DNA from: Euglena gracilis
Lineage: Eukaryota
NCBI GenBank assembly: GCA_039621445.1
Contig: CP154954.1
Span: forward strand, 37,619,703-37,683,702
Direction of reading: 5' to 3'
Length of the DNA stretch: 64,000 nucleotides
Every line of letters begins with the position of its first letter. Position 1 is the first letter of the stretch. Below the pieces are notes generated by a model. That model saw only the letters and a list, made by a program, of their open reading frames with translations, was not told the origin of the DNA and did no database searches. The position numbers were made by a program, and so were the translations under genes. This document shows positions 1-64,000 of the stretch, piece after piece.

Positions 1-3000
1 GCCGTTTTCGGCCGAAATCGGCTGCGCCGGCGCTCCAAAAACGAGCGCTCTGCCCCGGCTAGAGGTCGGCGATCCTTTACCTAACTGTTGCGAAGGGCGG
101 CGGGCGGATAGCCGCAATTTTGCCCGCGGCGGGCGTGCGTAAAACGCAGCCGTTACCGCCCGGGAGGCGCAAAATAGCACGTAAGTAACGGACGCCCCCA
201 GAAACGTCATTTTTCGGCCGTTTTCGGCCGAAATCGGCTGCGCCGGCGCTCCAAAAACGAGCGCTCTGCCCCGGCTAGAGGTCGGCGATCCTTTACCTAA
301 CTGTTGCGAAGGGCGGCGGGCGGATAGCCGCAATTTTGCCCGCGGCGGGCGTGCGTAAAACGCAGCCGTTACCGCCCGGGAGGCGCAAAATAGCACGTAA
401 GTAACGGACGCCCCCAGAAACGTCATTTTTCGGCCGTTTTCGGCCGAAATCGGCTGCGCCGGCGCTCCAAAAACGAGCGCTCTGCCCCGGCTAGAGGTCG
501 GCGATCCTTTACCTAACTGTTGCGAAGGGCGGCGGGCGGATAGCCGCAATTTTGCCCGCGGGGGGCGTGCGTAAAACGCAGCCGTTACCGCCCGGGAGGC
601 GCAAAATAGCACGTAAGTAACGGACGCCCCCAGAAACGTCATTTTTCGGCCGTTTTCGGCCGAAATCGGCTGCGCCGGCGCTCCAAAAACGAGCGCTCTG
701 CCCCGGCTAGAGGTCGGCGATCCTTTACCTAACTGTTGCGAAGGGCGGCGGGCGGATAGCCGCAATTTTGCCCGCGGCGGGCGTGCGTAAAACGCAGCCG
801 TTACCGCCCGGGAGGCGCAAAATAGCACGTAAGTAACGGACGCCCCCAGAAACGTCATTTTTCGGCCGTTTTCGGCCGAAATCGGCTGCGCCGGCGCTCC
901 AAAAACGAGCGCTCTGCCCCGGCTAGAGGTCGGCGATCCTTTACCTAACTGTTGCGAAGGGCGGCGGGCGGATAGCCGCAATTTTGCCCGCGGCGGGCGT
1001 GCGTAAAACGCAGCCGTTACCGCCCGGGAGGCGCAAAATAGCACGTAAGTAACGGACGCCCCCAGAAACGTCATTTTTCGGCCGTTTTCGGCCGAAATCG
1101 GCTGCGCCGGCGCTCCAAAAACGAGCGCTCTGCCCCGGCTAGAGGTCGGCGATCCTTTACCTAACTGTTGCGAAGGGCGGCGGGCGGATAGCCGCAATTT
1201 TGCCCGCGGCGGGCGTGCGTAAAACGCAGCCGTTACCGCCCGGGAGGCGCAAAATAGCACGTAAGTAACGGACGCCCCCAGAGACGTCATTTTTCGGCCG
1301 TTTTCGGCCGAAATCGGCTGCGCCGGCGCTCCAAAAACGAGCGCTCTGCCCCGGCTAGAGGTCGGCGATCCTTTACCTAAGTTGCGAAGGGCGGCAGGCG
1401 GATAGCCGCAATTTTGCCCGCGGCGGGCGTGCGTAAAACGCAGCCGTCACCGCCCGGGAGGCGCAAAATAGCACGTAAGTAACGGACGCCCCCAGAAACG
1501 TCATTTTTCGGCCGTTTTCGGCCGAAATCGGCTGCGCCGGCGCTCCAAAAACGAGCGCTCTGCCCCGGCTAGAGGTCGGCGATCCTTTACCTAACTGTTG
1601 CGAAGGGCGGCGGGCGGATAGCCGCAATTTTGCCCGCGGCGGGCGTGCGTAAAACGCAGCCGTTACCGCCCGGGAGGCGCAAAATAGCACGTAAGTAACG
1701 GACGCCCCAGAAACGTCATTTTTCGGCCGTTTTCGGCCGAAATCGGCTGCGCCGGCGCTCCAAAAACGAGCGCTCTGCCCCGGCTAGAGGTCGGCGATCC
1801 TTTACCTAACTGTTGCGAAGGGCGGCGGGCGGATAGCCGCAATTTTGCCCGCGGCGGGCGTGCGTAAAACGCAGCCGTTACCGCCCGGGAGGCGCAAAAT
1901 AGCACGTAAGTAACGGACGCCCCCCACAACGTCATTTTTTTGGCCGTTTTCGGCCGAAATCGGCTGCGCCGGCGCTCCAAAAACGAGCGCTCTGCCCCGG
2001 CTAGAGGTCGGCGATCCTTTACCTAACTGTTGCGAAGGGCGGCGGGCGGATAGCCGCAATTTTGCCCGCGGGGGGCGTGCGTAAAAACGCAGCTGTTACC
2101 GCCCGGGAGGCGCAAAATAGCACGTAAGTAACGGACGCCCCCAGAAACGTCATTTTTCGGCCGTTTTCGGCCGAAATCGGCTGCGCCGGCGCTCCAAAAA
2201 CGAGCGCTCTGCCCCGGCTAGAGGTCGGCGATCCTTTACCTAACTGTTGCGAAGGGCGGCGGGCGGATAGCCGCAATTTTGCCCGCGGCGGGCGTGCGTA
2301 AAACGCAGCCGTTACCGCCCGGGAGGCGCAAAATAGCACGTAAGTAACGGACGCCCCCAGAAACGTCATTTTTCGGCCGTTTTCGGCCGAAATCGGCTGC
2401 GCCGGCGCTCCAAAAACGAGCGCTCTGCCCCGGCTAGAGGTCGGCGATCCTTTACCTAACTGTTGCGAAGGGCGGCGGGCGGATAGCCGCAATTTTGCCC
2501 GCGGCGGGCGTGCGTAAAACGCAGCCGTTACCGCCCGGGAGGCGCAAAATAGCACGTAAGTAACGGACGCCCCCAGAAACGTCATTTTTCGGCCGTTTTC
2601 GGCCGAAATCGGCTGCGCCGGCGCTCCAAAAACGAGCGCTCTGCCCCGGCTAGAGGTCGGCGATCCTTTACCTAACTGTTGCGAAGGGCGGCGGGCGGAT
2701 AGCCGCAATTTTGCCCGCGGCGGGCGTGCGTAAAACGCAGCCGTTACCGCCCGGGAGGCGCAAAATAGCACGTAAGTAACGGACGCCCCCAGAAACGTCA
2801 TTTTTCGGCCGTTTTCGGCCGAAATCGGCTGCGCCGGCGCTCCAAAAACGAGCGCTCTGCCCCGGCTAGAGGTCGGCGATCCTTTACCTAACTGTTGCGA
2901 AGGGCGGCGGGCGGATAGCCGCAATTTTGCCCGCGGCGGGCGTGCGTAAAACGCAGCCGTTACCGCCCGGGAGGCGCAAAATAGCACGTAAGTAACGGAC

Positions 3001-3389
3001 GCCCCCAGAAACGTCATTTTTCGGCCGTTTTCGGCCGAAATCGGCTGCGCCGGCGCTCCAAAAACGAGCGCTCTGCCCCGGCTAGAGGTCGGCGATCCTT
3101 TACCTAACTGTTGCGAAGGGCGGCGGGCGGATAGCCGCAATTTTGCCCGCGGCGGGCGTGCGTAAAACGCAGCCGTTACCGCCCGGGAGGCGCAAAATAG
3201 CACGTAAGTAACGGACGCCCCCAGAAACGTCATTTTTCGGCCGTTTTCGGCCGAAATCGGCTGCGCCGGCGCTCCAAAAACGAGCGCTCTGCCCCGGCTA
3301 GAGGTCGGCGATCCTTTACCTAACTGTTGCGAAGGGCGGCGGGCGGATAGCCGCAATTTTGCCGGAGAGAAAAAAGACAAAAAAAAAAG

Positions 3390-3433
<44 letters not shown>

Positions 3434-6400
3434 AAAATAAAAAAAAGAAAAAAAAAAAAGCAGCCGTTACCGCCCGGGAGGCGCAAAATAGCACGTAAGT
3501 AACGGACGCCCCCAGAAACGTCATTTTTCGGCCGTTTTCGGCCGAAATCGGCTGCGCCGGCGCTCCAAAAACGAGCGCTCTGCCCCGGCTAGAGGTCGGC
3601 GATCCTTTACCTAACTGTTGCGAAGGGCGGCGGGCGGATAGCCGCAATTTTGCCCGCGGCGGGCGTGCGTAAAACGCAGCCGTTACCGCCCGGGAGGCGC
3701 AAAATAGCACGTAAGTAACGGACGCCCCCAGAAACGTCATTTTTCGGCCGTTTTCGGCCGAAATCGGCTGCGCCGGCGCTCCAAAAACGAGCGCTCTGCC
3801 CCGGCTAGAGGTCGGCGATCCTTTACCTAACTGTTGCGAAGGGCGGCGGGCGGATAGCCGCAATTTTGCCCGCGGCGGGCGTGCGTAAAACGCAGCCGTT
3901 ACCGCCCGGGAGGCGCAAAATAGCACGTAAGTAACGGACGCCCCAAGAACGTCATTTTTCGGCCGTTTTCGGCCGAAATCGGCTGCGCCGGCGCTCCAAA
4001 AACGAGCGCTCTGCCCCGGCTAGAGGTCGGCGATCCTTTACCTAACTGTTGCGAAGGGCGGCGGGCGGATAGCCGCAATTTTGCCCGCGGCGGGCGTGCG
4101 TAAAACGCAGCCGTTACCGCCCGGGAGGCGCAAAATAGCACGTAAGTAACGGACGCCCCCAGAAACGTCATTTTTCGGCCGTTTTCGGCCGAAATCGGCT
4201 GCGCCGGCGCTCCAAAAACGAGCGCTCTGCCCCGGCTAGAGGTCGGCGATCCTTTACCTAACTGTTGCGAAGGGCGGCGGGCGGATAGCCGCAATTTTGC
4301 CCGCGGCGTGCGTGCGTAAAACGCAGCCGTTACCGCCCGGGAGGCGCAAAATAGCACGTAAGTAACGGACGCCCCCAGAAACGTCATTTTTCGGCCGTTT
4401 TCGGCCGAAATCGGCTGCGCCGGCGCTCCAAAAACGAGCGCTCTGCCCCGGCTAGAGGTCGGCGATCCTTTACCTAACTGTTGCGAAGGGCGGCGGGCGG
4501 ATAGCCGCAATTTTGCCCGCGGCGGGCGTGCGTAAAACGCAGCCGTTACCGCCCGGGAGGCGCAAAATAGCACGTAAGTAACGGACGCCCCCAGAAACGT
4601 CATTTTTCGGCCGTTTTCGGCCGAAATCGGCTGGCGCTCCAAAAACGAGCGCTCTGCCCCGGCTAGAGGTCGGCGATCCTTTACCTAACTGTTGCGAAGG
4701 GCGGCGGGCGGATAGCCGCAATTTTGCCCGCGGCGGGCGTGCGTAAAACGCAGCCGTTACCGCCCGGGAGGCGCAAAATAGCACGTAAGTAACGGACGCC
4801 CCCAGAAACGTCATTTTTCGGCAGTTTTCGGCCGAAATCGGCTGCGCCGGCGCTCCAAAAACGAGCGCTCTGCCCCGGCTAGAGGTCGGCGATCCTTTAC
4901 CTAACTGTTGCGAAGGGCGGCGGGCGGATAGCCGCAATTTTGCCCGCGGGGGCGTGCGTAAAACGCAGCCGTTACCGCCCGGGAGGCGCAAAATAGCACG
5001 TAAGTAACGGACGCCCCCAGAAACGTCATTTTTCGGCCGTTTTCGGCCGAAATCGGCTGCGCCGGCGCTCCAAAAACGAGCGCTCTGCCCCGGCTAGAGG
5101 TCGGCGATCCTTTACCTAACTGTTGCGAAGGGCGGCGGGCGGATAGCCGCAATTTTGCCCGCGGCGGGGCGTGCGTAAAACGCAGCCGTTACCGCCCGGG
5201 AGGCGCAAAATAGCACGTAAGTAACGGACGCCCCCAGAAACGTCATTTTTCGGCCGTTTTCGGCCGAAATCGGCTGCGCCGGCGCTCCAAAAACGAGCGC
5301 TCTGCCCCGGCTAGAGGTCGGCGATCCTTTACCTAACTGTTGCGAAGGGCGGCGGGCGGATAGCCGCAATTTTGCCCGCGGGGGCGTGCGTAAAACGCAG
5401 CCGTTACCGCCCGGGAGGCGCAAAATAGCACGTAAGTAACGGACGCCCCCAGAAACGTCATTTTTCGGCCGTTTTCGGCCGAAATCGGCTGCGCCGGCGC
5501 TCCAAAAACGAGCGCTCTGCCCCGGCTAGAGGTCGGCGATCCTTTACCTAACTGTTGCGAAGGGCGGCGGGCGGATAGCCGCAATTTTGCCCGCGGGGGG
5601 GCGTGCGTAAAACGCAGCCGTTACCGCCCGGGAGGCGCAAAATAGCACGTAAGTAACGGACGCCCCCAGAAACGTCATTTTTCGGCCGTTTTCGGCCGAA
5701 ATCGGCTGCGCCGGCGCTCCAAAAACGAGCGCTCTGCCCCGGCTAGAGGTCGGCGATCCTTTACCTAACTGTTGCGAAGGGCGGCGGGCGGATAGCCGCA
5801 ATTTTGCCCGCGGCGGGCGTGCGTAAAACGCAGCCGTTACCGCCCGGGAGGCGCAAAATAGCACGTAAGTAACGGACGCCCCCAGAAACGTCATTTTCGG
5901 CCGTTTTCGGCCGAAATCGGCTGCGCCGGCGCTCCAAAAACGAGCGCTCTGCCCCGGCTAGAGGTCGGCGATCCTTTACCTAAACTGTTGAGAAGGGCGG
6001 CAAGCGGATAGCTGCAATTTTGCCCGCGGCGGGCGTGCGTAAAACGCAGCCGTTACCGCCCGGGAGGCGCAAAATAGCACGTAAGTAACGGACGCCCCCA
6101 GAAACGTCATTTTTCGGCCGTTTTCGGCCGAAATCGGCTGCGCCGGCGCTCCAAAAACGAGCGCTCTGCCCCGGCTAGAGGTCGGCGATCCTTTACCTAA
6201 CTGTTGCGAAGGGCGGCGGGCGGATAGCCGCAATTTTGCCCGCGGCGGGCGTGCGTAAAACGCAGCCGTTACCGCCCGGGAGGCGCAAAATAGCACGTAA
6301 GTAACGGACGCCCCCAGAAACGTCATTTTTCGGCCGTTTTCGGCCGAAATCGGCTGCGCCGGCGCTCCAAAAACGAGCGCTCTGCCCCGGCTAGAGGTCG

Positions 6401-9400
6401 GCGATCCTTTACCTAACTGTTGCGAAGGGCGGCGGGCGGATAGCCGCAATTTTGCCCGCGGCGGGCGTGCGTAAAACGCAGCGGTACCGCCCGGGAGGCG
6501 CAAAATAGCACGTAAGTAACGGACGCCCCCAGAAACGTCATTTTTCGGCCGTTTTCGGCCGAAATCGGCTGCGCCGGCGCTCCAAAAACGAGCGCTCTGC
6601 CCCGGCTAGAGGTCGGCGATCCTTTACCTAACTGTTGCGAAGGGCGGCGGGCGGATAGCCGCAATTTTGCCCGCGGCGGGCGTGCGTAAAACGCAGCCGT
6701 TACCGCCCGGGAGGCGCAAAATAGCACGTAAGTAACGGACGCCCCCAGAAACGTCATTTTTCGGCCGTTTTCGGCCGAAATCGGCTGCGCCGGCGCTCCA
6801 AAAACGAGCGCTCTGCCCCGGCTAGAGGTCGGCGATCCTTTACCTAACTGTTGCGAAGGGCGGCGGGCGGATAGCCGCAATTTTGCCCGCGGCGGGCGTG
6901 CGTAAAACGCAGCCGTTACCGCCCGGGAGGCGCAAAATAGCACGTAAGTAACGGACGCCCCCAGAAACGTCATTTTTCGGCCGTTTTCGGCCGAAATCGG
7001 CTGCGCCGGCGCTCCAAAAACGAGCGCTCTGCCCCGGCTAGAGGTCGGCGATCCTTTACCTAACTGTTGCGAAGGGCGGCGGGCGGATAGCCGCAATTTT
7101 GCCCGCGGCGGGCGTGCGTAAAACGCAGCCGTTACCGCCCGGGAGGCGCAAAATGGCACGTAACGGACGCCCCCAGAAACGTCATTTTTCGGCAGTTTTC
7201 GGCCGAAATCGGCTGCGCCGGCGCTCCAAAAACGAGCGCTCTGCCCCGGCTAGAGGTCGGCGATCCTTTACCTAACTGTTGCGAAGGGCGGCGGGCGGAT
7301 AGCCGCAATTTTGCCCGCGGCGGGCGTGCGTAAAACGCAGCCGTTACCGCCCGGGAGGCGCAAAATAGCACGTAAGTAACGGACGCCCCCAGAAACGTCA
7401 TTTTTCGGCCGTTTTCGGCCGAAATCGGCTGCGCCGGCGCTCCAAAAACGAGCGCTCTGCCCCGGCTAGAGGTCGGCGATCCTTTACCTAACTGTTGCGA
7501 AGGGCGGCGGATAGCCGCAATTTTGCCCGCGGCGGGCGTGCGTAAAACGCAGCCGTTACCGCCCGGGAGGCGCAAAATAGCACGTAAGTAACGGACGCCC
7601 CCAGAAACGTCATTTTTCGGCCGTTTTCGGCCGAAATCGGCTGCGCCGGCGCTCCAAAAACGAGCGCTCTGCCCCGGCTAGAGGTCGGCGATCCTTTACC
7701 CAACTATTGCGAAGGGCGGCGGGCGGATAGCCGCAATTTTGCCCGCGGCGGGCGTGAGTAAAACGCAGCCGTTACCGCCTGGGAGGCGCAAAATAGCACG
7801 TAAGTAACGGACGCCCCCAGAAACGTCATTTTTCGGCCGTTTTCGGCCGAAATCGGCTGCGCCGGCGCTCCAAAAACGAGCGCTCTGCCCCGGCTAGAGG
7901 TCGGCGATCCTTTACCTAACTGTTGCGAAGGGCGGCGGGCGGATAGCCGCAATTTTGCCCGCGGGGGGGCGTGCGTAAAACGCAGCCGTTACCGCCCGGG
8001 AGGCGCAAAATAGCACGTAAGTAACGGACGCCCCCAGAAACGTCATTTTTCGGCCGTTTTCGGCCGAAATCGGCTGCGCCGGCGCTCCAAAAACGAGCGC
8101 TCTGCCCCGGCTAGAGGTCGGCGATCCTTTACCTAACTGTTGCGAAGGGCGGCGGGCGGATAGCCGCAATTTTGCCCGCGGGGGCGTGCGTAAAACGCAG
8201 CCGTTACCGCCCGGGAGGCGCAAAATAGCACGTAAGTAACGGACGCCCCCAGAAACGTCATTTTTCGGCCGTTTTCGGCCGAAATCGGCTGCGCCGGCGC
8301 TCCAAAACGAGCGCTCTGCCCCGGCTAGAGGTCGGCGATCCTTTACCTAACTGTTGCGAAGGGCGGCGGGCGGATAGCCGCAATTTTGCCCGCGGCGGGC
8401 GTGCGTAAAACGCAGCCGTTACCGCCCGGGAGGCGCAAAATAGCACGTAAGTAACGGACGCCCCCACAAACGTCATTTTTCGGCCGTTTTCGGCCGAAAT
8501 CGGCTGCGCCGGCGCTCCAAAAACGAGCGCTCTGCCCCGGCTAGAGGTCGGCGATCCTTTACCTAACTGTTGCGAAGGGCGGCGGGCGGATAGCCGCAAT
8601 TTTGCCCGCGGCGGGCGTGCGTAAAACGCAGCCGTTACCGCCCGGGAGGCGCAAAATAGCACGTAAGTAACGGACGCCCCCAGAAACGTCATTTTTCGGC
8701 CGTTTTCGGCCGAAATCGGCTGCGCCGGCGCTCCAAAAACGAGCGCTCTGCCCCGGCTAGAGGTCGGCGATCCTTTACCTAACTGTTGCGAAGGGCGGCG
8801 GGCGGATAGCCGCAATTTTGCCCGCGGCGGGCGTGCGTAAAACGCAGCCGTTACCGCCCGGGAGGCGCAAAATAGCACGTAAGTAACGGACGCCCCCAGA
8901 AACGTCATTTTTCGGCCGTTTTCGGCCGAAATCGGCTGCGCCGGCGCTCCAAAAACGAGCGCTCTGCCCCGGCTAGAGGTCGGCGATCCTTTACCTAACT
9001 GTTGCGAAGGGCGGCGGGCGGATAGCCGCAATTTTGCCCGCGGCGGGCGTGCGTAAAACGCAGCCGTTACCGCCCGGGAGGCGCAAAATAGCACGTAAGT
9101 AACGGACGCCCAGAAACGTCATTTTTCGGCCGTTTTCGGCAGAAATCGGCTGCGCCGGCGCTCCAAAAACGAGCGCTCTGCCCCGGCTAGAGGTCGGCGA
9201 TCCTTTACCTAACTGTTGCGAAGGGCGGCGGGCGGATAGCCGCAATTTTGCCCGCGGGGGGCGTGCGTAAAGCGCAGCCGTTACCGCCCGGGAGGCGCAA
9301 AATAGCACGTAAGTAACGGACGCCCCCAGAAACGTCATTTTTCGGCCGTTTTCGGCCGAAATCGGCTGCGCCGGCGCTCCAAAAACGAGCGCTCTGCCCC

Positions 9401-12400
9401 GGCTAGAGGTCGGCGATCCTTTACCTAACTGTTGCGAAGGGCGGCGGGCGGATAGCCGCAATTTTGCCCGCGGGGGCGTGCGTAAAACGCAGCCGTTACC
9501 GCCCGGGAGGCGCAAAATAGCACGTAAGTAACGGACCCCCCAGAAACGTCATTTTTCGGCCGTTTTCGGCCGAAATCGGCTGCGCCGGCGCTCCAAAAAC
9601 GAGCGCTCTGCCCCGGCTAGAGGTCGGCGATCCTTTACCTAACTGTTGCGAAGGGCGGCGGGCGGATAGCCGCAATTTTGCCCGCGGCGGGCGTGCGTAA
9701 AACGCAGCCGTTACCGCCCGGGAGGCGCAAAATAGCACGTAAGTAACGGACGCCCCCAGAAACGTCATTTTTCGGCCGTTTTCGGCCGAAAAAAAAAAAA
9801 AAAAAAAAAAAAAACAAACTAGAGGTCGGCGATCCTTTACCTAACTGTTGCGAAGGGCGGCGGGCGGATAGCCGCAATTTTGCCCGCGGCGGGCGTGCGT
9901 AAAACGCAGCCGTTACCGCCCGGGAGGCGCAAAATAGCACGTAAGTAACGGACGCCCCCACAAACGTCATTTTTCGGCCGTTTTCGGCCGAAATCGGCTG
10001 CGCCGGCGCTCCAAAAACGAGCGCTCTGCCCCGGCTAGAGGTCGGCGATCCTTTACCTAACTGTTGCGAAGGGCGGCGGGCGGATAGCCGCAATTTTGCC
10101 CGCGGCGGGCGTGCGTAAAACGCAGCCGTTACCGCCCGGGAGGCGCAAAATAGCACGTAAGTAACGGACGCCCCCAGAAACGTCATTTTTCGGCCGTTTT
10201 CGGCCGAAATCGGCTGCGCCGGCGCTCCAAAAACGAGCGCTCTGCCCCGGCTAGAGGTCGGCGATCCTTTACCTAACTGTTGCGAAGGGCGGCGAGCGGA
10301 TAGCCGCAATTTTGCTCGCGGCGGGCGTGCGTAAAACGCAGCCGTTACCGCCCGGGAGGCGCAAAATAGCACGTAAGTAACGGACGCCCCCAGAAACGTC
10401 ATTTTTCAGCAGTTTTCGGCCAAAATCGGCTGCGCCGGCGCTCCAAAAACGAGCGCTCTGCCCCGGCTAGAGGTCGGCGATCCTTTACCTAACTGTTGCG
10501 AAGGGCGGCGGGCGGATAGCCGCAATTTTGCCCGCGGCGGGCGTGCGTAAAACGCAGCCGTTACCGCCCGGGAGGCGCAAAATAGCACGTAAGTAACGGA
10601 CGCCAAAAAAAACGTCATTTTCGGCCGTTTTCGGCCGAAATCGGCTGCGCCGGCGCTCCAAAAACGAGCGCTCTGCCCCGGCTAGAGGTCGGCGATCCTT
10701 TACCTAACTGTTGCGAAGGGCGGCGGGCGGATAGCCGCAATTTTGCCCGCGGCGGGCGTGCGTAAAACGCAGCCGTTACCGCCCGGGAGGCGCAAAATAG
10801 CACGTAAGTAACGGACGCCCCCAGAAACGTCATTTTTCGGCAGTTTTCGGCCGAAATCGGCTGCGCCGGCGCTCCAAAAACGAGCGCTCTGCCCCGGCTA
10901 GAGGTCGGCGATCCTTTACCTAACTGTTGCGAAGGGCGGCGGGCGGATAGCCGCAATTTTGCCCGCGGCGGGCGTGCGTAAAACGCAGCCGTTACCGCCC
11001 GGGAGGCGCAAAATAGCACGTAAGTAACGGGACGCCCCCAGAAACGTCATTTTTCGGCCGTTTTCGGCCGAAATCGGCTGCGCCGGCGCTCCAAAAACGA
11101 GCGCTCTGCCCCGGCTAGAGGTCGGCGATCCTTTACCTAACTGTTGCGAAGGGCGGCGGGCGGATAGCCGCAATTTTGCCCGCGGCGGGCGTGCGTAAAA
11201 CGCAGCCGTTACCGCCCGGGAGGCGCAAAATAGCACGTAAGTAACGGACGCCCCCAGAAACGTCATTTTTCGGCAGTTTTCGGCCGAAATCGGCTGCGCC
11301 GGCGCTCCAAAAACGAGCGCTCTGCCCCGGCTAGAGGTCGGCGATCCTTTACCTAACTGTTGCGAAGGGCGGCGGGCGGATAGGCGCAATTTTGCCCGCG
11401 GCGGGCGTGCGTAAAACGCAGCCGTTACCGCCCGGGAGGCGCAAAATAGCACGTAAGTAACGGAAGGCCCCCACGGACGCCCCAAGAATACTTCCGTTTC
11501 GGCCGTTTTCGGCCGAAATCGGCTGCGCCGGCGCTCCAAAAACGAGCGCTCTGCCCCGGCTAGAGGTCGGCGATCCTTTACCTAACTGTTGCGAAGGGCG
11601 GCGGGCGGATAGCCGCAATTTTGCCCGCGGCGGGCGTGCGTAAAACGCAGCCGTTACCGCCCGGGAGGCGCAAAATAGCACGTAAGTAACGGACGCCCCC
11701 AGAAACGTCATTTTTCGGCAGTTTTCGGCCGAAATCGGCTGCGCCGGCGCTCCAAAAACGAGCGCTCTGCCCCGGCTAGAGGTCGGCGATCCTTTACCTA
11801 ACTGTTGCGAAGGGCGGCGGGCGGATAGGCGCAATTTTGCCCGCGGCGGGCGTGCGTAAAACGCAGCCGTTACCGCCCGGGAGGCGCAAAATAGCACGTA
11901 AGTAACGGACGCCCCCAGAAACGTCATTTTTCGGCCGTTTTCGGCCGAAATCGGCTGCGCCGGCGCTCCAAAAACGAGCGCTCTGCCCCGGCTAGAGGTC
12001 GGCGATCCTTTACCTAACTGTTGCGAAGGGCGGCGGGCGGATAGCCGCAATTTTGCCCGCGGCGGGCGTGCGTAAAACGCAGCCGTTACCGCCCAGGAGG
12101 CGCAAAATAGCACGTAAGTAACGGACGCCCCCAGAAACGTCATTTTTCGGCCGTTTTCGGCCGAAATCGGCTGCGCCGGCGCTCCAAAAACGAGCGCTCT
12201 GCCCCGGCTAGAGGTCGGCGATCCTTTACCTAACTGTTGCGAAGGGCGGCGGGCGGATAGCAGCAATTTTGCCCGCGGCGGGCGTGCGTAAAACGCAGCC
12301 GTTACCGCCCGGGAGGCGCAAAACGAATAACGGACAAAAAACGTCATTTTTCGGCCGTTTTCGGCCGAAATCGGCTGCGCCGGCGCTCCAAAAACGAGCG

Positions 12401-12985
12401 CTCTGCCCCGGCTAGAGGTCGGCGATCCTTTACCTAACTGTTGCGAAGGGCGGCGGGCGGATAGCCGCAATTTTGCCCGCGGCGGGCGTGCGTAAAACGC
12501 AGCTGTTACCACCGCCCGGGAGGCGCAAAATAGCACGTAAGTAACGGACGCCCCCAGAAACGTCATTTTTCGGCCGTTTTCGGCCGAAATCGGCTGCGCC
12601 GGCGCTCCAAAAGCGAGCGCTCTGCCCCGGCTAGAGGTCGGCGATCCTTTACCTAACTGTTGCGAAGGGCGGCGGGCGGATAGCCGCAATTTTGCCCGCG
12701 GCGGGCGTGCGTAAAACGCAGCCGTTACCGCCCGGGAGGCGCAAAATAGCACGTAAGTAACGGACGCCCCCACAAACGTCATTTTTCGGCCGTTTTTGGC
12801 CGAAATCGGCTGCGCCGGCGCTCCAAAAACGAGCGCTCTGCCCCGGCTAGAGGTCGGCGCTCCTTTACCTAACTGTTGCGAAGGGCGGCGGGCGGATAGC
12901 CGCAATTTTGCCCGCGGCGGGCGTGCGTAAAACGCAGCCGTTACCGCCCGGGAGGTACAAAATAGCACGTAAGTAACGGACGTCC
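1..12985. repeat. 216-bp GC-rich tandem satellite, left array (~60 monomers, near-identical)
   Basis: Sequence at 1 recurs at 217 and 1081 (5x216). Monomer GCCGTTTTCGGCCGAAATC...GAAACGTCATTTTTCG. The 72-aa periodic minus-strand ORFs are a by-product. Confidence 0.99.
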
Positions 12986-13390
12986 TGTGTACCAGGCACG
13001 TCCCAGCTCTGTAGGATATCTGCAGAGTGGGTTCTGTGACGGTCGCACCACTGTGGAAACCCACAGCTGGTAAGATCGTGGCAGACACTTCTGGGATCTG
13101 CCCCTGGACACCCCCACAGGTGGTATTCTTTACTCTCACAATCTCAAAGCTTGACCATTGGTTTTGTCAGAGGGAAAAACCCTCAGAACAATCGACTTTG
13201 ATCTCAGAAGAAACTTCTGAATCTTTGCTTTGTGCTTTGCTTCTTGGGGAATTGGGAAGAAAAGGGGAAAACCACTTTTCGTTACTCCAAAGACTTTTCC
13301 CTACCATAAGTAGGCTGCGCACCAAGGCGAAAGCGAAAGGCTTTTACAGAAAGTTCCAAAAAGGGGAAAAGGGAAAGCTTTGGACGTACA
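12986..13390 (+). repeat. 5' LTR of copy 1 (405 bp, TGTGTACC...GGACGTACA)
   Basis: The same start recurs at 29364 (after the PPT) and 53591. The same termini bound the sister-family LTR at 51128-51545. The PBS follows after CT. Confidence 0.9.
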
Positions 13391-13392
13391 CT

Positions 13393-13402
13393 TGGTAGCA
13401 GA
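13393..13402 (+). promoter_or_regulatory. Primer binding site TGGTAGCAGA (initiator tRNA-Met type); second copy at 13449-13458
   Basis: Lies 2 nt after the LTR CA. Complementary to ...UCUGCUACCA, the 3' end of many eukaryotic initiator tRNAs. Confidence 0.8.
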
Positions 13403-13702
13403 ATAGGTCAAAGATCCAACAGAAAGAAAGGCTACCAGGTAATACACTTGGTAGCAGATTTAGGCAACGAACCTACACAGACGTTCCACACAGAGAAACT
13501 CTGTGGTTGACTGGTGGTGAGGATCGTACTGAGCCGTGAAACACGGTGAAAGTACTGTTCCTGGCCCCTAGCCAACCTTTAAGCAAGGATACAGGTCTCA
13601 GAAGGCTCTGTTCGGTAATCGCCGATACAACCTTTCTGGTCCCTGTTTCTCTGCTTATTTGTGTGAATTTTTGGGTTTTTGCCTTTTTACCCATCTCAAA
13701 AG

Positions 13703-16700
13703 ATGCAGAGCACAAGCCCCAACCCCAAATTTGATTATGACTTGTTGATGAGTTCATTGAGCAATTGTGATGAAGATTGCGGGGATTGGAACGGTTTGAA
13801 TGAAACAAGTTCCAATTCCCGACCCCCCAAGCAAGAAGAAGGCAATTTGACTCATTTGTCATTGTCAAAAGGCGAAACGCCTTTATTATTGCATGGGGGT
13901 AATGAACCCTCTTCATCATCATTGTCATTGATTGTGCGGGATGTAGGTGGCAAAATGCCTTCCTCCATCCCGATTCACCCATCATTGATGCGGCGAGGGG
14001 ATGAACCCCTTGCCCCCTCACACTTGGTTACTCATGTTACCCATGAACAAAGTGAGGGGTATTTGCCCTTTGCTCTGTTCACACCCAAAAGATCCCCGGT
14101 GGAAGCACCGGTGGGCCTTTTGGAGTGCAACTCGGTGGAAACACCGTGTTTTTTCCAACCCCCCCTCAATTACCACCCCCCACACCATTTCACGCTTTGC
14201 CGGGATTACCCGCGGAAGCTGCGGTTTTCCCTGCATTGCCATGGAACCCAGATATGCGTCTGGTGGTGCCGGAAATCTCTGGTGCCGTTTCCATTGTGGA
14301 GGACTATGAGGAAGATTTGAGGGATAACCTCACCCCCGGTGATGTTTACCGAATTCTCGGTCAACTCCCAGCGGATCACCCGCTTAGCAAGCAAATTTTG
14401 CATGTCCACCAATGCGTTGCGGAATGCGCAACCATGCTCAACAAAGTTTTGCAGTTTGATGAGGACAATCAAAGGGTTGTCAACACCAAACTGGAATGTT
14501 GCTGGAATTATTTGCAGGAAATCGGCAAATATTGCCAACACAATTTTGAAAATGCGGGGAAAGACCTTCAGCATTTTCGAGAAAGTGTTGACAGTATTTT
14601 GCGCATCCAACTTCCACAAAATTTCCAACAAATCAGCGAAATGCTGCATGAAGCGGAAACGCGGAATGATTCCAAGTTTCTGCATGTGCAGGATGGTATG
14701 AGCCATCTTTTTGCCCAATTGGAATCCTGTTCAACCATGTTACTGCAGTTACAGCAGCAGCAGTTACAAGCGCAAAATGCCACCCCCAAAATGCCGGAAA
14801 TCGGTAACTTTGTCGCGGTTGAGCATTTTGCCGCACTTACCACTTCTTTCCAAGAAGCCCAACAACGGATTTTGCATCTTGGCTCGGAAATCGAGCACTT
14901 GAAGCAATTCCAGGCGAAAGTGCAAGAAAATTTTGTTCCCCGTACACAAATCCAGCTTTTGGAGGAACGAATTTCACACTTGGAGCAAAAATCCTGCCAT
15001 TGTGCCGCAAATCAGGATGGATTAACCACCTTGAACGCGAAAATCGCGGATTGCGCACAACGGTTGGATTTCACGCAACAACAAATGCAAACGGACATTG
15101 GCGGTATTAATGCCACCGTTGTCGGTTTGCAGGAGCATGTTTCTGCACTTTCCAAGCGAATTCCCGACATTAGTGGTATTCAAGCCGCTATTGGGGAATT
15201 GCAAACCCGTTGCACCTTGTTGTCCACCACAGTGACGGAAATCCGCTCACTACCCCCCATTTCGCGTGCTCGGATATCCGAGTCACCGGAATTTCGCTCA
15301 TTTTATGACAAAGTGCTTGGTGACAACAAGGAAACCTTGCAAGCATTTTGTACAAGTTTGCTCCAAATTGAGGAGGCGTGAACCGGAATGCCCGGTCCGT
15401 GCAAGATGAGGTTTCTCGGTTGGGTGGGAGAATTTCTAAGATGCTGGAAAATCCAACCGCGGAAAAGTCGCGCACCACCGTGGCATCCCCCACAAGTCAC
15501 TCCACCAATTGCAAACCGTCTCAAATGCGGTAGTAAAGCGCTTGCGGGTCAACTCCGGAATGTGGAGGAGTCCCAAGGAAATCTTGCCCAAGAATTACAC
15601 TTGGTTTCTGAAAAGTTGCCACACTTGGAAGATTTTTCCCGTTACCGCAAACGCATTAGGCATTTGGAGACTGAGGTTGACCGTATTTGCGGCCAACTCC
15701 AGTTGGTGGAACATTTGGAAGAAACGGTGCATGACTTGTCCGCGAGTTTGGATAAAATGTCCACTCCGATACCGGTTGTGCCACCATCCACCGCGGTAAG
15801 CGCTGCGGTTGGTATTCCAAATGTCCCGGAATCGCGTTCTCAAATTACCATTTCTGGAGTAGGAATCCCTACATCCACCGCGAATTTGGTACAACCACCC
15901 GCGAAAACGCGAATTGTACCACCTTTGCATTTGCCAACACCACAAACACACTCTTCGCACGACATTTCCGATGAGGAAATTGACCCCCACTCGAAAATTC
16001 GAGTCTCCACCAAGAAATTCAACATTCCAACCTTGTACGAGGAATGAGCCAACACCCCACACCTGGTATTGGTCATGTGTCGCAATCGCGATCATACCAA
16101 CAACCGACGGGTTCTGGAATGCCAGACCACCCATCGGGTTTTCGGCGGGAAACCCGCCACACTGAGAGGATTTCACCACATTTTTCGCAATTCCCGCAGG
16201 AAAATCCTGCCAACCTTACACTTGGTGCGGGAAATCCTGCACGGGTCAAACATGGAGCGGAAAATCCGCGAAACGCGTTTGGTGTTAAGAATTACCCTGA
16301 CCCAAACCCCTGGAATACCACCGAGGGTCAGCGGGTTACTCAGAGAGACTTCAAGGGCACCATCGCAATCGCGAACAAGGTGAAGCCCCAATGGGACGGG
16401 GATCCAACCACATGGAGACAATTTTTTCGGGACTGGGAGTACTATTGGGCACTAAAGGGACCCACCCAAGACCCGAATCCCGAGGTAGTCAAGATGGAAT
16501 TCATCGATTGCCTACCGAGGGAGGAGCGAGAACGCGCACGCAATTTGGTGATACGTAATGGCGTATCATTCGATGACCTGGTTGAGCAATACGCTTCAAC
16601 CAATTCAAGTCTGGTCACCAGGATTACCCTGGAGAAGAAGTGGCGACAATTCGCGCCATCTGATCGCAAATGGAAATCCATTGACCTTTGGTATGCCAAA

Positions 16701-17781
16701 TGGTTAGCACTTGCTTCCGAAGTTGATGAACTTAGCGAGAAGCAAATGCGCGAACAATTCGATGCGGTTTTGTTGCATTTCACACCATCCCTCGTGAAGG
16801 ATATCCATCGCGAGGAGTTGGCAGGGCATGAGATGACTCTTGCCCAACGTTGGAATTATGTGTCAAAGCAACTCAAGCTCACACAAGTTTTGGGACAAAT
16901 ACAGTCCGCTTTCCAAACGCATCCCACCGCGGGAATCCCTGCGGGTGCGGTTAATGCGTTGCAAAAATCACCCATGTCACCAAGATCACCCACCACGGGA
17001 TCGAAAACGCGGAATCAGCGTTCTTCGGACCAGGGCACGGATAAACTGTGCTTTTTGTGCAACAAATCTGGTCACATGTCTCGGGAATGCCCGAATCCCG
17101 ATGCGCGAAAGCGTATTGGAAGCCCAAGGGGCTCGACCTCCTCACGGGGATCGGGTTCCTCGGCGTTTTCACGTCAATCGGGAGTTTCACGGTCTTCGGA
17201 GAACCGCTTTAGCGGCAGTAGGCCCAAGTCACCATCGCGTGATGGTCGGGAAACCCGTCCTTCTCGCGGTCGGTCACCTGGCCCCCCCTGCCCGAAAACG
17301 GGATTTCAATCGCGATTCTTCACGATCTCGTTCGCGAAGTGGATCATCCTCTTCACGCGAGTCAACGGGGAAGTCCCGATACACCGGTCATGGTCGACGG
17401 GAAACCCGTTCACCACGACGGTTTGACGGAAAAACGGAATACCGTTCCCCCCGTTATGCGGAATCCCGCCACAAATCCCGTTGTTCACTTTGCGGTTCCA
17501 AAGATCACCACGCATCCAAATGTCCCAGATCTCGTTCCCCCCGGCCCGGCTACGGAAATCGCGGTAAGCGCCGCGATGACCGTGGTTACTCCTCCAACCG
17601 GCAAAAGGTCGGTTTCAAGATATCTTGTTTGGAGGAGGACACCCCGGCTTCGGGCAGGGAGGGGGATGAGACCTCGGATGGGGAATTTAATGAGGCCCGA
17701 ATGGCGGTGCGCTCATTGAATTCCATCTATTCCACCAAAAAGTCCGTTGCCGGCTATGCGGCCGGTTCGGACTTGGAGTAG
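13703..17781 (+). CDS. gag: Gag-like polyprotein (~1360 aa when joined; frameshifted in this copy): long coiled-coil N-region, capsid-like region, two CCHC zinc knuckles, RS-rich tail
   Basis: Pieces 13679-14320, 14125-15381, 15388-16047, 16044-17426, 16840-17781. CFLCNKSGHMSREC at 17049-17090 and CSLCGSKDHHASKC at 17482-17523. Copy 2 reads through the ~15375 and ~17290 breaks. Start codon uncertain. Confidence 0.82.
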
Positions 17782-17817
17782 GGGAGCCCGAGGTCCGAGG
17801 GCACGGACCTCTGGGCT
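17779..17817 (+). promoter_or_regulatory. Probable gag-pol stop-codon readthrough signal (UAG-G, 8-nt spacer, GC-rich stem-loop)
   Basis: The gag TAG is in frame with pol (15 open codons to ATG 17827). Stem GAGGTCCG/CGGACCTC at 17790-17811 can extend by AGCCC/GGGCT. Identical in copy 2 at 58351-58389. Confidence 0.7.
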
Positions 17818-20800
17818 GATGAACAGATGGAGGTAAGACCTGATCAACCTTACCCCCCCTGCCCATCTGCCTTCACGGTCAGTACCCGGAATTATTTCGG
17901 GTCCCCTACCACCTACTTCACATTTCCGCTCGGAATGCTGAGCAAAGAAGGAAAGGGTTCATGGGAGAGCTGGCATGCAAACGTATTTCCGCCAGACCCT
18001 TCACTTTGCGTACCACCAATGGAATTACTCGTCCAAGCGGAAATCCGCATTCAAAATTTCTCCACTAAAGTTAAAATTCTCATTGACACTGGTTGTCGCA
18101 TTGCACTGCTCTTTCGGTTGGGGTTGATACCGACCCCGCTCTTGGTAAGCGCCAAGAAACCGATCAAAATTACAACCGCGGATAACACCCCCATGTGTGG
18201 TGGTGATTTGGGATGTGTGCTCGAGATACTCTTGCCCATCATTCCGAAACATCACTCACAACCCCCACAAGTACAACATTTCACCAATATTTGGGGTTAC
18301 GAGTCCGGAATTCACGGGTCTGACGTAATTTTGGGATACCCATTTTTACGCCAGTACCGATTGGTTGTGGATTGCCACTCCCACGGTTTGCGCACAGCAC
18401 ACACCACTTCATTGACACCCAAACCACCATCACCGTTGTCATCCACTATGATGACCACCGCTTTGCCCACACCGTTATCCACAATGGCAACACCGTTACC
18501 CACCACACCAACAACCGTTTTCCACACCCGGGGTACGGAGAAAGCCTCCCCCCTGCCCAATGACACACCAACATGCGTTCCACATGAGGCAGGGCAAGCG
18601 AGTAGCGGTACCCCCGCCGTTCCACTGGGTTACAAGACGAAAGCCCAAAGGCCTGCAGTACGTACCGTGTCGAGTAGTCGCCCAGCTACACCACCACTCC
18701 GTTTCCCACCAGTTGTGCCGAATCCAGGCACACCTGTACAAGACTCACGGTCTAATGCCATCGACACCCACTTTCACGCACACCCGTCACACCATCACAC
18801 TTCCTTCCAATGTGTGCACTGCAGGAGAATTTCCACCCAATCGGATTTCGATTGTGGATGTTTAGTTCAAAATCCGACACTAATCACAATTCCGAATACG
18901 GAATACACACGCCATGATACACTTGGTTGTAGCCCGCAATGCGCGGAAATACACCGAGTACTCCAACAACGCGGATTAGCCTCGTTGTTCGGAACCGCGA
19001 AAAGCGCGATTCCTAATTACAATCGCGATCACACTTGGTACGGATTTGATGCGGAATGGGGAAACCCCCAACCTGTCCAAACTCCCTTGGGATTAACCCT
19101 TGAGGTAGTGGAAGACAACCCGCATGTTTGTGGATCCATTCATTGTGTTTCTTCACTCCAACCCGAAAATCGGGTGCATGAATACGCGAAACGCGTATGG
19201 AATGCTTTCAATTTTGGTCAATATCGCATTTTGGAACGATGGTTTTCCAAAATCGCGACATTGGCTGATTCTTTTGATTTGGCATTGGAAATCGATGCCT
19301 TCTCATCCAATGCACATGCCCGTTTGCCACGTCATTGGTCACAACACTCCAACGCATTTGATAAATTTTGGGGTGATACGGTGTTATGGATGCACCCTCC
19401 CCCAAAACTTATCGAATGTGCGGTTGAGAAAATTCTGCGGGATGAAGCCCGTGGAGTTATTCTCATACCCATCATTCCGGAAGCGGAATGGTTCACCCAA
19501 CTATCGTATGTATGTTTTCATTGGTGGGATTTACCCACTAATGTACCGATTTTTGAGGATTTTTGTGGTAAAATATTACCACCCTTGCAAGAAATCATTT
19601 TTCGCGTATGTTTCTTCGATGCATTCGGAATGTCCGAATTCGCGGTGCCGAGGAAGCTCGGTAGCCCCAGGGATACCCTGGTGGTTTCCGCAGTCATCGA
19701 GAGTGCAGGTCAGCATCCTAAGTCAGCCGAATTCTGTTCGCGGATTACCCGCGAATTCCACGGTGTGCTGGAAAATCCAGTATACGCGTGCGACATCGAC
19801 CCCGCGATACGCGGTCCGTTCGGTGTTTTGTAAGATCGAGCTTAAGGATGGAGCCAAGCCAATGCACCGGAAATTTTTTCGTTGTTCGGGAGAACGCGAA
19901 CAAGCTCTCAATGAAATGATTGAGAAGCTTATTCAGCGCAAGTGGATTGTACCCTCGAAAAGCGAGTGGACATCCCAGGCATTTGTTGTTCCTAAACCCC
20001 CAGACCCCTCAGGTCAGAAGAAATGGAGGCTGGTGCTGGATTACCGGTACCTGAACTCCCAAACAAGGGATGATCCCTTCCCGCTCCCCCTGATCGAGGA
20101 TTTGATCACCAAACAATCGGAAAACCGGTTGTGGTCAATTTTCGATCTGGAGGACGGTTTTCACCAAATGCACTTACACCCTGACTCCCAACCATACACG
20201 GCATTCGTGACATCCAAGGGTGTGTACCAATGGACGGTACTCCCCATGGGTGTTAAGAATGGCCCAGCCATGTTTCAGCGCATGATACAATGGGTTTTAC
20301 GCGACTTACCGTTTGCCATTGTGTACATTGATGATGTGCTGGTGGGAACACCACCACCATCCGCAAAATCGAGCGAGGATATCCTCGTCACACACTTCCA
20401 CCATGTTTGCGCGGTATTAACCGCTTTTCAAAAACATGTGCTTTTCGCGAAAGGCGCGAAAATGCATTTGTTTCGGATACTTATAAAATTTTGCGGTCAC
20501 ATCCTCAGCAATGGACAGCGGAAAGCCGCTCCGAGTAAACTCGAAGCCATTAAGAAATGGACCCCTGAGGTAATCAAAACGATTACTCACCTCAAAGGAT
20601 TTTTGGGATTAGCCCAATACTACGCGATTTATATGAAGGACTTCGCGGTGCCCCTCACCAAGCAGCTCAAAAACCGGGCTGTTGACAACACCAAAGTCAT
20701 TTGGGATGACCAAATGCGCGAGGCCCTTGAGAAAATCAAGGTTTTGCTTTTGGAGAATGTTGTCCTCGAAATCGCGGACCCGTACAAACCATACGTGTTG

Positions 20801-22872
20801 GAAGTCGACAGCAGCGATTACGCTGTTGGCGGAGTTCTTAGCCAGCATAATGCGGCGAATGAGCTCCGACCTGTGGCTTTCTTCAGCAGAAAGTTACAGG
20901 GCGACGATGGAAAAGGTCAAGTCAAATGGAGTATACGCGAGAAGGAAACCTACGCAATCGTGCTTATACTCCAGAAATTCCGAAGCTGGGTAGCCAGCAG
21001 CCTCGTCCAGATCCTCGTCAAGACCGACCATGAGAGTCTCCAACACTGGTACACCGAGGATTTGAACAAGGCCATGTCATCGGTCGGAAGGCGATGCAGA
21101 TGGCATGAGTTCTTGAGTCAATTCAACCTTGTGGTTATTTATACCCCTGGTCACACACAAAAAGTAGCGGATCCGCTCAGTCGGGCCCCTTGGTATTACC
21201 CTGGGAACCCGGATGAGGGAGACGCGACTTTTCATGGAAGTCAGGAAGCTGACGACTACGCACGTCGAAACGACGCTGCGGATAATCTTTTGGATTCTTT
21301 TCCCGTTTCACAACTATTCCTGGTCGCACCAGTGCGAGGAAGGCGCCGACGTGGAAGCACGTCCGGGCCCCGGCGTATTACGCGCACGGAGTCCCCTTCT
21401 CCACTGTTCTTTCGCGAATGGGATTATAGTCGTGATCCGGTGTATGACACCATTGTCACCAGACTTCGTAATGGCGAAGTGCTGGACAATTACACTCTTT
21501 CACCATTACGGTTGGTTTTCGCAATGAATCGGGTTACAAATATTGTATCCCCCAGGACCTGGTTGATGATGTGATTTTGTGTTATCACAACCATGGTCAC
21601 CCTGGGGCCCCCAAACTTCTTTCGTTGGTGGGCCGCAGGTACTGTACAACCCTGAGCGAGAAAGAGCTTTACTCACGCTGTTTGCGAATAGCGCAACGGT
21701 GTCAAATTTGTCAAGCGGTAAAACCCCGCAGAGGTACCCCCCCTGGTACGATGGACTTTTTCCCCGTACCCCCTGACATTTTTACATCCCTCTGCATGGA
21801 TTTTCTGGAATTAGAACCGTGCAAAGGAACAGACGACAAAATTTACGATTACGTTTTTGTTGTCGTCTGCAGGCTGAGTGGGTACATTGTAGCCATTCCA
21901 TGCCAGAAGTCAGGGTTGACTGCCCAAAGTTTGGCAACTATATTTTTGGAGAAATGCATTTGCTTGATGGGTTTACCGAATGAAATCGTGAGTGATCAAG
22001 ACCATTTGATTTCTTCAAGGTTTTTCACCACTTTGTGCGGTTTACTCGGAATCGAGCAACATTTTTCCATTATATACCGACCCAAAGGCAATGGTAGAGC
22101 CGAGGCAGCCGTGAAATCCGTCGTGAATATGCTTCGCCTTTCACTGGCTGACTCGCGCAGCAACTGGATATCAGTTCTACCATGGTCTTTGTTTTATATC
22201 AATACCCTACCAGGGTTGGTTTTACCTCACTCCCCCTATAAATTAGTTTTCGGACGGGACCCTCCGGCCATAGGGGATGTCCCTTCGGAGAGACCCGCCC
22301 GAACGAGTGTCAGTTGCGAGACCTGGTTTGCGGAAGTAGAAAATCTACGTTCTGCAGTCCAGAAGCGCGTGACTGATATTCATGCAGCAAAACGGAAATC
22401 GTTTTTGCAGAATTTCAAGTCACCTGTTTACAGTCCCGGTGACCGCGTGTGGGTACGGAATAGCCGTACTCGCATGCAGTCTTCCAAGCTGGACCCCCTC
22501 TGGCTCGGCCCCTGTGAAATCCTAGAAAGACTAGGTACCAGCGGGCGTTACAAGGTTGCATTACCGAATGGTGTTGAGGACGTTCATATGGACGACTTCA
22601 AACCATACCTGTCGCCACCGGATGGGAAACCCATCCCGTGTTTGCACTTCAAACCCCGTTCCAGATTACCTGAGACGGACGACTTTGTAGTCGATAAAAT
22701 TATCGATCACAAAATCGACAAAGGTATGCACCTTTGGAAGGTCCGCTGGAAAGGGTATGGGCCCGAGGAGGACACTTGGGAGCCAGCAACCAGTTTTGTT
22801 GGGTATGTCCAGCAAGATTGGAAGCTGTGGAACAAGAAACATAACATTGATGTTTCCATGACAAGTTTTTGA
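17782..22872 (+). CDS. pol: Pol polyprotein (~1700 aa; frameshifts near 19830 and 21520-21570): aspartic protease, adenine MTase-like domain, RT, RNase H, integrase, chromodomain
   Basis: LIDTG (DTG at 18085) and ILGYPFL; RT WRLVLDYRYLN, FDLEDGFHQ, LPMG, YIDD (20324); RNase H VDSSDYAVGGVL, EKETYAI, TDH, ADPLSR; IN H-H-C-C, MDF, SDQD, GRAE. Confidence 0.93.
19220..19620 (+). other. Dam-like (phage/DIRS-type) DNA N6-adenine methyltransferase domain within Pol
   Basis: LEIDAFSSNAHARLPRHWS...NAFDKFWGDTVLWMHPPPKLIECAVEKILRDEARGVILIPIIPEAEWF matches the DxFAS...N...DAF...W...(N)PP..LI..(V)L.K......LVVP.....W pattern. Motif IV reads HPPP. Confidence 0.75.
22684..22850 (+). other. Chromodomain at integrase C-terminus
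   Basis: FVVDKIIDHKIDKGMHLWKVRWKGYGPEEDTWEP with aromatic cage-type residues F/W/Y. Confidence 0.93.
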
Positions 22873-22894
22873 GAACGCATGGGAAACCCATGTT

Positions 22895-22943
22895 GTTTTC
22901 TCTTCTTTTTATCATTGATTCTTATCATTCTTTCTTTCCGCAG
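22895..22943 (+). promoter_or_regulatory. Putative splice acceptor (polypyrimidine tract + CAG) upstream of ORF3
   Basis: TTTTCTCTTCTTTTT...TTCTTTCTTTCCGCAG ending ~90 nt before ATG 23035. The AG-proximal part is conserved in copies 2 and 3. Confidence 0.6.
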
Positions 22944-23034
22944 ACTTTTTACCAAATAATACTCAAGCGGTTACCCTCACACACCTTACAACAAACAACC
23001 CAAACATCCCACCGTACCGACCCCGGGCTGTCAT

Positions 23035-26000
23035 ATGCTGCCCGGCGGAAGGGAGCCAGGCGGAGGACCGCCTTACCACCCCACCACTCACCCTCAACCT
23101 GACCAGTATGCGTACCGATACGGTACGCAGCCACCTGCACGGACTGCGGCTCAGGGAAACCCTGAAGCCAGCAGCAGTAGCAGGATGACCCAGATGCCCG
23201 CGGAAGCGCGGCCATCTCAGCCATCAGGCTCTCGTCGCCTCCCACCGTATGCGGGTGTGATGATCCACCGCACGGCGGAGACGATGAACCGGGTTATGCG
23301 TATGAGCGCAAACCCGGCACCAGACCAACTCACACAGGCATTGTGGGATGACCACTGCCGTAAAGTTTTGACCATCGCGAATACCCCTCCAGCCCTGTGG
23401 TGTATGTGCGCCCAGGCGACGATGACCGGTCTGGTGTATTACACCGACCCGGACGCGTCGGGATTCGCGGCAGACATTACCATGCGTGACCTGGGCGTGG
23501 AAGTCCCGCCACAGGTCGCCAGGCAGGTACCACCTGTTGGCACTTACACTGCACATTTTCGTGCTCACTCCCCCGGATTACCCGAGGAAGAGACGGTGGA
23601 AGCACCTGTCCGGAGTGAACACCCACGTGTAAAAGAAAGTATTTTTCGATCCCCTGAGCGCATGCCCCGGCGGGATTATCCTGCGCAGGAGCCTGTGTCT
23701 CAGTATACCGTCTCTGGGGATTACCCCAGCAGGCGCCAATGCCACGGGATCAGTACGTATATCCACCTCAACCCCACCCAACCATACCTGACCCTATCCC
23801 ACGACGTCCTGCGGAGGGAAATCCTCCCCCGACGTCTGACTCTGCCCGAAGCGCTCGTCCGCGGGAAGCCGCGACAGCGCCTCGTGCGGCACCAGTTCCC
23901 CCGGCACGGGATGAACCCGTTAACCCGTGGACTGGTCGGCCGTTCGAGACTGAGGAGGACCGTCAACAGTATGAATATGCTGTGACGATCCAACGACAAA
24001 TCGCACGTCGCCCCCCTGTTTCCGCTGGCCAGGGATACCCTGCCCGGGCGGAAATGACACGGGAAGAGCGCCAGCAGTATGATGCTGCTGTGTCGGCTCT
24101 CACAGGAGTCCCAGCTCCATCACGGTTAAGTCAACCAGCGCGACAGCGGGACGTGGCTGTGGCGGAAGCGCCACCAGCACGACCCACAAGCTCTGCCGCC
24201 GGCAAACGTGACCGCGGCCCGGAAAATCTGACGCCGCAGCCACAACGCCGCTCGCCGAGGTCGGAAAATCCGCCCGCGGCGATGCGCGTCGACGCTGAGG
24301 AGGAAGCTCCGCCAGCGCCCGACGTGACGGCAGAACGGGCACGTCGGGAAACCCGACCATCCCCAGTCGCACCGGTTTACTCGAATCGTGGTGATGCTGA
24401 GCAGGAATTTGCTCGAACACCAAGCACGGAATCCGTGACTTATCCTGTGTATACAGAAGAAGACCCAGAATACTGGGAATATTGGGACCCATATCGGGCG
24501 ACGATAGAATGGCTGTCCAACACGAAGGGCAAGGGTAAAGGAAAAGGCAAGGGTAAGGGTAAAGGTAAAGGCCAGGAGAAAGGTGGGAAAGCCCCATCTG
24601 GGAAAGGCGGAAAACCCGCTGGACCACCTCCAGGCAAAGGCGGAAAATCTGCCGGACCCCCAGCAGGAAAAGGCGGAAAAGCCGCCGAACCTTCGAAAAC
24701 GAAGGATTACGACGCTGACCAGCTGTTCGATTACTTGGATGAAATCTGGCCGAAAATCGACCAGGATCTCGAAAAGTACACGCGTGCTGGCAACGTGATC
24801 CACCGACCACCGGAAGCGGTGCTCGCAGTGGTGCAGGATCGTATGCACGATCACTGCAAACGATTCATCTACAGTACCGAACTTCATCCGTTTGAGGGAT
24901 ACCCTCATTCGGATGAAATGGTCCTGGACCAGATGTCTGGTTTCTGGGAACTCTGGTTCTGGTTGGGATATCCCTGCCAGAACTTTGGCATTTTCACCGA
25001 CCGAAACGGTCTGACATACATCGATTGTTTGAACACATGTGAAGACGATGAAACATTCGTAGCACAGTTGAAGGAAATCTTCAACCACATGTATTCCGTC
25101 AGCGCACTGGGAATCCAGTGGAAATATTACCCCCTGCCGGAGAAACTCCAGGCGCAGGCGGTAACGTTCACAAACAACCTCCAAGTATTCTTGGACAGCA
25201 TGTATGGCATGCTGTTCAAGGTACTGGACGTGGACCTCGCCTACCCTCAACGATACAAACTGGAATGCCGGTTTTGCAAGGAAGTCCACATTGTTGACTT
25301 CTGGGGTTTCGGGGAGCGCGGAAAACCGCCTCCGACTGCCGAGAATGCCGGCAGCCCACCGACCAGGAGATTCCTCCTGCATCAGTGCCGGAAACCCCAG
25401 ATCGGAACGCAAGACCGGAAGGTGCTGAAACAGCACCGGCAGAAAATATTTCTGCTCCAACAATACTGGCACAGGGCGTGGATTACCTACGTCCTGGAAG
25501 TATATATATATTTCCTGGAGCAGATGACCACCGATGTGGATATCCACAGGAAGTGGATACCTCGGGGATACACCGAGGTAGATGCCAGACCGTATGATCC
25601 AGACCGACGCAGGATAAACCTGCGGCCGGACTGGACGGGGGCAGAAATCGGCCTCCGGGAACACCTGCAGAGCCAGTTCGGGGAAATCCTGGACTGGCAG
25701 GAGTTCGAAGTGTTCTTCGCTCCCCGCGAGCTAAGCCAACCTCGCTACGCAGTACCACTGCCAGCTTTCCTGGAAGAAACGGGAGAGTATGGTATGGGTG
25801 AGGCCCGTCGATCGCAGTGGGAAGACCTCTGCCTGATCAACGAGGATGAGCCTCAACCTCCACCCGGAAGCTGGGTGCGAGCGTCGTGGCCACCTCCATA
25901 CCCCAACTCTGACAGGAGTGAAAGTATTAGCTTTTTCCGCCTGTCAAATGCCCAAGGGTGCTACAGAAGCAGGGAAGACCCGCGTTCTGCAGCCCAACTA

Positions 26001-27973
26001 CACACAGAGGAGTCCCCTCTGGAAGCGGAGGAGACAGGAGAAGCGGTCCCAATGGCCGAGGATGAACCTCAGCCTGCGGAACCCCCGGCACGGGAAACCC
26101 GTAGCCCGTCGGTCGTGATGCTGGACACTGTGGCGGAAACCGCCCAGCGCCCAGGATCACCGAGAGGTGAACTGACGCCTGTCCCACTGTCACCATCCTC
26201 GCTGGGTACGCCTGGCGGACCGACCCCTCCGCGGGAAAACCCGCCGGAGACGGTAACCCCTACGCCTGAGGTATTACGCCTCAAGCTTCCTGTCCCCGGG
26301 GAAATCCCGACGACAGAGGAGCCAGTGGAGGAGCCCACTTCAGGGGAAGGACCTGAACGGCGCCCCTCACTGGGCGGACGTGTACTCGGTGGTTTGCGAT
26401 CACTGATCGCAGTTGTCACCCCACGTGGCACTGCGGCTAGTTCTTCCACTGCTGTGGCGGAAACGGCCCAGCCAGACGACGAAACAACTGAAGCTGCAGC
26501 CATGGAGGAGGATGAACCTCCCCCAATGGCCGCGCCACCGCCGGTGTCGGAAACGACACGGACGGAGGACGAACCAACGGCAATGTCAGTGGTGGCAACG
26601 CTACCCGTGCCAGTGCAGGATGAACCCACATTAGCACCGGTAGCGGGATCAGAGGCACGGGATGAGCCCGTACCTCCACAACAGCGGTCACTGCACCAAA
26701 GCGTGCGGGCACACGGACACCGGCACCTGAAAAACAGGCTGCACGGACATCCATGCCCCCACCACAGACTCCGCCAACGCGAAGTGCAGCGGCGACGCCC
26801 ACACCAACACCATCCTCCACGACTGCTCCTGGGAAACCCACGAGCGCAGCGAAGGAACGCGTAGGGCGACCCTCAGCTCGGGAAACCCCTGCTGAAGGTC
26901 AACGACGCTCGGTGTCGGGGAAAAGACCCCCGGCCCAGCCGTCACCACGCACCTGGTCAAGCAAGCGTGACGCCGAACGGCGACCCTCGGATGCTCCGGA
27001 AAGCGGAAGTCCGAAGGCCCCGGCCAAATCAAAGCCCGGTGCCGCGCCTTGCAAACCCTCACCTAAACCAGCTGATCAGCCCCCCCCGAAAGGCGGTGGT
27101 GGTGCTGGAGGCCAGGGTGCATCTTCTTCTCGAGGATTAGCCTCGGGAGGAGGATTCACACAGGTCACATCATCCGGCTATGGGAAAACCTCACAGCCGA
27201 AACCACCTACGAAGGGGCAGGGAAAATCCCGCGCCTCTACGACTACGACACCTTCGGAAGGCGAAGTTGTCATCGACTGGAATGCGATGACTCAGGATGA
27301 TCCTGAGACTCATGACCTGAAAAACAGGTACATGATGATCGAACACAAGCTGCGAACAGACCAATGCCTCAATCGGTGGATTGAACCACTGTTCTGTCAA
27401 GGACGGAAATGGTCCTTTGACCAGAATGTCACCTGGAATTATTACAATTCCAGATCACCACGTGTTTTGGCCCAATACTTTGGCGAGGAATTCCTCGTCG
27501 ACAGAACATCGGAAAACCGATTTGTGTGGCTCTGCACTGTTTGCCACAGGATGTACAACAGTGCCCCTGACTTGGGATTACCCCTCGTCCATGTGTGCAA
27601 CCCTGTGGAGCGGAAATCGTTCCACAAGGATATGTACATACCCAACTGTGCCGCCTTGGTATGCGCCAAGTGCGTGGACAGTTGGACCCACAAGCACAAT
27701 TTTTGCTACACGGAACGAGATGGTACGAATGTACCAGTACTCTGCGTCAACTGCCTGCGAGGTACCTTCTGGCACACTGCGGAAGGCGCAGTTCGCACAA
27801 TCGTGCCGAGTGCCGAGAAGCCACTGGAGGAATACTCCACCTTGAACAAAAAGTTCAAGGACTTATTCAAGTATGCCAACCTCAAGCTCGACGACTACCG
27901 CACACGGGAATGGCCCGTGGGTGGCAGATCGACAGTGGGGCGATACGCCTCGCTGCTGAGGAAGCAGGGGTAA
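23035..27973 (+). CDS. Accessory ORF3 of unknown function (~1650 aa when joined): Pro-rich regions, KG/GKGGK repeats, aromatic-rich globular domain, Cys-rich finger
   Basis: Pieces 23035-23985, 23739-26864, 26753-27973. Copy 3 reads through the ~23730 break. Substitutions between copies are largely conservative. Confidence 0.8.
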
Positions 27974-28473
27974 GATTACCTTACCTCTGGGAGACAGCGG
28001 ACAGGGAAAAGATACTTTTCCGCCTGTTCACAACCCAGGACCGAAACGGTCGCTGGTGCCTACCACAATGGCCACCCGAAAAACACGGGATGACCTGGAA
28101 GGACTGGCTAGGGGCCGTATTGCGACCCCATACAGTCCGGGCGGAATGCGCCTATCACGTTCCCATCGACTTCCACCCGGGGAATGCCCCGCAGGTGTCA
28201 GCCAATCACCCTCGGAGAAACTACTTCATCTGGCCAGCGACTTTGCCCAGGAAATTCTGGGAGAAGCTGCAGTGGTTTCTCGCGGAAAGAGCGAGTGCCA
28301 CCAAGCAGACAGTACCCGAAGGATGGGTTCGGGACTGGATCGCACCTGATTTCGACTACGACTCGCCAGAAACCTGGCTTGTCGACAGGCCACAGCCACC
28401 ACAATTCCAGATGGTCCTTGTGGAAGATCCCTTGGACTCCCGCCATGACTATTGGCGGCTGGAGCGGATGTAA
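27970..28473 (+). CDS. Trp-rich coding segment, probably the frameshifted C-terminus of ORF3 or a separate small ORF
   Basis: Open frame VRLPYLWETADREK...DYWRLERM continuing directly from the ORF3 stop at a GGGG run; protein-like composition. Confidence 0.5.
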   Translation, partial: VRLPYLWETADREKILFRLFTTQDRNGRWCLPQWPPEKHGMTWKDWLGAVLRPHTVRAECAYHVPIDFHPGNAPQVSANHPRRNYFIWPATLPRKFWEKLQWFLAERASATKQTVPEGWVRDWIAPDFDYDSPETWLVDRPQPPQFQMVLVEDPLDSRHDYWRLERM

Positions 28474-29353
28474 TGCCGAAACGGCATTACCAAGCCCATG
28501 TAAGGTAAGCGCCTTCATGGAGCTCATACATCCATATATATATACACTGGAAGCGGAAATCGCTAAACAGCCCTGGGATGAACCTGGGTCTGTGTCCCTC
28601 AGCGCTCTGGATGGAAGCATCCAAGAGCCCCCCCCCCCCTGCCAACCCATTATACCAGTGACCATGCGGACGGAAACCGTCTGCGGGAGGTAATCGCCTC
28701 TTATTGCGTCGTGAAGGAGCTACTGCTGTGAAGACCTTGGCAGCCGGGAAGCCTGGCAAGCCGCTAAGTGACACACAGCACACAGCGCGCACGCCGTAAT
28801 AATAGGCCAACTTGTCACTTTTCGGCCCTAAGGCCTCTTAAGGCTGCCAGACAGCAAAAATTCTGTCCTGGCCTAAGCCAGCCCAGCCCCCCTCTCCTCC
28901 CTACTTTCCCCCCACCCCCGCAAAGCTGTCGCCAGCAGTCGGTTTTGTAAGTAGGCTTTTGTTTCCTAGTGCGGATATGACCGCTTAGGAGCTCTATCCG
29001 GGTATGACCAGGATAGGAGCCTGCCCCCCCCTTCCACACATCTCCCCGCAGGTTTTCAGCGAATCGCTTGACCAACCCCGCGTGCCTTTGGCACACCCAA
29101 AGCGGGTGGATGGGACACTTTGTCAGGACACCTGCCAAGCCCCGTTTCCCACAGTGGGCTTTTTCACACCCCGCCTAAGCCGAAACGGCTAATAGGTAAC
29201 CGCGAAATGCGGCGCGTTTTTGGGCTTTGGGTGGATGCCACTGTGCGGAAAGGAGAGACACCGAATGGAGAAGTGAACCCCACCTGGGGCAGCGGCAGAT
29301 ATCCTGACTGGACTGGGAATCCCTGGTCCATGAAGTAAATCGGGCGTAGCCCT

Positions 29354-29363
29354 GGGAGGGGGA
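29354..29363 (+). promoter_or_regulatory. Polypurine tract GGGAGGGGGA
   Basis: Immediately 5' of the 3' LTR start TGTGTACC. Sister family has GGGAGGGGG at the same position. Confidence 0.88.
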
Positions 29364-29562
29364 TGTGTACCAGGCACGTCCCTGCTCTGTAGGATATCTG
29401 CAGAGTGGGTTACAAGGAATTGGGAGGAAAAAAGAAGGACGCCCCCGAAAACACTTTCGTTACCCAAATTTTCTCGCTCCAAAAAGGCGCTTGCAGAGGT
29501 CGGCGATCCTTTACCTAAGGCGAAGATAGGCTTTTACAGAAAGTCCCCGGGAAAAAGGGAAA
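29364..29562 (+). repeat. 3' LTR of copy 1, partial and interleaved with satellite sequence
   Basis: 29364-29411 matches the 5' LTR start with one mismatch. Later LTR words (GGAATTGGGA, AGGCTTTTACAGAAAGT) alternate with satellite words. Confidence 0.75.
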
Positions 29563-32500
29563 AATAGCACGTAAGTGACGGACGCCCCCAGAAACGTCAT
29601 TGTTCGGCCGTTTTCGGGCCGTTTTCGGCCGAAATCGGCTGCGCCGGCGCTCCAAAAAACGTCAAGGTCGGCGATCCTTTACCTAACTGTTTGCGGCCGA
29701 GATAGCCGAAATGCCCGCGGCGGGCGGGCGTAAAAACGTACGGGAGGCGCAAAATAGCACGTAAGTAACGGACGCAGAAACGTCATTTTTCGGGCGTTTT
29801 CTGCCGAAATCTGCTGCGCCGGCCCTCCAAAAACGAGCGCTCTGCCCCGGCTAGAGGTCGGCGCTTCTTTACCTAACTGTTGCGAAGGGCGGCGGGCGGA
29901 TAGCCGCAATTTTGCCCGCGGCGGGCGGGCGTAAAACGCAGCCGTTACCGCCCGGGAGGCGCAAAATAGCACGTAAGTAACGGACGCCCCCAGAAACGTC
30001 ATTTTTCGGCCGTTTTCGGCCGAAATCGGCTGCGCCGGCGCTCCAAAAACGAGCGCTCTGCCCCGGCTAGAGGTCGGCGATCCTTTACCTAACTGTTGCG
30101 AAGGGCGGCGGGCGGATAGCCGCAATTTTGCCCGCGGCGGGCGTGCGTAAAACGCAGCCGTTACCGCCCGGGAGGCGCAAAATAGCACGTAAGTAACGGA
30201 CGCCCCCAGAAACGTCATTTTTCGGCCGTTTTCGGCCGAAATCGGCTGCGCCGGCGCTCCAAAAACGAGCGCTCTGCCCCGGCTAGAGGTCGGCGATCCT
30301 TTACCTAACTGTTGCGAAGGGCGGCGGGCGGATAGCCGCAATTTTGCCCGCGGCGGGCGTGCGTAAAACGCAGCCGTTACCGCCCGGGAGGCGCAAAATA
30401 GCACGTAAGTAACGGACGCCCCCAGAAACGTCATTTTTCGGCCGTTTTTGGCCGAAATCGGCTGCGCCGGCGCTCCAAAAACGAGCGCTCTGCCCCGGCT
30501 AGAGGTCGGCGATCCTTTACCTAACTGTTGCGAAGGGCGGCGGGCGGATAGCCGCAATTTTGCCCGCGGCGGGCGTGCGTAAAACGCAGCCGTTACCGCC
30601 CGGGAGGCGCAAAATAGCACGTAAGTAACGGACGCCCCCAGAAACGTCATTTTTCGGCCGTTTTCGGCCGAAATCGGCTGCGCCGGCGCTCCAAAAACGA
30701 GCGCTCTGCCCCGGCTAGAGGTCGGCTCTCCTTTACCTAACTGTTGCGAAGGGCGGCGGGCGGATAGCCGCAATTTTGCCCGCGGCGGGCGTGCGTAAAA
30801 CGCAGCCGTTACCGCCCGGGAGGCGCAAAATAGCACGTAAGTAACGGACGCCCCCAGAAACGTCATTTTTCGGCCGTTTTCGGCCGAAATCGGCTGCGCC
30901 GGCGCTCCAAAAACGAGCGCTCTGCCCCGGCTAGAGGTCGGCGATCCTTTACCTAACTGTTGCGAAGGGCGGCGGGCGGATAGCCGCAATTTTGCCCGCG
31001 GCGGGCGTGCGTAAAACGCAGCCGTTACCGCCCGGGAGGCGCAAAATAGCACGTAAGTAACGGACGCCCCCAGAAACGTCATTTTTCGGCCGCTGCGCCG
31101 GCGCTCCAAAAACGAGCGCTCTGCCCCGGCTAGAGGTCGGCGCTTCTCTACCTAACCCTTGCGAAGGGCGGCGGGCGGATAGCCGCAATTTTGCCCGCGG
31201 CGGGCGTGCGTAAAACGCAGCCGTTACCGCCCGGGAGGCGCAAAATAGCACGTAAGTAACGGACGCCCCCAGAAACGTCATTTTTCGGCCGTTTTCGGCC
31301 GAAATCGGCTGCGCCGGCGCTCCAAAAACGAGCGCTCTGCCCCGGCTAGAGGTCGGCGATCCTTTACCTAACTGTTGCGAAGGGCGGCGGGCGGATAGCC
31401 GCAATTTTGCCCGCGGCGGGCGTGCGTAAAACGCAGCCGTTACCGCCCGGGAGGCGCAAAATAGCACGTAAGTAACGGACGCCCCAGAAACGTCATTTTC
31501 GGCCGTTTTCGGCCGAAATCGGCTGCGCCGGCGCTCCAAAAACGAGCGCTCTGCCCCGGCTAGAGGTCGGCGCTCCTTTACCTAACTGTTGCGAAGGGCG
31601 GCGGGCGGATAGCCGCAATTTTGCCCGCGGCGGGCGTGCGTAAAACGCAGCCGTTACCGCCCGGGAGGCGCAAAATAGCACGTAAGTAACGGACGCCCCC
31701 AGAACCGTCATTTTTCGGCCGTTTTCGGCCGAAATCGGCTGCGCCGGCGCTCCAAAAACGAGCGCTCTGCCCCGGCTAGAGGTCGGCGCTCCTTTACCTA
31801 ACTGTTGCGAAGGGCGGCGGGCGGATAGCCGCAATTTTGCCCGCGGCGGGCGTGCGTAAAACGCAGCCGTTACCGCCCGGGAGGCGCAAAATAGCACGTA
31901 AGTAACGGACGCCCCCAGAAACGTCATTTTTCGGCCGTTTTCGGCCGAAATCGGCTGCGCCGGCGCTCCAAAAACGAGCGCTCTGCCCCGGCTAGAGGTC
32001 GGCGCTCCTTTACCTAACTGTTGCGAAGGGCGGCGGGCGGATAGCCGCAATTTTGCCCGCGGCGGGCGTGCGTAAAACGCAGCCGTTACCGCCCGGGAGG
32101 CGCAAAATAGCACGTAAGTAACGGACGCCCCCAGAAACGTCATTTTTCGGCCGTTTTCGGCCGAAATCGGCTGCGCCGGCGCTCCAAAAACGAGCGCTCT
32201 GCCCCGGCTAGAGGTCGGCGCTCCTTTACCTAACTGTTGCGAAGGGCGGCGGGCGGATAGCCGCAATTTTGCCCGCGGCGGGCGTGCGTAAAACGCAGCC
32301 GTTACCGCCCGGGAGGCGCAAAATAGCACGTAAGTAACGGACGCCCCCAGAAACGTCATTTTTCGGCCGTTTTCGGCCGAAATCGGCTGCGCCGGCGCTC
32401 CAAAAACGAGCGCTCTGCCCCGGCTAGAGGTCGGCGATCCTTTACCTAACTGTTGCGAAGGGCGGCGGGCGGATAGCCGCAATTTTGCCCGCGGCGGGCG

Positions 32501-35500
32501 TGCGTAAAACGCAGCCGTTACCGCCCGGGAGGCGCAAAATAGCACGTAAGTAACGGACGCCCCCAGAAACGTCATTTTTCGGCCGTTTTCGGCCGAAATC
32601 GGCTGCGCCGGCGCTCCAAAAACGAGCGCTCTGCCCCGGCTAGAGGTCGGCGATCCTTTACCTAACTGTTGCGAAGGGCGGCGGGCGGATAGCCGCAATT
32701 TTGCCCGCGGCGGGCGTGCGTAAAACGCAGCCGTTACCGCCCGGGAGGCGCAAAATAGCACGTAAGTAACGGACGCCCCCAGAAACGTCATTTTCGGCCG
32801 TTTTCGGCCGAAATCGGCTGCGCCGGCGCTCCAAAAACGAGCGCTCTGCCCCGGCTAGAGGTCGGCGATCCTTTACCTAACTGTTGCGAAGGGCGGCGGG
32901 CGGATAGCCGCAATTTTGCCCGCGGGGGGCGTGCGTAAAACGCAGCCGTTACCGCCCGGGAGGCGCAAAATAGCACGTAAGTAACGGACGCCCCCAGAAA
33001 CGTCATTTTTCGGCCGTTTTCGGCCGAAATCGGCTGCGCCGGCGCTCCAAAAACGAGCGCTCTGCCCCGGCTAGAGGTCGGCGATCCTTTACCTAACTGT
33101 TGCGAAGGGCGGCGGGCGGATAGCCGCAATTTTGCCCGCGGCGGGCGTGCGTAAAACGCAGCCGTTACCGCCCGGGAGGCGCAAAATAGCACGTAAGTAA
33201 CGGACGCCCCCAGAAACGTCATTTTTCGGCCGTTTTCGGCCGAAATCGGCTGCGCCGGCGCTCCAAAAACGAGCGCTCTGCCCCGGCTAGAGGTCGGCGA
33301 TCCTTTACCTAACTGTTGCGAAGGGCGGCGGGCGGATAGCCGCAATTTTGCCCGCGGCGGGCGTGCGTAAAACGCAGCCGTTACCGCCCGGGAGGCGCAA
33401 AATAGCACGTAAGTAACGGACGCCCCCAGAAACGTCATTTTTCGGCCGTTTTCGGCCGAAATCGGCTGCGCCGGCGCTCCAAAAACGAGCGCTCTGCCCC
33501 GGCTAGAGGTCGGCGATCCTTTACCTAACTGTTGCGAAGGGCGGCGGGCGGATAGCCGCAATTTTGCCCGCGGCGGGCGTGCGTAAAACGCAGCCGTTAC
33601 CGCCCGGGAGGCGCAAAATAGCACGTAAGTAACGGACGCCCCCAGAAACGTCATTTTTCGGCCGTTTTCGGCCGAAATCGGCTGCGCCGGCGCTCCAAAA
33701 ACGAGCGCTCTGCCCCGGCTAGAGGTCGGCGATCCTTTACCTAACTGTTGCGAAGGGCGGCGGGCGGATATAGCCGCAATTTTGCCCGCGGCGGGCGTGC
33801 GTAAAACGCAGCCGTTACCGCCCGGGAGGCGCAAAATAGCACGTAAGTAACGGACGCCCCCAGAAACGTCATTTTTCGGCCGTTTTCGGCCGAAATCGGC
33901 TGCGCCGGCGCTCCAAAAACGAGCGCTCTGCCCCGGCTAGAGGTCGGCGATCCTTTACCTAACTGTTGCGAAGGGCGGCGGGCGGATAGCCGCAATTTTG
34001 CCCGCGGCGGGCGTGCGTAAAACGCAGCCGTTACCGCCCGGGAGGCGCAAAAATAGCACGTAAGTAACGGACGCCCCCAGAAACGTCATTTTTTCGGCCG
34101 TTTTCGGCCGAAATCGGCTGCGCCGGCGCTCCAAAAACGAGCGCTCTGCCCCGGCTAGAGGTCGGCGATCCTTTACCTAACTGTTGCGAAGGGCGGCGGG
34201 CGGATAGCCGCAATTTTGCCCGCGGCGGGCGTGCGTAAAACGCAGCCGTTACCGCCCGGGAGGCGCAAAATAGCACGTAAGTAACGGACGCCCCCAGAAA
34301 CGTCATTTTTCGGCCGTTTTCGGCCGAAATCGGCTGCGCCGGCGCTCCAAAAACGAGCGCTCTGCCCCGGCTAGAGGTCGGCGATCCTTTACCTAACTGT
34401 TGCGAAGGGCGGCGGGCGGATAGCCGCAATTTTGCCCGCGGCGGGCGTGCGTAAAACGCAGCCGTTACCGCCCGGGAGGCGCAAAATAGCACGTAAGTAA
34501 CGGACGCCCCCAGAAACGTCATTTTTCGGCCGTTTTCGGCCGAAATCGGCTGCGCCGGCGCTCCAAAAACGAGCGCTCTGCCCCGGCTAGAGGTCGGCGA
34601 TCCTTTACCTAACTGTTGCGAAGGGCGGCGGGCGGATAGCCGCAATTTGCCCGCGGCGGGCGGCGTGCGTAAAACGCAGCCGTTACCGCCCGGGAGGCGC
34701 AAAATAGCACGTAAGTAACGGACGCCCCCAGAAACGTCATTTTTCGGCCGTTTTCGGCCGAAATCGGCTGCGCCGGCGCTCCAAAAACGAGCGCTCTGCC
34801 CCGGCTAGAGGTCGGCGATCCTTTACCTAACTGTTGCGAAGGGCGGCGGGCGGATAGCCGCAATTTTGCCCGCGGCGGGCGGGCGTAAAACGCAGCCGTT
34901 ACCGCCCGGGAGGCGCAAAATAGCGTAAGTAACGGACGCCCCCAGAAACGTCATTTTTCGGCCGAAATCGGCTGCACAGGCGCTCCAAAAACGAGCGCTC
35001 TGCCCCGGCTAGAGGTCGGCGATCCTTTACCTAACTGTTGCGAAGGGCGGCGGGCGGATAGCCGCAATTTTGCCCGCGGCGGGCGTGTGTAAACGCAGCC
35101 GTTACCGCCCGGGAGGCGCAAAATAGCACGTAAGTAACGGACGCCCCCAGAAACGTCATTTTTCGGCTGTTTTCGGCCGAAATCGGCTTCTCCGGCGCTC
35201 CAAAAACGAGCGCACTGCCCCGGCTAGAGGTCGGCTCTCCTTTACCTAACTGTTGCGAAGGGCGGCGGGTGGATAGCCGCAATTTTGCCCGCGGCGGGCG
35301 TGCCCTAAAACGCAGCCGTTACCGCCCGGGAGGCGCAAAATAGCACGTAAGTAACTGACGCCCCCAGAAACGTCATCTTTCGGCCGTTTTCGGCCGAAAT
35401 CGGCTGCGCCGGCGCTCCAAAACCTAGCGCTCTGCCCCGGCTAGAGGTCGGCGCTCCTTTACCTAACTGTTGCGAAGGGCGGCGGGCGGATAGCCGCAAT

Positions 35501-38500
35501 TTTGCCCGCGGCGGGCGTGCGTAAAACGCAGCCGTTACCGCCCGGGAGGCGCAAAATGGCACGTAAGTAACGGACGCCCCCAGAAACGTCATTTTTCGGC
35601 CGTTTTCGGCCGAAATCGGCTGCGCCGGCGCTCCAAAAACGAGCGCTCTGCCCCGGCTGGAGGTCGGCGCTCCTTTACCTAACTGTTGCAAAGGGCGGCG
35701 GGCGGATAGCCGCAATTTTGCCCGCGGCGGGCGTGCGTAAAACGCAGCCGTTACCGCCCGGGAGGCGCAAAATAGCGTAAGTAACGGACGCCCCCAGAAA
35801 CGTCATTTTTCGGCCGTTTTCGGCCGAAATCGGCTGCGCCGGCGCTCCAAAAAAGAGCGCTCTGCCCCGGCTAGAGGTCGGCGCTCCTTTACCTAACTGT
35901 TGCGAAGGGCGGCGGCGGATAGCCGCAATTTTGCCCGCGGGCGTGCGTAAAACGCAGCCGTTACCGCCCGGGAGGCGCAAAATAGCACGTAAGTAACGGA
36001 CGCCCCCAGAAACGTCATTTTTCGGCCGTTTTCGGCCGAAATCGGCTGCGCCGGCGCTCCAAAAACGAGCGCTCTGCCCCGGCTAGAGGTCGGCGCTCCT
36101 TTACCTAACTGTTGCGAAGGGCGGCGGGCGGATAGCCGCAATCTTGCCCGCGGCGGGCGTGCGTAAAACGCAGCTGTTACCGCGCGGGAGGCGCAAAATA
36201 GCACGTAAGTAACGGACGCCCCCAGAAACGTCATTTTTCGGCCGTTTTCGGCCGAAATCGGCTGCGCCGGCGCTCCAAAAAAGAGCGCTCTGCCCCGGCT
36301 AGAGGTCGGCGCTCCTTTACCTAACTGTTGCGAAGGGCGGCGGGCGGATAGCCGCAATTTTGCCCGCGGCGGGCGGGCGTAAAACGCAGCCGTTACCGCC
36401 CGGGAGGTACAAAATAGCACGTAAGTAACGGACGCCCCCAGAAACGTCATTTTTCGGCCGTTTTCGGCCGAAATCGGCTGCGCCGGCGCTCCAAAAACGA
36501 GCGCTCTGCCCCGGCTAGAGGTCGGCGCTCCTTTACGTAACTGTTGCGAAGGGCGGCGGGCGGATAGCCGCAATTTTGCCCGCGGCGGGCGTGCGTAAAA
36601 CGCAGCCGTTACCGCCCGGGAGGCGCAAAATAGCACGTAAGTAACGGACGCCCCCAGAAACGTCATTTTTCGGCCGTTTTCGGCCGAAATCGGCTGCGCC
36701 GGCGCTCCAAAAACGAGCGCTCTGCCCCGGCTAGAGGTCGGCGCTCCTTTACGTAACTGTTGCGAAGGGCGGCGGGCGGATAGCCGCAATTTTGCCCGCG
36801 GCGGGCGTGCGTAAAACGCAGCCGTTACCGCCCGGGAGGCGCAAAATAGCACGTAAGTAACGGACGCCCCCAGAAACGTCATTTTTCGGCCGTTTTTGGC
36901 CGAAATCGGCTGCGCCGGCGCTCCAAAAACGAGCACTCTACCCCGGCTAGAGGTCGGCGCTCCTTTACCTAACTGTTGCGAAGGGCGGCGGGCGGATAGC
37001 CGCAATTTTGCCCGCGGCGGGCGTGCGTAAAACGCAGCCGTTACCGCCCGGGAGGCGCAAAATAGCACTTAAGTAACGGACGCCCCCAGAAACGTCATTT
37101 TTCGGCCGTTTTCGGCCGAAATCGGCTGCGCCGGCGCTCCAAAAACGAGCGCTCTGCCCCGGCTAGAGGTCGGCGCTCCTTTACCTAACTGTTGCGAAGG
37201 GCGGCGGGCAGATAGCCGCAATTTTGCCCGCGGCGGGCGTGCGTAAAACGCAGCCATTACCGCCCGGGAGGCGCAAAATAGCACGTAAGTAACGGATGCC
37301 CCCAGAAACGTCATTTTTCGGCCGTTTTCGGCCGAAATCGGCTGCGCCGGCGATCCAAAAACGAGCGCTCTGCCCCGGCTGGAGGTCGGCGCTCCTTCAC
37401 CTAACTGTTGCGAAGGGCGGCGGGCGGACAGCCGCAATTTTGCCCGCGGCGGGCGTGCGTAAAACGCAGCCGTTACCGCCCGGGAGGCGCAAAATAGCAC
37501 GTAAGTAACGGACGCCCCCAGAAACGTCATTTTTCGGCCGTTTTCGGCCGAAATCGGCTGCGCCGGCGCTCCAAAAACGAGCGCTCTGCCCCGGCTAGAG
37601 GTCGGCGATCCTTTACCTAACTGTTGCGAAGGGCGGCGGGCGGATAGCCGCAATTTTGCCCGCGGCGGGCGGGCGTAAAACGCAGCCGTTACCGCCCGGG
37701 AGGCGCAAAATAGCACGTAAGTAACGGACGCCACCAAAAACGTTATTTTTCGGCCGTTTTCGGCCCAAATCGGCTGCGCCGGCGCCCCAAAAACGAGCGC
37801 TCTGACCCGGTTAGAGGTCGGCGATCCTTTACCTAACTGTTGCGAAGGTCGGCGGGCGGATAGCCGCAATTTTGCCCGCGGCGGGCGTGCGTAAAACGCA
37901 GCCGTTACCGCCCGGGAGGCGCAAAATAGCACGTAAGTAACGGTCGCCCCCAAAAACGTCATTTTTCGGCCGTTTTCGGCCGAAATCGGCTGCGCCGGCG
38001 CTCCAAAAACGAGCGCTCTGCCCCGGCTAGAGGTCGGCGATCCTTTACCTAACTGTTGCGAAGGGCGGCGGGCGGATAGCCGCAATTTTGCCTGCGGCGG
38101 GCGTGCGTAAAATGCAGCCGTTGCCGCCCGGGAGGCGCAAAGTAGCACGTAAGTAACGGACGCCCCCAGAAACGTCATTTTTCGGCGGTTTTCGGCCGAA
38201 ATCGGCTGCGCCGGCGCTCCAAAAACGAGCGCTCTGCCCCGGCTAGAGGTCGGCGATCCTTTACCTAACTGTTGCGAAGGGCGGCGGGCGGATAGCCGCA
38301 ATTTTGCCTGCGGCGGGCGGGCGGAAAACGCAGTCGTTACCGCACGGGAGGCGCAAAATAGCACGTAAGTAACGGACGCCCCCAGAAACGTCATTTTTCG
38401 GCCGTTTTCGGCCGAAATCGGCTGCGCTGGCGCTCCAAAAACGAGCGCTCTGCCCCGGCTAGAGGTCGGCGATCCTTTACCTAACTGTTCCGAAGGGTGG

Positions 38501-41500
38501 CGGCCGGATAGCCGCAATTTTGCCCGCGGCGGGCGGGCGTAAAACGCAGCCGCCACCGCCCGGGAGGCGCAAAATAGCACGTAAGTAACGGACGCCCCCA
38601 AAAACGTCATTTTTCGGCCGTTTTCGGCCGAAATCGGCTGCGCCGGCGCCCCAAAAACGAGCGCTCTTACCCGGCTAGAGGTCGGCAATCGTTTACCTAA
38701 CTGTTGCGAAGGGCGGCGGGCGGATAGCCGCAATTTTGCCCGCGGCGGGCGTGCGTAAAACGCAGCCGTTACCGCCCGGGAGGTACAAAATAGCACGTAC
38801 GTAACGGACGCCCCCAGAAACGTCATTTTTCGGCCGTTTTCGGCCGAAATCGGCTGCGCTGGCGCTCCAAAAACGAGCGCTCTGCCCCGGCTAGAGGTCG
38901 GCGATCCTTTACCTAACTGTTGCGAAGGGCGGCGGGCGGATAGCCGCAATTTTGCCCGCGGCGGGCGTGCGTAAAACGCAGCCGTTGCCGCCCGGGAGGC
39001 GCAAAATAGCACGTAAGTAACGGACGCCCCCAGAAACGTCATTTTTCGGCCGTTTTCGGCCGAAATGGGCTGCGCCGGCGCTCCAAAAACGAGCGCTCTG
39101 CCCCGGCTGGAGGTCGGAAATCGTTTACCTAACTGTTGCGAAGGGCGGCGGGCGGATAGCCGCAATTTTGCCCGCGGCGGGCGTGCGTAAAACGCAGCCG
39201 TTACCGCCCGGGAGGCGCAAAATAGCACGTAAGTAACGGACGCCCCCAGAAACGTCATTTTTCGGCCGTTTTCGGCCGAAGTCGGCTGCGCCGGCGCTCC
39301 AAAAACGAGCGCTCTGCCCCGGCTGGAGGTCGGCGCTCCTTTACCTAACTGTTGCGAAGGGCGGCGGGCGGATAGCCGCAATTTTGCCCGCGGCGGGCGT
39401 GCGTAAAACGCAGCCGTTACCGCCCGGGAGGTACAAAATAGCACGTAAGTAACGGACGCCCCCAGAAACGTCATTTTTCGGCTGTTTTCGGCCGTTTTCG
39501 GCCGAAATCGGCTGCGCCGGCGCTTTAAAAACGAGCGCTCTGCCCCGGCTAGAGGTCGGCGCTCCTTTACCTAACTGTTGCGAAGGGCGGCGGGCGGATA
39601 GCCGCAATTTTGCCCGCGGCGGGCGTGCGTAAAACGCAGCCGTTGCCGCCCGGGAGGCGCAAAATAGCACGTAAGTAACGGACGCCCCCAGAAACGTCAT
39701 TTTTCGGCCGTTTTCGGCCGAAATCGGCTGCGCCGGCGCTCCAAAAACGAGCGCTCTGCCCCGGCTAGAGGTCGGCGCTCCTTTACCTAACTGTTGCGAA
39801 GGTCGGCGGGCGGATAGCCGCAATTTTGCCTGCGGCGGGCGTGCGTAAAACGCAGCCGTTGCCGCCCGGGAGGCGCAAAATAGCACGTAAGTAACGGACG
39901 CCCCCAGAAACGTCATTTTTCGGCCGTTTTCGGCCGAAATCGGCTGCGCCGGCGCTCCAAAAAAGAGCGCTCTGCCCCGGCTAGAGGTCGGCGATCCTTT
40001 ACCTAACTGTTGCGAAGGGCGGCGGGCGGATAGCCGCAATTTTGCCCGCGGCGGGCGTGCGTAAAACGCAGCCGTTGCCGCCCGGGAGGCGCAAAATAGC
40101 ACGTAAGTAACGGACGCCCCCAGAAACGTCATTTTTCGGCCGTTTTCGGCCAAAATCGGCTGCGCCGGCGCTCCAAAAACGAGCGCTCTGCCCCGGCTAG
40201 AGGTCGGCGCTCCTTTACCTAACTGTTGCGAAGGACGGCAGTCGGATAGCCGCAATTTTGCCCGCGGCGGGCGTGCGTAAAACGCAGCCGTTACCGCCTG
40301 GGATGTGCAAAATAGCACGTAAGTAACGGACGCACCCAGAAACGTCATTTTTCGGCCGTTTTCGGCCGAAATCGGCTGCGCCGGCGCTCCAAAAACGAGC
40401 GGTCTGCCCTGGCTAGAGGTCGGCGCTCCTTTACCTAACTGTTGCGAAGGTAGGCGGGCGGATAATCGCAATTTTGCCCGCGGCGGGCGTGCGTAAAACG
40501 CAGCCGTTGCCGCCCGGGAGGCGCAAAATAGCACGTAAGTAACGGACGCCCCCAGAAACGTCATTTTTCGGCCGTTTTCGACCGAAATCGGCTGCGCCGG
40601 CGCTCCAAAAACGAGCGCTGTGCCCCGGCTAGAGGTCGGAGATCCTTTACCTAACTGTTGCGAAGGGCGGCGGGCGGATAGCCGCAATTTTGCCCGAGGA
40701 GGGCGTGCGTAAAACGCAGCCGTTACCGCCCGGGAGGCGCAAAATAGCACGTACGTAACGGACGCCCCCAGAAACGTCATTTTTCGGCCGTTTTCGGCCA
40801 AAATCGGCTGCCCCAGCGCCCCAAAATCGAGCGCTCTGCCCCGGCTAGAGGTCGGCGATGCTTTACCTAACTGTTGCGAAGGGCGGCGGGCGGATAGCCG
40901 CAGTTTTGCCCGAGGCGGGCGTGCGTAAAACGCAGCCGTTACCGCCCGGGAGGCGCAAAATAGCACGTAAGTAACGGACGCCCCCAGAAACGATATTTTT
41001 CGGCCGTTTTCTGCCGAAATCGGCTGCGCCGGCGCTCCAAAAACGAGCGCTCTGCACCAACTAGAGGTCGGCGATCCTTTACCTAACTGTTGCGAAGGGT
41101 GGCGGGCGGATAGCCGCAATTTTGCCCGCGGCGGCCGTGCGTAAAACGCAGCCGTTACCGCCTGGGAGCTACAAAATAGCACGTAAGTAACGGACGCCCC
41201 CAGAAACGTCATTTTTCGGCCGTTTTCTGCCAAAATCGGCTGCGCCGGCGCTTCAAAAACGAGCGCTCTGCCCCGGCTAGAGGTCGGCGATCCTTTACCT
41301 AACTGTTGCGAAGGGTGGCGGGCGGATAGCCGCAATTTTGCCCGCGGCGGGCGTGCGTAAAACGCAGCGGTCACCGCCCGGAAGGTACAAAATAGCACGT
41401 ACGTAACGGGCGCCCCCAGAAGCGACATTTTTCGGCCATTTTCGGCCGAAATCGGCTGCGCCGGCGCTTCAAAAACGAGCGCTCTGCCCCGGCTAGAGGT

Positions 41501-44500
41501 CGGCGCTCCTTTACCTAACTGTTGCGAAGGGCGGCGGGCAGATAGCCGCAATTTTGCCCGCGGCGGGCGTGCGTAAAACGCAGCCGTTGCCGCCCGGCGC
41601 AAAATAGCACGTAAGTAACGGACGCCCCCAGAAACGACATTTTTCGGCCGTTTTCGGCCGAAATAGGCTGCGCCGGCGCTCCAAAAAACGAGCCCTCTGC
41701 CCCGGCTAGAGGTCGGCGCTCCTTTACCTAACTGTTGCGAAGGGCGGCGGGCGGATAGCCGCAATTTTGCCCGCGGCGGGCGTGCGTAAAACGCAGCCGT
41801 TACCGCCCGGGAGGCGCAAAATAGCACGTAAGTAACGGACGCCCCCCAGAAACGTCATCTTCGGCCGTTTTCGGCCGAAATCGGCTGCGCCGGCGCTCCA
41901 AAAACGAGCGCTCTGCATCGGCTAGAGGTTGGCGATCCTTTACCTAACTGTTGCGAAGGGCGGCGGGCGGATAGCCGCAATTTTGCCCGCGGCGGGCGTG
42001 CGTAAAACGCAGCCGTTACCGCCCGGGAGGCGCAAAATAGCACGTAAGTAACGGACGCCCCCCAGAAACGTCATCTTCGGCCGTTTTCGGCCGAAATCGG
42101 CTGCGCCGGCGCTCCAAAAACGAGCGCTCTGCCCCGGCTAGAGGTCGGCGATCCTTTACCTAACTGTTGCGAAGGGCGGCGGGTGGATAGCCGCAATTTT
42201 GCCCGCGGCGGGCGTGCGTAAAACGCAGCCGTTACCGCCCGGGAGGCGCAAAATAGCACGTAAGTAACGGACGCCCCCAGAAACGTCATCTTTCGGCCGT
42301 TTTCGGCCGAAATCGGCTGCGCCGGCGCTCCAAAAACGAGCGCTCTGCATCGGCTAGAGGTCGGCGATCCTTTACCTAACTGTTGCGAAGGGCGGCGGGC
42401 GGATAGCCGCAATTTTTCCTGCGGTGGGCGTGCGTAAAACGCAGCCGTTACCGCCCGGGAGGCGCAAAATAGCACGTAAGTAACGGACGCCCCCCAGAAA
42501 CGTCATCTTCGGCCGTTTTCGGCCGAAATCGGCTGCGCCGGCGCTCCAAAAACGAGCGCTCTGCCCCGGCTAGAGGTCGGCGATCCTTTACCTAACTGTT
42601 GCGAAGGGCGGCGGGCGGATAGCCGCTATTTTGCTCGCGGCGGGCGTGCGTAAAACGCAGCCCCTTACCGCCCGGGAGGCGCAAAATAGCACGTAAGTAA
42701 CGTACACCCCAGAAACGTCATTTTTCGGCCGTTTTCGGCCGAAATCGGCTGCGCCGGCGCTCCAAAAACGAGCGCTCTGCCCCGGCTAGAGGTCGGCGAT
42801 CTTTACCTAACTGTTGCGAAGGGCGGCGGGCGGATAGCCACATTTTTGCCCGCGACGGGCGTGCGTAAAACGCAGCCGTTACCGCCCGGGAGGCGCAAAA
42901 TAGCACGTAAGTAACGGGCGCCCCCAGAAACGTCATTTTTCGGCCGTTTTCGGCCGAAATCGGCTGCGCCGGCGCTGCAAAAACGAGCGCTCTGCCCCGG
43001 CTAGAGGTCGGCGCTCCTTTACCTAACTGTTGCGAAGGGCGGCGGGCGGATAGCCGCAAATTTGCCCGCGGCGGGCGTGCGTAAAACGCAGCCGTTGCCG
43101 CCCGGGAGGCGCAAAATAGCACGTAAGTAACGGACGCCCCCAATAACGTCATTTCTCGGCCGTTTTCGTCCGAAATCGACTGCGCCGGCGCTTCAAAAAC
43201 GAGCGCTCTGCCCCGGCTAGAGGTCGGCAATCCTTTACCTAACTGTTGCGAAGGGCGGCGGGCGGATAGCCGCAATTTTTCCCGCGGCGGGCGTGCGTAA
43301 AACGCAGCCGTTACCGCCCGGGAGGCGCAAAATAGCACGTAAGTAACGGACGCCCGCAGAAACGTCATTTTTCGGCCGTTTTCGGCCAAAATCGGCTGCG
43401 CCGGCGCTCCAAAAACGAGCGCTCTGCCCCGGCTAGAGGTCGGCGATCCTTTACCTAACTGTTGCGAAGGGCGGCGGGCGGATAGCCGCAATTTTGCCAG
43501 CGGCGGGCGTGCGTAAAACGCAGCCGTTGCCGCCCGGGAGGTACAAAATAGCACGTAAGTAACGGACGCCCCCAGAAACATCATTTTTCGGCCGTTTTCG
43601 GCCGAAATCGGCTGCGCCGGCGCTCCAAAAACGAGCGCTCTGCCCCGGCCAGAGGTCGGCGATCCTTTACCAAAATGTCGCGAAGGGCGGCGGGCGGATA
43701 GCCGCAATTTTGCCCGCGGCGGGCGTGCGTAAAACGCAGCCGTTACCGCCCGGGAGGCGCAAAATAGCACGTAAGTAACGGACGCCCCAGAAACGTCATT
43801 TTTCGGACGTTTTCGGCCGAAATCGGGTGCGCCGGCGCTCCAAAAAACGAGCGCTCTGCCCCGGCTAGAGGTCGGCGATCCTTTACCTAACTGTTGCGAA
43901 GGGCGGCGGGCGGATAGCCGCAATTTTGCCCGCGGCGGGCGTGCGTAAAACGCAGCCGTTACCGCCCGGGAGGCGCAAAATAGCACGTAAGTAACGGACG
44001 CCCCCAGACCCGACATTTTTCGGACGTTTTCGGCCGAAATCGGCTGCGCCGGCGCTCCAAAAAACGAGCGCTCTGCCCCGGCTAGAGGTCGGCGATCCTT
44101 TACCTAACTGTTGCGAAGGGCGGCGGGCGGATAGCCGCAATTTTGCCCGCGGCGGGCGTGCGTAAAACGCTGCCCGGGAGGCGCATAATAGGACGTAAGT
44201 GACGGACGCCCCCAAAAATGTCATTTTTCGGCCGTTTTCGGCCGAAATCGGCTGCGCCGGCGCTCCAAAAACGAGCGCTCTGCCCCGGCTAGAGGTCGGC
44301 GCTCCTTTTTATTGCGATGGGCGGCGGGCAGATAGCCGCAATTTTGCCTGCGGCGGGCGTGCGTAAAACGCAGCCGTTACCGCCCGGGAGGCGCAAAATA
44401 GCACGTAAGCAACGGACGCCCCCAAAAATGTCATTTTTTCGGACGTTTTCGGCCGAAATCGGCTGCGCCGGCGCTCCAAAAACGAGCGCTCTGCCCCGGC

Positions 44501-46998
44501 TAGAGGTCGGCGATCCTTTACCTAACTGTTGCGAAGGTCGGCGGGCGGATAGCCGCAATTTCGCCTGCGGCGGGCGTGCGTACAACGCTGCCCGGGAGGC
44601 AGATAATAGCACGTAAGTGACGGACGCCACCAAAAATGTCATTTTTCGGCCGTTTTCGGCCGAAATCGGCTGCGCCGGCGCTCCAAAAACGAGCGCTCTG
44701 CCCCGGCTAGAGGTCGGCGCTCCTTTACCTAACTGTTGCGAAGGGCGGCGGGCGGATAGCCGCAATTTTGCCCGCGGCGGACGTGCGTAAAACGCAGCCG
44801 TTACCGCCCGGGAGGCGCAAAATATCACGTAAGTAACGGACGCCCCCAGAAACGTCATTCTTCGGCCGTTTTCGGCCGAAATCGGCTGCGCTGGCGCTCC
44901 AAAAACGAGCGCTCTGCCCCGGCTAAGAGGACGGCGCTCCTTTTTCCTAACTGTTGCGAAGGGCGGCGGGCGGATAGCCGCAATTTTGCCCGCGGCGGGC
45001 GTGCGTAAAACGCAGCCGTTACCGCCCGGGAGGCGCAAAATAGCACGTAAGTAACGGACGCCCCCAGAAACGTCATTTTTCGGCCGTTTTCGGCCGAAAT
45101 CGGCTGCGCCGGCGCTCCAAAAAACGAGCGCTCTGCCCCGGCTAGAGGTCGGCGATCCTTTACCTAACTGTTGCGAAGGGCGGCGGGCGGATAGCCGCAA
45201 TTTTGCCCGCGGCGGGCGTGCGTAAAACGCAGCCGTTACCGCCCGGGAGGCGCAAAATAGCACGTAAGTAACGGACGCCCCCAGACCCGACATTTTTCGG
45301 ACGTTTTCGGCCGAAATCGGCTGCGCCGGCGCTCCAAAAAACGAGCGCTCTGCCCCGGCTAGAGGTCGGCGATCCTTTACCTAACTGTTGCGAAGGGCGG
45401 CGGGCGGATAGCCGCAATTTTGCCCGCGGCGGGCGTGCGTAAAACGCTGCCCGGGAGGCGCATAATAGGACGTAAGTGACGGACGCCCCCAAAAATGTCA
45501 TTTTTCGGCCGTTTTCTGCCGAAATCGGCTGCGCCGGCGCTCCAAAAACGAGCGCTCTGCCCCGGCTAGAGGTCGGCGCTCCTTTCTATTGCGATGGGCG
45601 GCGGGCAGATAGCCGCAATTTTGCCTGCGGCGGGCGTGCGTAAAACGCAGCCGTTACCGCCCGGGAGGCGCAAAATAGCACGTAAGCAACGGACGCCCCC
45701 AAAAATGTCATTTTTTCGGACGTTTTCGGCCGAAATCGGCTGCGCCGGCGCTCCAAAAACGAGCGCTCTGCCCCGGCTAGAGGTCGGCGATCCTTTACCT
45801 AACTGTTGCGAAGGTCGGCGGGCGGATAGCCGCAATTTCGCCTGCGGCGGGCGTGCGTACAACGCTGCCCGGGAGGCAGATAATAGCACGTAAGTGACGG
45901 ACGCCACCAAAAATGTCATTTTTCGGCCGTTTTCGGCCGAAATCGGCTGCGCCGGCGCTCCAAAAACGAGCGCTCTGCCCCGGCTAGAGGTCGGCGCTCC
46001 TTTACCTAACTGTTGCGAAGGGCGGCGGGCGGATAGCCGCAATTTTGCCCGCGGCGGACGTGCGTAAAACGCAGCCGTTACCGCCCGGGAGGCGCAAAAT
46101 ATCACGTAAGTAACGGACGCCCCCAGAAACGTCATTCTTCGGCCGTTTTCGGCCGAAATCGGCTGCGCTGGCGCTCCAAAAACGAGCGCTCTGCCCCGGC
46201 TAAGAGGACGGCGCTCCTTTTTCCTAACTGTTGCGAAGGGCGGCGGGCGGATAGCCGCAATTTTGCCCGCGGCGGGCGTGCGTAAAACGCAGCCGTTACC
46301 GCCCGGGAGGCGCAAAATAGCACGTAAGTAACGGACGCCCCCAGAAACGTCATTTTTCGGCCGTTTTCGGCCGAAATCGGCTGCGCCGGCGCTCCAAAAA
46401 ACGAGCGCTCTGCCCCGGCTAGAGGTCGGCGCTAGTTTACCTAACTGTTGCAAAGGGCGGCGGGCGGATAGCCGCTATTTTGCCCGCGGCGGGCGTGCGT
46501 AAAACGCAGCCGTTACCGCCCGGGAGGCGCAAAATAGCACGTAAGTAACGGACGCCCCCAGAAACGTCATTTTTCGGCCATTTTTGGCCGAAATCGGCTG
46601 CGCCGGCGCTCCAAAAACGAGCGCACTGCCCCGGCTAGAGGTTGGCGATCTTTACCTAACTGTTGCGAAGGGCGGCGGGCGGATAGCCGCAATTTTGCCC
46701 GCGGCGGGCGTGCGTAAAACGCAGCCGTTACCGCCCGGCAGGCGCAAAATAGCACGTAAGTAACGGACGCCCCCAAAAACGTCATTTTTCGACCGTTTTC
46801 GGCCGAAAGCAGCTGCGCCGGCGCTCCAAAAACGAGCGCTCTGCCCCGGCTAGAGGTCGGCGCTCCTTTACCTAACTGTTGCGAAGGACGGGGGGCGGCG
46901 GATAACCGCAATTTTGCTCGCGGAGGGCGTGCGTAAAACGCAGCCGTTACCGCCCGGGAGGCGCAAAATAGCACGTAAGTAACCGCCGACCCCAGAAA
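29563..46998. repeat. 216-bp satellite, right array (~80 monomers), divergence increasing rightwards
   Basis: Same monomer and orientation as the left array; many more substitutions after ~35000. Confidence 0.99.
43830..46430. repeat. 1277-bp (six-monomer) higher-order duplication in the satellite
   Basis: Diagnostic variants recur at +1277: CAGACCCGACAT, GCATAATAGGACG, ATTGCGATGGG, CTAAGAGGACGG. ORF-track coordinates are offset by 1277. Confidence 0.92.
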
Positions 46999-49900
46999 TG
47001 GGCACTGGGCAGTTTCTGCCACAGTGTCCAGCATCACGACGGATGGGTTACGGGTTTCCTGTGCCGGAGGTTGCGCTGGCTGAGGTAAGTCCTCCGCCAT
47101 TGGGACCTCTTCTTCCTCCTCCCCCGCTTCTGGAGGGGAGTCCTCTGTGTGGGGTTGTGCTGCAGTACGCGGGCCTTTTCCGCTCTGTAGCACCCTTGTG
47201 CGTCTGACGGGCGGTAAAAGCTTATACTTTCACTCCTGCCAGAGTTGGGGTATGGGGGCGGCCACGACGCTCTCACTCAGCTTCCGGGCTGAGGTTGCGG
47301 CGCGTCGTCGTCGATCAGGCAGAGGTCTTCCCACTGCTGTCGACAATTCTCGTGCATGCCGTATTCTCCTGTGTCTTCCAGTAAAGCGGGTAGCGGCAAC
47401 GCATAACGAGGTTGTTTCCGCTCGTGTGCCGCGAAAAACATCTGGAAATCTTCCCACATCAGGATGTTCCCGAATTGGGTATCCAGGTGCTCCTGGAGGC
47501 CGATTCCAGCCTCATGCCAATACGGCCGCAGGTTCATCCTGCGCTGGTCAGAGTCATTGGGTCTGGCGTCCACCTCGGTGTATCCCCGAGGTAACCACCT
47601 TCTGTGGATGTCCACATCAGCGGTCATGTATTCCAGGTAATAATTAGACACCTCCAGGACGTAGGTAATCCACGCCCTGTGCCAGTATTGTTGCATCAGA
47701 AATATTTTCTGCCGGTGCTGTTTCTGCACCTTTCGGTCTTGTGTTCCGATGTTGGGATTCCGGCATAGATGCAGGAGGAATCTCCTGGTCGGCTGGATGC
47801 CGGCATTCTCAGCAATCGGAGGCGGTTTTCCGCGTTCTCCGAAACCCCAGAAGTCAACAATGTGAACTTCCCTGCAAAACTGGCATTCCAGTTTGTACCG
47901 CTGGGGGTACGCGAGGTCCACGTCCAGCACCTTGAACAGCGTGCCATACATGCTGTCCAAGTATACTTGGAGATTGCACGTGAACATTACCGCGGCCTGC
48001 GCCTGGAGTTTCTCCGGCAGGGGGTAATACTTCCACTGGATTCCCAGTACTCCAACGGTATACATGTGCGTGAAGATTTCCTTCAGCTGTGCGACGAATG
48101 TTTCGTCGTCTTCACAAGTATTCATACAATCGATATAGGTCAGACCGTTTCGGTCGGTAAAAAAGCTGAAATTCTCGCAGGGGTATCCCAACCAGAACCA
48201 CAGCTCCCAGAAACCGGGCATCCGGTCCAGGACAACTTCATTCGAGTGAGGGTATCCCTCAAACGCATGAAGTTAAGCACTGTAGAAAAAACGTTTGCAG
48301 TGATCGTTAATACGATTCTGCACCACTTCGAGCACCGCATCCGGTGGTCGGTGGATCACGTTTCCTGCTTTTGTGAACTTTTGGAGATCTTCGTCGATTT
48401 TCGGCCAGATCTCCTCAAAGTACGTGAACACTGAAGCAACGTCATATTCCTTCGGTTTTGAAGGTTCGGCGGCTTTTCCGCCCTTGCCTGTTGGGGGTCC
48501 GGCAGATTTTCCGCCTTTGCCGGGAGCTGACCAGGCGGCTTTTCCGCCTTTGCCAGGTGGGGCTTTCCCACCTTTCTCCTGGCCTTTTCCTTTCCCCTTA
48601 CCCTTGCCATTGCATTTCCCCTTACCCTTTGTGTTAGACAGCTAGTCGAATGTCGCCCAGTAATCCCAGTATTCTCGGTCTTCTGGCGTAAACACAGGGT
48701 AAGTCACGGATTCCGTGCTTGGCGTTCGAGCAAATTCCTGCTCAGCGTCACCACGATTCGAGTAAACCGGAGCGATCGGGGATGTTCGGGTTTCCCGACG
48801 TGCCCGTTCTGCCGTCACGTCTGGCGCTGGCAGAGCTTCCTCCTCAGCGTCGACGTGCATCGCCGCGGGCGTATTTTCCGACCTCGGCGAGCGGCGCTGT
48901 GGCTGCGGCGTGAGATTTTCCGGGCCGCGGACACGCTTGCCGGCGGCAGAGCTTGTGGGTCGTGCCGAGGACGCTTCCGCCACATCAACATCCTGCTGTC
49001 GCACTGGTTGACTTGATCGTGATGTAGCTGGGAGTCCTGTGAGAGCCGACACAGCAGCATCATACTGCTGGCGCTCTTCTCGTGTCATTTCCGCCCGGGC
49101 AGGGTATCCCTGGCCAGCGGAAACAGGGGGGCGACGTGTGATTTGTCGTTGGATCGTCACAGGATATTCATACTGTTGACGCTCCTCCTCAGTCTCGAAC
49201 GGCCGTCCAGTCCACGGTTTAACGGGTTCATCCCGCTCCAGGGGAACTGGTGCCGCACGAGGCGCTGCCGCGGCTTCCCGCGGACGAGCGCTTCGGGCAG
49301 TGTCAGACGTCGGAGGAGGGTTTCCCTCCGCAGCACTTCGTGGCATAGGGTCAGGTATGGTTGGGTGGGGTTGAGGTGGATACACGTACTGATCCCGTGG
49401 CATTGGCGCCTCCTGAGGGAAATCCCCAGAGGCGGTGTACTGAGACACATGCTCGTGCGCAGGATAATCCCGCCGGGGCATACGCTCAGGGGATCGAAAA
49501 ATACTTTCTTTCACACGTGGGTGTTCACTCCGGACAGGTGCTTCCACTGTCTCTTCCTCGGGGAATCCGGGGGAGTGAGCACGAAAATGTGCAGTGTCAG
49601 TGCCAACTGGTGGTACTTGCCGTGCTACCTGTGGCGGGATTTCCACGCCCAGGTCACGCATGGTAATGTCTGCCGCGAATCCCGACGTGTCCGGGTCGGT
49701 GTAATACACCAGACCGGTCATCGTCGCCTGGGCACACATACACCACAGGGCTGGAGGGGTATTCGCGATGGTCAAAATTTTACGGCAGTGGTCATCCCAC
49801 AACGCCTGGGTGAGGTGGTCTGGTGCCGGGTTTGCGCTCATATGCATAACCCGGCTCATCGTCTCCGCCGTGCGGTGGATCATCACACCCGCGTATGGTG

Positions 49901-51119
49901 GGAGGCGACGAGAGCCTGATGGCTGAGATGGCCGCGCTTCCGCGGGCATCTGGGTCATCCTGCTACTGCTGCTGGCTTCAGGGTGTCCCTCAGCCGCAGT
50001 CCGTGCAGGTGGCTGCGTACCATATCGGTACGCATACTGGTCAGGTCGAGGGTGAGTGGTGGGGTGGTAAGGCGGTCCTCCGCCTGGCTCACTTCCACCG
50101 GGCAGCATGATACCGCCCGGGGTTGGTACGGTGGGATGGTTGGGTTTTTGGTTGTAAGTTGGTAAGGGTAACCGCTTGAGTATGATTTGATAAAAAGTCT
50201 GCGGAAAGAAAGAATGATCAGAATTCATGATAAAAAGAAGAGAAATCAACATGGGTTTCCCATGCGTTCTGAAAAACTTGTCATGGAAACATTAATGTTA
50301 TGATTCTTGTTCCACAGCTTCCAATCTTGCTGGACGGACGCAACAAAACTGGTTGCTGGCTCCCAAGTGCCCTCCTCGGGCCCATACCCTTTCCAGAGGA
50401 CCTTCCAAAGGTGCATACCTTTGTCGATTTTGTGATCGACAATTTTAACAACTACAAAGTCGTCCGTCTCAAGTATTCTGGAATGGGGTTTGAAGTGCAG
50501 ACACGGGATGGGTTTCCCATCCGGTGGCGACAGGTATGGTTTGAAGTCGTCCATATGAACGTCCTCAACTCCATTCGGTAATGCAACCTTGTAACGCCCG
50601 CTTGTACCTAGTCATTCTAGGATTTCACAGGGGCCGAGCCAGAGGGGGTCCAGCTTGGAAGACTGCATGCGAGTGCGGCTATTCCGCACCAACACGCGGT
50701 CACCGGGACTGTACGCAGATGACTTGAAATTCTGCAAAAACGATTCCCGTTTAGTTGCATGAGTATCAGTCACGCGCTCCTGGACTGCAGAACGTGGATT
50801 TTCTACCTCCGCAAACCAGGTCACGCAACTGACACTCGTTCGGGCGGGTCTCTCCGAAGGGACATCCCCTATGGCCGGAGGGTCCCGTCCGAAAACTAAC
50901 TTATAGGGGGAGTGAGGTAAAAGCAACCCTGGTAGGGTATTGATATAAAACAAGGACCATGGTAGCACTGATATCCAGTTGCTGCACGAGTCAGCCAGTG
51001 AAAGGCGAAGCATATTCACGACGGATTTCACGGCTGCCTCGGCTCTACCATGGAAAAATGTTGCTCAATTACGAGTAAACCGCACAAAGTGGTGAAAAGA
51101 CCTTGAAGAAATCAAATGG
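46999..51119 (-). mobile_element. Truncated copy 3 of the retrotransposon: integrase C-half, chromodomain and 5' ~60% of ORF3 (equivalent to ~22002-26154)
   Basis: ORFs 50612-51031, 50246-50554, 48642-50252 and 47277-48221 are homologous to copy 1; in-frame stops present. Confidence 0.95.
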
Positions 51120-51127
51120 ACTGGAAG

Positions 51128-51545
51128 TGTACGTCCCCTGACTCTATTCCCACTGCCTGTCGGCCTACTTACACCCTCCCGTGGGAACAGAACCAGGAGA
51201 GTAACAAAAAATAAAGTCTTTCACTTAACTATTAGTTTTTATTGCCTTTGGGCTTATGCAGAGCACAAGGCAAACCAGGTGTGATTTTGGAACCTCAGTT
51301 CCAGTAGTGTTCTCCTATCGGAGTTCAAACCCTAAAATCTTTGATTTGCCCTTTTGGGCTGATGAAACACAAAGCAAAACAATAATACCACCTGTGAAAA
51401 GAGAAGGCAGATCCGAGATAGGATAGGCCGTTCCTAATTCTGCAATTTGTATTGCAGAACCTGGAAAAGTACTATCTGGCATGACATTGTACATTCTGCA
51501 GTCTGCTGCTATGCACAGTGCCATGTTCATGCTGCGTGGTACACA
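51128..51545 (-). repeat. 3' LTR (418 bp) of a diverged sister family
   Basis: Minus strand starts TGTGTACC right after GGGAGGGGGT and ends GGACGTACA. The interior is mostly unalignable to the copy-1 LTR apart from short motifs. Confidence 0.85.
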
Positions 51546-52150
51546 ACCCCCTCCCAGGGCTTTGCCCGATTTCCTTACTGGACCAGGCCAGCAAGGATTC
51601 AAGCAGAGCTCTGAGACTGAGGAATGTACACCAGGACCGCATGTCTTGGGTCTGCTTCTCCATCACAAGGTCAAAAACCAGAAACGGAAGGAAGGAAGAG
51701 AGGGGAACCCAAAAAACCCAAAACGCGCAAAGAGGTTACCCGCTTATGCGGCTACCTACTTATTGCAGTAAAGGGGTGGAAGTGGAAGAGCCCGCTTAGA
51801 AAGTGGGGCTGGAAGGTTTTCATTCCAGAAAGTCCCGTCCACCCCGTTTGGGGTGTGCCTATGGCACTTTGGGTGGTCTCATTCTATAATCGGAAAAGAT
51901 TGCAAGGGTAGGGTGTGGAAGGAGGGGCACCTGGCCAGTCATACCTGACCAGGGAGGTAAACCTATTTACAAAACCAACTGCCGGCGACAGCGATTTTAC
52001 CCGGGGAGGAAAGGGGAGAGGAGTGGGGGGCTGGTCAAAAGACCTTAGGCAGAATTTTTGCTGTCTGGCAGTCTTATGGGGGCCTTAAGGCCGAAAAGTA
52101 ACAAGTTGAGTCTATTATTGCGGTGTGCGCGCTGTACGCTGTGCGTCTTC
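51546..52150 (-). mobile_element. 3' non-coding region and PPT of the sister family
   Basis: Collinear blocks match 28770-29363, e.g. CTGCCAGACAGCAAAAATTCTG, GCTGTCGCC.GCAGT.GGTTTTGTAA and GCCCTGGGAGGGGG. Confidence 0.85.
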
Positions 52151-52329
52151 TTACTGGCGGCATATACCGCTGGTGAGGGCTGCACAGTATTGCGCGGACA
52201 CGGCGTTGGCGATGGGGTATCCCCAGGGGCTTATACCTCAGAACAGCGGGCAGTAGCCCTAAAAACTGTAGATTTGGCATTTGTGCCTTGGGTGTGCAGC
52301 CTGTAGGCTGAAGGGTTGGCATTAGCCAA

Positions 52330-53590
52330 AAATAACGTGGGATAGGCTTTATCGCCCAGAAACATTGCCTTGCGGAATATGCATGGCACAAAAATGCTAC
52401 TGGGTGTATTCCCGAATCAAAAAAAAATCGGCAGATTGCCAAAAAATTCATAGTGAGGTGTACAACCGCAGAAAAAATGCGGAATTGAGGCAGGTTGCTG
52501 CCAAATCACTGAACAACTGTGGTTGGTGTGGCTTATACCACTTTGAAAAACCGCAAATGAACTGTGAATGCACATAAAGGGATGGAACATTGTTCCAGTG
52601 CGGTGAAATTCATCACAAAAAGCTGGATTTCACCATTTTTGAGCTATGGTGCATATAAACCTTGCAGAATGACACCATTGGTGTTGCAGATGATGACCAT
52701 TGGGTCCTCCGAATTAAATCGGTAAGGGGCTCCCACTGAATGAAGCGGGGGGGGCAAGACTGCCTTTGGTGGGTAAGCAGTAAAAAATACAGCAAACATG
52801 ACAAAATGCCATCATTAGTGACTATGCCGCTGAGAAATACTGACTTTTATCAGTTTTTTAAGGGAAATCCCTATCAGGATTTAGGGCAGAAATGCAGATT
52901 CTGCGTCGAGAATTGCATTTTTGTAACCAAAAGTGCAACTTTGTTGCATTTTGAGTCATTTAAGACTGCAAATTTGCCAAATGCACATAGTGCTTGTTAA
53001 GAGTGTCCAATAACACTGCATGTTTGTTGTTCTTACAGATTTTGGGATTTGGGTGTCTAATAACACCACATCGCCCAAAAAGCTGTAAAATTGTGCAAAA
53101 ATTTCGCAAAAAAAGCAAAATACGCTTGAAAATACATGTAAAACATGTCTATGACATCTTGAGCAAAGGAAAAATTGCCATTATCAGCGTATCCCTTTGC
53201 ATTCCACTCTGGCATAGTGCCTCATGGTCACTCCCATTAGGGATATGAGTGCCAGAATAGGGAAAAATCACCAAAAATTGCAGAACATCAATGATTTTAA
53301 TGAAAATTTGCACATAAGTGCTCCTAAAAATGATTCTAGTGAGTCAAAATGGGTCCAAACGGTGGACCATAGCCCTCTGAACTGTACCAGGCCTAATGGC
53401 CCATACAGAGGGGGTAATGGGCAGAATGCTGCCAAAGGTACTAAAAAATGGAAATTAGCCCATCTGGTAATCAATGGTAATTAGCCATCAGAAACGATGT
53501 GGGGAACAGTATAGAAGCCTTTCAGGCTGATTTGCCAGTCTGCTACACGATCGTACAAGATCTGGCCCAAAATTTGGCTTTTGGCGGGAT
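52330..53590. other. Unassigned AT-rich non-coding segment
   Basis: A/T-tract-rich, no credible ORF, no match seen to the other elements in the window. Left boundary approximate. Confidence 0.4.
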
Positions 53591-54016
53591 TGTGTACCAG
53601 GCACGTCCCAGCTCTGTAGGATATCTGCAGAGTGGGTTCTGTGACGGTCGCACCACTGTGGAAATCCACAGCTGGTAGGATCGTGGCAGACCCTTCTGGG
53701 ATCTGCCCCTGGACACGTCAGCACTTTTCTCTCCTTCCCCCACAGGTGGTATTCTTTACTCTCACAATCTCAAAGTTTGACCATTGGTTTTGTCAGAGGG
53801 AAAAACCCTCGGAACAGTCGAAGTTGATCTCAGAAGAAACTTCTGAATCTTTGCTTTGTGCTTTGCTTCTTGGAGAATTGGGAAGAAAAGGGGAAAACCA
53901 CTTTTCGTTACTCCAAAGACTTTTCCCCACCATAAGTAGGCTGCGCACCAAGGCGAAAGCGAAAGGCTTTTACAGAACGTTCCAAAAGGGGGAAAAGGGA
54001 AAGCTTTGGACGTACA
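53591..54016 (+). repeat. 5' LTR of copy 2 (426 bp)
   Basis: TGTGTACC...GGACGTACA; 21 bp longer than the copy-1 LTR; followed by a single mutated PBS (TCGTAGCAGA). Confidence 0.9.
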
Positions 54017-54272
54017 GTTCGTAGCAGATTTAGGCAACGAGCCTACACAGACGTTCCACACAGAGAAACTCTGTGGTTGACTGGTAGTGAGGATCGTACT
54101 GAGCCGTGAAACACGGTGAAAGTACCGTTCCTGGCCCCTAGCCAACCTTCAAGCAAGGATACGGGTCTCAGAAGGCTCTGCTCGGTAATCGCCGATACAA
54201 CCTTTCTGGTCCCTGTTTCTCTGCTTATTTGTGTGAATTTTTGGGTTTTTGCCTTTTTACCCATCTCAAAAG

Positions 54273-57200
54273 ATGCAGAGCACAAGCCCCAACCCCAAAT
54301 TCGATTATGACTTGTTGATGAGTTCATTGAGCAATTGTGATGAAGATTGCGGGGATTGGAACGGTTCGAATGAAACAAGTTCCATTTCCCGACACCCCAA
54401 GCAAGAAGAAGGCAATTTGACTCATTTGTCATTGTCAAATGGCGAAACGACTTTATTATTGCATGGGGGTAATGAACCCTCTTCATCATCATTGTCATTG
54501 ATTGTGCAGGATGTAGGTGGCAAAATGCCTTCCTCCATCCCGATTCACCCATCATTTATGCGGCGAGGGGATGAACCCCTTGCACCCTCACACTTGGTTA
54601 CTCATGTTACCCATGAACAAAGTGTGGAGTATTTGCCCTATGCTCTGTTAAGATCTCCGGTGGAAGCACCGGTGGGCCTTTTGGAGTGCAACTCGGTGGA
54701 AACACCGTGTTTTTATCCAACCCCCCCCCTCAATTACCACCCCCCACACCATTTCGCGCATTGCCGGGATTACCCGCGGAAGCTGCGGTTTTCCCGGCAT
54801 TGCCATGGAACCCAGATATGCGTCTGGTGGTACCGGAAATCTCTGGTGCCGTTTCCATTGTGGAGGACTATGAGGAAGATTTGAGGGATAAACTCACCCC
54901 CGGTGATGTTTACCGAATTCTCGGTCAACTCCCAGTCATTCCTGGTCAAATCCCTACCTCGGGATTCGGGTCTTGGGTTGGTCCCTTTAGTGCCCAATAG
55001 TACTCCCAATTCCGAAAAAATTGTCTCCATGTGGTTGGATCCCCGTCCCATTGGGGTTTCACCTTGTTCGCGATTGCGATGGTGCCCTTGATGTCTCTCT
55101 GAGTAACCCGCTGACCCTCGGTGGTATTCCAGGGGTTTGGGTCAGGGTAATTCTTAACACTAAACGCGTTTCGCGGAGCTTCCGCACCATGTGTACCCCG
55201 TGCAGGATTTCCCGCACCAAGTGTAGGGGTGGCAGGATTTTCGTGCGGGAAATGCGAAAAATGTGGTGAATTTCTCCCGGTGGAGCGGTTTTCCCGCCGA
55301 AAACCCGATGGGTGATCTGGTAATCCAGAACCCGTTGGTGGTTGGTATGATCGCGAATGCGACACATGACCAATACCAGGTGTGGGGTGTTGGCTCATTC
55401 CTCGTACAAGGTTGGAATGTTGAATTTCTTGGTGGAGACTCGAATTTCCGAGCGGGGGGTCAATTTCCTCATCGGAAATGTCGTGCGAAAATTGGGTTTG
55501 TGGTGTGGGCAAAAGCAAAGGTACAATTCGCGTTTTCGCGGGTGGTTCTACCAAATTCGCGGTGGATGTAGGGATTCCTACTCCAGAAATGGTACTTTGA
55601 GAACGCGATTCCGGGACATTTGGGATACCAACCGCAGCACTTACCGCAGTGGGTGGTGACACAACCGGTGCCGGAGTGGACATTTTATCCAAACTCGCGG
55701 ACAAGTCATGCACCGTTTCTTCCAAATGTTCCACCAACTGGAGTTGGCCGCAAATACGGTCAACCTCAGTCTCCAAATGCCTAACGCGTTTGCGGTAACA
55801 GGAAAAATCGTCCAAGTGTGGTAACTTTTCAGAAACCAAGTGTAGGTCTTGGACAAGTTGCCCTTGGGACTCCTCCACATTCCGGAGTTCACCCGCAAGT
55901 GCTTTTACTGCATTTGAAAGGAGTTGCAATTGGCGGGGTGACTTGGTGGGGGTTTCTGCGGTGGTGCGCGAATTTTCCGCGGTTGGCGTTTAGAACAACG
56001 CAGAAATTCGTCCATCCAACCGTGAAACCTCATCTTGCATTGATCGGGCATTCCGATTCACAGATTCCTCAAGTTGAATCAAACTCGTGCAAAATGCTTG
56101 CAAGGTTTCGTTGTTGTCACCAAGCATTTTGTTGTAAAATGAGCGAAATTCCGGTGACTCGAATATCCGAGCGCGCAAAACATTGTGTAGTGCGCGAATT
56201 ACCGCTACTGTGGTGGACAACAAGGTACAACGGGTTTGTAATTCCCCAGTAGCGGCTTGAATACCACTAATGTCGGGAATTTGCTTGGAAAGTGCGGAAA
56301 CATGCTCCTGCAAACCGACAACGGTGGCATTCATACCGCCAATGTCCGTTTGCATTTGTTGTTGCGCGAAATCCAACCGTTGTGCGCAATCCGCAATTTT
56401 CGCGTTCAAGGTGGTTAATCCATCCTCATTTGCGGCACAATGGCAGGACTTCTGTTCCAAGTGTAGGATGCGTTCCTCCAAAAGCTGGATTTGCGAACGG
56501 GGAACAAAATGTTCTTTCACTTTCGCCTGAAACTGCTTCAAATGCTCGATTTCCGAGCCAAGATGCAAAATCCGTTGTTGGGCTTCTTGGAAAGAAGTAG
56601 TGAGTGCGGCAAAATGCTCAAACGCGACAAAGTTACCGATTTCCGGCATTTTGGGGGCGGCAATTTGCGCTTGTAACTGGTGCTGCAATTGCAGTAGCAT
56701 GGTTGAACAGGATTCCACTTTGGCGAAAAGATGGCTCATACCATCTTGCACATGCAGAAACTTGGAATCATTCCGCGTGTCCGCTTCATGCAGCATTTCG
56801 CTGATTTGTTGGAAATTCTGTGGAAGTTGGATGCGCAAAATACCGTCAACGCTTTCTCGAAAATGCTGAAGGTCTTTCCCCGCATTTTCAAAATTGTGTT
56901 GGCAATATTTGCCGATTTCCTGGAAATAATTCCAGCAATATTCCAGTTTGGTGTTGACAACCCTTTGATTGTCCTCATCAAACTGCAAAACTTTGTTGAG
57001 CATGGTTGCGCATTCCGCAACGCATTGGTGGACATGCAAAATTTGTTTGCTAAGCGGGTGGTCAAGATGGAATTCATCGATTGCCTACCGAGGGAGGAGC
57101 GAGAACGCGCACGCAATTTGGTGATACGTAATGGCGTATCATTCGATGACCTGGTTGAGCAATACGCTTCAACCAATTCAAGTTTGGTCACCAGGATTAC

Positions 57201-58353
57201 CCTGGAGAAGAAGTGGCGACAATCCGCGCCATCGGATCGCAAATGGAAATCCATTGACCTTTGGTATGCCAAATGGGTAGCACTTGCTTCCGAAGTTGAT
57301 GAACTTAGCGAGAAGCAAATGCGCGAACAATTCGATGCGGTTTTGTTGCATTTCACACCATCCCTCGTGAAGGATATCCATCACGAGGAGTTGGCAGGGC
57401 ATGAGATGACTCTTGCCCAACGTTGGAATTATGTGTCAAAGCAACTCAAGCTCACACAAGTTTTGGGACAAATACAGTCCGCTTTCCAAACGCATCCCAC
57501 CGCGGGAATCCCTGCGGGTGCGGTTAAAGCGTTGCAAAAATCACCCATGTCACCAAGATCACCCACCACGGGATCGAAAACGCGGAATCAGCGTTCTTCG
57601 GACCAAGGCACGGATAAACTGTGCTTGTTGTGCAACAAATCTGGTCACATGTCTCGGGAATGCCCGAATCCCGATGCGCAAAAGCGTATTGGAAGTCCAA
57701 GGGGCTCGACCTCCTCACGGGGATCGGGTTCCTCGGCGTTTTCACGACAATCGCGCGTTTCACGTTCTTCGGAGAACTGCTTTAGCGGTAGTAGGCCCAA
57801 GTCACCATCGCGTGATGGTCAGGAAACCCGTCTTTCTAGCAGTCGGTCACCTGGACCCCCCACCCGAAAACGGGATTTCAATCGCGATTCCTCACGATCT
57901 CGTTCGCGAAGTGGATCATCCTCTTCGCGCGAGTCAACGGGGAAACCCCGGTACACCGGTCATGGTCGACGGGAAACCCGTTCGCCACGACGGTTCCACG
58001 AAAGAACGGAATACCGTTCTCCCCGTTATGCGGAATCCCGCCACAAATCCTGTTGTTCACTTTGCGGTTCCAAAGACCACAACTCATCCAAATTTCCCAG
58101 ATCTTGTTCCCCCCGGCCCGGCTACGGAAATCGCGGTAAGCGCCGCGAGGACCGTGGTAACTCCTCCAAACGGCAAAAAGTCAGTTTCAAGATATCTTGT
58201 TTGGAGGAGGACACCCCGGCTTTGGGCAGGGAGGGGGATGAGACCTCGGACGGGGAATTTAATGAGGCCCGAATGGCGGTGCGCTCATTGAATTCCATCT
58301 ATTCCACCAAAAACCCCGTTGCCGGCTATGCGGCCGGTTCGGACTTGGAGTAG
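54273..58353 (+). pseudogene. gag: gag of copy 2, with 54954-57060 inverted
   Basis: Minus-strand ORFs 55990-57039 and 54946-55929 match copy-1 gag 14377-16488; plus-strand homology resumes at 57061. Confidence 0.9.
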
Positions 58354-61300
58354 GGGAGCCCGAGGTCCGAGGGCACGGACCTCTGGGCTGATGAACAGAT
58401 GGAGGTAAGACCTGATCAACCTTACCCCCCCTGCCCATCCGCCTTCACGGTCAGTACACGGAATTATTTCGGGTCCCCTACCCCCCACTCCACATTTCCG
58501 CTCGGAATTCTGAGCAAAGTAGGAAAGGGTTCTGGGTGAGCTGGCATGTAAACGTGTTTCCGCCAGACCCTGCACTTTGCGTACCACCAATGGAATTACT
58601 CGTCCAAGCGGAAATCCGCATTCAAAATTTCTCCACTAAAGTTAAAATTCTCATTGACACTGGTTGTCGCATTGCACTGCTGTTTCGGTTGGGGTTGATA
58701 CGGACCCCGCTCTTGGTAAGCGCCAAGAAACCGATCAAAATTACAACCGCGGATAACACTCCCTTCTGTGGTGGTGATTTGGGATGTGTGCTCGAGATAC
58801 TCTTGCCCATCATTCCGAAGCATCACTCACAACCCCCACAATTACAACATTTCACCAATATTTGGGGTTACGAGTCCGGAATTCACGGGTCTGACGTAAT
58901 TTTGGGATACCCATTTTTACGCCAGTACCGATTGGTTGTGGATTGCCACTCCCACGGTTTGCGCACAGCACCCACCACTTCATTGAAACCCAAACCACCA
59001 TCACCGTTGGCATCCGCCATGATGACCACCACTTTTCCAACACCGTTACCCACAATGGCAACACCGTTATCCACCACACCAACAACCGTTTTCCACACCC
59101 GGGGTACGGAGAAAGCCTCCCCCCTGCCCAATGACACACCAACATGCGTTCCACATGAGGCAGGGCAAGCGAGTAGCGGTACTCCCGCCGTTTCACTGGG
59201 TTACAAGACTAAAGCCCAAAGGCCTGAAGTAATTACGGTGTCGAGTAGTCGCCCAGCTTCACCACCACTCCGTTTCCCACCAGTTGTGCCGAATGCAGGC
59301 ATACCTGTACAAGACTCACCGGCTAATGCCATCGACACCCACTTACACGCACACCCGTCACACCACACACACTTCCTTCCAATGTGTGCACTGCAGGAGA
59401 ATTTCCACCCAATCGGATTTCGATTGTGGATGTTCAGTTCAAAATCCGACACTAATCGCAATTCCGAAAGCGCAATCCACACCCCAGGATACACTTGGTT
59501 GTAACCCGAAATGCGCGGAGATACACCGAGTACTCCAACAACGCGGAATAACCTCGTTGTTCAGAAACGCGAAAAGCGTCATGCCTAATCACCATCCCGA
59601 GTACACTTGGTTTGAATTCGATGCGGAATGGGGAAACCCCCAACCTGTCCAAACTCCCTTGGGATTATCCCTTGAGGTAGTGGAAGACAACCCGCATGTT
59701 TGTGGATCCATTCATTGTGTTTCTTCACTCCAACCCGGAAATAGGGTGCATGAATACGTGAAACGCGTATGGAATGCTTTCAATTTTGGTCAATATCGCA
59801 TTTTGAAACGATGGATTTCCAAAATCGCGACATTGGCTGATTCTTTTGATTGGCATTGAAAATCGATGCCTTTTCATCCAATGCACATGCCCGTTTGCCA
59901 CGTCATTGGTCACAACACTGCAACGCATTTGACAAATTTTGGGGTGACACGGTGTTATGGATGCACCCTCCCCCAAAGCTTATCGAATGTGCGGTTGGGA
60001 AAATTCACCAAATGCACTTGCACCCTGACTCCCAAACATACACGGCATTCGTGACATCCAAGGGTGTGTACCAATGGACGGTACTCCCCATGGGTGTTAA
60101 GAATGGTCCAGCCATGTTTCAGCGCATGATACAATGGGTTCCACGCGATTTACCGTTTGCCATTGTGTATATCGATGATGTGCTGGTGGGAACACCACCA
60201 CCATCCGCAAAATCGAGCGAGGATATCCTCGTCACACACTTCCACCATGTTTGCGCGGTATTAGCCGCTTTTCAAAAACATGTGCTTTTCGCGAAAGGCG
60301 CGAAAATGCATTTGTTTCGGATTCTCATAAAATTTTGCGGTCACATCCTCAGCAATGGACAGCGGAAAGCCGCTCCGAGTAAACTCGAAGCCATTAAGAA
60401 ATGGACCCCTGAGGTAATCAAAACGATTACTCACCTCAAAGGATTTTTGGATTAGCCCAATACTACGCGATTTATATGAAGGAGTTCGCGAAAATCGCGG
60501 TGCCCCTCACCAAAAAGCTCAACAACCAGGCTGTTGACAACACCAAAGTCATTTGGGATGACCAAATGCGCGAGGCCCTTGAGAACATCAAGGTTTTGCT
60601 TTTGGAGAATGTTGTCCTCGAAATCGCAGACCCCTACAAACCATACGTGTTGGAAGTCGACAGCAGCGATTACGCTGTTGGCGGAGTTCTTAGCCAGCAT
60701 AATGCGGCGAATGAGCTCCGACCTGTGGCTTTCTTCAGCAGAAAGTTACAGGGCGACGATGGAAAAGATCAAGTCAAATGGAGTATACGCGAGAAGGAAA
60801 CCTACACAATCGTGCTTATACTCCAGAAATTCCGAAGCTGGGAAGCCAGCAGCCTCGTCCAGACCCTCGTCAAGACCGAGCACGAGAGTCTCCAACACTG
60901 GTACACCGAGGATTTGAACAAGGCCATGTCATCGGTCGGAAGGCGATGCAGATGGCATGAGTTCTTGAGTCAATTCAACCTTGTGGTTATTTATACCCCT
61001 GGACACACACAGAAAGTAGCGGATCCGCTCAGTCGGGCCCCCTGGTATTACCCTGGGAACCCGGATGAGGGAGACGCGACTTTTCATGGAAGTCAGGAAG
61101 CTGACGAATACGCACGTGGAAACGACGCTGCGGATAAATCTTTTGGATTCTTTTCCCGTTTCACAACTATTCCTGGCCGCACCAGTGTGAGGAAGGCGCC
61201 GACGTGGAGGCACGTCCGGACCCCGTCGTATTACACGCACGGAGTCCCCTTCCCCACTGTTCTTTCGCGAATTGGATTATAGTCGTGACCCGGTGTATGA

Positions 61301-62714
61301 CACCATTGTCACCAGACTTCGTAATGGCGAAGTGCTGGACAATTACACTCTTTCACCTTTACGGTTGGTTTTTCGCAATGAATCGGGTTACAAATATTGT
61401 ATTCCCCAGGACCTGGTTGATGAGTTATCACAACCATGGTCACCCTGGGGCCCCCAAACTTCTTTCGTTTGTGGGCCGCCGGTATTGCACAACCCTGAGC
61501 GAGAAAGAGCTTTACTCACGCTGTTTGCAAATAGCGCAACGGTGTCAAATTTGTCAAGCGGTAAAACCCGGCAGAGGTACCCCCCCTGGTACGATGGACT
61601 ATTTCCCCGTACCCCCTGACATTTTTACATCCCTCTGCATGGATTTTGTGGAATTAGAACCGTGCAAGGGAACGGACGACAAAATTTACGATTACGTTTT
61701 TGTTGTCGTCTGCAGGCTGAGTGGGTACATTATAGCCATTCCATGCCAGAAGTCAGGGTTGACTGCCCAAAGTTTGGCAACTATATTTTTGGAGAAATGC
61801 ATTTGCTTAATGGGTTTACCGAATGAAATCGTGAGCGATCAAGACCATTTGATTTCTTCAAGGTTTTTCACAACTTTGTGCGGTTTACTCGGAATCGAGC
61901 AACATTTTTCCATTATATACCAACCCAAAGGCAATGGTAGAGCCGAGGCAGCCGTGAAATCCGTCGTGAATATGCTTCGCCTTCACTGGCTGACTGGCGC
62001 AGCAACTGGATATCAGTTCTACCATGGTCTTTGTTTTATATCAATACCCTACCAGGGTTGGTTTTACCTCACTCCCCCTATAAATTAGATTTCGGACGGG
62101 ACCCTCCGGCCATAGGGGATGTCCCTTCGGAGAGACCCGCCCGAACGAGTGTCAGTTGCGAGACCTGGTTTGCAAAAGTAGAAAATCTACGTTCTGCAGT
62201 CCAGAAGCGCGTGACTGATATTCATGCAACCAAACGGAAATCGTTTTTGCAGAATTTCAAGTCACCTGTGTATAGCCCCGGTGACCGCGTGTGGGTGCGG
62301 AATATCCGTACTCGCATGCAGTCTTCCAAGCTGGACCCCCTCTGGCTCGGCCCCTGTGAAATCCTAGAAAGACTAGGTACCAGCGGGCGTTACAAGGTTG
62401 CATTACCGAATGGTGTTGAGGACGTTCATATGGACGACTTCAAACCATACCTGTCGCCACCGGATGGGAAACCCATCCCGTGTCTGCACTTCAAACCCCG
62501 ATCCAGATAACCTGAGACGGACGACTTTGTAGTCGATAAAACTATCGATCACAAAATCGACAAAGGTATGCACCTTTGGAAGGTCCGCTGGAGAGGGTAT
62601 GGGCGCGAGGAGGACACTTGGGAGCCAGCAACCAGTTTTCTTGGGTATGTCCAACAGGATTGGAAACTGTGGAACAAGAAGCATAATATTGATGTTTCCA
62701 TGACAAGTTTTTGA
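58354..62714 (+). pseudogene. pol: pol of copy 2 (frameshifts, stops, deletion fusing MTase N-half to RT)
   Basis: ORF 59850-60455 reads ...WMHPPPKLIECAVGKI|HQMHLHPDSQ...YIDD. Confidence 0.9.
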
Positions 62715-64000
62715 GAACGCATGGGAAACCCATGTTGTTTTCTCTTCTTTTATCATTGATTCTTATCATTCTTTCTTTCCGCAGACTTTTTAACAAATAA
62801 TACTCAAGCGGTTACCCTCACACACCTTACAACCAACAACCGCAACATCCCACCGTACCGACCCCGGGCTGTATCATGCTGCCCGGTGGAAGGGAGCCAG
62901 GCGGAGGACCGCCTTACCACCCCACCACTCACCCTCAACCTGACCAGTATGCGTACCGATACGGTACGCAGCCACCTGCACGGACTGCGGCTCAGGGAAA
63001 CCCTGAAGCCAGCAGCAGTGGCAGGATGACCCAGATGCCCGCGGAAGCGCGGCCATCTCAGTCATCAGGCTCTCGTCGCCTCCCACCGTATGCGGGTGTG
63101 ATGATCCACCGCACGGCGGAGACGATGAGCCGGGTTATGCAAACCCGGCACCAGACCACCTAACCCAGGCATTGTGGGATGACCACTGCCGTAAAATTTT
63201 GACTATCGCGAATACCCCTCCAGCCCTGTGGTGTATGTGCGCCCAGGCGACGATGACCGGTGTATTACACCGAACCGGACGCGTCGGGATTCGCGGCAGA
63301 CATTACCATGCGTGACCTGGGCGTGGAAGTCCCGCCACAGGTCGCACGGCAAGTACCACCAGTTGGCACTTACACCGCACATTTTCGTGCTCACTCCCCC
63401 GGATTACCCGAGGAAGAGACAGTGGAAGCACCTGTCCAGAGTGAACACCCACGTGTGAAAGAAAGTATTTTTCGATCACCTGAGCGCATGCCCTGGCGGG
63501 ATTATCCTGCGCAGGAGCATGTGTCTCAGTATACCGTCTCTGGGGACTACCCCCAGGAGGCGCCAATGCCACGGGATCAGTACGTATATCCACCTCAACC
63601 CCACCCAACCATACCTGACCCTATCCCACGACGTCCTGCGGAGGGAAACCCTCCTCCGACGTCTGACACTGCCCGAAGCGCTCGTCCGCGGGAAGCCGCG
63701 GCAGCGCCTCGTGCGGCACCAGTTCCCCAGGTACGGGATGAACCCGTTAACCTGTGGACTGGCCGGCCGTTTGAGACTGAGGAGGAGCGTCAACAGTATG
63801 AATATGCTGTGACGATCCAACGACAAATCGCACGTCGCCCCCCTGTTTCCGCTGGCCAGGGATACCCTGCCCGGGCGGAAATGACACGGGAAGAGCGCCA
63901 GCAGTATGATGCTGCTGTGTCGGCTCTCACAGGAGTCCCAGCTCCATCACGATCAAGTCAACCAGCGCGACAGCAGGACGTTGCTGTGGCGGAAGCGCCT

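Follow-up and report, generated by a model that had tools for sequence, protein, structure and literature searches.

A 16.6-kb Ty3/gypsy element with a chromodomain, a Dam-like domain and a large third open reading frame inside a 216-bp satellite array of Euglena gracilis

In the 64,000-nt stretch of Euglena gracilis DNA analyzed here (the window), a homogeneous 216-bp satellite is interrupted by a 16.6-kb insertion, raising the question of what kind of element this is and whether an adenine-methyltransferase-like domain and a very long additional open reading frame truly belong to it. A previous reading made from the letters alone (the sequence-only reading) had described a gypsy-order element within the satellite, and this was confirmed by tandem-repeat analysis (TRF), the order of Pfam domains, and the element's ends. 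Satellite flanks the insertion on both sides (1-12982 and 29741-46998; 95-99% matches by TRF), and the Ty3/gypsy element occupies 12986-29560 on the + strand, its 3' end being approximate. The landmarks of the locus are:

1-12982, no strand: left satellite array, 216-bp period (TRF, 97-99% matches)
12986-13390, + strand: 5' LTR, TG...CA, 405 bp (full-length alignment with the 5' LTR of copy 2, below)
13393-13402, + strand: candidate primer-binding site TGGTAGCAGA, 2 nt past the 5' LTR (read from sequence)
29354-29363, + strand: putative polypurine tract GGGAGGGGGA, immediately 5' of the 3' LTR start (read from sequence)
29364-29560, + strand: what remains of the 3' LTR, 48 nt from its start (29364-29411) and then a mosaic
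29561-29740: degenerate satellite monomer just before the right array (~79% identity for 29561-29800)
29741-46998, no strand: right satellite array, 216-bp (TRF)

The 5' LTR opens with TGTGTACC at 12986 and closes with GTACA, and the candidate primer-binding site would match the 3' end of a tRNA; no tRNA genes were found in the window. At the far end, the 48 nt of 3' LTR are 98% identical to 12986-13033 and are the only part to match the 405-bp 5' LTR; beyond them the remnant is a patchwork of pieces resembling LTR or satellite, among them a 24-nt exact satellite piece at 29495-29518. No target-site duplication could be defined at the insertion. Because an intact LTR pair and a target-site duplication are both absent, a clean integration event is not demonstrated.

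The identity of the element is carried by its Pol, for which the following features were recognized:

17782-22872, + strand: Pol, ~1,700 aa, two breaks in this copy (Pfam and translations)
18811-18861, + strand: C-x2-C-x10-C-x-C cluster preceding the Dam-like domain (read from the translation)
19180-19830, + strand: Dam-like methyltransferase-fold domain between protease (PR) and reverse transcriptase (RT) (homology and model)
19991-21124, + strand: RT and RNase H (Pfam RVT_1 1.1e-24, RT_RNaseH 3.3e-23, RT_RNaseH_2 4.5e-24)
21547-22593, + strand: integrase (IN) with H2C2 zinc finger, DDE core, and Tf2-type SH3 (Pfam Integrase_H2C2 1.1e-6, rve 1.7e-10, SH3_Tf2-1 4.2e-7)
22684-22791, + strand: chromodomain at the IN C-terminus, after rve and SH3_Tf2-1 (Pfam Chromo 2.2e-10)

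Pol reads in the order PR, Cys cluster, Dam-like domain, RT, RNase H, IN, SH3, and chromodomain, and the protease DTG (at 18085) and RT YIDD motifs are readable in the ORF translations. The PR, RT, RNase H, IN order with a chromodomain closing IN is that of Ty3/gypsy chromoviruses, and the integrase chromodomain named by the sequence-only reading is borne out. Values of dN/dS were 0.26 for RT plus RNase H and 0.21 for IN plus chromodomain. The best PDB sequence matches of the chromodomain are MPP8 (2.3e-9), HP1, and Clr4, and its aromatic cage is complete and of the HP1/MPP8 type, with F, W, and Y all aligned; the earlier proposal that the element reads chromatin is therefore plausible. An environmental protein of 1,677 aa (P0152) has an identical Pol order, with 75% identity in RT-RNase H and 67% in IN-chromodomain, and it shares the spacing of the Cys cluster, a motif also kept in copy 2. 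Both P0152 and P0153 terminate in a chromodomain.

Upstream of Pol lie Gag and the junction between the two:

14254-17781, + strand: Gag, ~1,170 aa if continuous, in four frames here (Pfam zf-CCHC, E 2.4e-5)
17779-17817, + strand: in-frame TAG and a 13-bp bulged hairpin beginning 4 nt downstream, a candidate readthrough signal

Gag consists of a coiled-coil-rich N-terminal half (~580 aa) followed by a capsid-like part with two CCHC knuckles. It is spread over four ORF pieces (14056-15381, 15382-16047, 15984-17426, and 16837-17781), the second and third of which form a single frame in copy 2, and dN/dS in frame was 0.26 for the N-terminal half and 0.34 for the capsid-like part, as against 0.87-2.2 off frame. 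The TAG (17779-17781) divides Gag and Pol within a common frame, its context is identical in copy 2, and the predicted fold of 17770-17870 (-46.5 kcal/mol, z -3.33) was matched in stability by none of 200 shuffles. The junction fits the readthrough type suggested earlier, and the TAG and hairpin together are a candidate signal for producing Gag-Pol. In gammaretroviruses, gag and pol likewise lie in the same frame with a single UAG between them, downstream of which come G-rich sequence and a stable structure. This element shares the common frame, the single stop, and the G-rich, apparently structured downstream sequence; however, the structure here is a predicted hairpin with no pseudoknot shown, and the two copies are identical, so that they offer no covariation.

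The sequence-only reading had also noted more copies at the array edge, and two partial copies are indeed present at its right edge:

46999-51125, - strand: copy 3, comprising IN, chromodomain, and part of ORF3 (element positions 21996-26153; 89.4% identity over 4,164 nt)
53591-64000, + strand: copy 2, spanning the 5' LTR through early ORF3 and continuing beyond the window end

Copy 3 adjoins the right satellite and is cut at the array edge, and in copy 2 a 2.1-kb segment running through gag is inverted and element positions 19435-20160 are missing. Among public runs, 137,634 contig pieces of the DNA run X1 fell on the element, and all 30 bins of the element were covered in all four runs. Single-base length differences among the other copies in these runs lie inside five frame-overlap intervals; in the PR-DAM/RT interval, such length variants account for 35% of the depth in X1 and 100% in X15, X16, and X17. 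The copy at 12986-29560 itself has about seven frame breaks, in gag, pol, and ORF3, besides its shortened 3' LTR. Taken as a whole, it is very probably a defective member of a highly abundant DAM-LTR-type family of Ty3/gypsy chromoviruses.

That assignment turns on the domain between PR and RT. Searches with the Dam-like domain returned 332 homologues with E<=1e-3, of which 98 reach <=1e-10 and 10 reach <=1e-30; most of the homologues checked lie in retroelement polyproteins of the form DAM-RT-RH-IN(-Chromo). Eight long matches were scanned, of which six contain RVT_1 and seven match Dam at E<=1e-3, three of them above the Pfam cut-off. The window domain scores 19.6, 21.5, and 22.2 bits against Dam (PF05869), below the curated cut-off of 28.1 bits, and PF05869 is matched by 27 of the 32 aligned family members. 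The near-invariant family columns D39, F41, W64, L69, W70, P73, P74, and K84 are retained. Judged by sequence homology, the domain genuinely belongs to the retroelement DAM family. Structure prediction, a check proposed in the sequence-only reading, gave a confident model here (AF2, pLDDT 89.3) and an unusable one for the core of ORF3 (pLDDT 32.7). The best Foldseek match of the Dam-like model was CAPAM (E 6.6e-5), which also led by VIA Z score (10.9; rmsd 2.6, 127 residues), followed by T4 Dam (8.3), E. coli Dam (8.0), and M.TaqI (7.8); a profile of the domain found no match to solved structures by sequence. According to the model, the domain adopts the N6-adenine type of class I SAM-methyltransferase fold, and to this extent the earlier description of it as adenine-methyltransferase-like holds.

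Whether it marks DNA, as had been supposed, is another matter. Adenine-methyltransferase activity is doubtful because the catalytic Asn-Pro-Pro reads His-Pro-Pro in this element and in its nearest relatives: motif IV is HPPP (19393-19404; the same in copy 2), and P0152 has HPMF. Among the 130 of 150 matches covering the motif, the catalytic column holds N in 86, H in 28, C in 10, and other residues in 6. The domain also evolves much faster in this clade than RT and IN, with PR-DAM identity to P0152 only 35% versus 67-75% for RT and IN. Between copies 1 and 2, dN/dS of the Dam-like stretch was 0.67 (8 synonymous and 20 non-synonymous changes), indistinguishable from the off-frame values of 0.73-0.82. 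An active adenine methyltransferase, placing 6mA on element cDNA or DNA and so keeping chromatin permissive, is the alternative that survives best, yet we consider it unlikely. Such a role for 6mA has been proposed for DAM-LTRs, on which 6mA is reported to be raised in three species (bioRxiv 10.64898/2026.05.21.726589), the fold is confident with N6-adenine enzymes nearest, the near-invariant columns survive, and the frequency of His among relatives suggests a variant that may be tolerated. Against this stand the replacement of NPP plus an aromatic residue by HPPP, the further erosion of the motif and the low PR-DAM identity in the nearest clade, the location of the element in satellite rather than permissive chromatin, and, from the same preprint, the finding that eukaryotic DAMs expressed in E. 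coli did not raise 6mA. A nucleic-acid- or SAM-binding module seems more likely than an efficient 6mA writer.

The suggestion of an undescribed lineage stands only in part. DAM-LTRs, including a DAM-chromovirus-like clade and 'EpiLTR' epigenetic toolkits, were defined in May 2026 (bioRxiv 10.64898/2026.05.21.726589), and share with the present element a Ty3/gypsy-like LTR structure and a pol with a prokaryote-derived Dam-like domain and a chromodomain. Their description differs in calling the catalytic triplet Asn-Pro-Pro conserved, followed by an aromatic residue, where HPP is found here, and, as far as it is accessible, it does not include a ~1,800-aa ORF3, a ~1,170-aa Gag, or a length of 16.6 kb; relative to it, the size of the element appears to be new, as do its ORF3, its giant Gag, and the His at the catalytic position. 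EpiLTRs, as characterized there, combine DAM, a cytosine-5 DNA methyltransferase (DNMT), and a chromodomain; no DNMT family was found among the Pfam matches of the scanned ORFs, so the element would not be an EpiLTR. DIRS1-group retrotransposons with a methyltransferase domain also carry the same Dam-like lineage within a retroelement polyprotein, but they rely on a tyrosine recombinase and their domain follows RNase H, whereas the present element combines a DDE integrase with LTRs and has the domain between PR and RT.

The gene order is completed by ORF3, so that the whole runs Gag, PR, Dam-like domain, RT, RNase H, IN, chromodomain, ORF3:

22960-28473, + strand: ORF3, ~1,800 aa with its first ATG at 23035, here split over four frames
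24522-24692, + strand: KG/GKGGK run (sequence composition)
about 24690-25900, + strand: aromatic-rich core (composition by segment)
27530-27772, + strand: Cys/His cluster (read in ORF3 pieces)

Its parts follow one another as a P-rich N-terminus, the KG/GKGGK run, the aromatic-rich core, an acidic P/E/T stretch, a basic S/T/P/K stretch, the Cys/His cluster, and a C-terminal domain; the sequence-only reading had described histone-tail-like motifs and a Cys finger, and KG/GKGGK runs and a Cys/His cluster are present. Between copies 1 and 3, dN/dS in four segments was 0.25-0.49 in frame and 0.93-2.46 in the two other frames, and against copy 2 it was 0.29. On these codon patterns, ORF3 is a real gene under purifying selection. 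That its frames stay open by chance, in a 3' region that is GC-rich and decaying, is hardly credible: the split into four frames in this copy, the largely low-complexity composition, and the lack of any family, fold, or Atlas match for ORF3 would fit such a view, but the frame-specific dN/dS, the first two pieces joined in copy 3 as one frame of ~1,000 codons with two stops, just 7 indels across 4.1 kb of sequence that has diverged by 10%, and an independent predicted protein fragment (P0155, the only relative found) 82% identical to it all speak against it.

Somewhat better placed, though still quite improbable, is a composite in which ORF3 came from another mobile element or a captured host gene and lies nested in an ordinary chromovirus. 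No ORF3 homologue is visible in the related polyproteins, its GC content is 58% versus 50% in gag-pol, within it the synonymous divergence separating copies 1 and 3 rises abruptly from ~0.1 to ~0.45, and in X1 it has roughly half the summed depth of gag-pol, which could reflect ORF3-less copies or merely greater divergence. However, pol runs collinearly into ORF3 in each of the three window copies that span the junction, no internal repeats or additional LTRs were found within 12986-29560, the polypurine tract and 3' LTR start come after ORF3, and ORF3 lies on the same strand under purifying selection; any capture would predate amplification of the family.

As a gene of the element, ORF3 most likely encodes a nuclear accessory protein that may bind nucleic acid or chromatin, a low-confidence reading suggested by its long disordered basic and acidic stretches, KG/GKGGK run, Cys/His cluster, and lack of a membrane segment. 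A role in countering silencing, as the sequence-only reading suggested, would be conjectural. No membrane segment was found in its pieces (highest 19-residue hydropathy 0.53-1.16), which sets it apart from the env-type proteins, with signal peptide or membrane segments, of the errantivirus or Athila kind. Ogre, Tat, and Athila are non-chromovirus plant lineages whose additional ORFs either resemble env or occupy other positions in the element. These giant Ty3/gypsy elements resemble ours in exceeding 10 kb and in carrying extra ORFs of unclear function, whereas ORF3 has no membrane segment and almost no detectable relatives. Chromoviruses of the plant CRM and fungal MAGGY type share the C-terminal chromodomain on integrase and residence in or beside satellite arrays, but are much shorter and are not known to carry a methyltransferase-like domain or a large ORF3; the chromodomains of CRM elements are of a degenerate type, unlike the full aromatic cage found here. 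The extra length of the present element comes from three additions, namely the coiled-coil half of Gag, the PR-RT spacer with its Cys cluster and methyltransferase-fold domain, and ORF3.

In the life cycle we propose, transcription would start from the 5' LTR, a tRNA at TGGTAGCAGA would prime reverse transcription, occasional readthrough of the TAG, aided by the downstream hairpin, would yield Gag-Pol, and the HP1-like chromodomain would tether integrase to H3K9-methylated heterochromatin. Such tethering would explain both the insertion into satellite and the pile-up of copies at the array edge, and we infer heterochromatin targeting from one insertion and one truncated neighbor. The left satellite array (1-12982) has a GC content of 62% and a CpG observed/expected ratio of 1.5.

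The 16.6-kb insert that separates the satellite blocks of the window is a Ty3/gypsy chromovirus whose pol carries a Dam-like domain and is followed by an additional ORF under coding constraint (ORF3). The 216-bp satellite occupies positions 1-12982 and 29741-46998, with a GC content of 62% and a CpG observed/expected ratio of 1.5; the insert is unlike it in composition (GC ~53%), and its CpG ratio of 0.9-1.0 indicates no depletion. A reading of the sequence alone had proposed an insert of ~16.6 kb within a homogeneous satellite, with further copies at the array edge, and we recovered both, namely the element itself (copy 1) and two partial copies at the right satellite edge (copy 2, 53591-64000, forward strand; copy 3, 46999-51125, reverse strand). 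The architecture claimed for it, i.e., a Dam-like domain, an integrase (IN) chromodomain, a readthrough-type gag-pol junction, and an extra ORF with a Cys finger (a Cys/His cluster), was likewise borne out by Pfam searches and ORF analysis.

Features of the element (window positions)
12986 to ~29560, forward: element (copy 1), beginning with TGTGTACC at 12986
12986-13390, forward: 5' LTR, 405 bp, TG...CA, taken as such because its whole length aligns with the start of copy 2 (53591)
2 bases past the 5' LTR, forward: candidate tRNA primer-binding site TGGTAGCAGA, plausible from its sequence
14254-17781, forward: Gag, with a coiled-coil-rich N-terminal half and two CCHC knuckles in the C-terminal part
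17779, forward: TAG, in the same frame as the downstream pol
17782-22872, forward: Pol, in the order DTG protease, linker, Dam-like domain (19180-19830), RT, RNase H, IN, SH3, chromodomain
22960-28473, forward: ORF3, ~1,800 aa, in four frames in copy 1
29354-29363, forward: purine run GGGAGGGGGA, directly 5' of the second TGTGTACC

Pfam matches in pol included RVT_1 (1.1e-24), RNase H (3.3e-23), rve (1.7e-10), and Chromo (2.2e-10), as well as Integrase_H2C2 and SH3_Tf2-1. Among solved structures, the chromodomain was best matched by MPP8 (2.3e-9), HP1, and Clr4, and its F, W, and Y, which we take to be the methyl-lysine cage, aligned opposite the same residues in MPP8. An internal comparison found no similarity among the element's own proteins, and neither tRNA genes nor Rfam families were found.

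According to the main text of the preprint that first reported DAM-bearing LTR elements in 2026 (bioRxiv 10.64898/2026.05.21.726589), 10,030 eukaryotic DAM proteins reside mostly in DIRS and Ty3/gypsy-like elements, and LTR retrotransposons with such a domain in pol (DAM-LTRs) form five lineages, including a chlorophyte 'DAM-chromovirus-like' clade; 'EpiLTRs' are DAM-LTRs that add DNMT. The same text describes the Asn-Pro-Pro triplet of DAM as conserved and reports that 6mA was not raised in E. coli assays; the terms 'fungi', 'protease', and 'additional ORF' are absent from it. In the literature covered, we found nothing beyond this preprint on adenine methyltransferases in LTR elements, and chromoviruses in centromeric satellites are widely published. 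The suggestion of an undescribed lineage therefore stands in part: the kind of element is known, as a DAM-LTR (bioRxiv 10.64898/2026.05.21.726589), and its combination of features is new relative to the literature covered. The element does not found a new class. What is new is that a constrained, near-orphan ORF3, a very long Gag, and a His variant of the catalytic motif occur together in a satellite-resident element that has a full-cage chromodomain and a very high copy number.

Searched alone against PF05869, the Dam-like domain scored 19.6-22.2 bits, under the 28.1-bit cut-off. Among 1.84 billion representative proteins, 332 homologues reached E <= 1e-3, 98 of them <= 1e-10 and 10 of them <= 1e-30, and the top matches share 45-50% identity with it. 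We scanned the domains of 23 longer relatives, picked by length among the 150 matches listed of these 332 and among cluster members. RVT_1 was present in six of the eight relatives of the first set and Dam at E <= 1e-3 in seven of the eight (three above the cut-off); in a set of five, P0152 (an environmental protein of 1,677 aa) and P0153 (1,991 aa) also had a chromodomain at the end; and nine of the ten in the third set had a Dam match, two of them pairing it with a copia-type RT (RVT_2). In P0134 and P0144, two of the homologous proteins, the Dam-like domain lies beside an RVT_2 reverse transcriptase, and P0134 has an rve integrase upstream, giving the order IN, DAM, RT. PF05869 matched 27 of 32 aligned family members. 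Structure prediction, which the sequence-only reading had envisaged for each ORF, succeeded for this domain and failed for the ORF3 core (pLDDT 32.7, from a 4-row alignment). The AlphaFold model of the Dam-like domain, built from the 32-member alignment, was confident (pLDDT 89.3), and its top Foldseek match was the cap-specific adenosine N6-methyltransferase (E 6.6e-5). A structure search independent of Foldseek returned this same enzyme (Z 10.9, rmsd 2.6, 127 residues aligned), together with T4 Dam (Z 8.3), E. coli Dam (8.0), and M.TaqI (7.8). The sequence profile of the domain had no match at E <= 1 among PDB sequences, the ESM Atlas held nothing for it but leads below 0.9, and a metagenome locus scan with alignment A4 confirmed none of 577 pattern sites.

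The consensus of the Dam-like family is LW-x-NPPF, and the element reads LWMHPPP in both copies 1 and 2. Asn opens the motif in 86 of the 130 sequences that cover it, out of 150 matches listed; His does so in 28, Cys in 10, and other residues in 6. Among the matches listed, His was common to the closest relatives, with HPPP in P0014 (a relative 72% identical) and HPMF in P0152, which is 75% identical to the element over RT-RH, 67% over IN-chromodomain, and only 35% over PR-DAM. Between copies 1 and 2 the Dam stretch had a dN/dS of 0.67 (28 changes), indistinguishable from the off-frames. Judging from the motif and the predicted structure, the domain has probably retained its fold and lost standard adenine methyltransferase activity in the His clade. 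Such a loss of the catalytic Asn across a clade, with the fold kept, would provide a test case for enzyme versus binder. A short distance 5' of the Dam-like domain, the P/T/S-rich linker that follows the DTG protease holds a C-x2-C-x10-C-x-C cluster (18811-18861), conserved in P0152 despite the 35% regional identity, which may be a zinc-binding module accompanying the domain.

Pol and ORF3 were collinear in all three copies spanning the junction. In copy 3 the first ~1,000 codons of ORF3 lie in one frame, with two stops, and copies 1 and 3 differ by only 7 indels across 4.1 kb at 10% divergence. In four segments of this comparison the in-frame dN/dS was 0.36, 0.49, 0.25, and 0.26, versus 0.93-2.46 in the two off-frames; against copy 2 it was 0.29. 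Synonymous divergence between copies 1 and 3 is ~0.1 over IN and the early part of ORF3 and reaches ~0.45 in the core of ORF3 (24500-25960 against 47200-48650, reverse strand), where dN/dS stays near 0.25 despite the jump, suggesting mosaic (recombinant) subfamilies or an old ORF3 polymorphism. Along the predicted protein, aromatic-rich blocks are interspersed with disordered stretches; its parts include a KG/GKGGK run, the Cys/His cluster, and P-rich, acidic, and basic S/T/P/K stretches, and no membrane segment is present. ORF3 had no Pfam match. Searches with its core yielded one close fragment (82% identical) among proteins of 237-755 aa and no homologue in the 587-1,869 aa range; with the Cys-rich part, there was none among proteins of 239-762 aa. 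The ESM Atlas held nothing usable for the core, and none of 23 pattern sites in metagenome loci was confirmed. Being constrained yet almost without detectable relatives, ORF3 is a candidate for a new retroelement function.

Taken jointly, these parts could be read as a three-part chromatin kit with which the family lives in satellite heterochromatin, a reading that we consider improbable. Under it, an HP1-like chromodomain would serve for targeting; the Dam-derived domain, with His for Asn, would have turned from a writer into a binder or a hybrid-specific enzyme; and the lineage-specific ORF3 would act on chromatin as a histone-tail mimic or an anti-silencing factor. The role given to ORF3 derives from its H4-tail-like GKGGK run, its H1-like basic S/P/K stretch, and its zinc cluster; the likeness of the first two to the tails of histones H4 and H1 is an apparent one, within low-complexity sequence. 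The full-cage chromodomain, satellite residence, and very high copy number provide a defined chromatin setting, of value for studies of how mobile elements cope with host chromatin.

Gag (zf-CCHC, E 2.4e-5) is broken into four frames in copy 1, and two of the pieces form a single frame in copy 2. The 90-nt context of the TAG that separates it from pol is identical in copy 2. A 13-bp bulged hairpin begins 4 nt 3' of the TAG, and the 101-nt stretch 17770-17870 folds at -46.5 kcal/mol (z -3.33), with none of 200 shuffles as stable. The TAG and hairpin are consistent with stop-codon readthrough, for which they form a candidate signal. A variant genetic code as the cause of the TAG was set aside, since this codon is the sole in-frame stop between conserved domains and falls exactly at the gag-pol border, the remaining breaks being frameshifts. 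In the leader, ORF0 (13703-14320, 205 aa) is uninterrupted in both copy 1 and copy 2; since its own-frame dN/dS of 1.17 (20 changes) shows no constraint, we did not count it as a gene.

Of the words sampled from 19000-28500, 79-84% were present in 14 DNA runs of a single organism and 29% in a leaf-litter metatranscriptome. At a 90% likeness threshold, 137,634 contig pieces of DNA run X1 were placed on the element, and each of four runs had coverage in every one of the 30 bins. Contigs of X17, the leaf-litter library, also cover 30 of 30 bins, which we did not count as proof of expression since such libraries may contain DNA. Other copies differ in length by single bases within five of the intervals in which copy 1 changes frame (two in gag, PR-DAM to RT, RT-RH to IN, and the last ORF3 junction). 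In the PR-DAM/RT interval, such variants accounted for 35% of X1 depth and for the whole depth of the public runs X15, X16, and X17; in the RT/IN interval, they accounted for 43% in X1, half in X16, and all in X15 and X17. The breaks are therefore specific to copy 1, and long uninterrupted frames are probably present at other sites in the genome. Over ORF3, the summed depth was about half that over gag-pol, which can be explained by divergence relative to the 90% threshold and could also come from copies lacking ORF3.

At the 3' end, the match to the 5' LTR is limited to 48 nt (98% identity); the ~150 nt beyond it (29412-29560) are a mosaic in which LTR-like pieces join satellite pieces, among them one of 24 nt that matches the satellite exactly and a satellite-like one of 16 nt. 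In addition, ~27 nt of satellite occur twice, once at each junction (12985/12986 and 29560/29561). The 3' LTR is therefore rearranged and a target-site duplication undefinable; the mosaic and the junction repeat suggest recombination or template switching with the satellite array. Derivation of the satellite from the LTR was ruled out, since neither the 5' LTR of copy 1 nor that of copy 2 has a significant satellite match; satellite pieces within the LTRs are confined to the rearranged 3' end. In copy 1 the candidate primer-binding site occurs twice, together with its flanks (13391-13461, ~52 nt apart); in copy 2 the region is single and its TGG changed. The left array (1-12982) has an extra 432-bp period, equal to two monomers, at 91% matches (TRF), which hints at a dimeric higher-order repeat.

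Copy 2 contains a 2.1-kb inversion (54954-57080) through gag, whose breakpoints hold ~19 nt of filler and lack inverted repeats; since gag is cut by it, we consider the inversion derived. This copy also lacks element positions 19435-20160 (the RT N-terminus), with the gap at about 60004. Copy 3 ends within ORF3, exactly at the satellite edge. Between these copies, the 1.4 kb at 52206-53590 has no match to the element, and the stretch 51499-52205 (reverse strand), which shares 64% identity with the untranslated 3' end of the element and the start of its LTR, resembles the tail of a more distantly related member of the family.

Follow-up and report, generated by a model that had tools for sequence, protein, structure and literature searches.

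The host element and its extra coding region

The window, a stretch of 64,000 nt from Euglena gracilis, holds a 16.5-kb element (12986-29411) inserted in a 216-bp satellite, which its sequence identifies as a Ty3/gypsy chromovirus. Upstream of the region studied here, the element (12986-22872, plus strand) was recognised by Pfam matches, an LTR start, a PBS-like sequence and the satellite boundary. The 5′ LTR, whose start was read in the sequence, runs on the plus strand from 12986 for about 400 nt; behind it PBS-like TGGTAGCAGA was read on the same strand, which may be initiator-tRNA-like. Plus-strand 5′ ORFs at 14056-16047 were not assigned to a family. Pfam matches in the element were zf-CCHC (the zinc knuckle of gag), RVT_1, RT_RNaseH, rve, Integrase_H2C2, SH3_Tf2-1 and Chromo. 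Their order was RT, RNase H, integrase, with RVT_1 (E 1e-24) and RT_RNaseH in 19109-21574 and rve and Integrase_H2C2 in 21472-22872. The integrase carries a C-terminal chromodomain at residues 405-440 of its ORF (PF00385 Chromo, E 2.2e-10, 40.7 bits vs a cut-off of 25.1), and the pol stop codon is 22870-22872. The pol-to-3′ LTR interval is 6.5 kb, and beyond it the 3′ LTR breaks off after its first 48 nt (29364-29411, plus strand, 98% identity to 12986-13033), with the satellite picking up again directly 3′.

Within this interval lies ORFx, about 5.4 kb of plus-strand coding sequence between the pol stop and a stop at 28471-28473, followed by a polypurine tract (GGGAGGGGGA, 29354-29363, plus strand, read in the sequence) and the start of the 3′ LTR at 29364. 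The earlier note had described one large ORF after pol; the length held, whereas its intactness did not. The copy at 23035-28473 is decayed, with three frame breaks separating four overlapping open-frame pieces (23035-23985, 23658-26864, 26666-27973 and 27571-28473, in frames 1, 0, 2 and 1). Piece 1 (23035-23724, frame 1) starts at the first ATG and comprises a Pro-rich N-terminus, LPPY at 23239 and a moderately hydrophobic block (23215-23600). Frame break 1 (23724-23727) is a one-base length difference to both other in-window copies. Piece 2 (23727-26690, frame 0, open over 23658-26864) contains, from start to end, a Pro/Arg-rich linker, EYWEY (24468), (GK)7 and KGGK repeats (24528-24690), the folded-looking block C (24690-25960) and an acidic Pro-rich linker. 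Frame break 2 (26666-26700) leads from frame 0 to frame 2, into piece 3 (26666-27900), in which a basic Ser/Thr/Pro-rich linker with SPKA/SPKP (27008, 27059) precedes block F (27272-27898). Frame break 3 (27900-27901, frame 2 to frame 1) is a one-base length difference to some other genomic copies, and piece 4 (27901-28473, frame 1) is block G, a Trp-rich C-terminal module ending at the stop. All these features are on the plus strand. Globular blocks between low-complexity linkers had been noticed before, and hydrophobic-rich blocks were indeed seen at about 24700-25800 and 27270-28470.

A pyrimidine-rich tract ending in CAG (22890-22943, plus strand), 92 nt upstream of the ORFx ATG, was kept in all three in-window copies and looks like a splice acceptor. 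Among the matches listed for the contig runs, no RNA joint at ORFx was found. The sole donor-like leader site (13437) sits in a 56-nt stretch missing from the third copy (c3).

Continuity of the frame among the copies

The second copy, c2 (46999-51119, minus strand), is partial and diverged, corresponds to 22002-26153 and formed the basis of the selection test; two in-frame stops and one frame-breaking deletion interrupt its ORFx. Copy c3 (53591-64000) contains the start of ORFx (62870-64000, plus strand), with frame-breaking deletions of 10 nt and 5 nt, and ends at the window edge at the equivalent of 24172. None of the copies seen (23035-28473, c2 and c3) holds an intact ORFx, and the pol-to-ORFx junction is identical in all three.

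At frame break 1, both c2 and c3 pass from frame 1 to frame 0 without interruption, and a continuous 549-codon ORF of c2 (48642-50291, minus strand) spans the equivalent position. Frame break 3 was read through in 16 contigs of run X1 (depth 107066 of 243476) and in one contig of run X16 (depth 11.1 of 11.1), with 0 of 9.2 in run X17 and no depth at this site in run X15; the RNA evidence among them consists of contigs from a single RNA library and from two runs presumed to be RNA, all of which may contain DNA. Because the frame stays open in other copies at breaks 1 and 3, the original gene probably had about 1,800 codons, and we lean towards one continuous ORF as its original state.

Frame break 2 lies beyond the reach of c2 and c3 and was placed by codon-position base composition alone, and therefore the gene could be two ORFs. 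Blocks F and G occur once in the window. Two or more separate accessory genes in place of one giant ORF are possible, with odds clearly on the lower side. One such arrangement would be ORFx1 (23035 to about 26864) plus ORFx2 (ATG 26753 to 28473), either expressed separately or, as a variant, linked through programmed -1 ribosomal frameshifting at the sequence G_GGA_AAC (26831-26837). Such a division is consistent with the 199-nt overlap of frames 0 and 2, with the frame-2 ATG at 26753 and with the in-frame slippery heptamer at 26831, which lies 25 nt ahead of the frame-0 stop codon (26862-26864). A structure 5 nt downstream of the heptamer reached -44.5 kcal/mol (z -2.28; 3 of 200 shuffles fold as well), and the homologue P0007, described below, has block C and no counterpart of block F or G. 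However, the frame-2 signature, a C-rich second codon position, is already present over 26690-26830, beginning about 140 nt upstream of the heptamer, and the frame-0 reading of 26700-26860 is an atypical His/Arg-rich string. In addition, breaks 1 and 3 are plain one-base length differences between copies, and by our estimate a canonical heptamer is expected in such an overlap by chance about once in eight cases.

Homologues, selection and the envelope question

Pfam searches of ORFx gave no family at E<=0.01 in any piece and none relevant at E<=1. An exhaustive HMMER search of 1.84 billion representative proteins returned nine hits, none with a name or a Pfam domain. Seven were short fragments with 47-69% identity, and two were distant homologues of block C (25-26% identity), P0007 (689 aa, E 1.3e-9) and P0009 (470 aa, E 4.4e-6). 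P0007 shows the same order of elements as ORFx, (E)EYWEY followed by GK repeats and block C. The motifs of block C are C-x2-C (25266), DFWGFGER and H-x-C (25380), with PPPY at 25890, which is kept in P0011; the corresponding core of P0009 is C-x2-C...DFWGLPVR...H-x-C. When five sequences were aligned (the 23035-28473 copy, c2, P0011, P0002 and P0007), C133, C136, D143-R150, H171 and C173 were invariant, and all five showed the core C-x2-C-x6-DFWG[FL]GER ... H-x-C. The search found no homologues of blocks F and G. As judged by these searches, ORFx belongs to an undescribed family that matches nothing known and has homologues in environmental assemblies, which agrees with the "unknown family" of the earlier note. 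Two structure predictions of ORFx parts gave no usable model (pLDDT 38.4 and 36.1).

Base composition was also compared. GC at codon positions 1/2/3 was 0.585/0.383/0.641 in block C, 0.483/0.378/0.641 in block F and 0.616/0.479/0.658 in block G; as in RT, position 2 was low and position 3 high. The position-3 values of the three blocks (0.64-0.66) exceed those of pol (0.50-0.55), which fits a foreign origin. ORFx might accordingly be captured sequence of host or other foreign origin: the element would have acquired one or more cellular genes 3′ of pol, which now travel with it, a reading we regard as rather unlikely. The selection signal would then stem from a cellular role that was retained or from a domain that was borrowed, and an old capture would overlap with a gene of the element's own. 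Also consistent with capture, P0007 and P0009 are stand-alone ORFs, known from ORFs alone, and the 23035-28473 copy is a mosaic, about 95% identical to c2 up to about 24400 and 73-89% beyond, which shows modular exchange. By contrast, a conserved host family should turn up in annotated proteomes, and the hits among the 1.84 billion proteins were nine, all nameless and without Pfam domains; the junction with pol, moreover, is the same in the three copies.

The longest ORFx piece has 1068 codons, whereas 500 dinucleotide-matched simulations averaged 178 and never exceeded 344. Selection was assessed between the 23035-28473 copy and c2 in segments within 23035-26150. Results showed in-frame dN/dS of 0.26-0.38 across segments: 0.29 in 23035-23723, 0.38 in 23730-24690 and 0.26 in block C at a dS of 0.46. 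Over 23730-26150 the in-frame value was 0.32, with 141.7 synonymous and 168.3 non-synonymous changes (Fisher p 1e-20), and the copies differ by in-frame indels of 12 nt and 3 nt. The remaining plus-strand frames over the same interval gave omega 1.27 and 1.53 (1.25-1.66 in sub-segments) and the codon-aligned antisense frame 1.35; off-frame values were 1.2-1.7 overall, except in the wobble-sharing antisense frame, where the signal is mirrored. Selection on the region, as previously suggested, was thus borne out against c2, whereas mostly conservative differences from the third copy were not shown: the overlap with c3 covers 23035-24172, with 7 synonymous and 12 non-synonymous changes and omega of 1.0 and 0.54 in two segments. 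These comparisons indicate that purifying selection kept ORFx in lineages ancestral to the copies, and ORFx is very probably coding and selected.

Open frames that arose by chance in GC-rich decaying 3′ sequence, or a gene on the antisense strand like those of plant Retand, would agree with the frame breaks of the 23035-28473 copy, with long antisense ORFs (for example 24126-25730, minus strand, 534 codons) and with a GC of 54-59%, but are highly improbable in view of the 1068-codon piece against a simulated maximum of 344, the in-frame omega of 0.26-0.38 vs 1.2-1.5 in the codon-aligned antisense frame, and homologues at 25% identity; the omega test, the HMMER homologues and the ORF-length simulation contradict both forms. 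The env position raised a further question. No membrane helix was predicted, since no 19-residue window in any of the four pieces exceeded a Kyte-Doolittle value of 1.16, and no signal peptide was seen at the Pro/Gly-rich N-terminus (MLPGGREPGGG), which has no hydrophobic start; both absences had been noted earlier. Env or fusion-glycoprotein families gave no Pfam match at E<=0.01 and none relevant at E<=1. Without signal peptide, membrane helix or Pfam family, and with its nine nameless hits, ORFx is therefore read as non-env, as the earlier note had it. A divergent envelope or membrane-fusion protein, to which the location 3′ of pol and the acceptor-like tract upstream would be suited, is the least probable reading, and the Kyte-Doolittle profile and the N-terminus contradict it.

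Possible function and known accessory genes

Block F contains a Cys/His cluster (27533-27754, plus strand; CTVC ... HVC ... C-x4-C-x2-C ... H-x-H-x2-C ... CVNC) that was RING-like below threshold in the PDB, Pfam and Atlas searches. Five of the six PDB sequence matches at E<=10 were RING chains from three proteins, RNF141 (2ecn_A; E 0.074 and 0.093), CBL (2k4d_A; 0.5 and 0.63) and EL5 (1iym_A; 0.53), to which NCAALVCAKCVDSW...C aligned. Pfam RING models did not reach the gathering threshold (E 0.44-3.2, 8-11 bits vs cut-offs of 27-30), with zf-C3HC4_4 at 11.1 bits (30), zf-RING_2 at 10.5 (27.3), zf-RING_5 at 8.3 (27.9) and zf_RING-like at 8.3 (27), and Atlas RING clusters scored 0.83-0.84, under the 0.9 mark. 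The RING consensus has eight ligands, C-x2-C-x9-39-C-x1-3-H-x2-3-C/H-x2-C-x4-48-C-x2-C. In ORFx, CTVC-x34-C-AALV-C-AK-C has the right spacing for ligands 1-3, 5 and 6, but Ala takes the place of His at the fourth ligand, and the Cys that comes next has no x2-C behind it. Like the RING E3 domains of RNF141, CBL and EL5, the cluster has C-x4-C-x2-C-V-D-S-W-x5-C, RING-like spacing and flanking C-x2-C pairs; unlike them, it matches at E 0.07-0.6, with Ala at the fourth ligand and C7-x2-C8 not adjacent. A single-sequence AlphaFold2 model bearing on the RING cross-brace had pLDDT 36.1. The RING-like finger is thus a weak lead.

Taken as a whole, ORFx is best explained, with somewhat better than even confidence, as the retrotransposon's own giant accessory gene for an intracellular protein. 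It would be a genuine sense-strand gene, lying 3′ of the chromodomain integrase and 5′ of the polypurine tract, and its product, an accessory protein from an undescribed family, would be very large at about 1,800 residues. The protein would act inside the cell and not as an envelope, because it has no signal peptide or membrane anchor. Long disordered linkers would tie its N-terminal region (23215-23600), moderately hydrophobic and possibly folded, to three folded-looking modules (24690-25960, 27272-27898 and 27901-28470). Our best guess is a zinc-binding adaptor, translated from a subgenomic, probably spliced RNA through the tract and CAG at 22890-22943. Its Cys/His modules may attach to nucleic acid, to chromatin or to some host protein, and LPPY, PPPY and the RING-like finger could link it with the ubiquitin machinery of the host; by either route it would assist the element in replicating or in evading host restriction in satellite heterochromatin. 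LPPY, PPPY, SPKA/SPKP and KR...RR are weak pointers in this direction, and we hold the adaptor or E3-like mechanism itself only tentatively, as a one-in-several prospect.

More speculatively still, and improbably on present indications, ORFx might be the founder of a hitherto undescribed family, spread over eukaryotes, of giant accessory proteins in retroelements that combine hijacking of host ubiquitin with chromatin or nucleic-acid binding. The hijacking would then fall to an atypical RING-like module and PPxY-type motifs, and the binding of nucleic acid or chromatin to the C2HC block, so that the chromovirus persists and amplifies in satellite, possibly centromeric, heterochromatin; ORFx would thereby be to retrotransposons what E3-type counter-defence proteins are to viruses.

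Extra genes are rare in LTR retrotransposons and show how elements deal with their hosts; those known include envelope proteins, esterases, exonucleases and an RNA demethylase. An LTR retrotransposon with an extra ORF is of a known kind, and the ORFx gene itself is real and new. Here an abundant satellite-embedded chromovirus spends a third of its length on a selected non-membrane protein, with related proteins in unrelated environmental sequence. If its function came to light, be it in the hijacking of ubiquitin, in chromatin targeting or in the handling of RNA, this would define a new class of retroelement accessory factor and might help explain how such elements colonise satellite arrays.

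In bdelloid rotifer LTR retrotransposons, non-env ORF3s encode a GDSL esterase or a DEDDy exonuclease (Rodriguez, Kenefick & Arkhipova 2017, PMC5408684). ORFx likewise is a non-envelope, sense-strand third ORF 3′ of pol in a Ty3/gypsy-like element with modular ORF acquisition (PMC5408684), but the bdelloid proteins belong to recognisable enzyme families, whereas ORFx, several times larger at about 1,800 codons, has no Pfam family and consists mostly of disordered linkers with Cys/His modules. Plant Retand elements have an extended POL-3′LTR stretch of 2.9-6.6 kb with TRP28 ORFs (Vicient 2025, PMC11963269), resembling the several-kb interval found here in its extra coding capacity and possible nucleic-acid binding. 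However, Retand elements are described as non-chromoviruses with antisense extra ORFs (PMC11963269), whereas the ORFx element has a chromodomain integrase and a selected sense frame, its antisense frames showing omega > 1 or only the mirrored signal. Giant Phalaenopsis Gypsy elements carry an AlkB (2-ODD) ORF, for which a role in countering surveillance by the host has been proposed (Alvarado-Marchena et al. 2022, PMC9289625). This too is a rare case of an extra ORF becoming fixed in a large Ty3/gypsy element; the AlkB ORF has an enzymatic fold that is known and an activity that was demonstrated, and ORFx has neither. In ORFx pieces, P0007, P0009 and P0011, no GDSL esterase, DEDDy exonuclease or AlkB 2-ODD Pfam family was found, nor a match to TRP28, for which the Pfam set used may lack a model. 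Env-carrying Ty3/gypsy elements with chromodomains also exist (PMC13524379, PMC2774666); ORFx shares with retroviral and errantiviral env the post-pol position and a likely need of subgenomic RNA, unlike them in having no signal peptide, membrane anchor or fusion-protein family. As to the nuclear, anti-silencing or targeting role suggested earlier, the only pointers in ORFx are its basic SPKx and KR...RR motifs and its Cys/His modules.

Frame structure of ORFx in a decayed chromovirus copy

Pfam matches placed a gag zinc knuckle at 15984-17426, reverse transcriptase plus RNase H at 19109-21574, and integrase with zinc-binding, core, SH3 and chromodomain parts at 21472-22872, all on the forward strand. 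This set identifies the copy that contains ORFx (el, 12986 to ~29411, forward strand) as a Ty3/gypsy chromovirus. ORFx, the large accessory coding region after pol, had been described in the earlier note as one intact ORF at 23035-28473. We found instead that, from the pol stop (22870-22872) to 28473, four overlapping open frames cover the forward strand of el: frame 1 from 22960/23035 to 23985, frame 0 at 23658-26864 (1068 codons), frame 2 at 26666-27973, and frame 1 again at 27571-28473. The 1068-codon piece lies far above chance, as the longest ORF in 500 simulations with matched dinucleotide content averaged 178 codons and never exceeded 344.

The frames meet at three breaks. At the first (~23724-23727), two further copies in the window differ from el by one base in length, and their reading then continues from frame 1 to frame 0. 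These are c2 (46999-51119, reverse strand, 89.6% identity, equivalent to el 22002-26153) and c3 (53591-64000, forward strand, ~95% identity to el, cut by the window edge at el 24172); c2 holds an unbroken 549-codon frame across the break. For the third (27900-27901), public runs were mapped onto el, and a one-base length difference behind 27900, which takes frame 2 into frame 1, was present in 16 contigs of the DNA run X1 (depth 107066/243476) and in the sole covering contig of X16; the value for X17 was 0/9.2, and X15 had no depth there. The second break was put at ~26666-26700 from composition, because the frame-2 signature in the codon-position base pattern (a C-rich second position) runs from ~26690 on. 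With all three breaks read through, ORFx would be ~1,800 codons. Two separate genes instead of one giant ORF are a real though minority possibility.

We also considered programmed -1 frameshifting at an in-frame G_GGA_AAC heptamer at 26831, followed 5 nt on by a predicted structure (26831-26937 overall, -44.5 kcal/mol) of moderate stability (z -2.28; 3/200 shuffles equally good). It was disfavoured since, by the codon-position base pattern, frame 2 looks coding 140 nt upstream, and the heptamer and predicted structure are probably coincidental.

Every copy seen was damaged. In c2, ORFx has two stops in frame and has lost one base at el 25967; in c3 it has 10-nt and 5-nt deletions. The pol of el (17782-22872) is itself spread over three frames, with an in-frame stop at 17779-17781, and other genomic copies show one-base length differences from it at 19826 and 21515. 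The split pol and its stop thus indicate that the whole el copy has decayed, not ORFx alone. In c3, a 2.1-kb segment (54954-57060) is inverted relative to el 14377-16488, and the gag ORF is cut by this inversion.

Relatives of ORFx and purifying selection on it

ORFx lies inside the element on its sense strand, is the gene of a non-membrane protein of a new family, and is under purifying selection. Nei-Gojobori estimates between el and c2 gave an in-frame omega of 0.29 for 23035-23723, 0.38 for 23730-24690 and 0.26 for block C (24690-25960; dS 0.46, dN 0.12). Over 23730-26150 the value was 0.32 (141.7 synonymous and 168.3 non-synonymous differences; Fisher p = 1e-20), and the integrase segment gave 0.49 for comparison. 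Indels between el and c2 in ORFx included in-frame changes of 12 nt and 3 nt. The view of the earlier note that ORFx is selected was thus borne out by dN/dS across copies (0.26-0.38 in frame against c2 over 23035-26150). Its statement that the differences from c3 are mostly conservative found no support: the short overlap contained 7 synonymous and 12 non-synonymous differences, and omega came to 1.0 and 0.54 in its two segments.

Identity between el and c2 was ~95% to ~24400 and 73-89% beyond that. This abrupt drop shows the copies to be mosaics and block C to be much diverged yet constrained; the change points to subfamily recombination inside ORFx. At 0.38-0.48 for position 2 and 0.64-0.66 for position 3, the GC content of blocks C, F (27272-27898) and G (27901-28473) by codon position follows the pattern of real genes, and GC3 of these blocks exceeds that of pol (0.50-0.55). 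No second copy of block F or G was found within the window, and support for these two putative coding blocks comes from the length of the ORF, the codon composition and, in other copies, the joining of the frames.

Relatives were sought by an exhaustive phmmer search of 1.84 billion representative proteins with the 1068-residue piece (E ≤ 0.001). Of the nine matches obtained, seven were short fragments of 74-189 aa at 47-69% identity, lying on read-assembly contigs ~1 kb long. Two unnamed proteins from environmental assemblies, P0007 (689 aa, E 1.3e-9, 25%) and P0009 (470 aa, E 4.4e-6, 26%), were distant homologues of block C, and P0011 (319 aa, 83% identity) came from a profile search. When el, c2, P0011, P0007 and a further database homologue, P0002, were aligned, the invariant residues were C133, C136, D143-F-W-G, G148-E-R, K152, H171 and C173, defining the block C core as C-x2-C-x6-DFWG[FL]GER...H-x-C, which is likely a zinc site. 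EEYWEY and GK repeats precede the block in P0007 and likewise in el (EYWEY at 24468, (GK)7 at 24528), and this shared order implies that the architecture predates the Euglena gracilis genome. The linker after block C contains short conserved strings, such as SPSVVMLDTV and EVLRLKLPVP, in several fragments.

Word-based searches gave no relative among 3237 candidates for block C in the 1068-aa ORF or among 22 candidates for block F, and the profile search, made with alignment A1, returned nothing besides P0007, P0011 and P0002. Pattern matches in JGI metagenomes were confirmed in 0/65 cases with a single protein and 0/154 with the block C alignment A3, those in viral contigs in 0/32 and 0/10, and the Protein Atlas gave no usable match to block C. 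When the ORFx pieces, gag, pol and the 5' ORFs were compared with one another by BLASTP, no match fell below E 0.02. An origin of ORFx as a cellular sequence captured long ago would fit both the shift in GC3 and the mosaic make-up of the copies; the scarcity of homologues among 1.84 billion proteins speaks against a conserved host family, and we consider such an origin improbable.

Chance ORFs or an antisense gene are very improbable and are contradicted by the frame comparison between el and c2: omega was 1.25-1.66 in the remaining two forward frames of ORFx and 1.2-1.5 in the codon-aligned antisense frame, which holds a 534-codon ORF (24126-25730), and the wobble-sharing antisense frame alone mirrored the signal (0.34-0.46), as expected.

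Domain content, comparison with known elements and possible function

The earlier note had also proposed that ORFx encodes a protein of unknown family without signal peptide or transmembrane anchor, distinct from env, and these points were upheld. No 19-residue window exceeded a Kyte-Doolittle value of 1.16, the N-terminus is Pro/Gly-rich, and no ORFx piece matched Pfam at E ≤ 0.01, with nothing relevant at E ≤ 1. An env identity is contradicted by these measurements and is very improbable.

PDB sequence searches with the block C profile, block G and piece A (an ORFx piece) gave nothing below E 0.25. AlphaFold2 gave no usable model: pLDDT was 38.4 for block C, modelled on a 9-row alignment, and 36.1 for block F as a single sequence. 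RING domains made up 5/6 of the PDB chains listed for block F at E ≤ 10, representing three proteins: RNF141 twice (E 0.074, 0.093), CBL twice (0.5, 0.63) and EL5 (0.53). These chains align to block F on NCAALVCAKCVDSWTHKHNFC. For a 92-residue piece of block F, RING models were 4/8 of the Pfam families listed at E ≤ 10, scoring 8-11 bits against cut-offs of 27-30, and in the Protein Atlas block F reached 0.83-0.87 only (RING-bearing clusters 0.83-0.84) relative to a mark of 0.9. The spacing of block F matches RING ligands 1-3, 5 and 6 and the typical Trp, whereas the fourth ligand is Ala and the seventh and eighth are not adjacent. With these departures and the sub-threshold scores, block F was not assigned to the RING domains, and its apparent resemblance to them is kept as a recurring lead.

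Short motifs on the forward strand were LPPY at 23239, PPPY at 25890 (kept in P0011), a KR-x13-RR string at 24204, and SPKA/SPKP at 27008 and 27059, which would be candidate WW-domain, nuclear-import and minor-groove motifs, respectively. Under the mechanism we propose, ORFx would be expressed from a subgenomic RNA as a protein with short docking motifs in its disordered linkers and with zinc-binding Cys/His modules. The product could then act as an adaptor linking element nucleic acid, or chromatin, to host machinery, possibly the ubiquitin system. This adaptor or E3-like mechanism is tentative and somewhat improbable as it stands.

Extra ORFs are an established, if uncommon, feature of LTR retrotransposons. 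The non-env ORF3s of bdelloid rotifer elements are of the GDSL esterase and DEDDy exonuclease types (PMC5408684). In plant Retand elements the pol-to-LTR region spans 2.9-6.6 kb and holds antisense TRP28 ORFs (PMC11963269), and an active AlkB demethylase is encoded by giant Gypsy elements of orchids (PMC9289625). Env-carrying Ty3/gypsy elements are widespread in animals, some with chromodomains (PMC13524379). ORFx shares position and logic with these cases. It is set apart by its sense strand, its much larger size, and its lack of a membrane segment and of a known domain. No published description of a comparable ORF was found in a non-exhaustive literature search of main texts.

Expression signals, upstream ORFs and genomic setting

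The interval from the pol stop to the ATG at 23035 holds a 54-nt pyrimidine-rich tract with CAG at its end (22890-22943), conserved in 3/3 in-window copies, which looks like a candidate splice acceptor. Splice acceptors serve the env RNAs of retroviruses. The sole AGGTRA donor-like site in 13300-16100, at 13437, was dropped as a leader donor because it sits in a 56-nt stretch of el (13386-13441) missing from c3. This stretch contains a second copy of the PBS-like TACACTTGGTAGCAGA. Contigs of X15, X16 and X17 cover all 30 bins of the element, ORFx included, and tell nothing on transcription, strand or level; X17 is an RNA library from a leaf-litter metatranscriptome, and X15 and X16 are presumed RNA. 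No joint from an RNA run was among the 15 listed, with 471 further joints beyond these.

Upstream of the gag zinc-knuckle ORF, el has two ORFs of unknown family (14056-16047). The first (14056-15381, 441 codons) gave a dN/dS of 0.27 between el and c3 (off-frame 0.97-2.2) and a sub-threshold coiled-coil-type Pfam match only; the second (15388-16047) gave 0.67. El thus has further coding capacity towards its 5' end as well, or else its gag is very long.

Rfam gave no match across the whole window, and no tRNA gene was found in it. A 216-bp satellite (62% GC, CpG observed/expected 1.5, 134 copies found in the window) fills 1-12982 and 29561-46998, and retroelement copies interrupt its arrays. A non-exhaustive search of main-text literature returned no published description of it; the setting of el may be centromeric or heterochromatic. 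By sequence reading, the 5' LTR starts on the forward strand at 12986 with TGTG, and the PBS-like TGGTAGCAGA comes after it. The polypurine tract (29354-29363, forward strand) is followed by 48 nt matching the 5' LTR start at 98%; the 3' LTR is lost beyond these, and the satellite picks up again. The 2.4 kb between c2 and c3 (51120-53590) has no protein similarity to el and is possibly one end of a related element; within it, 190 nt on the reverse strand (51959-52147) match the 3' untranslated region of el (28770-28959) at 78%.
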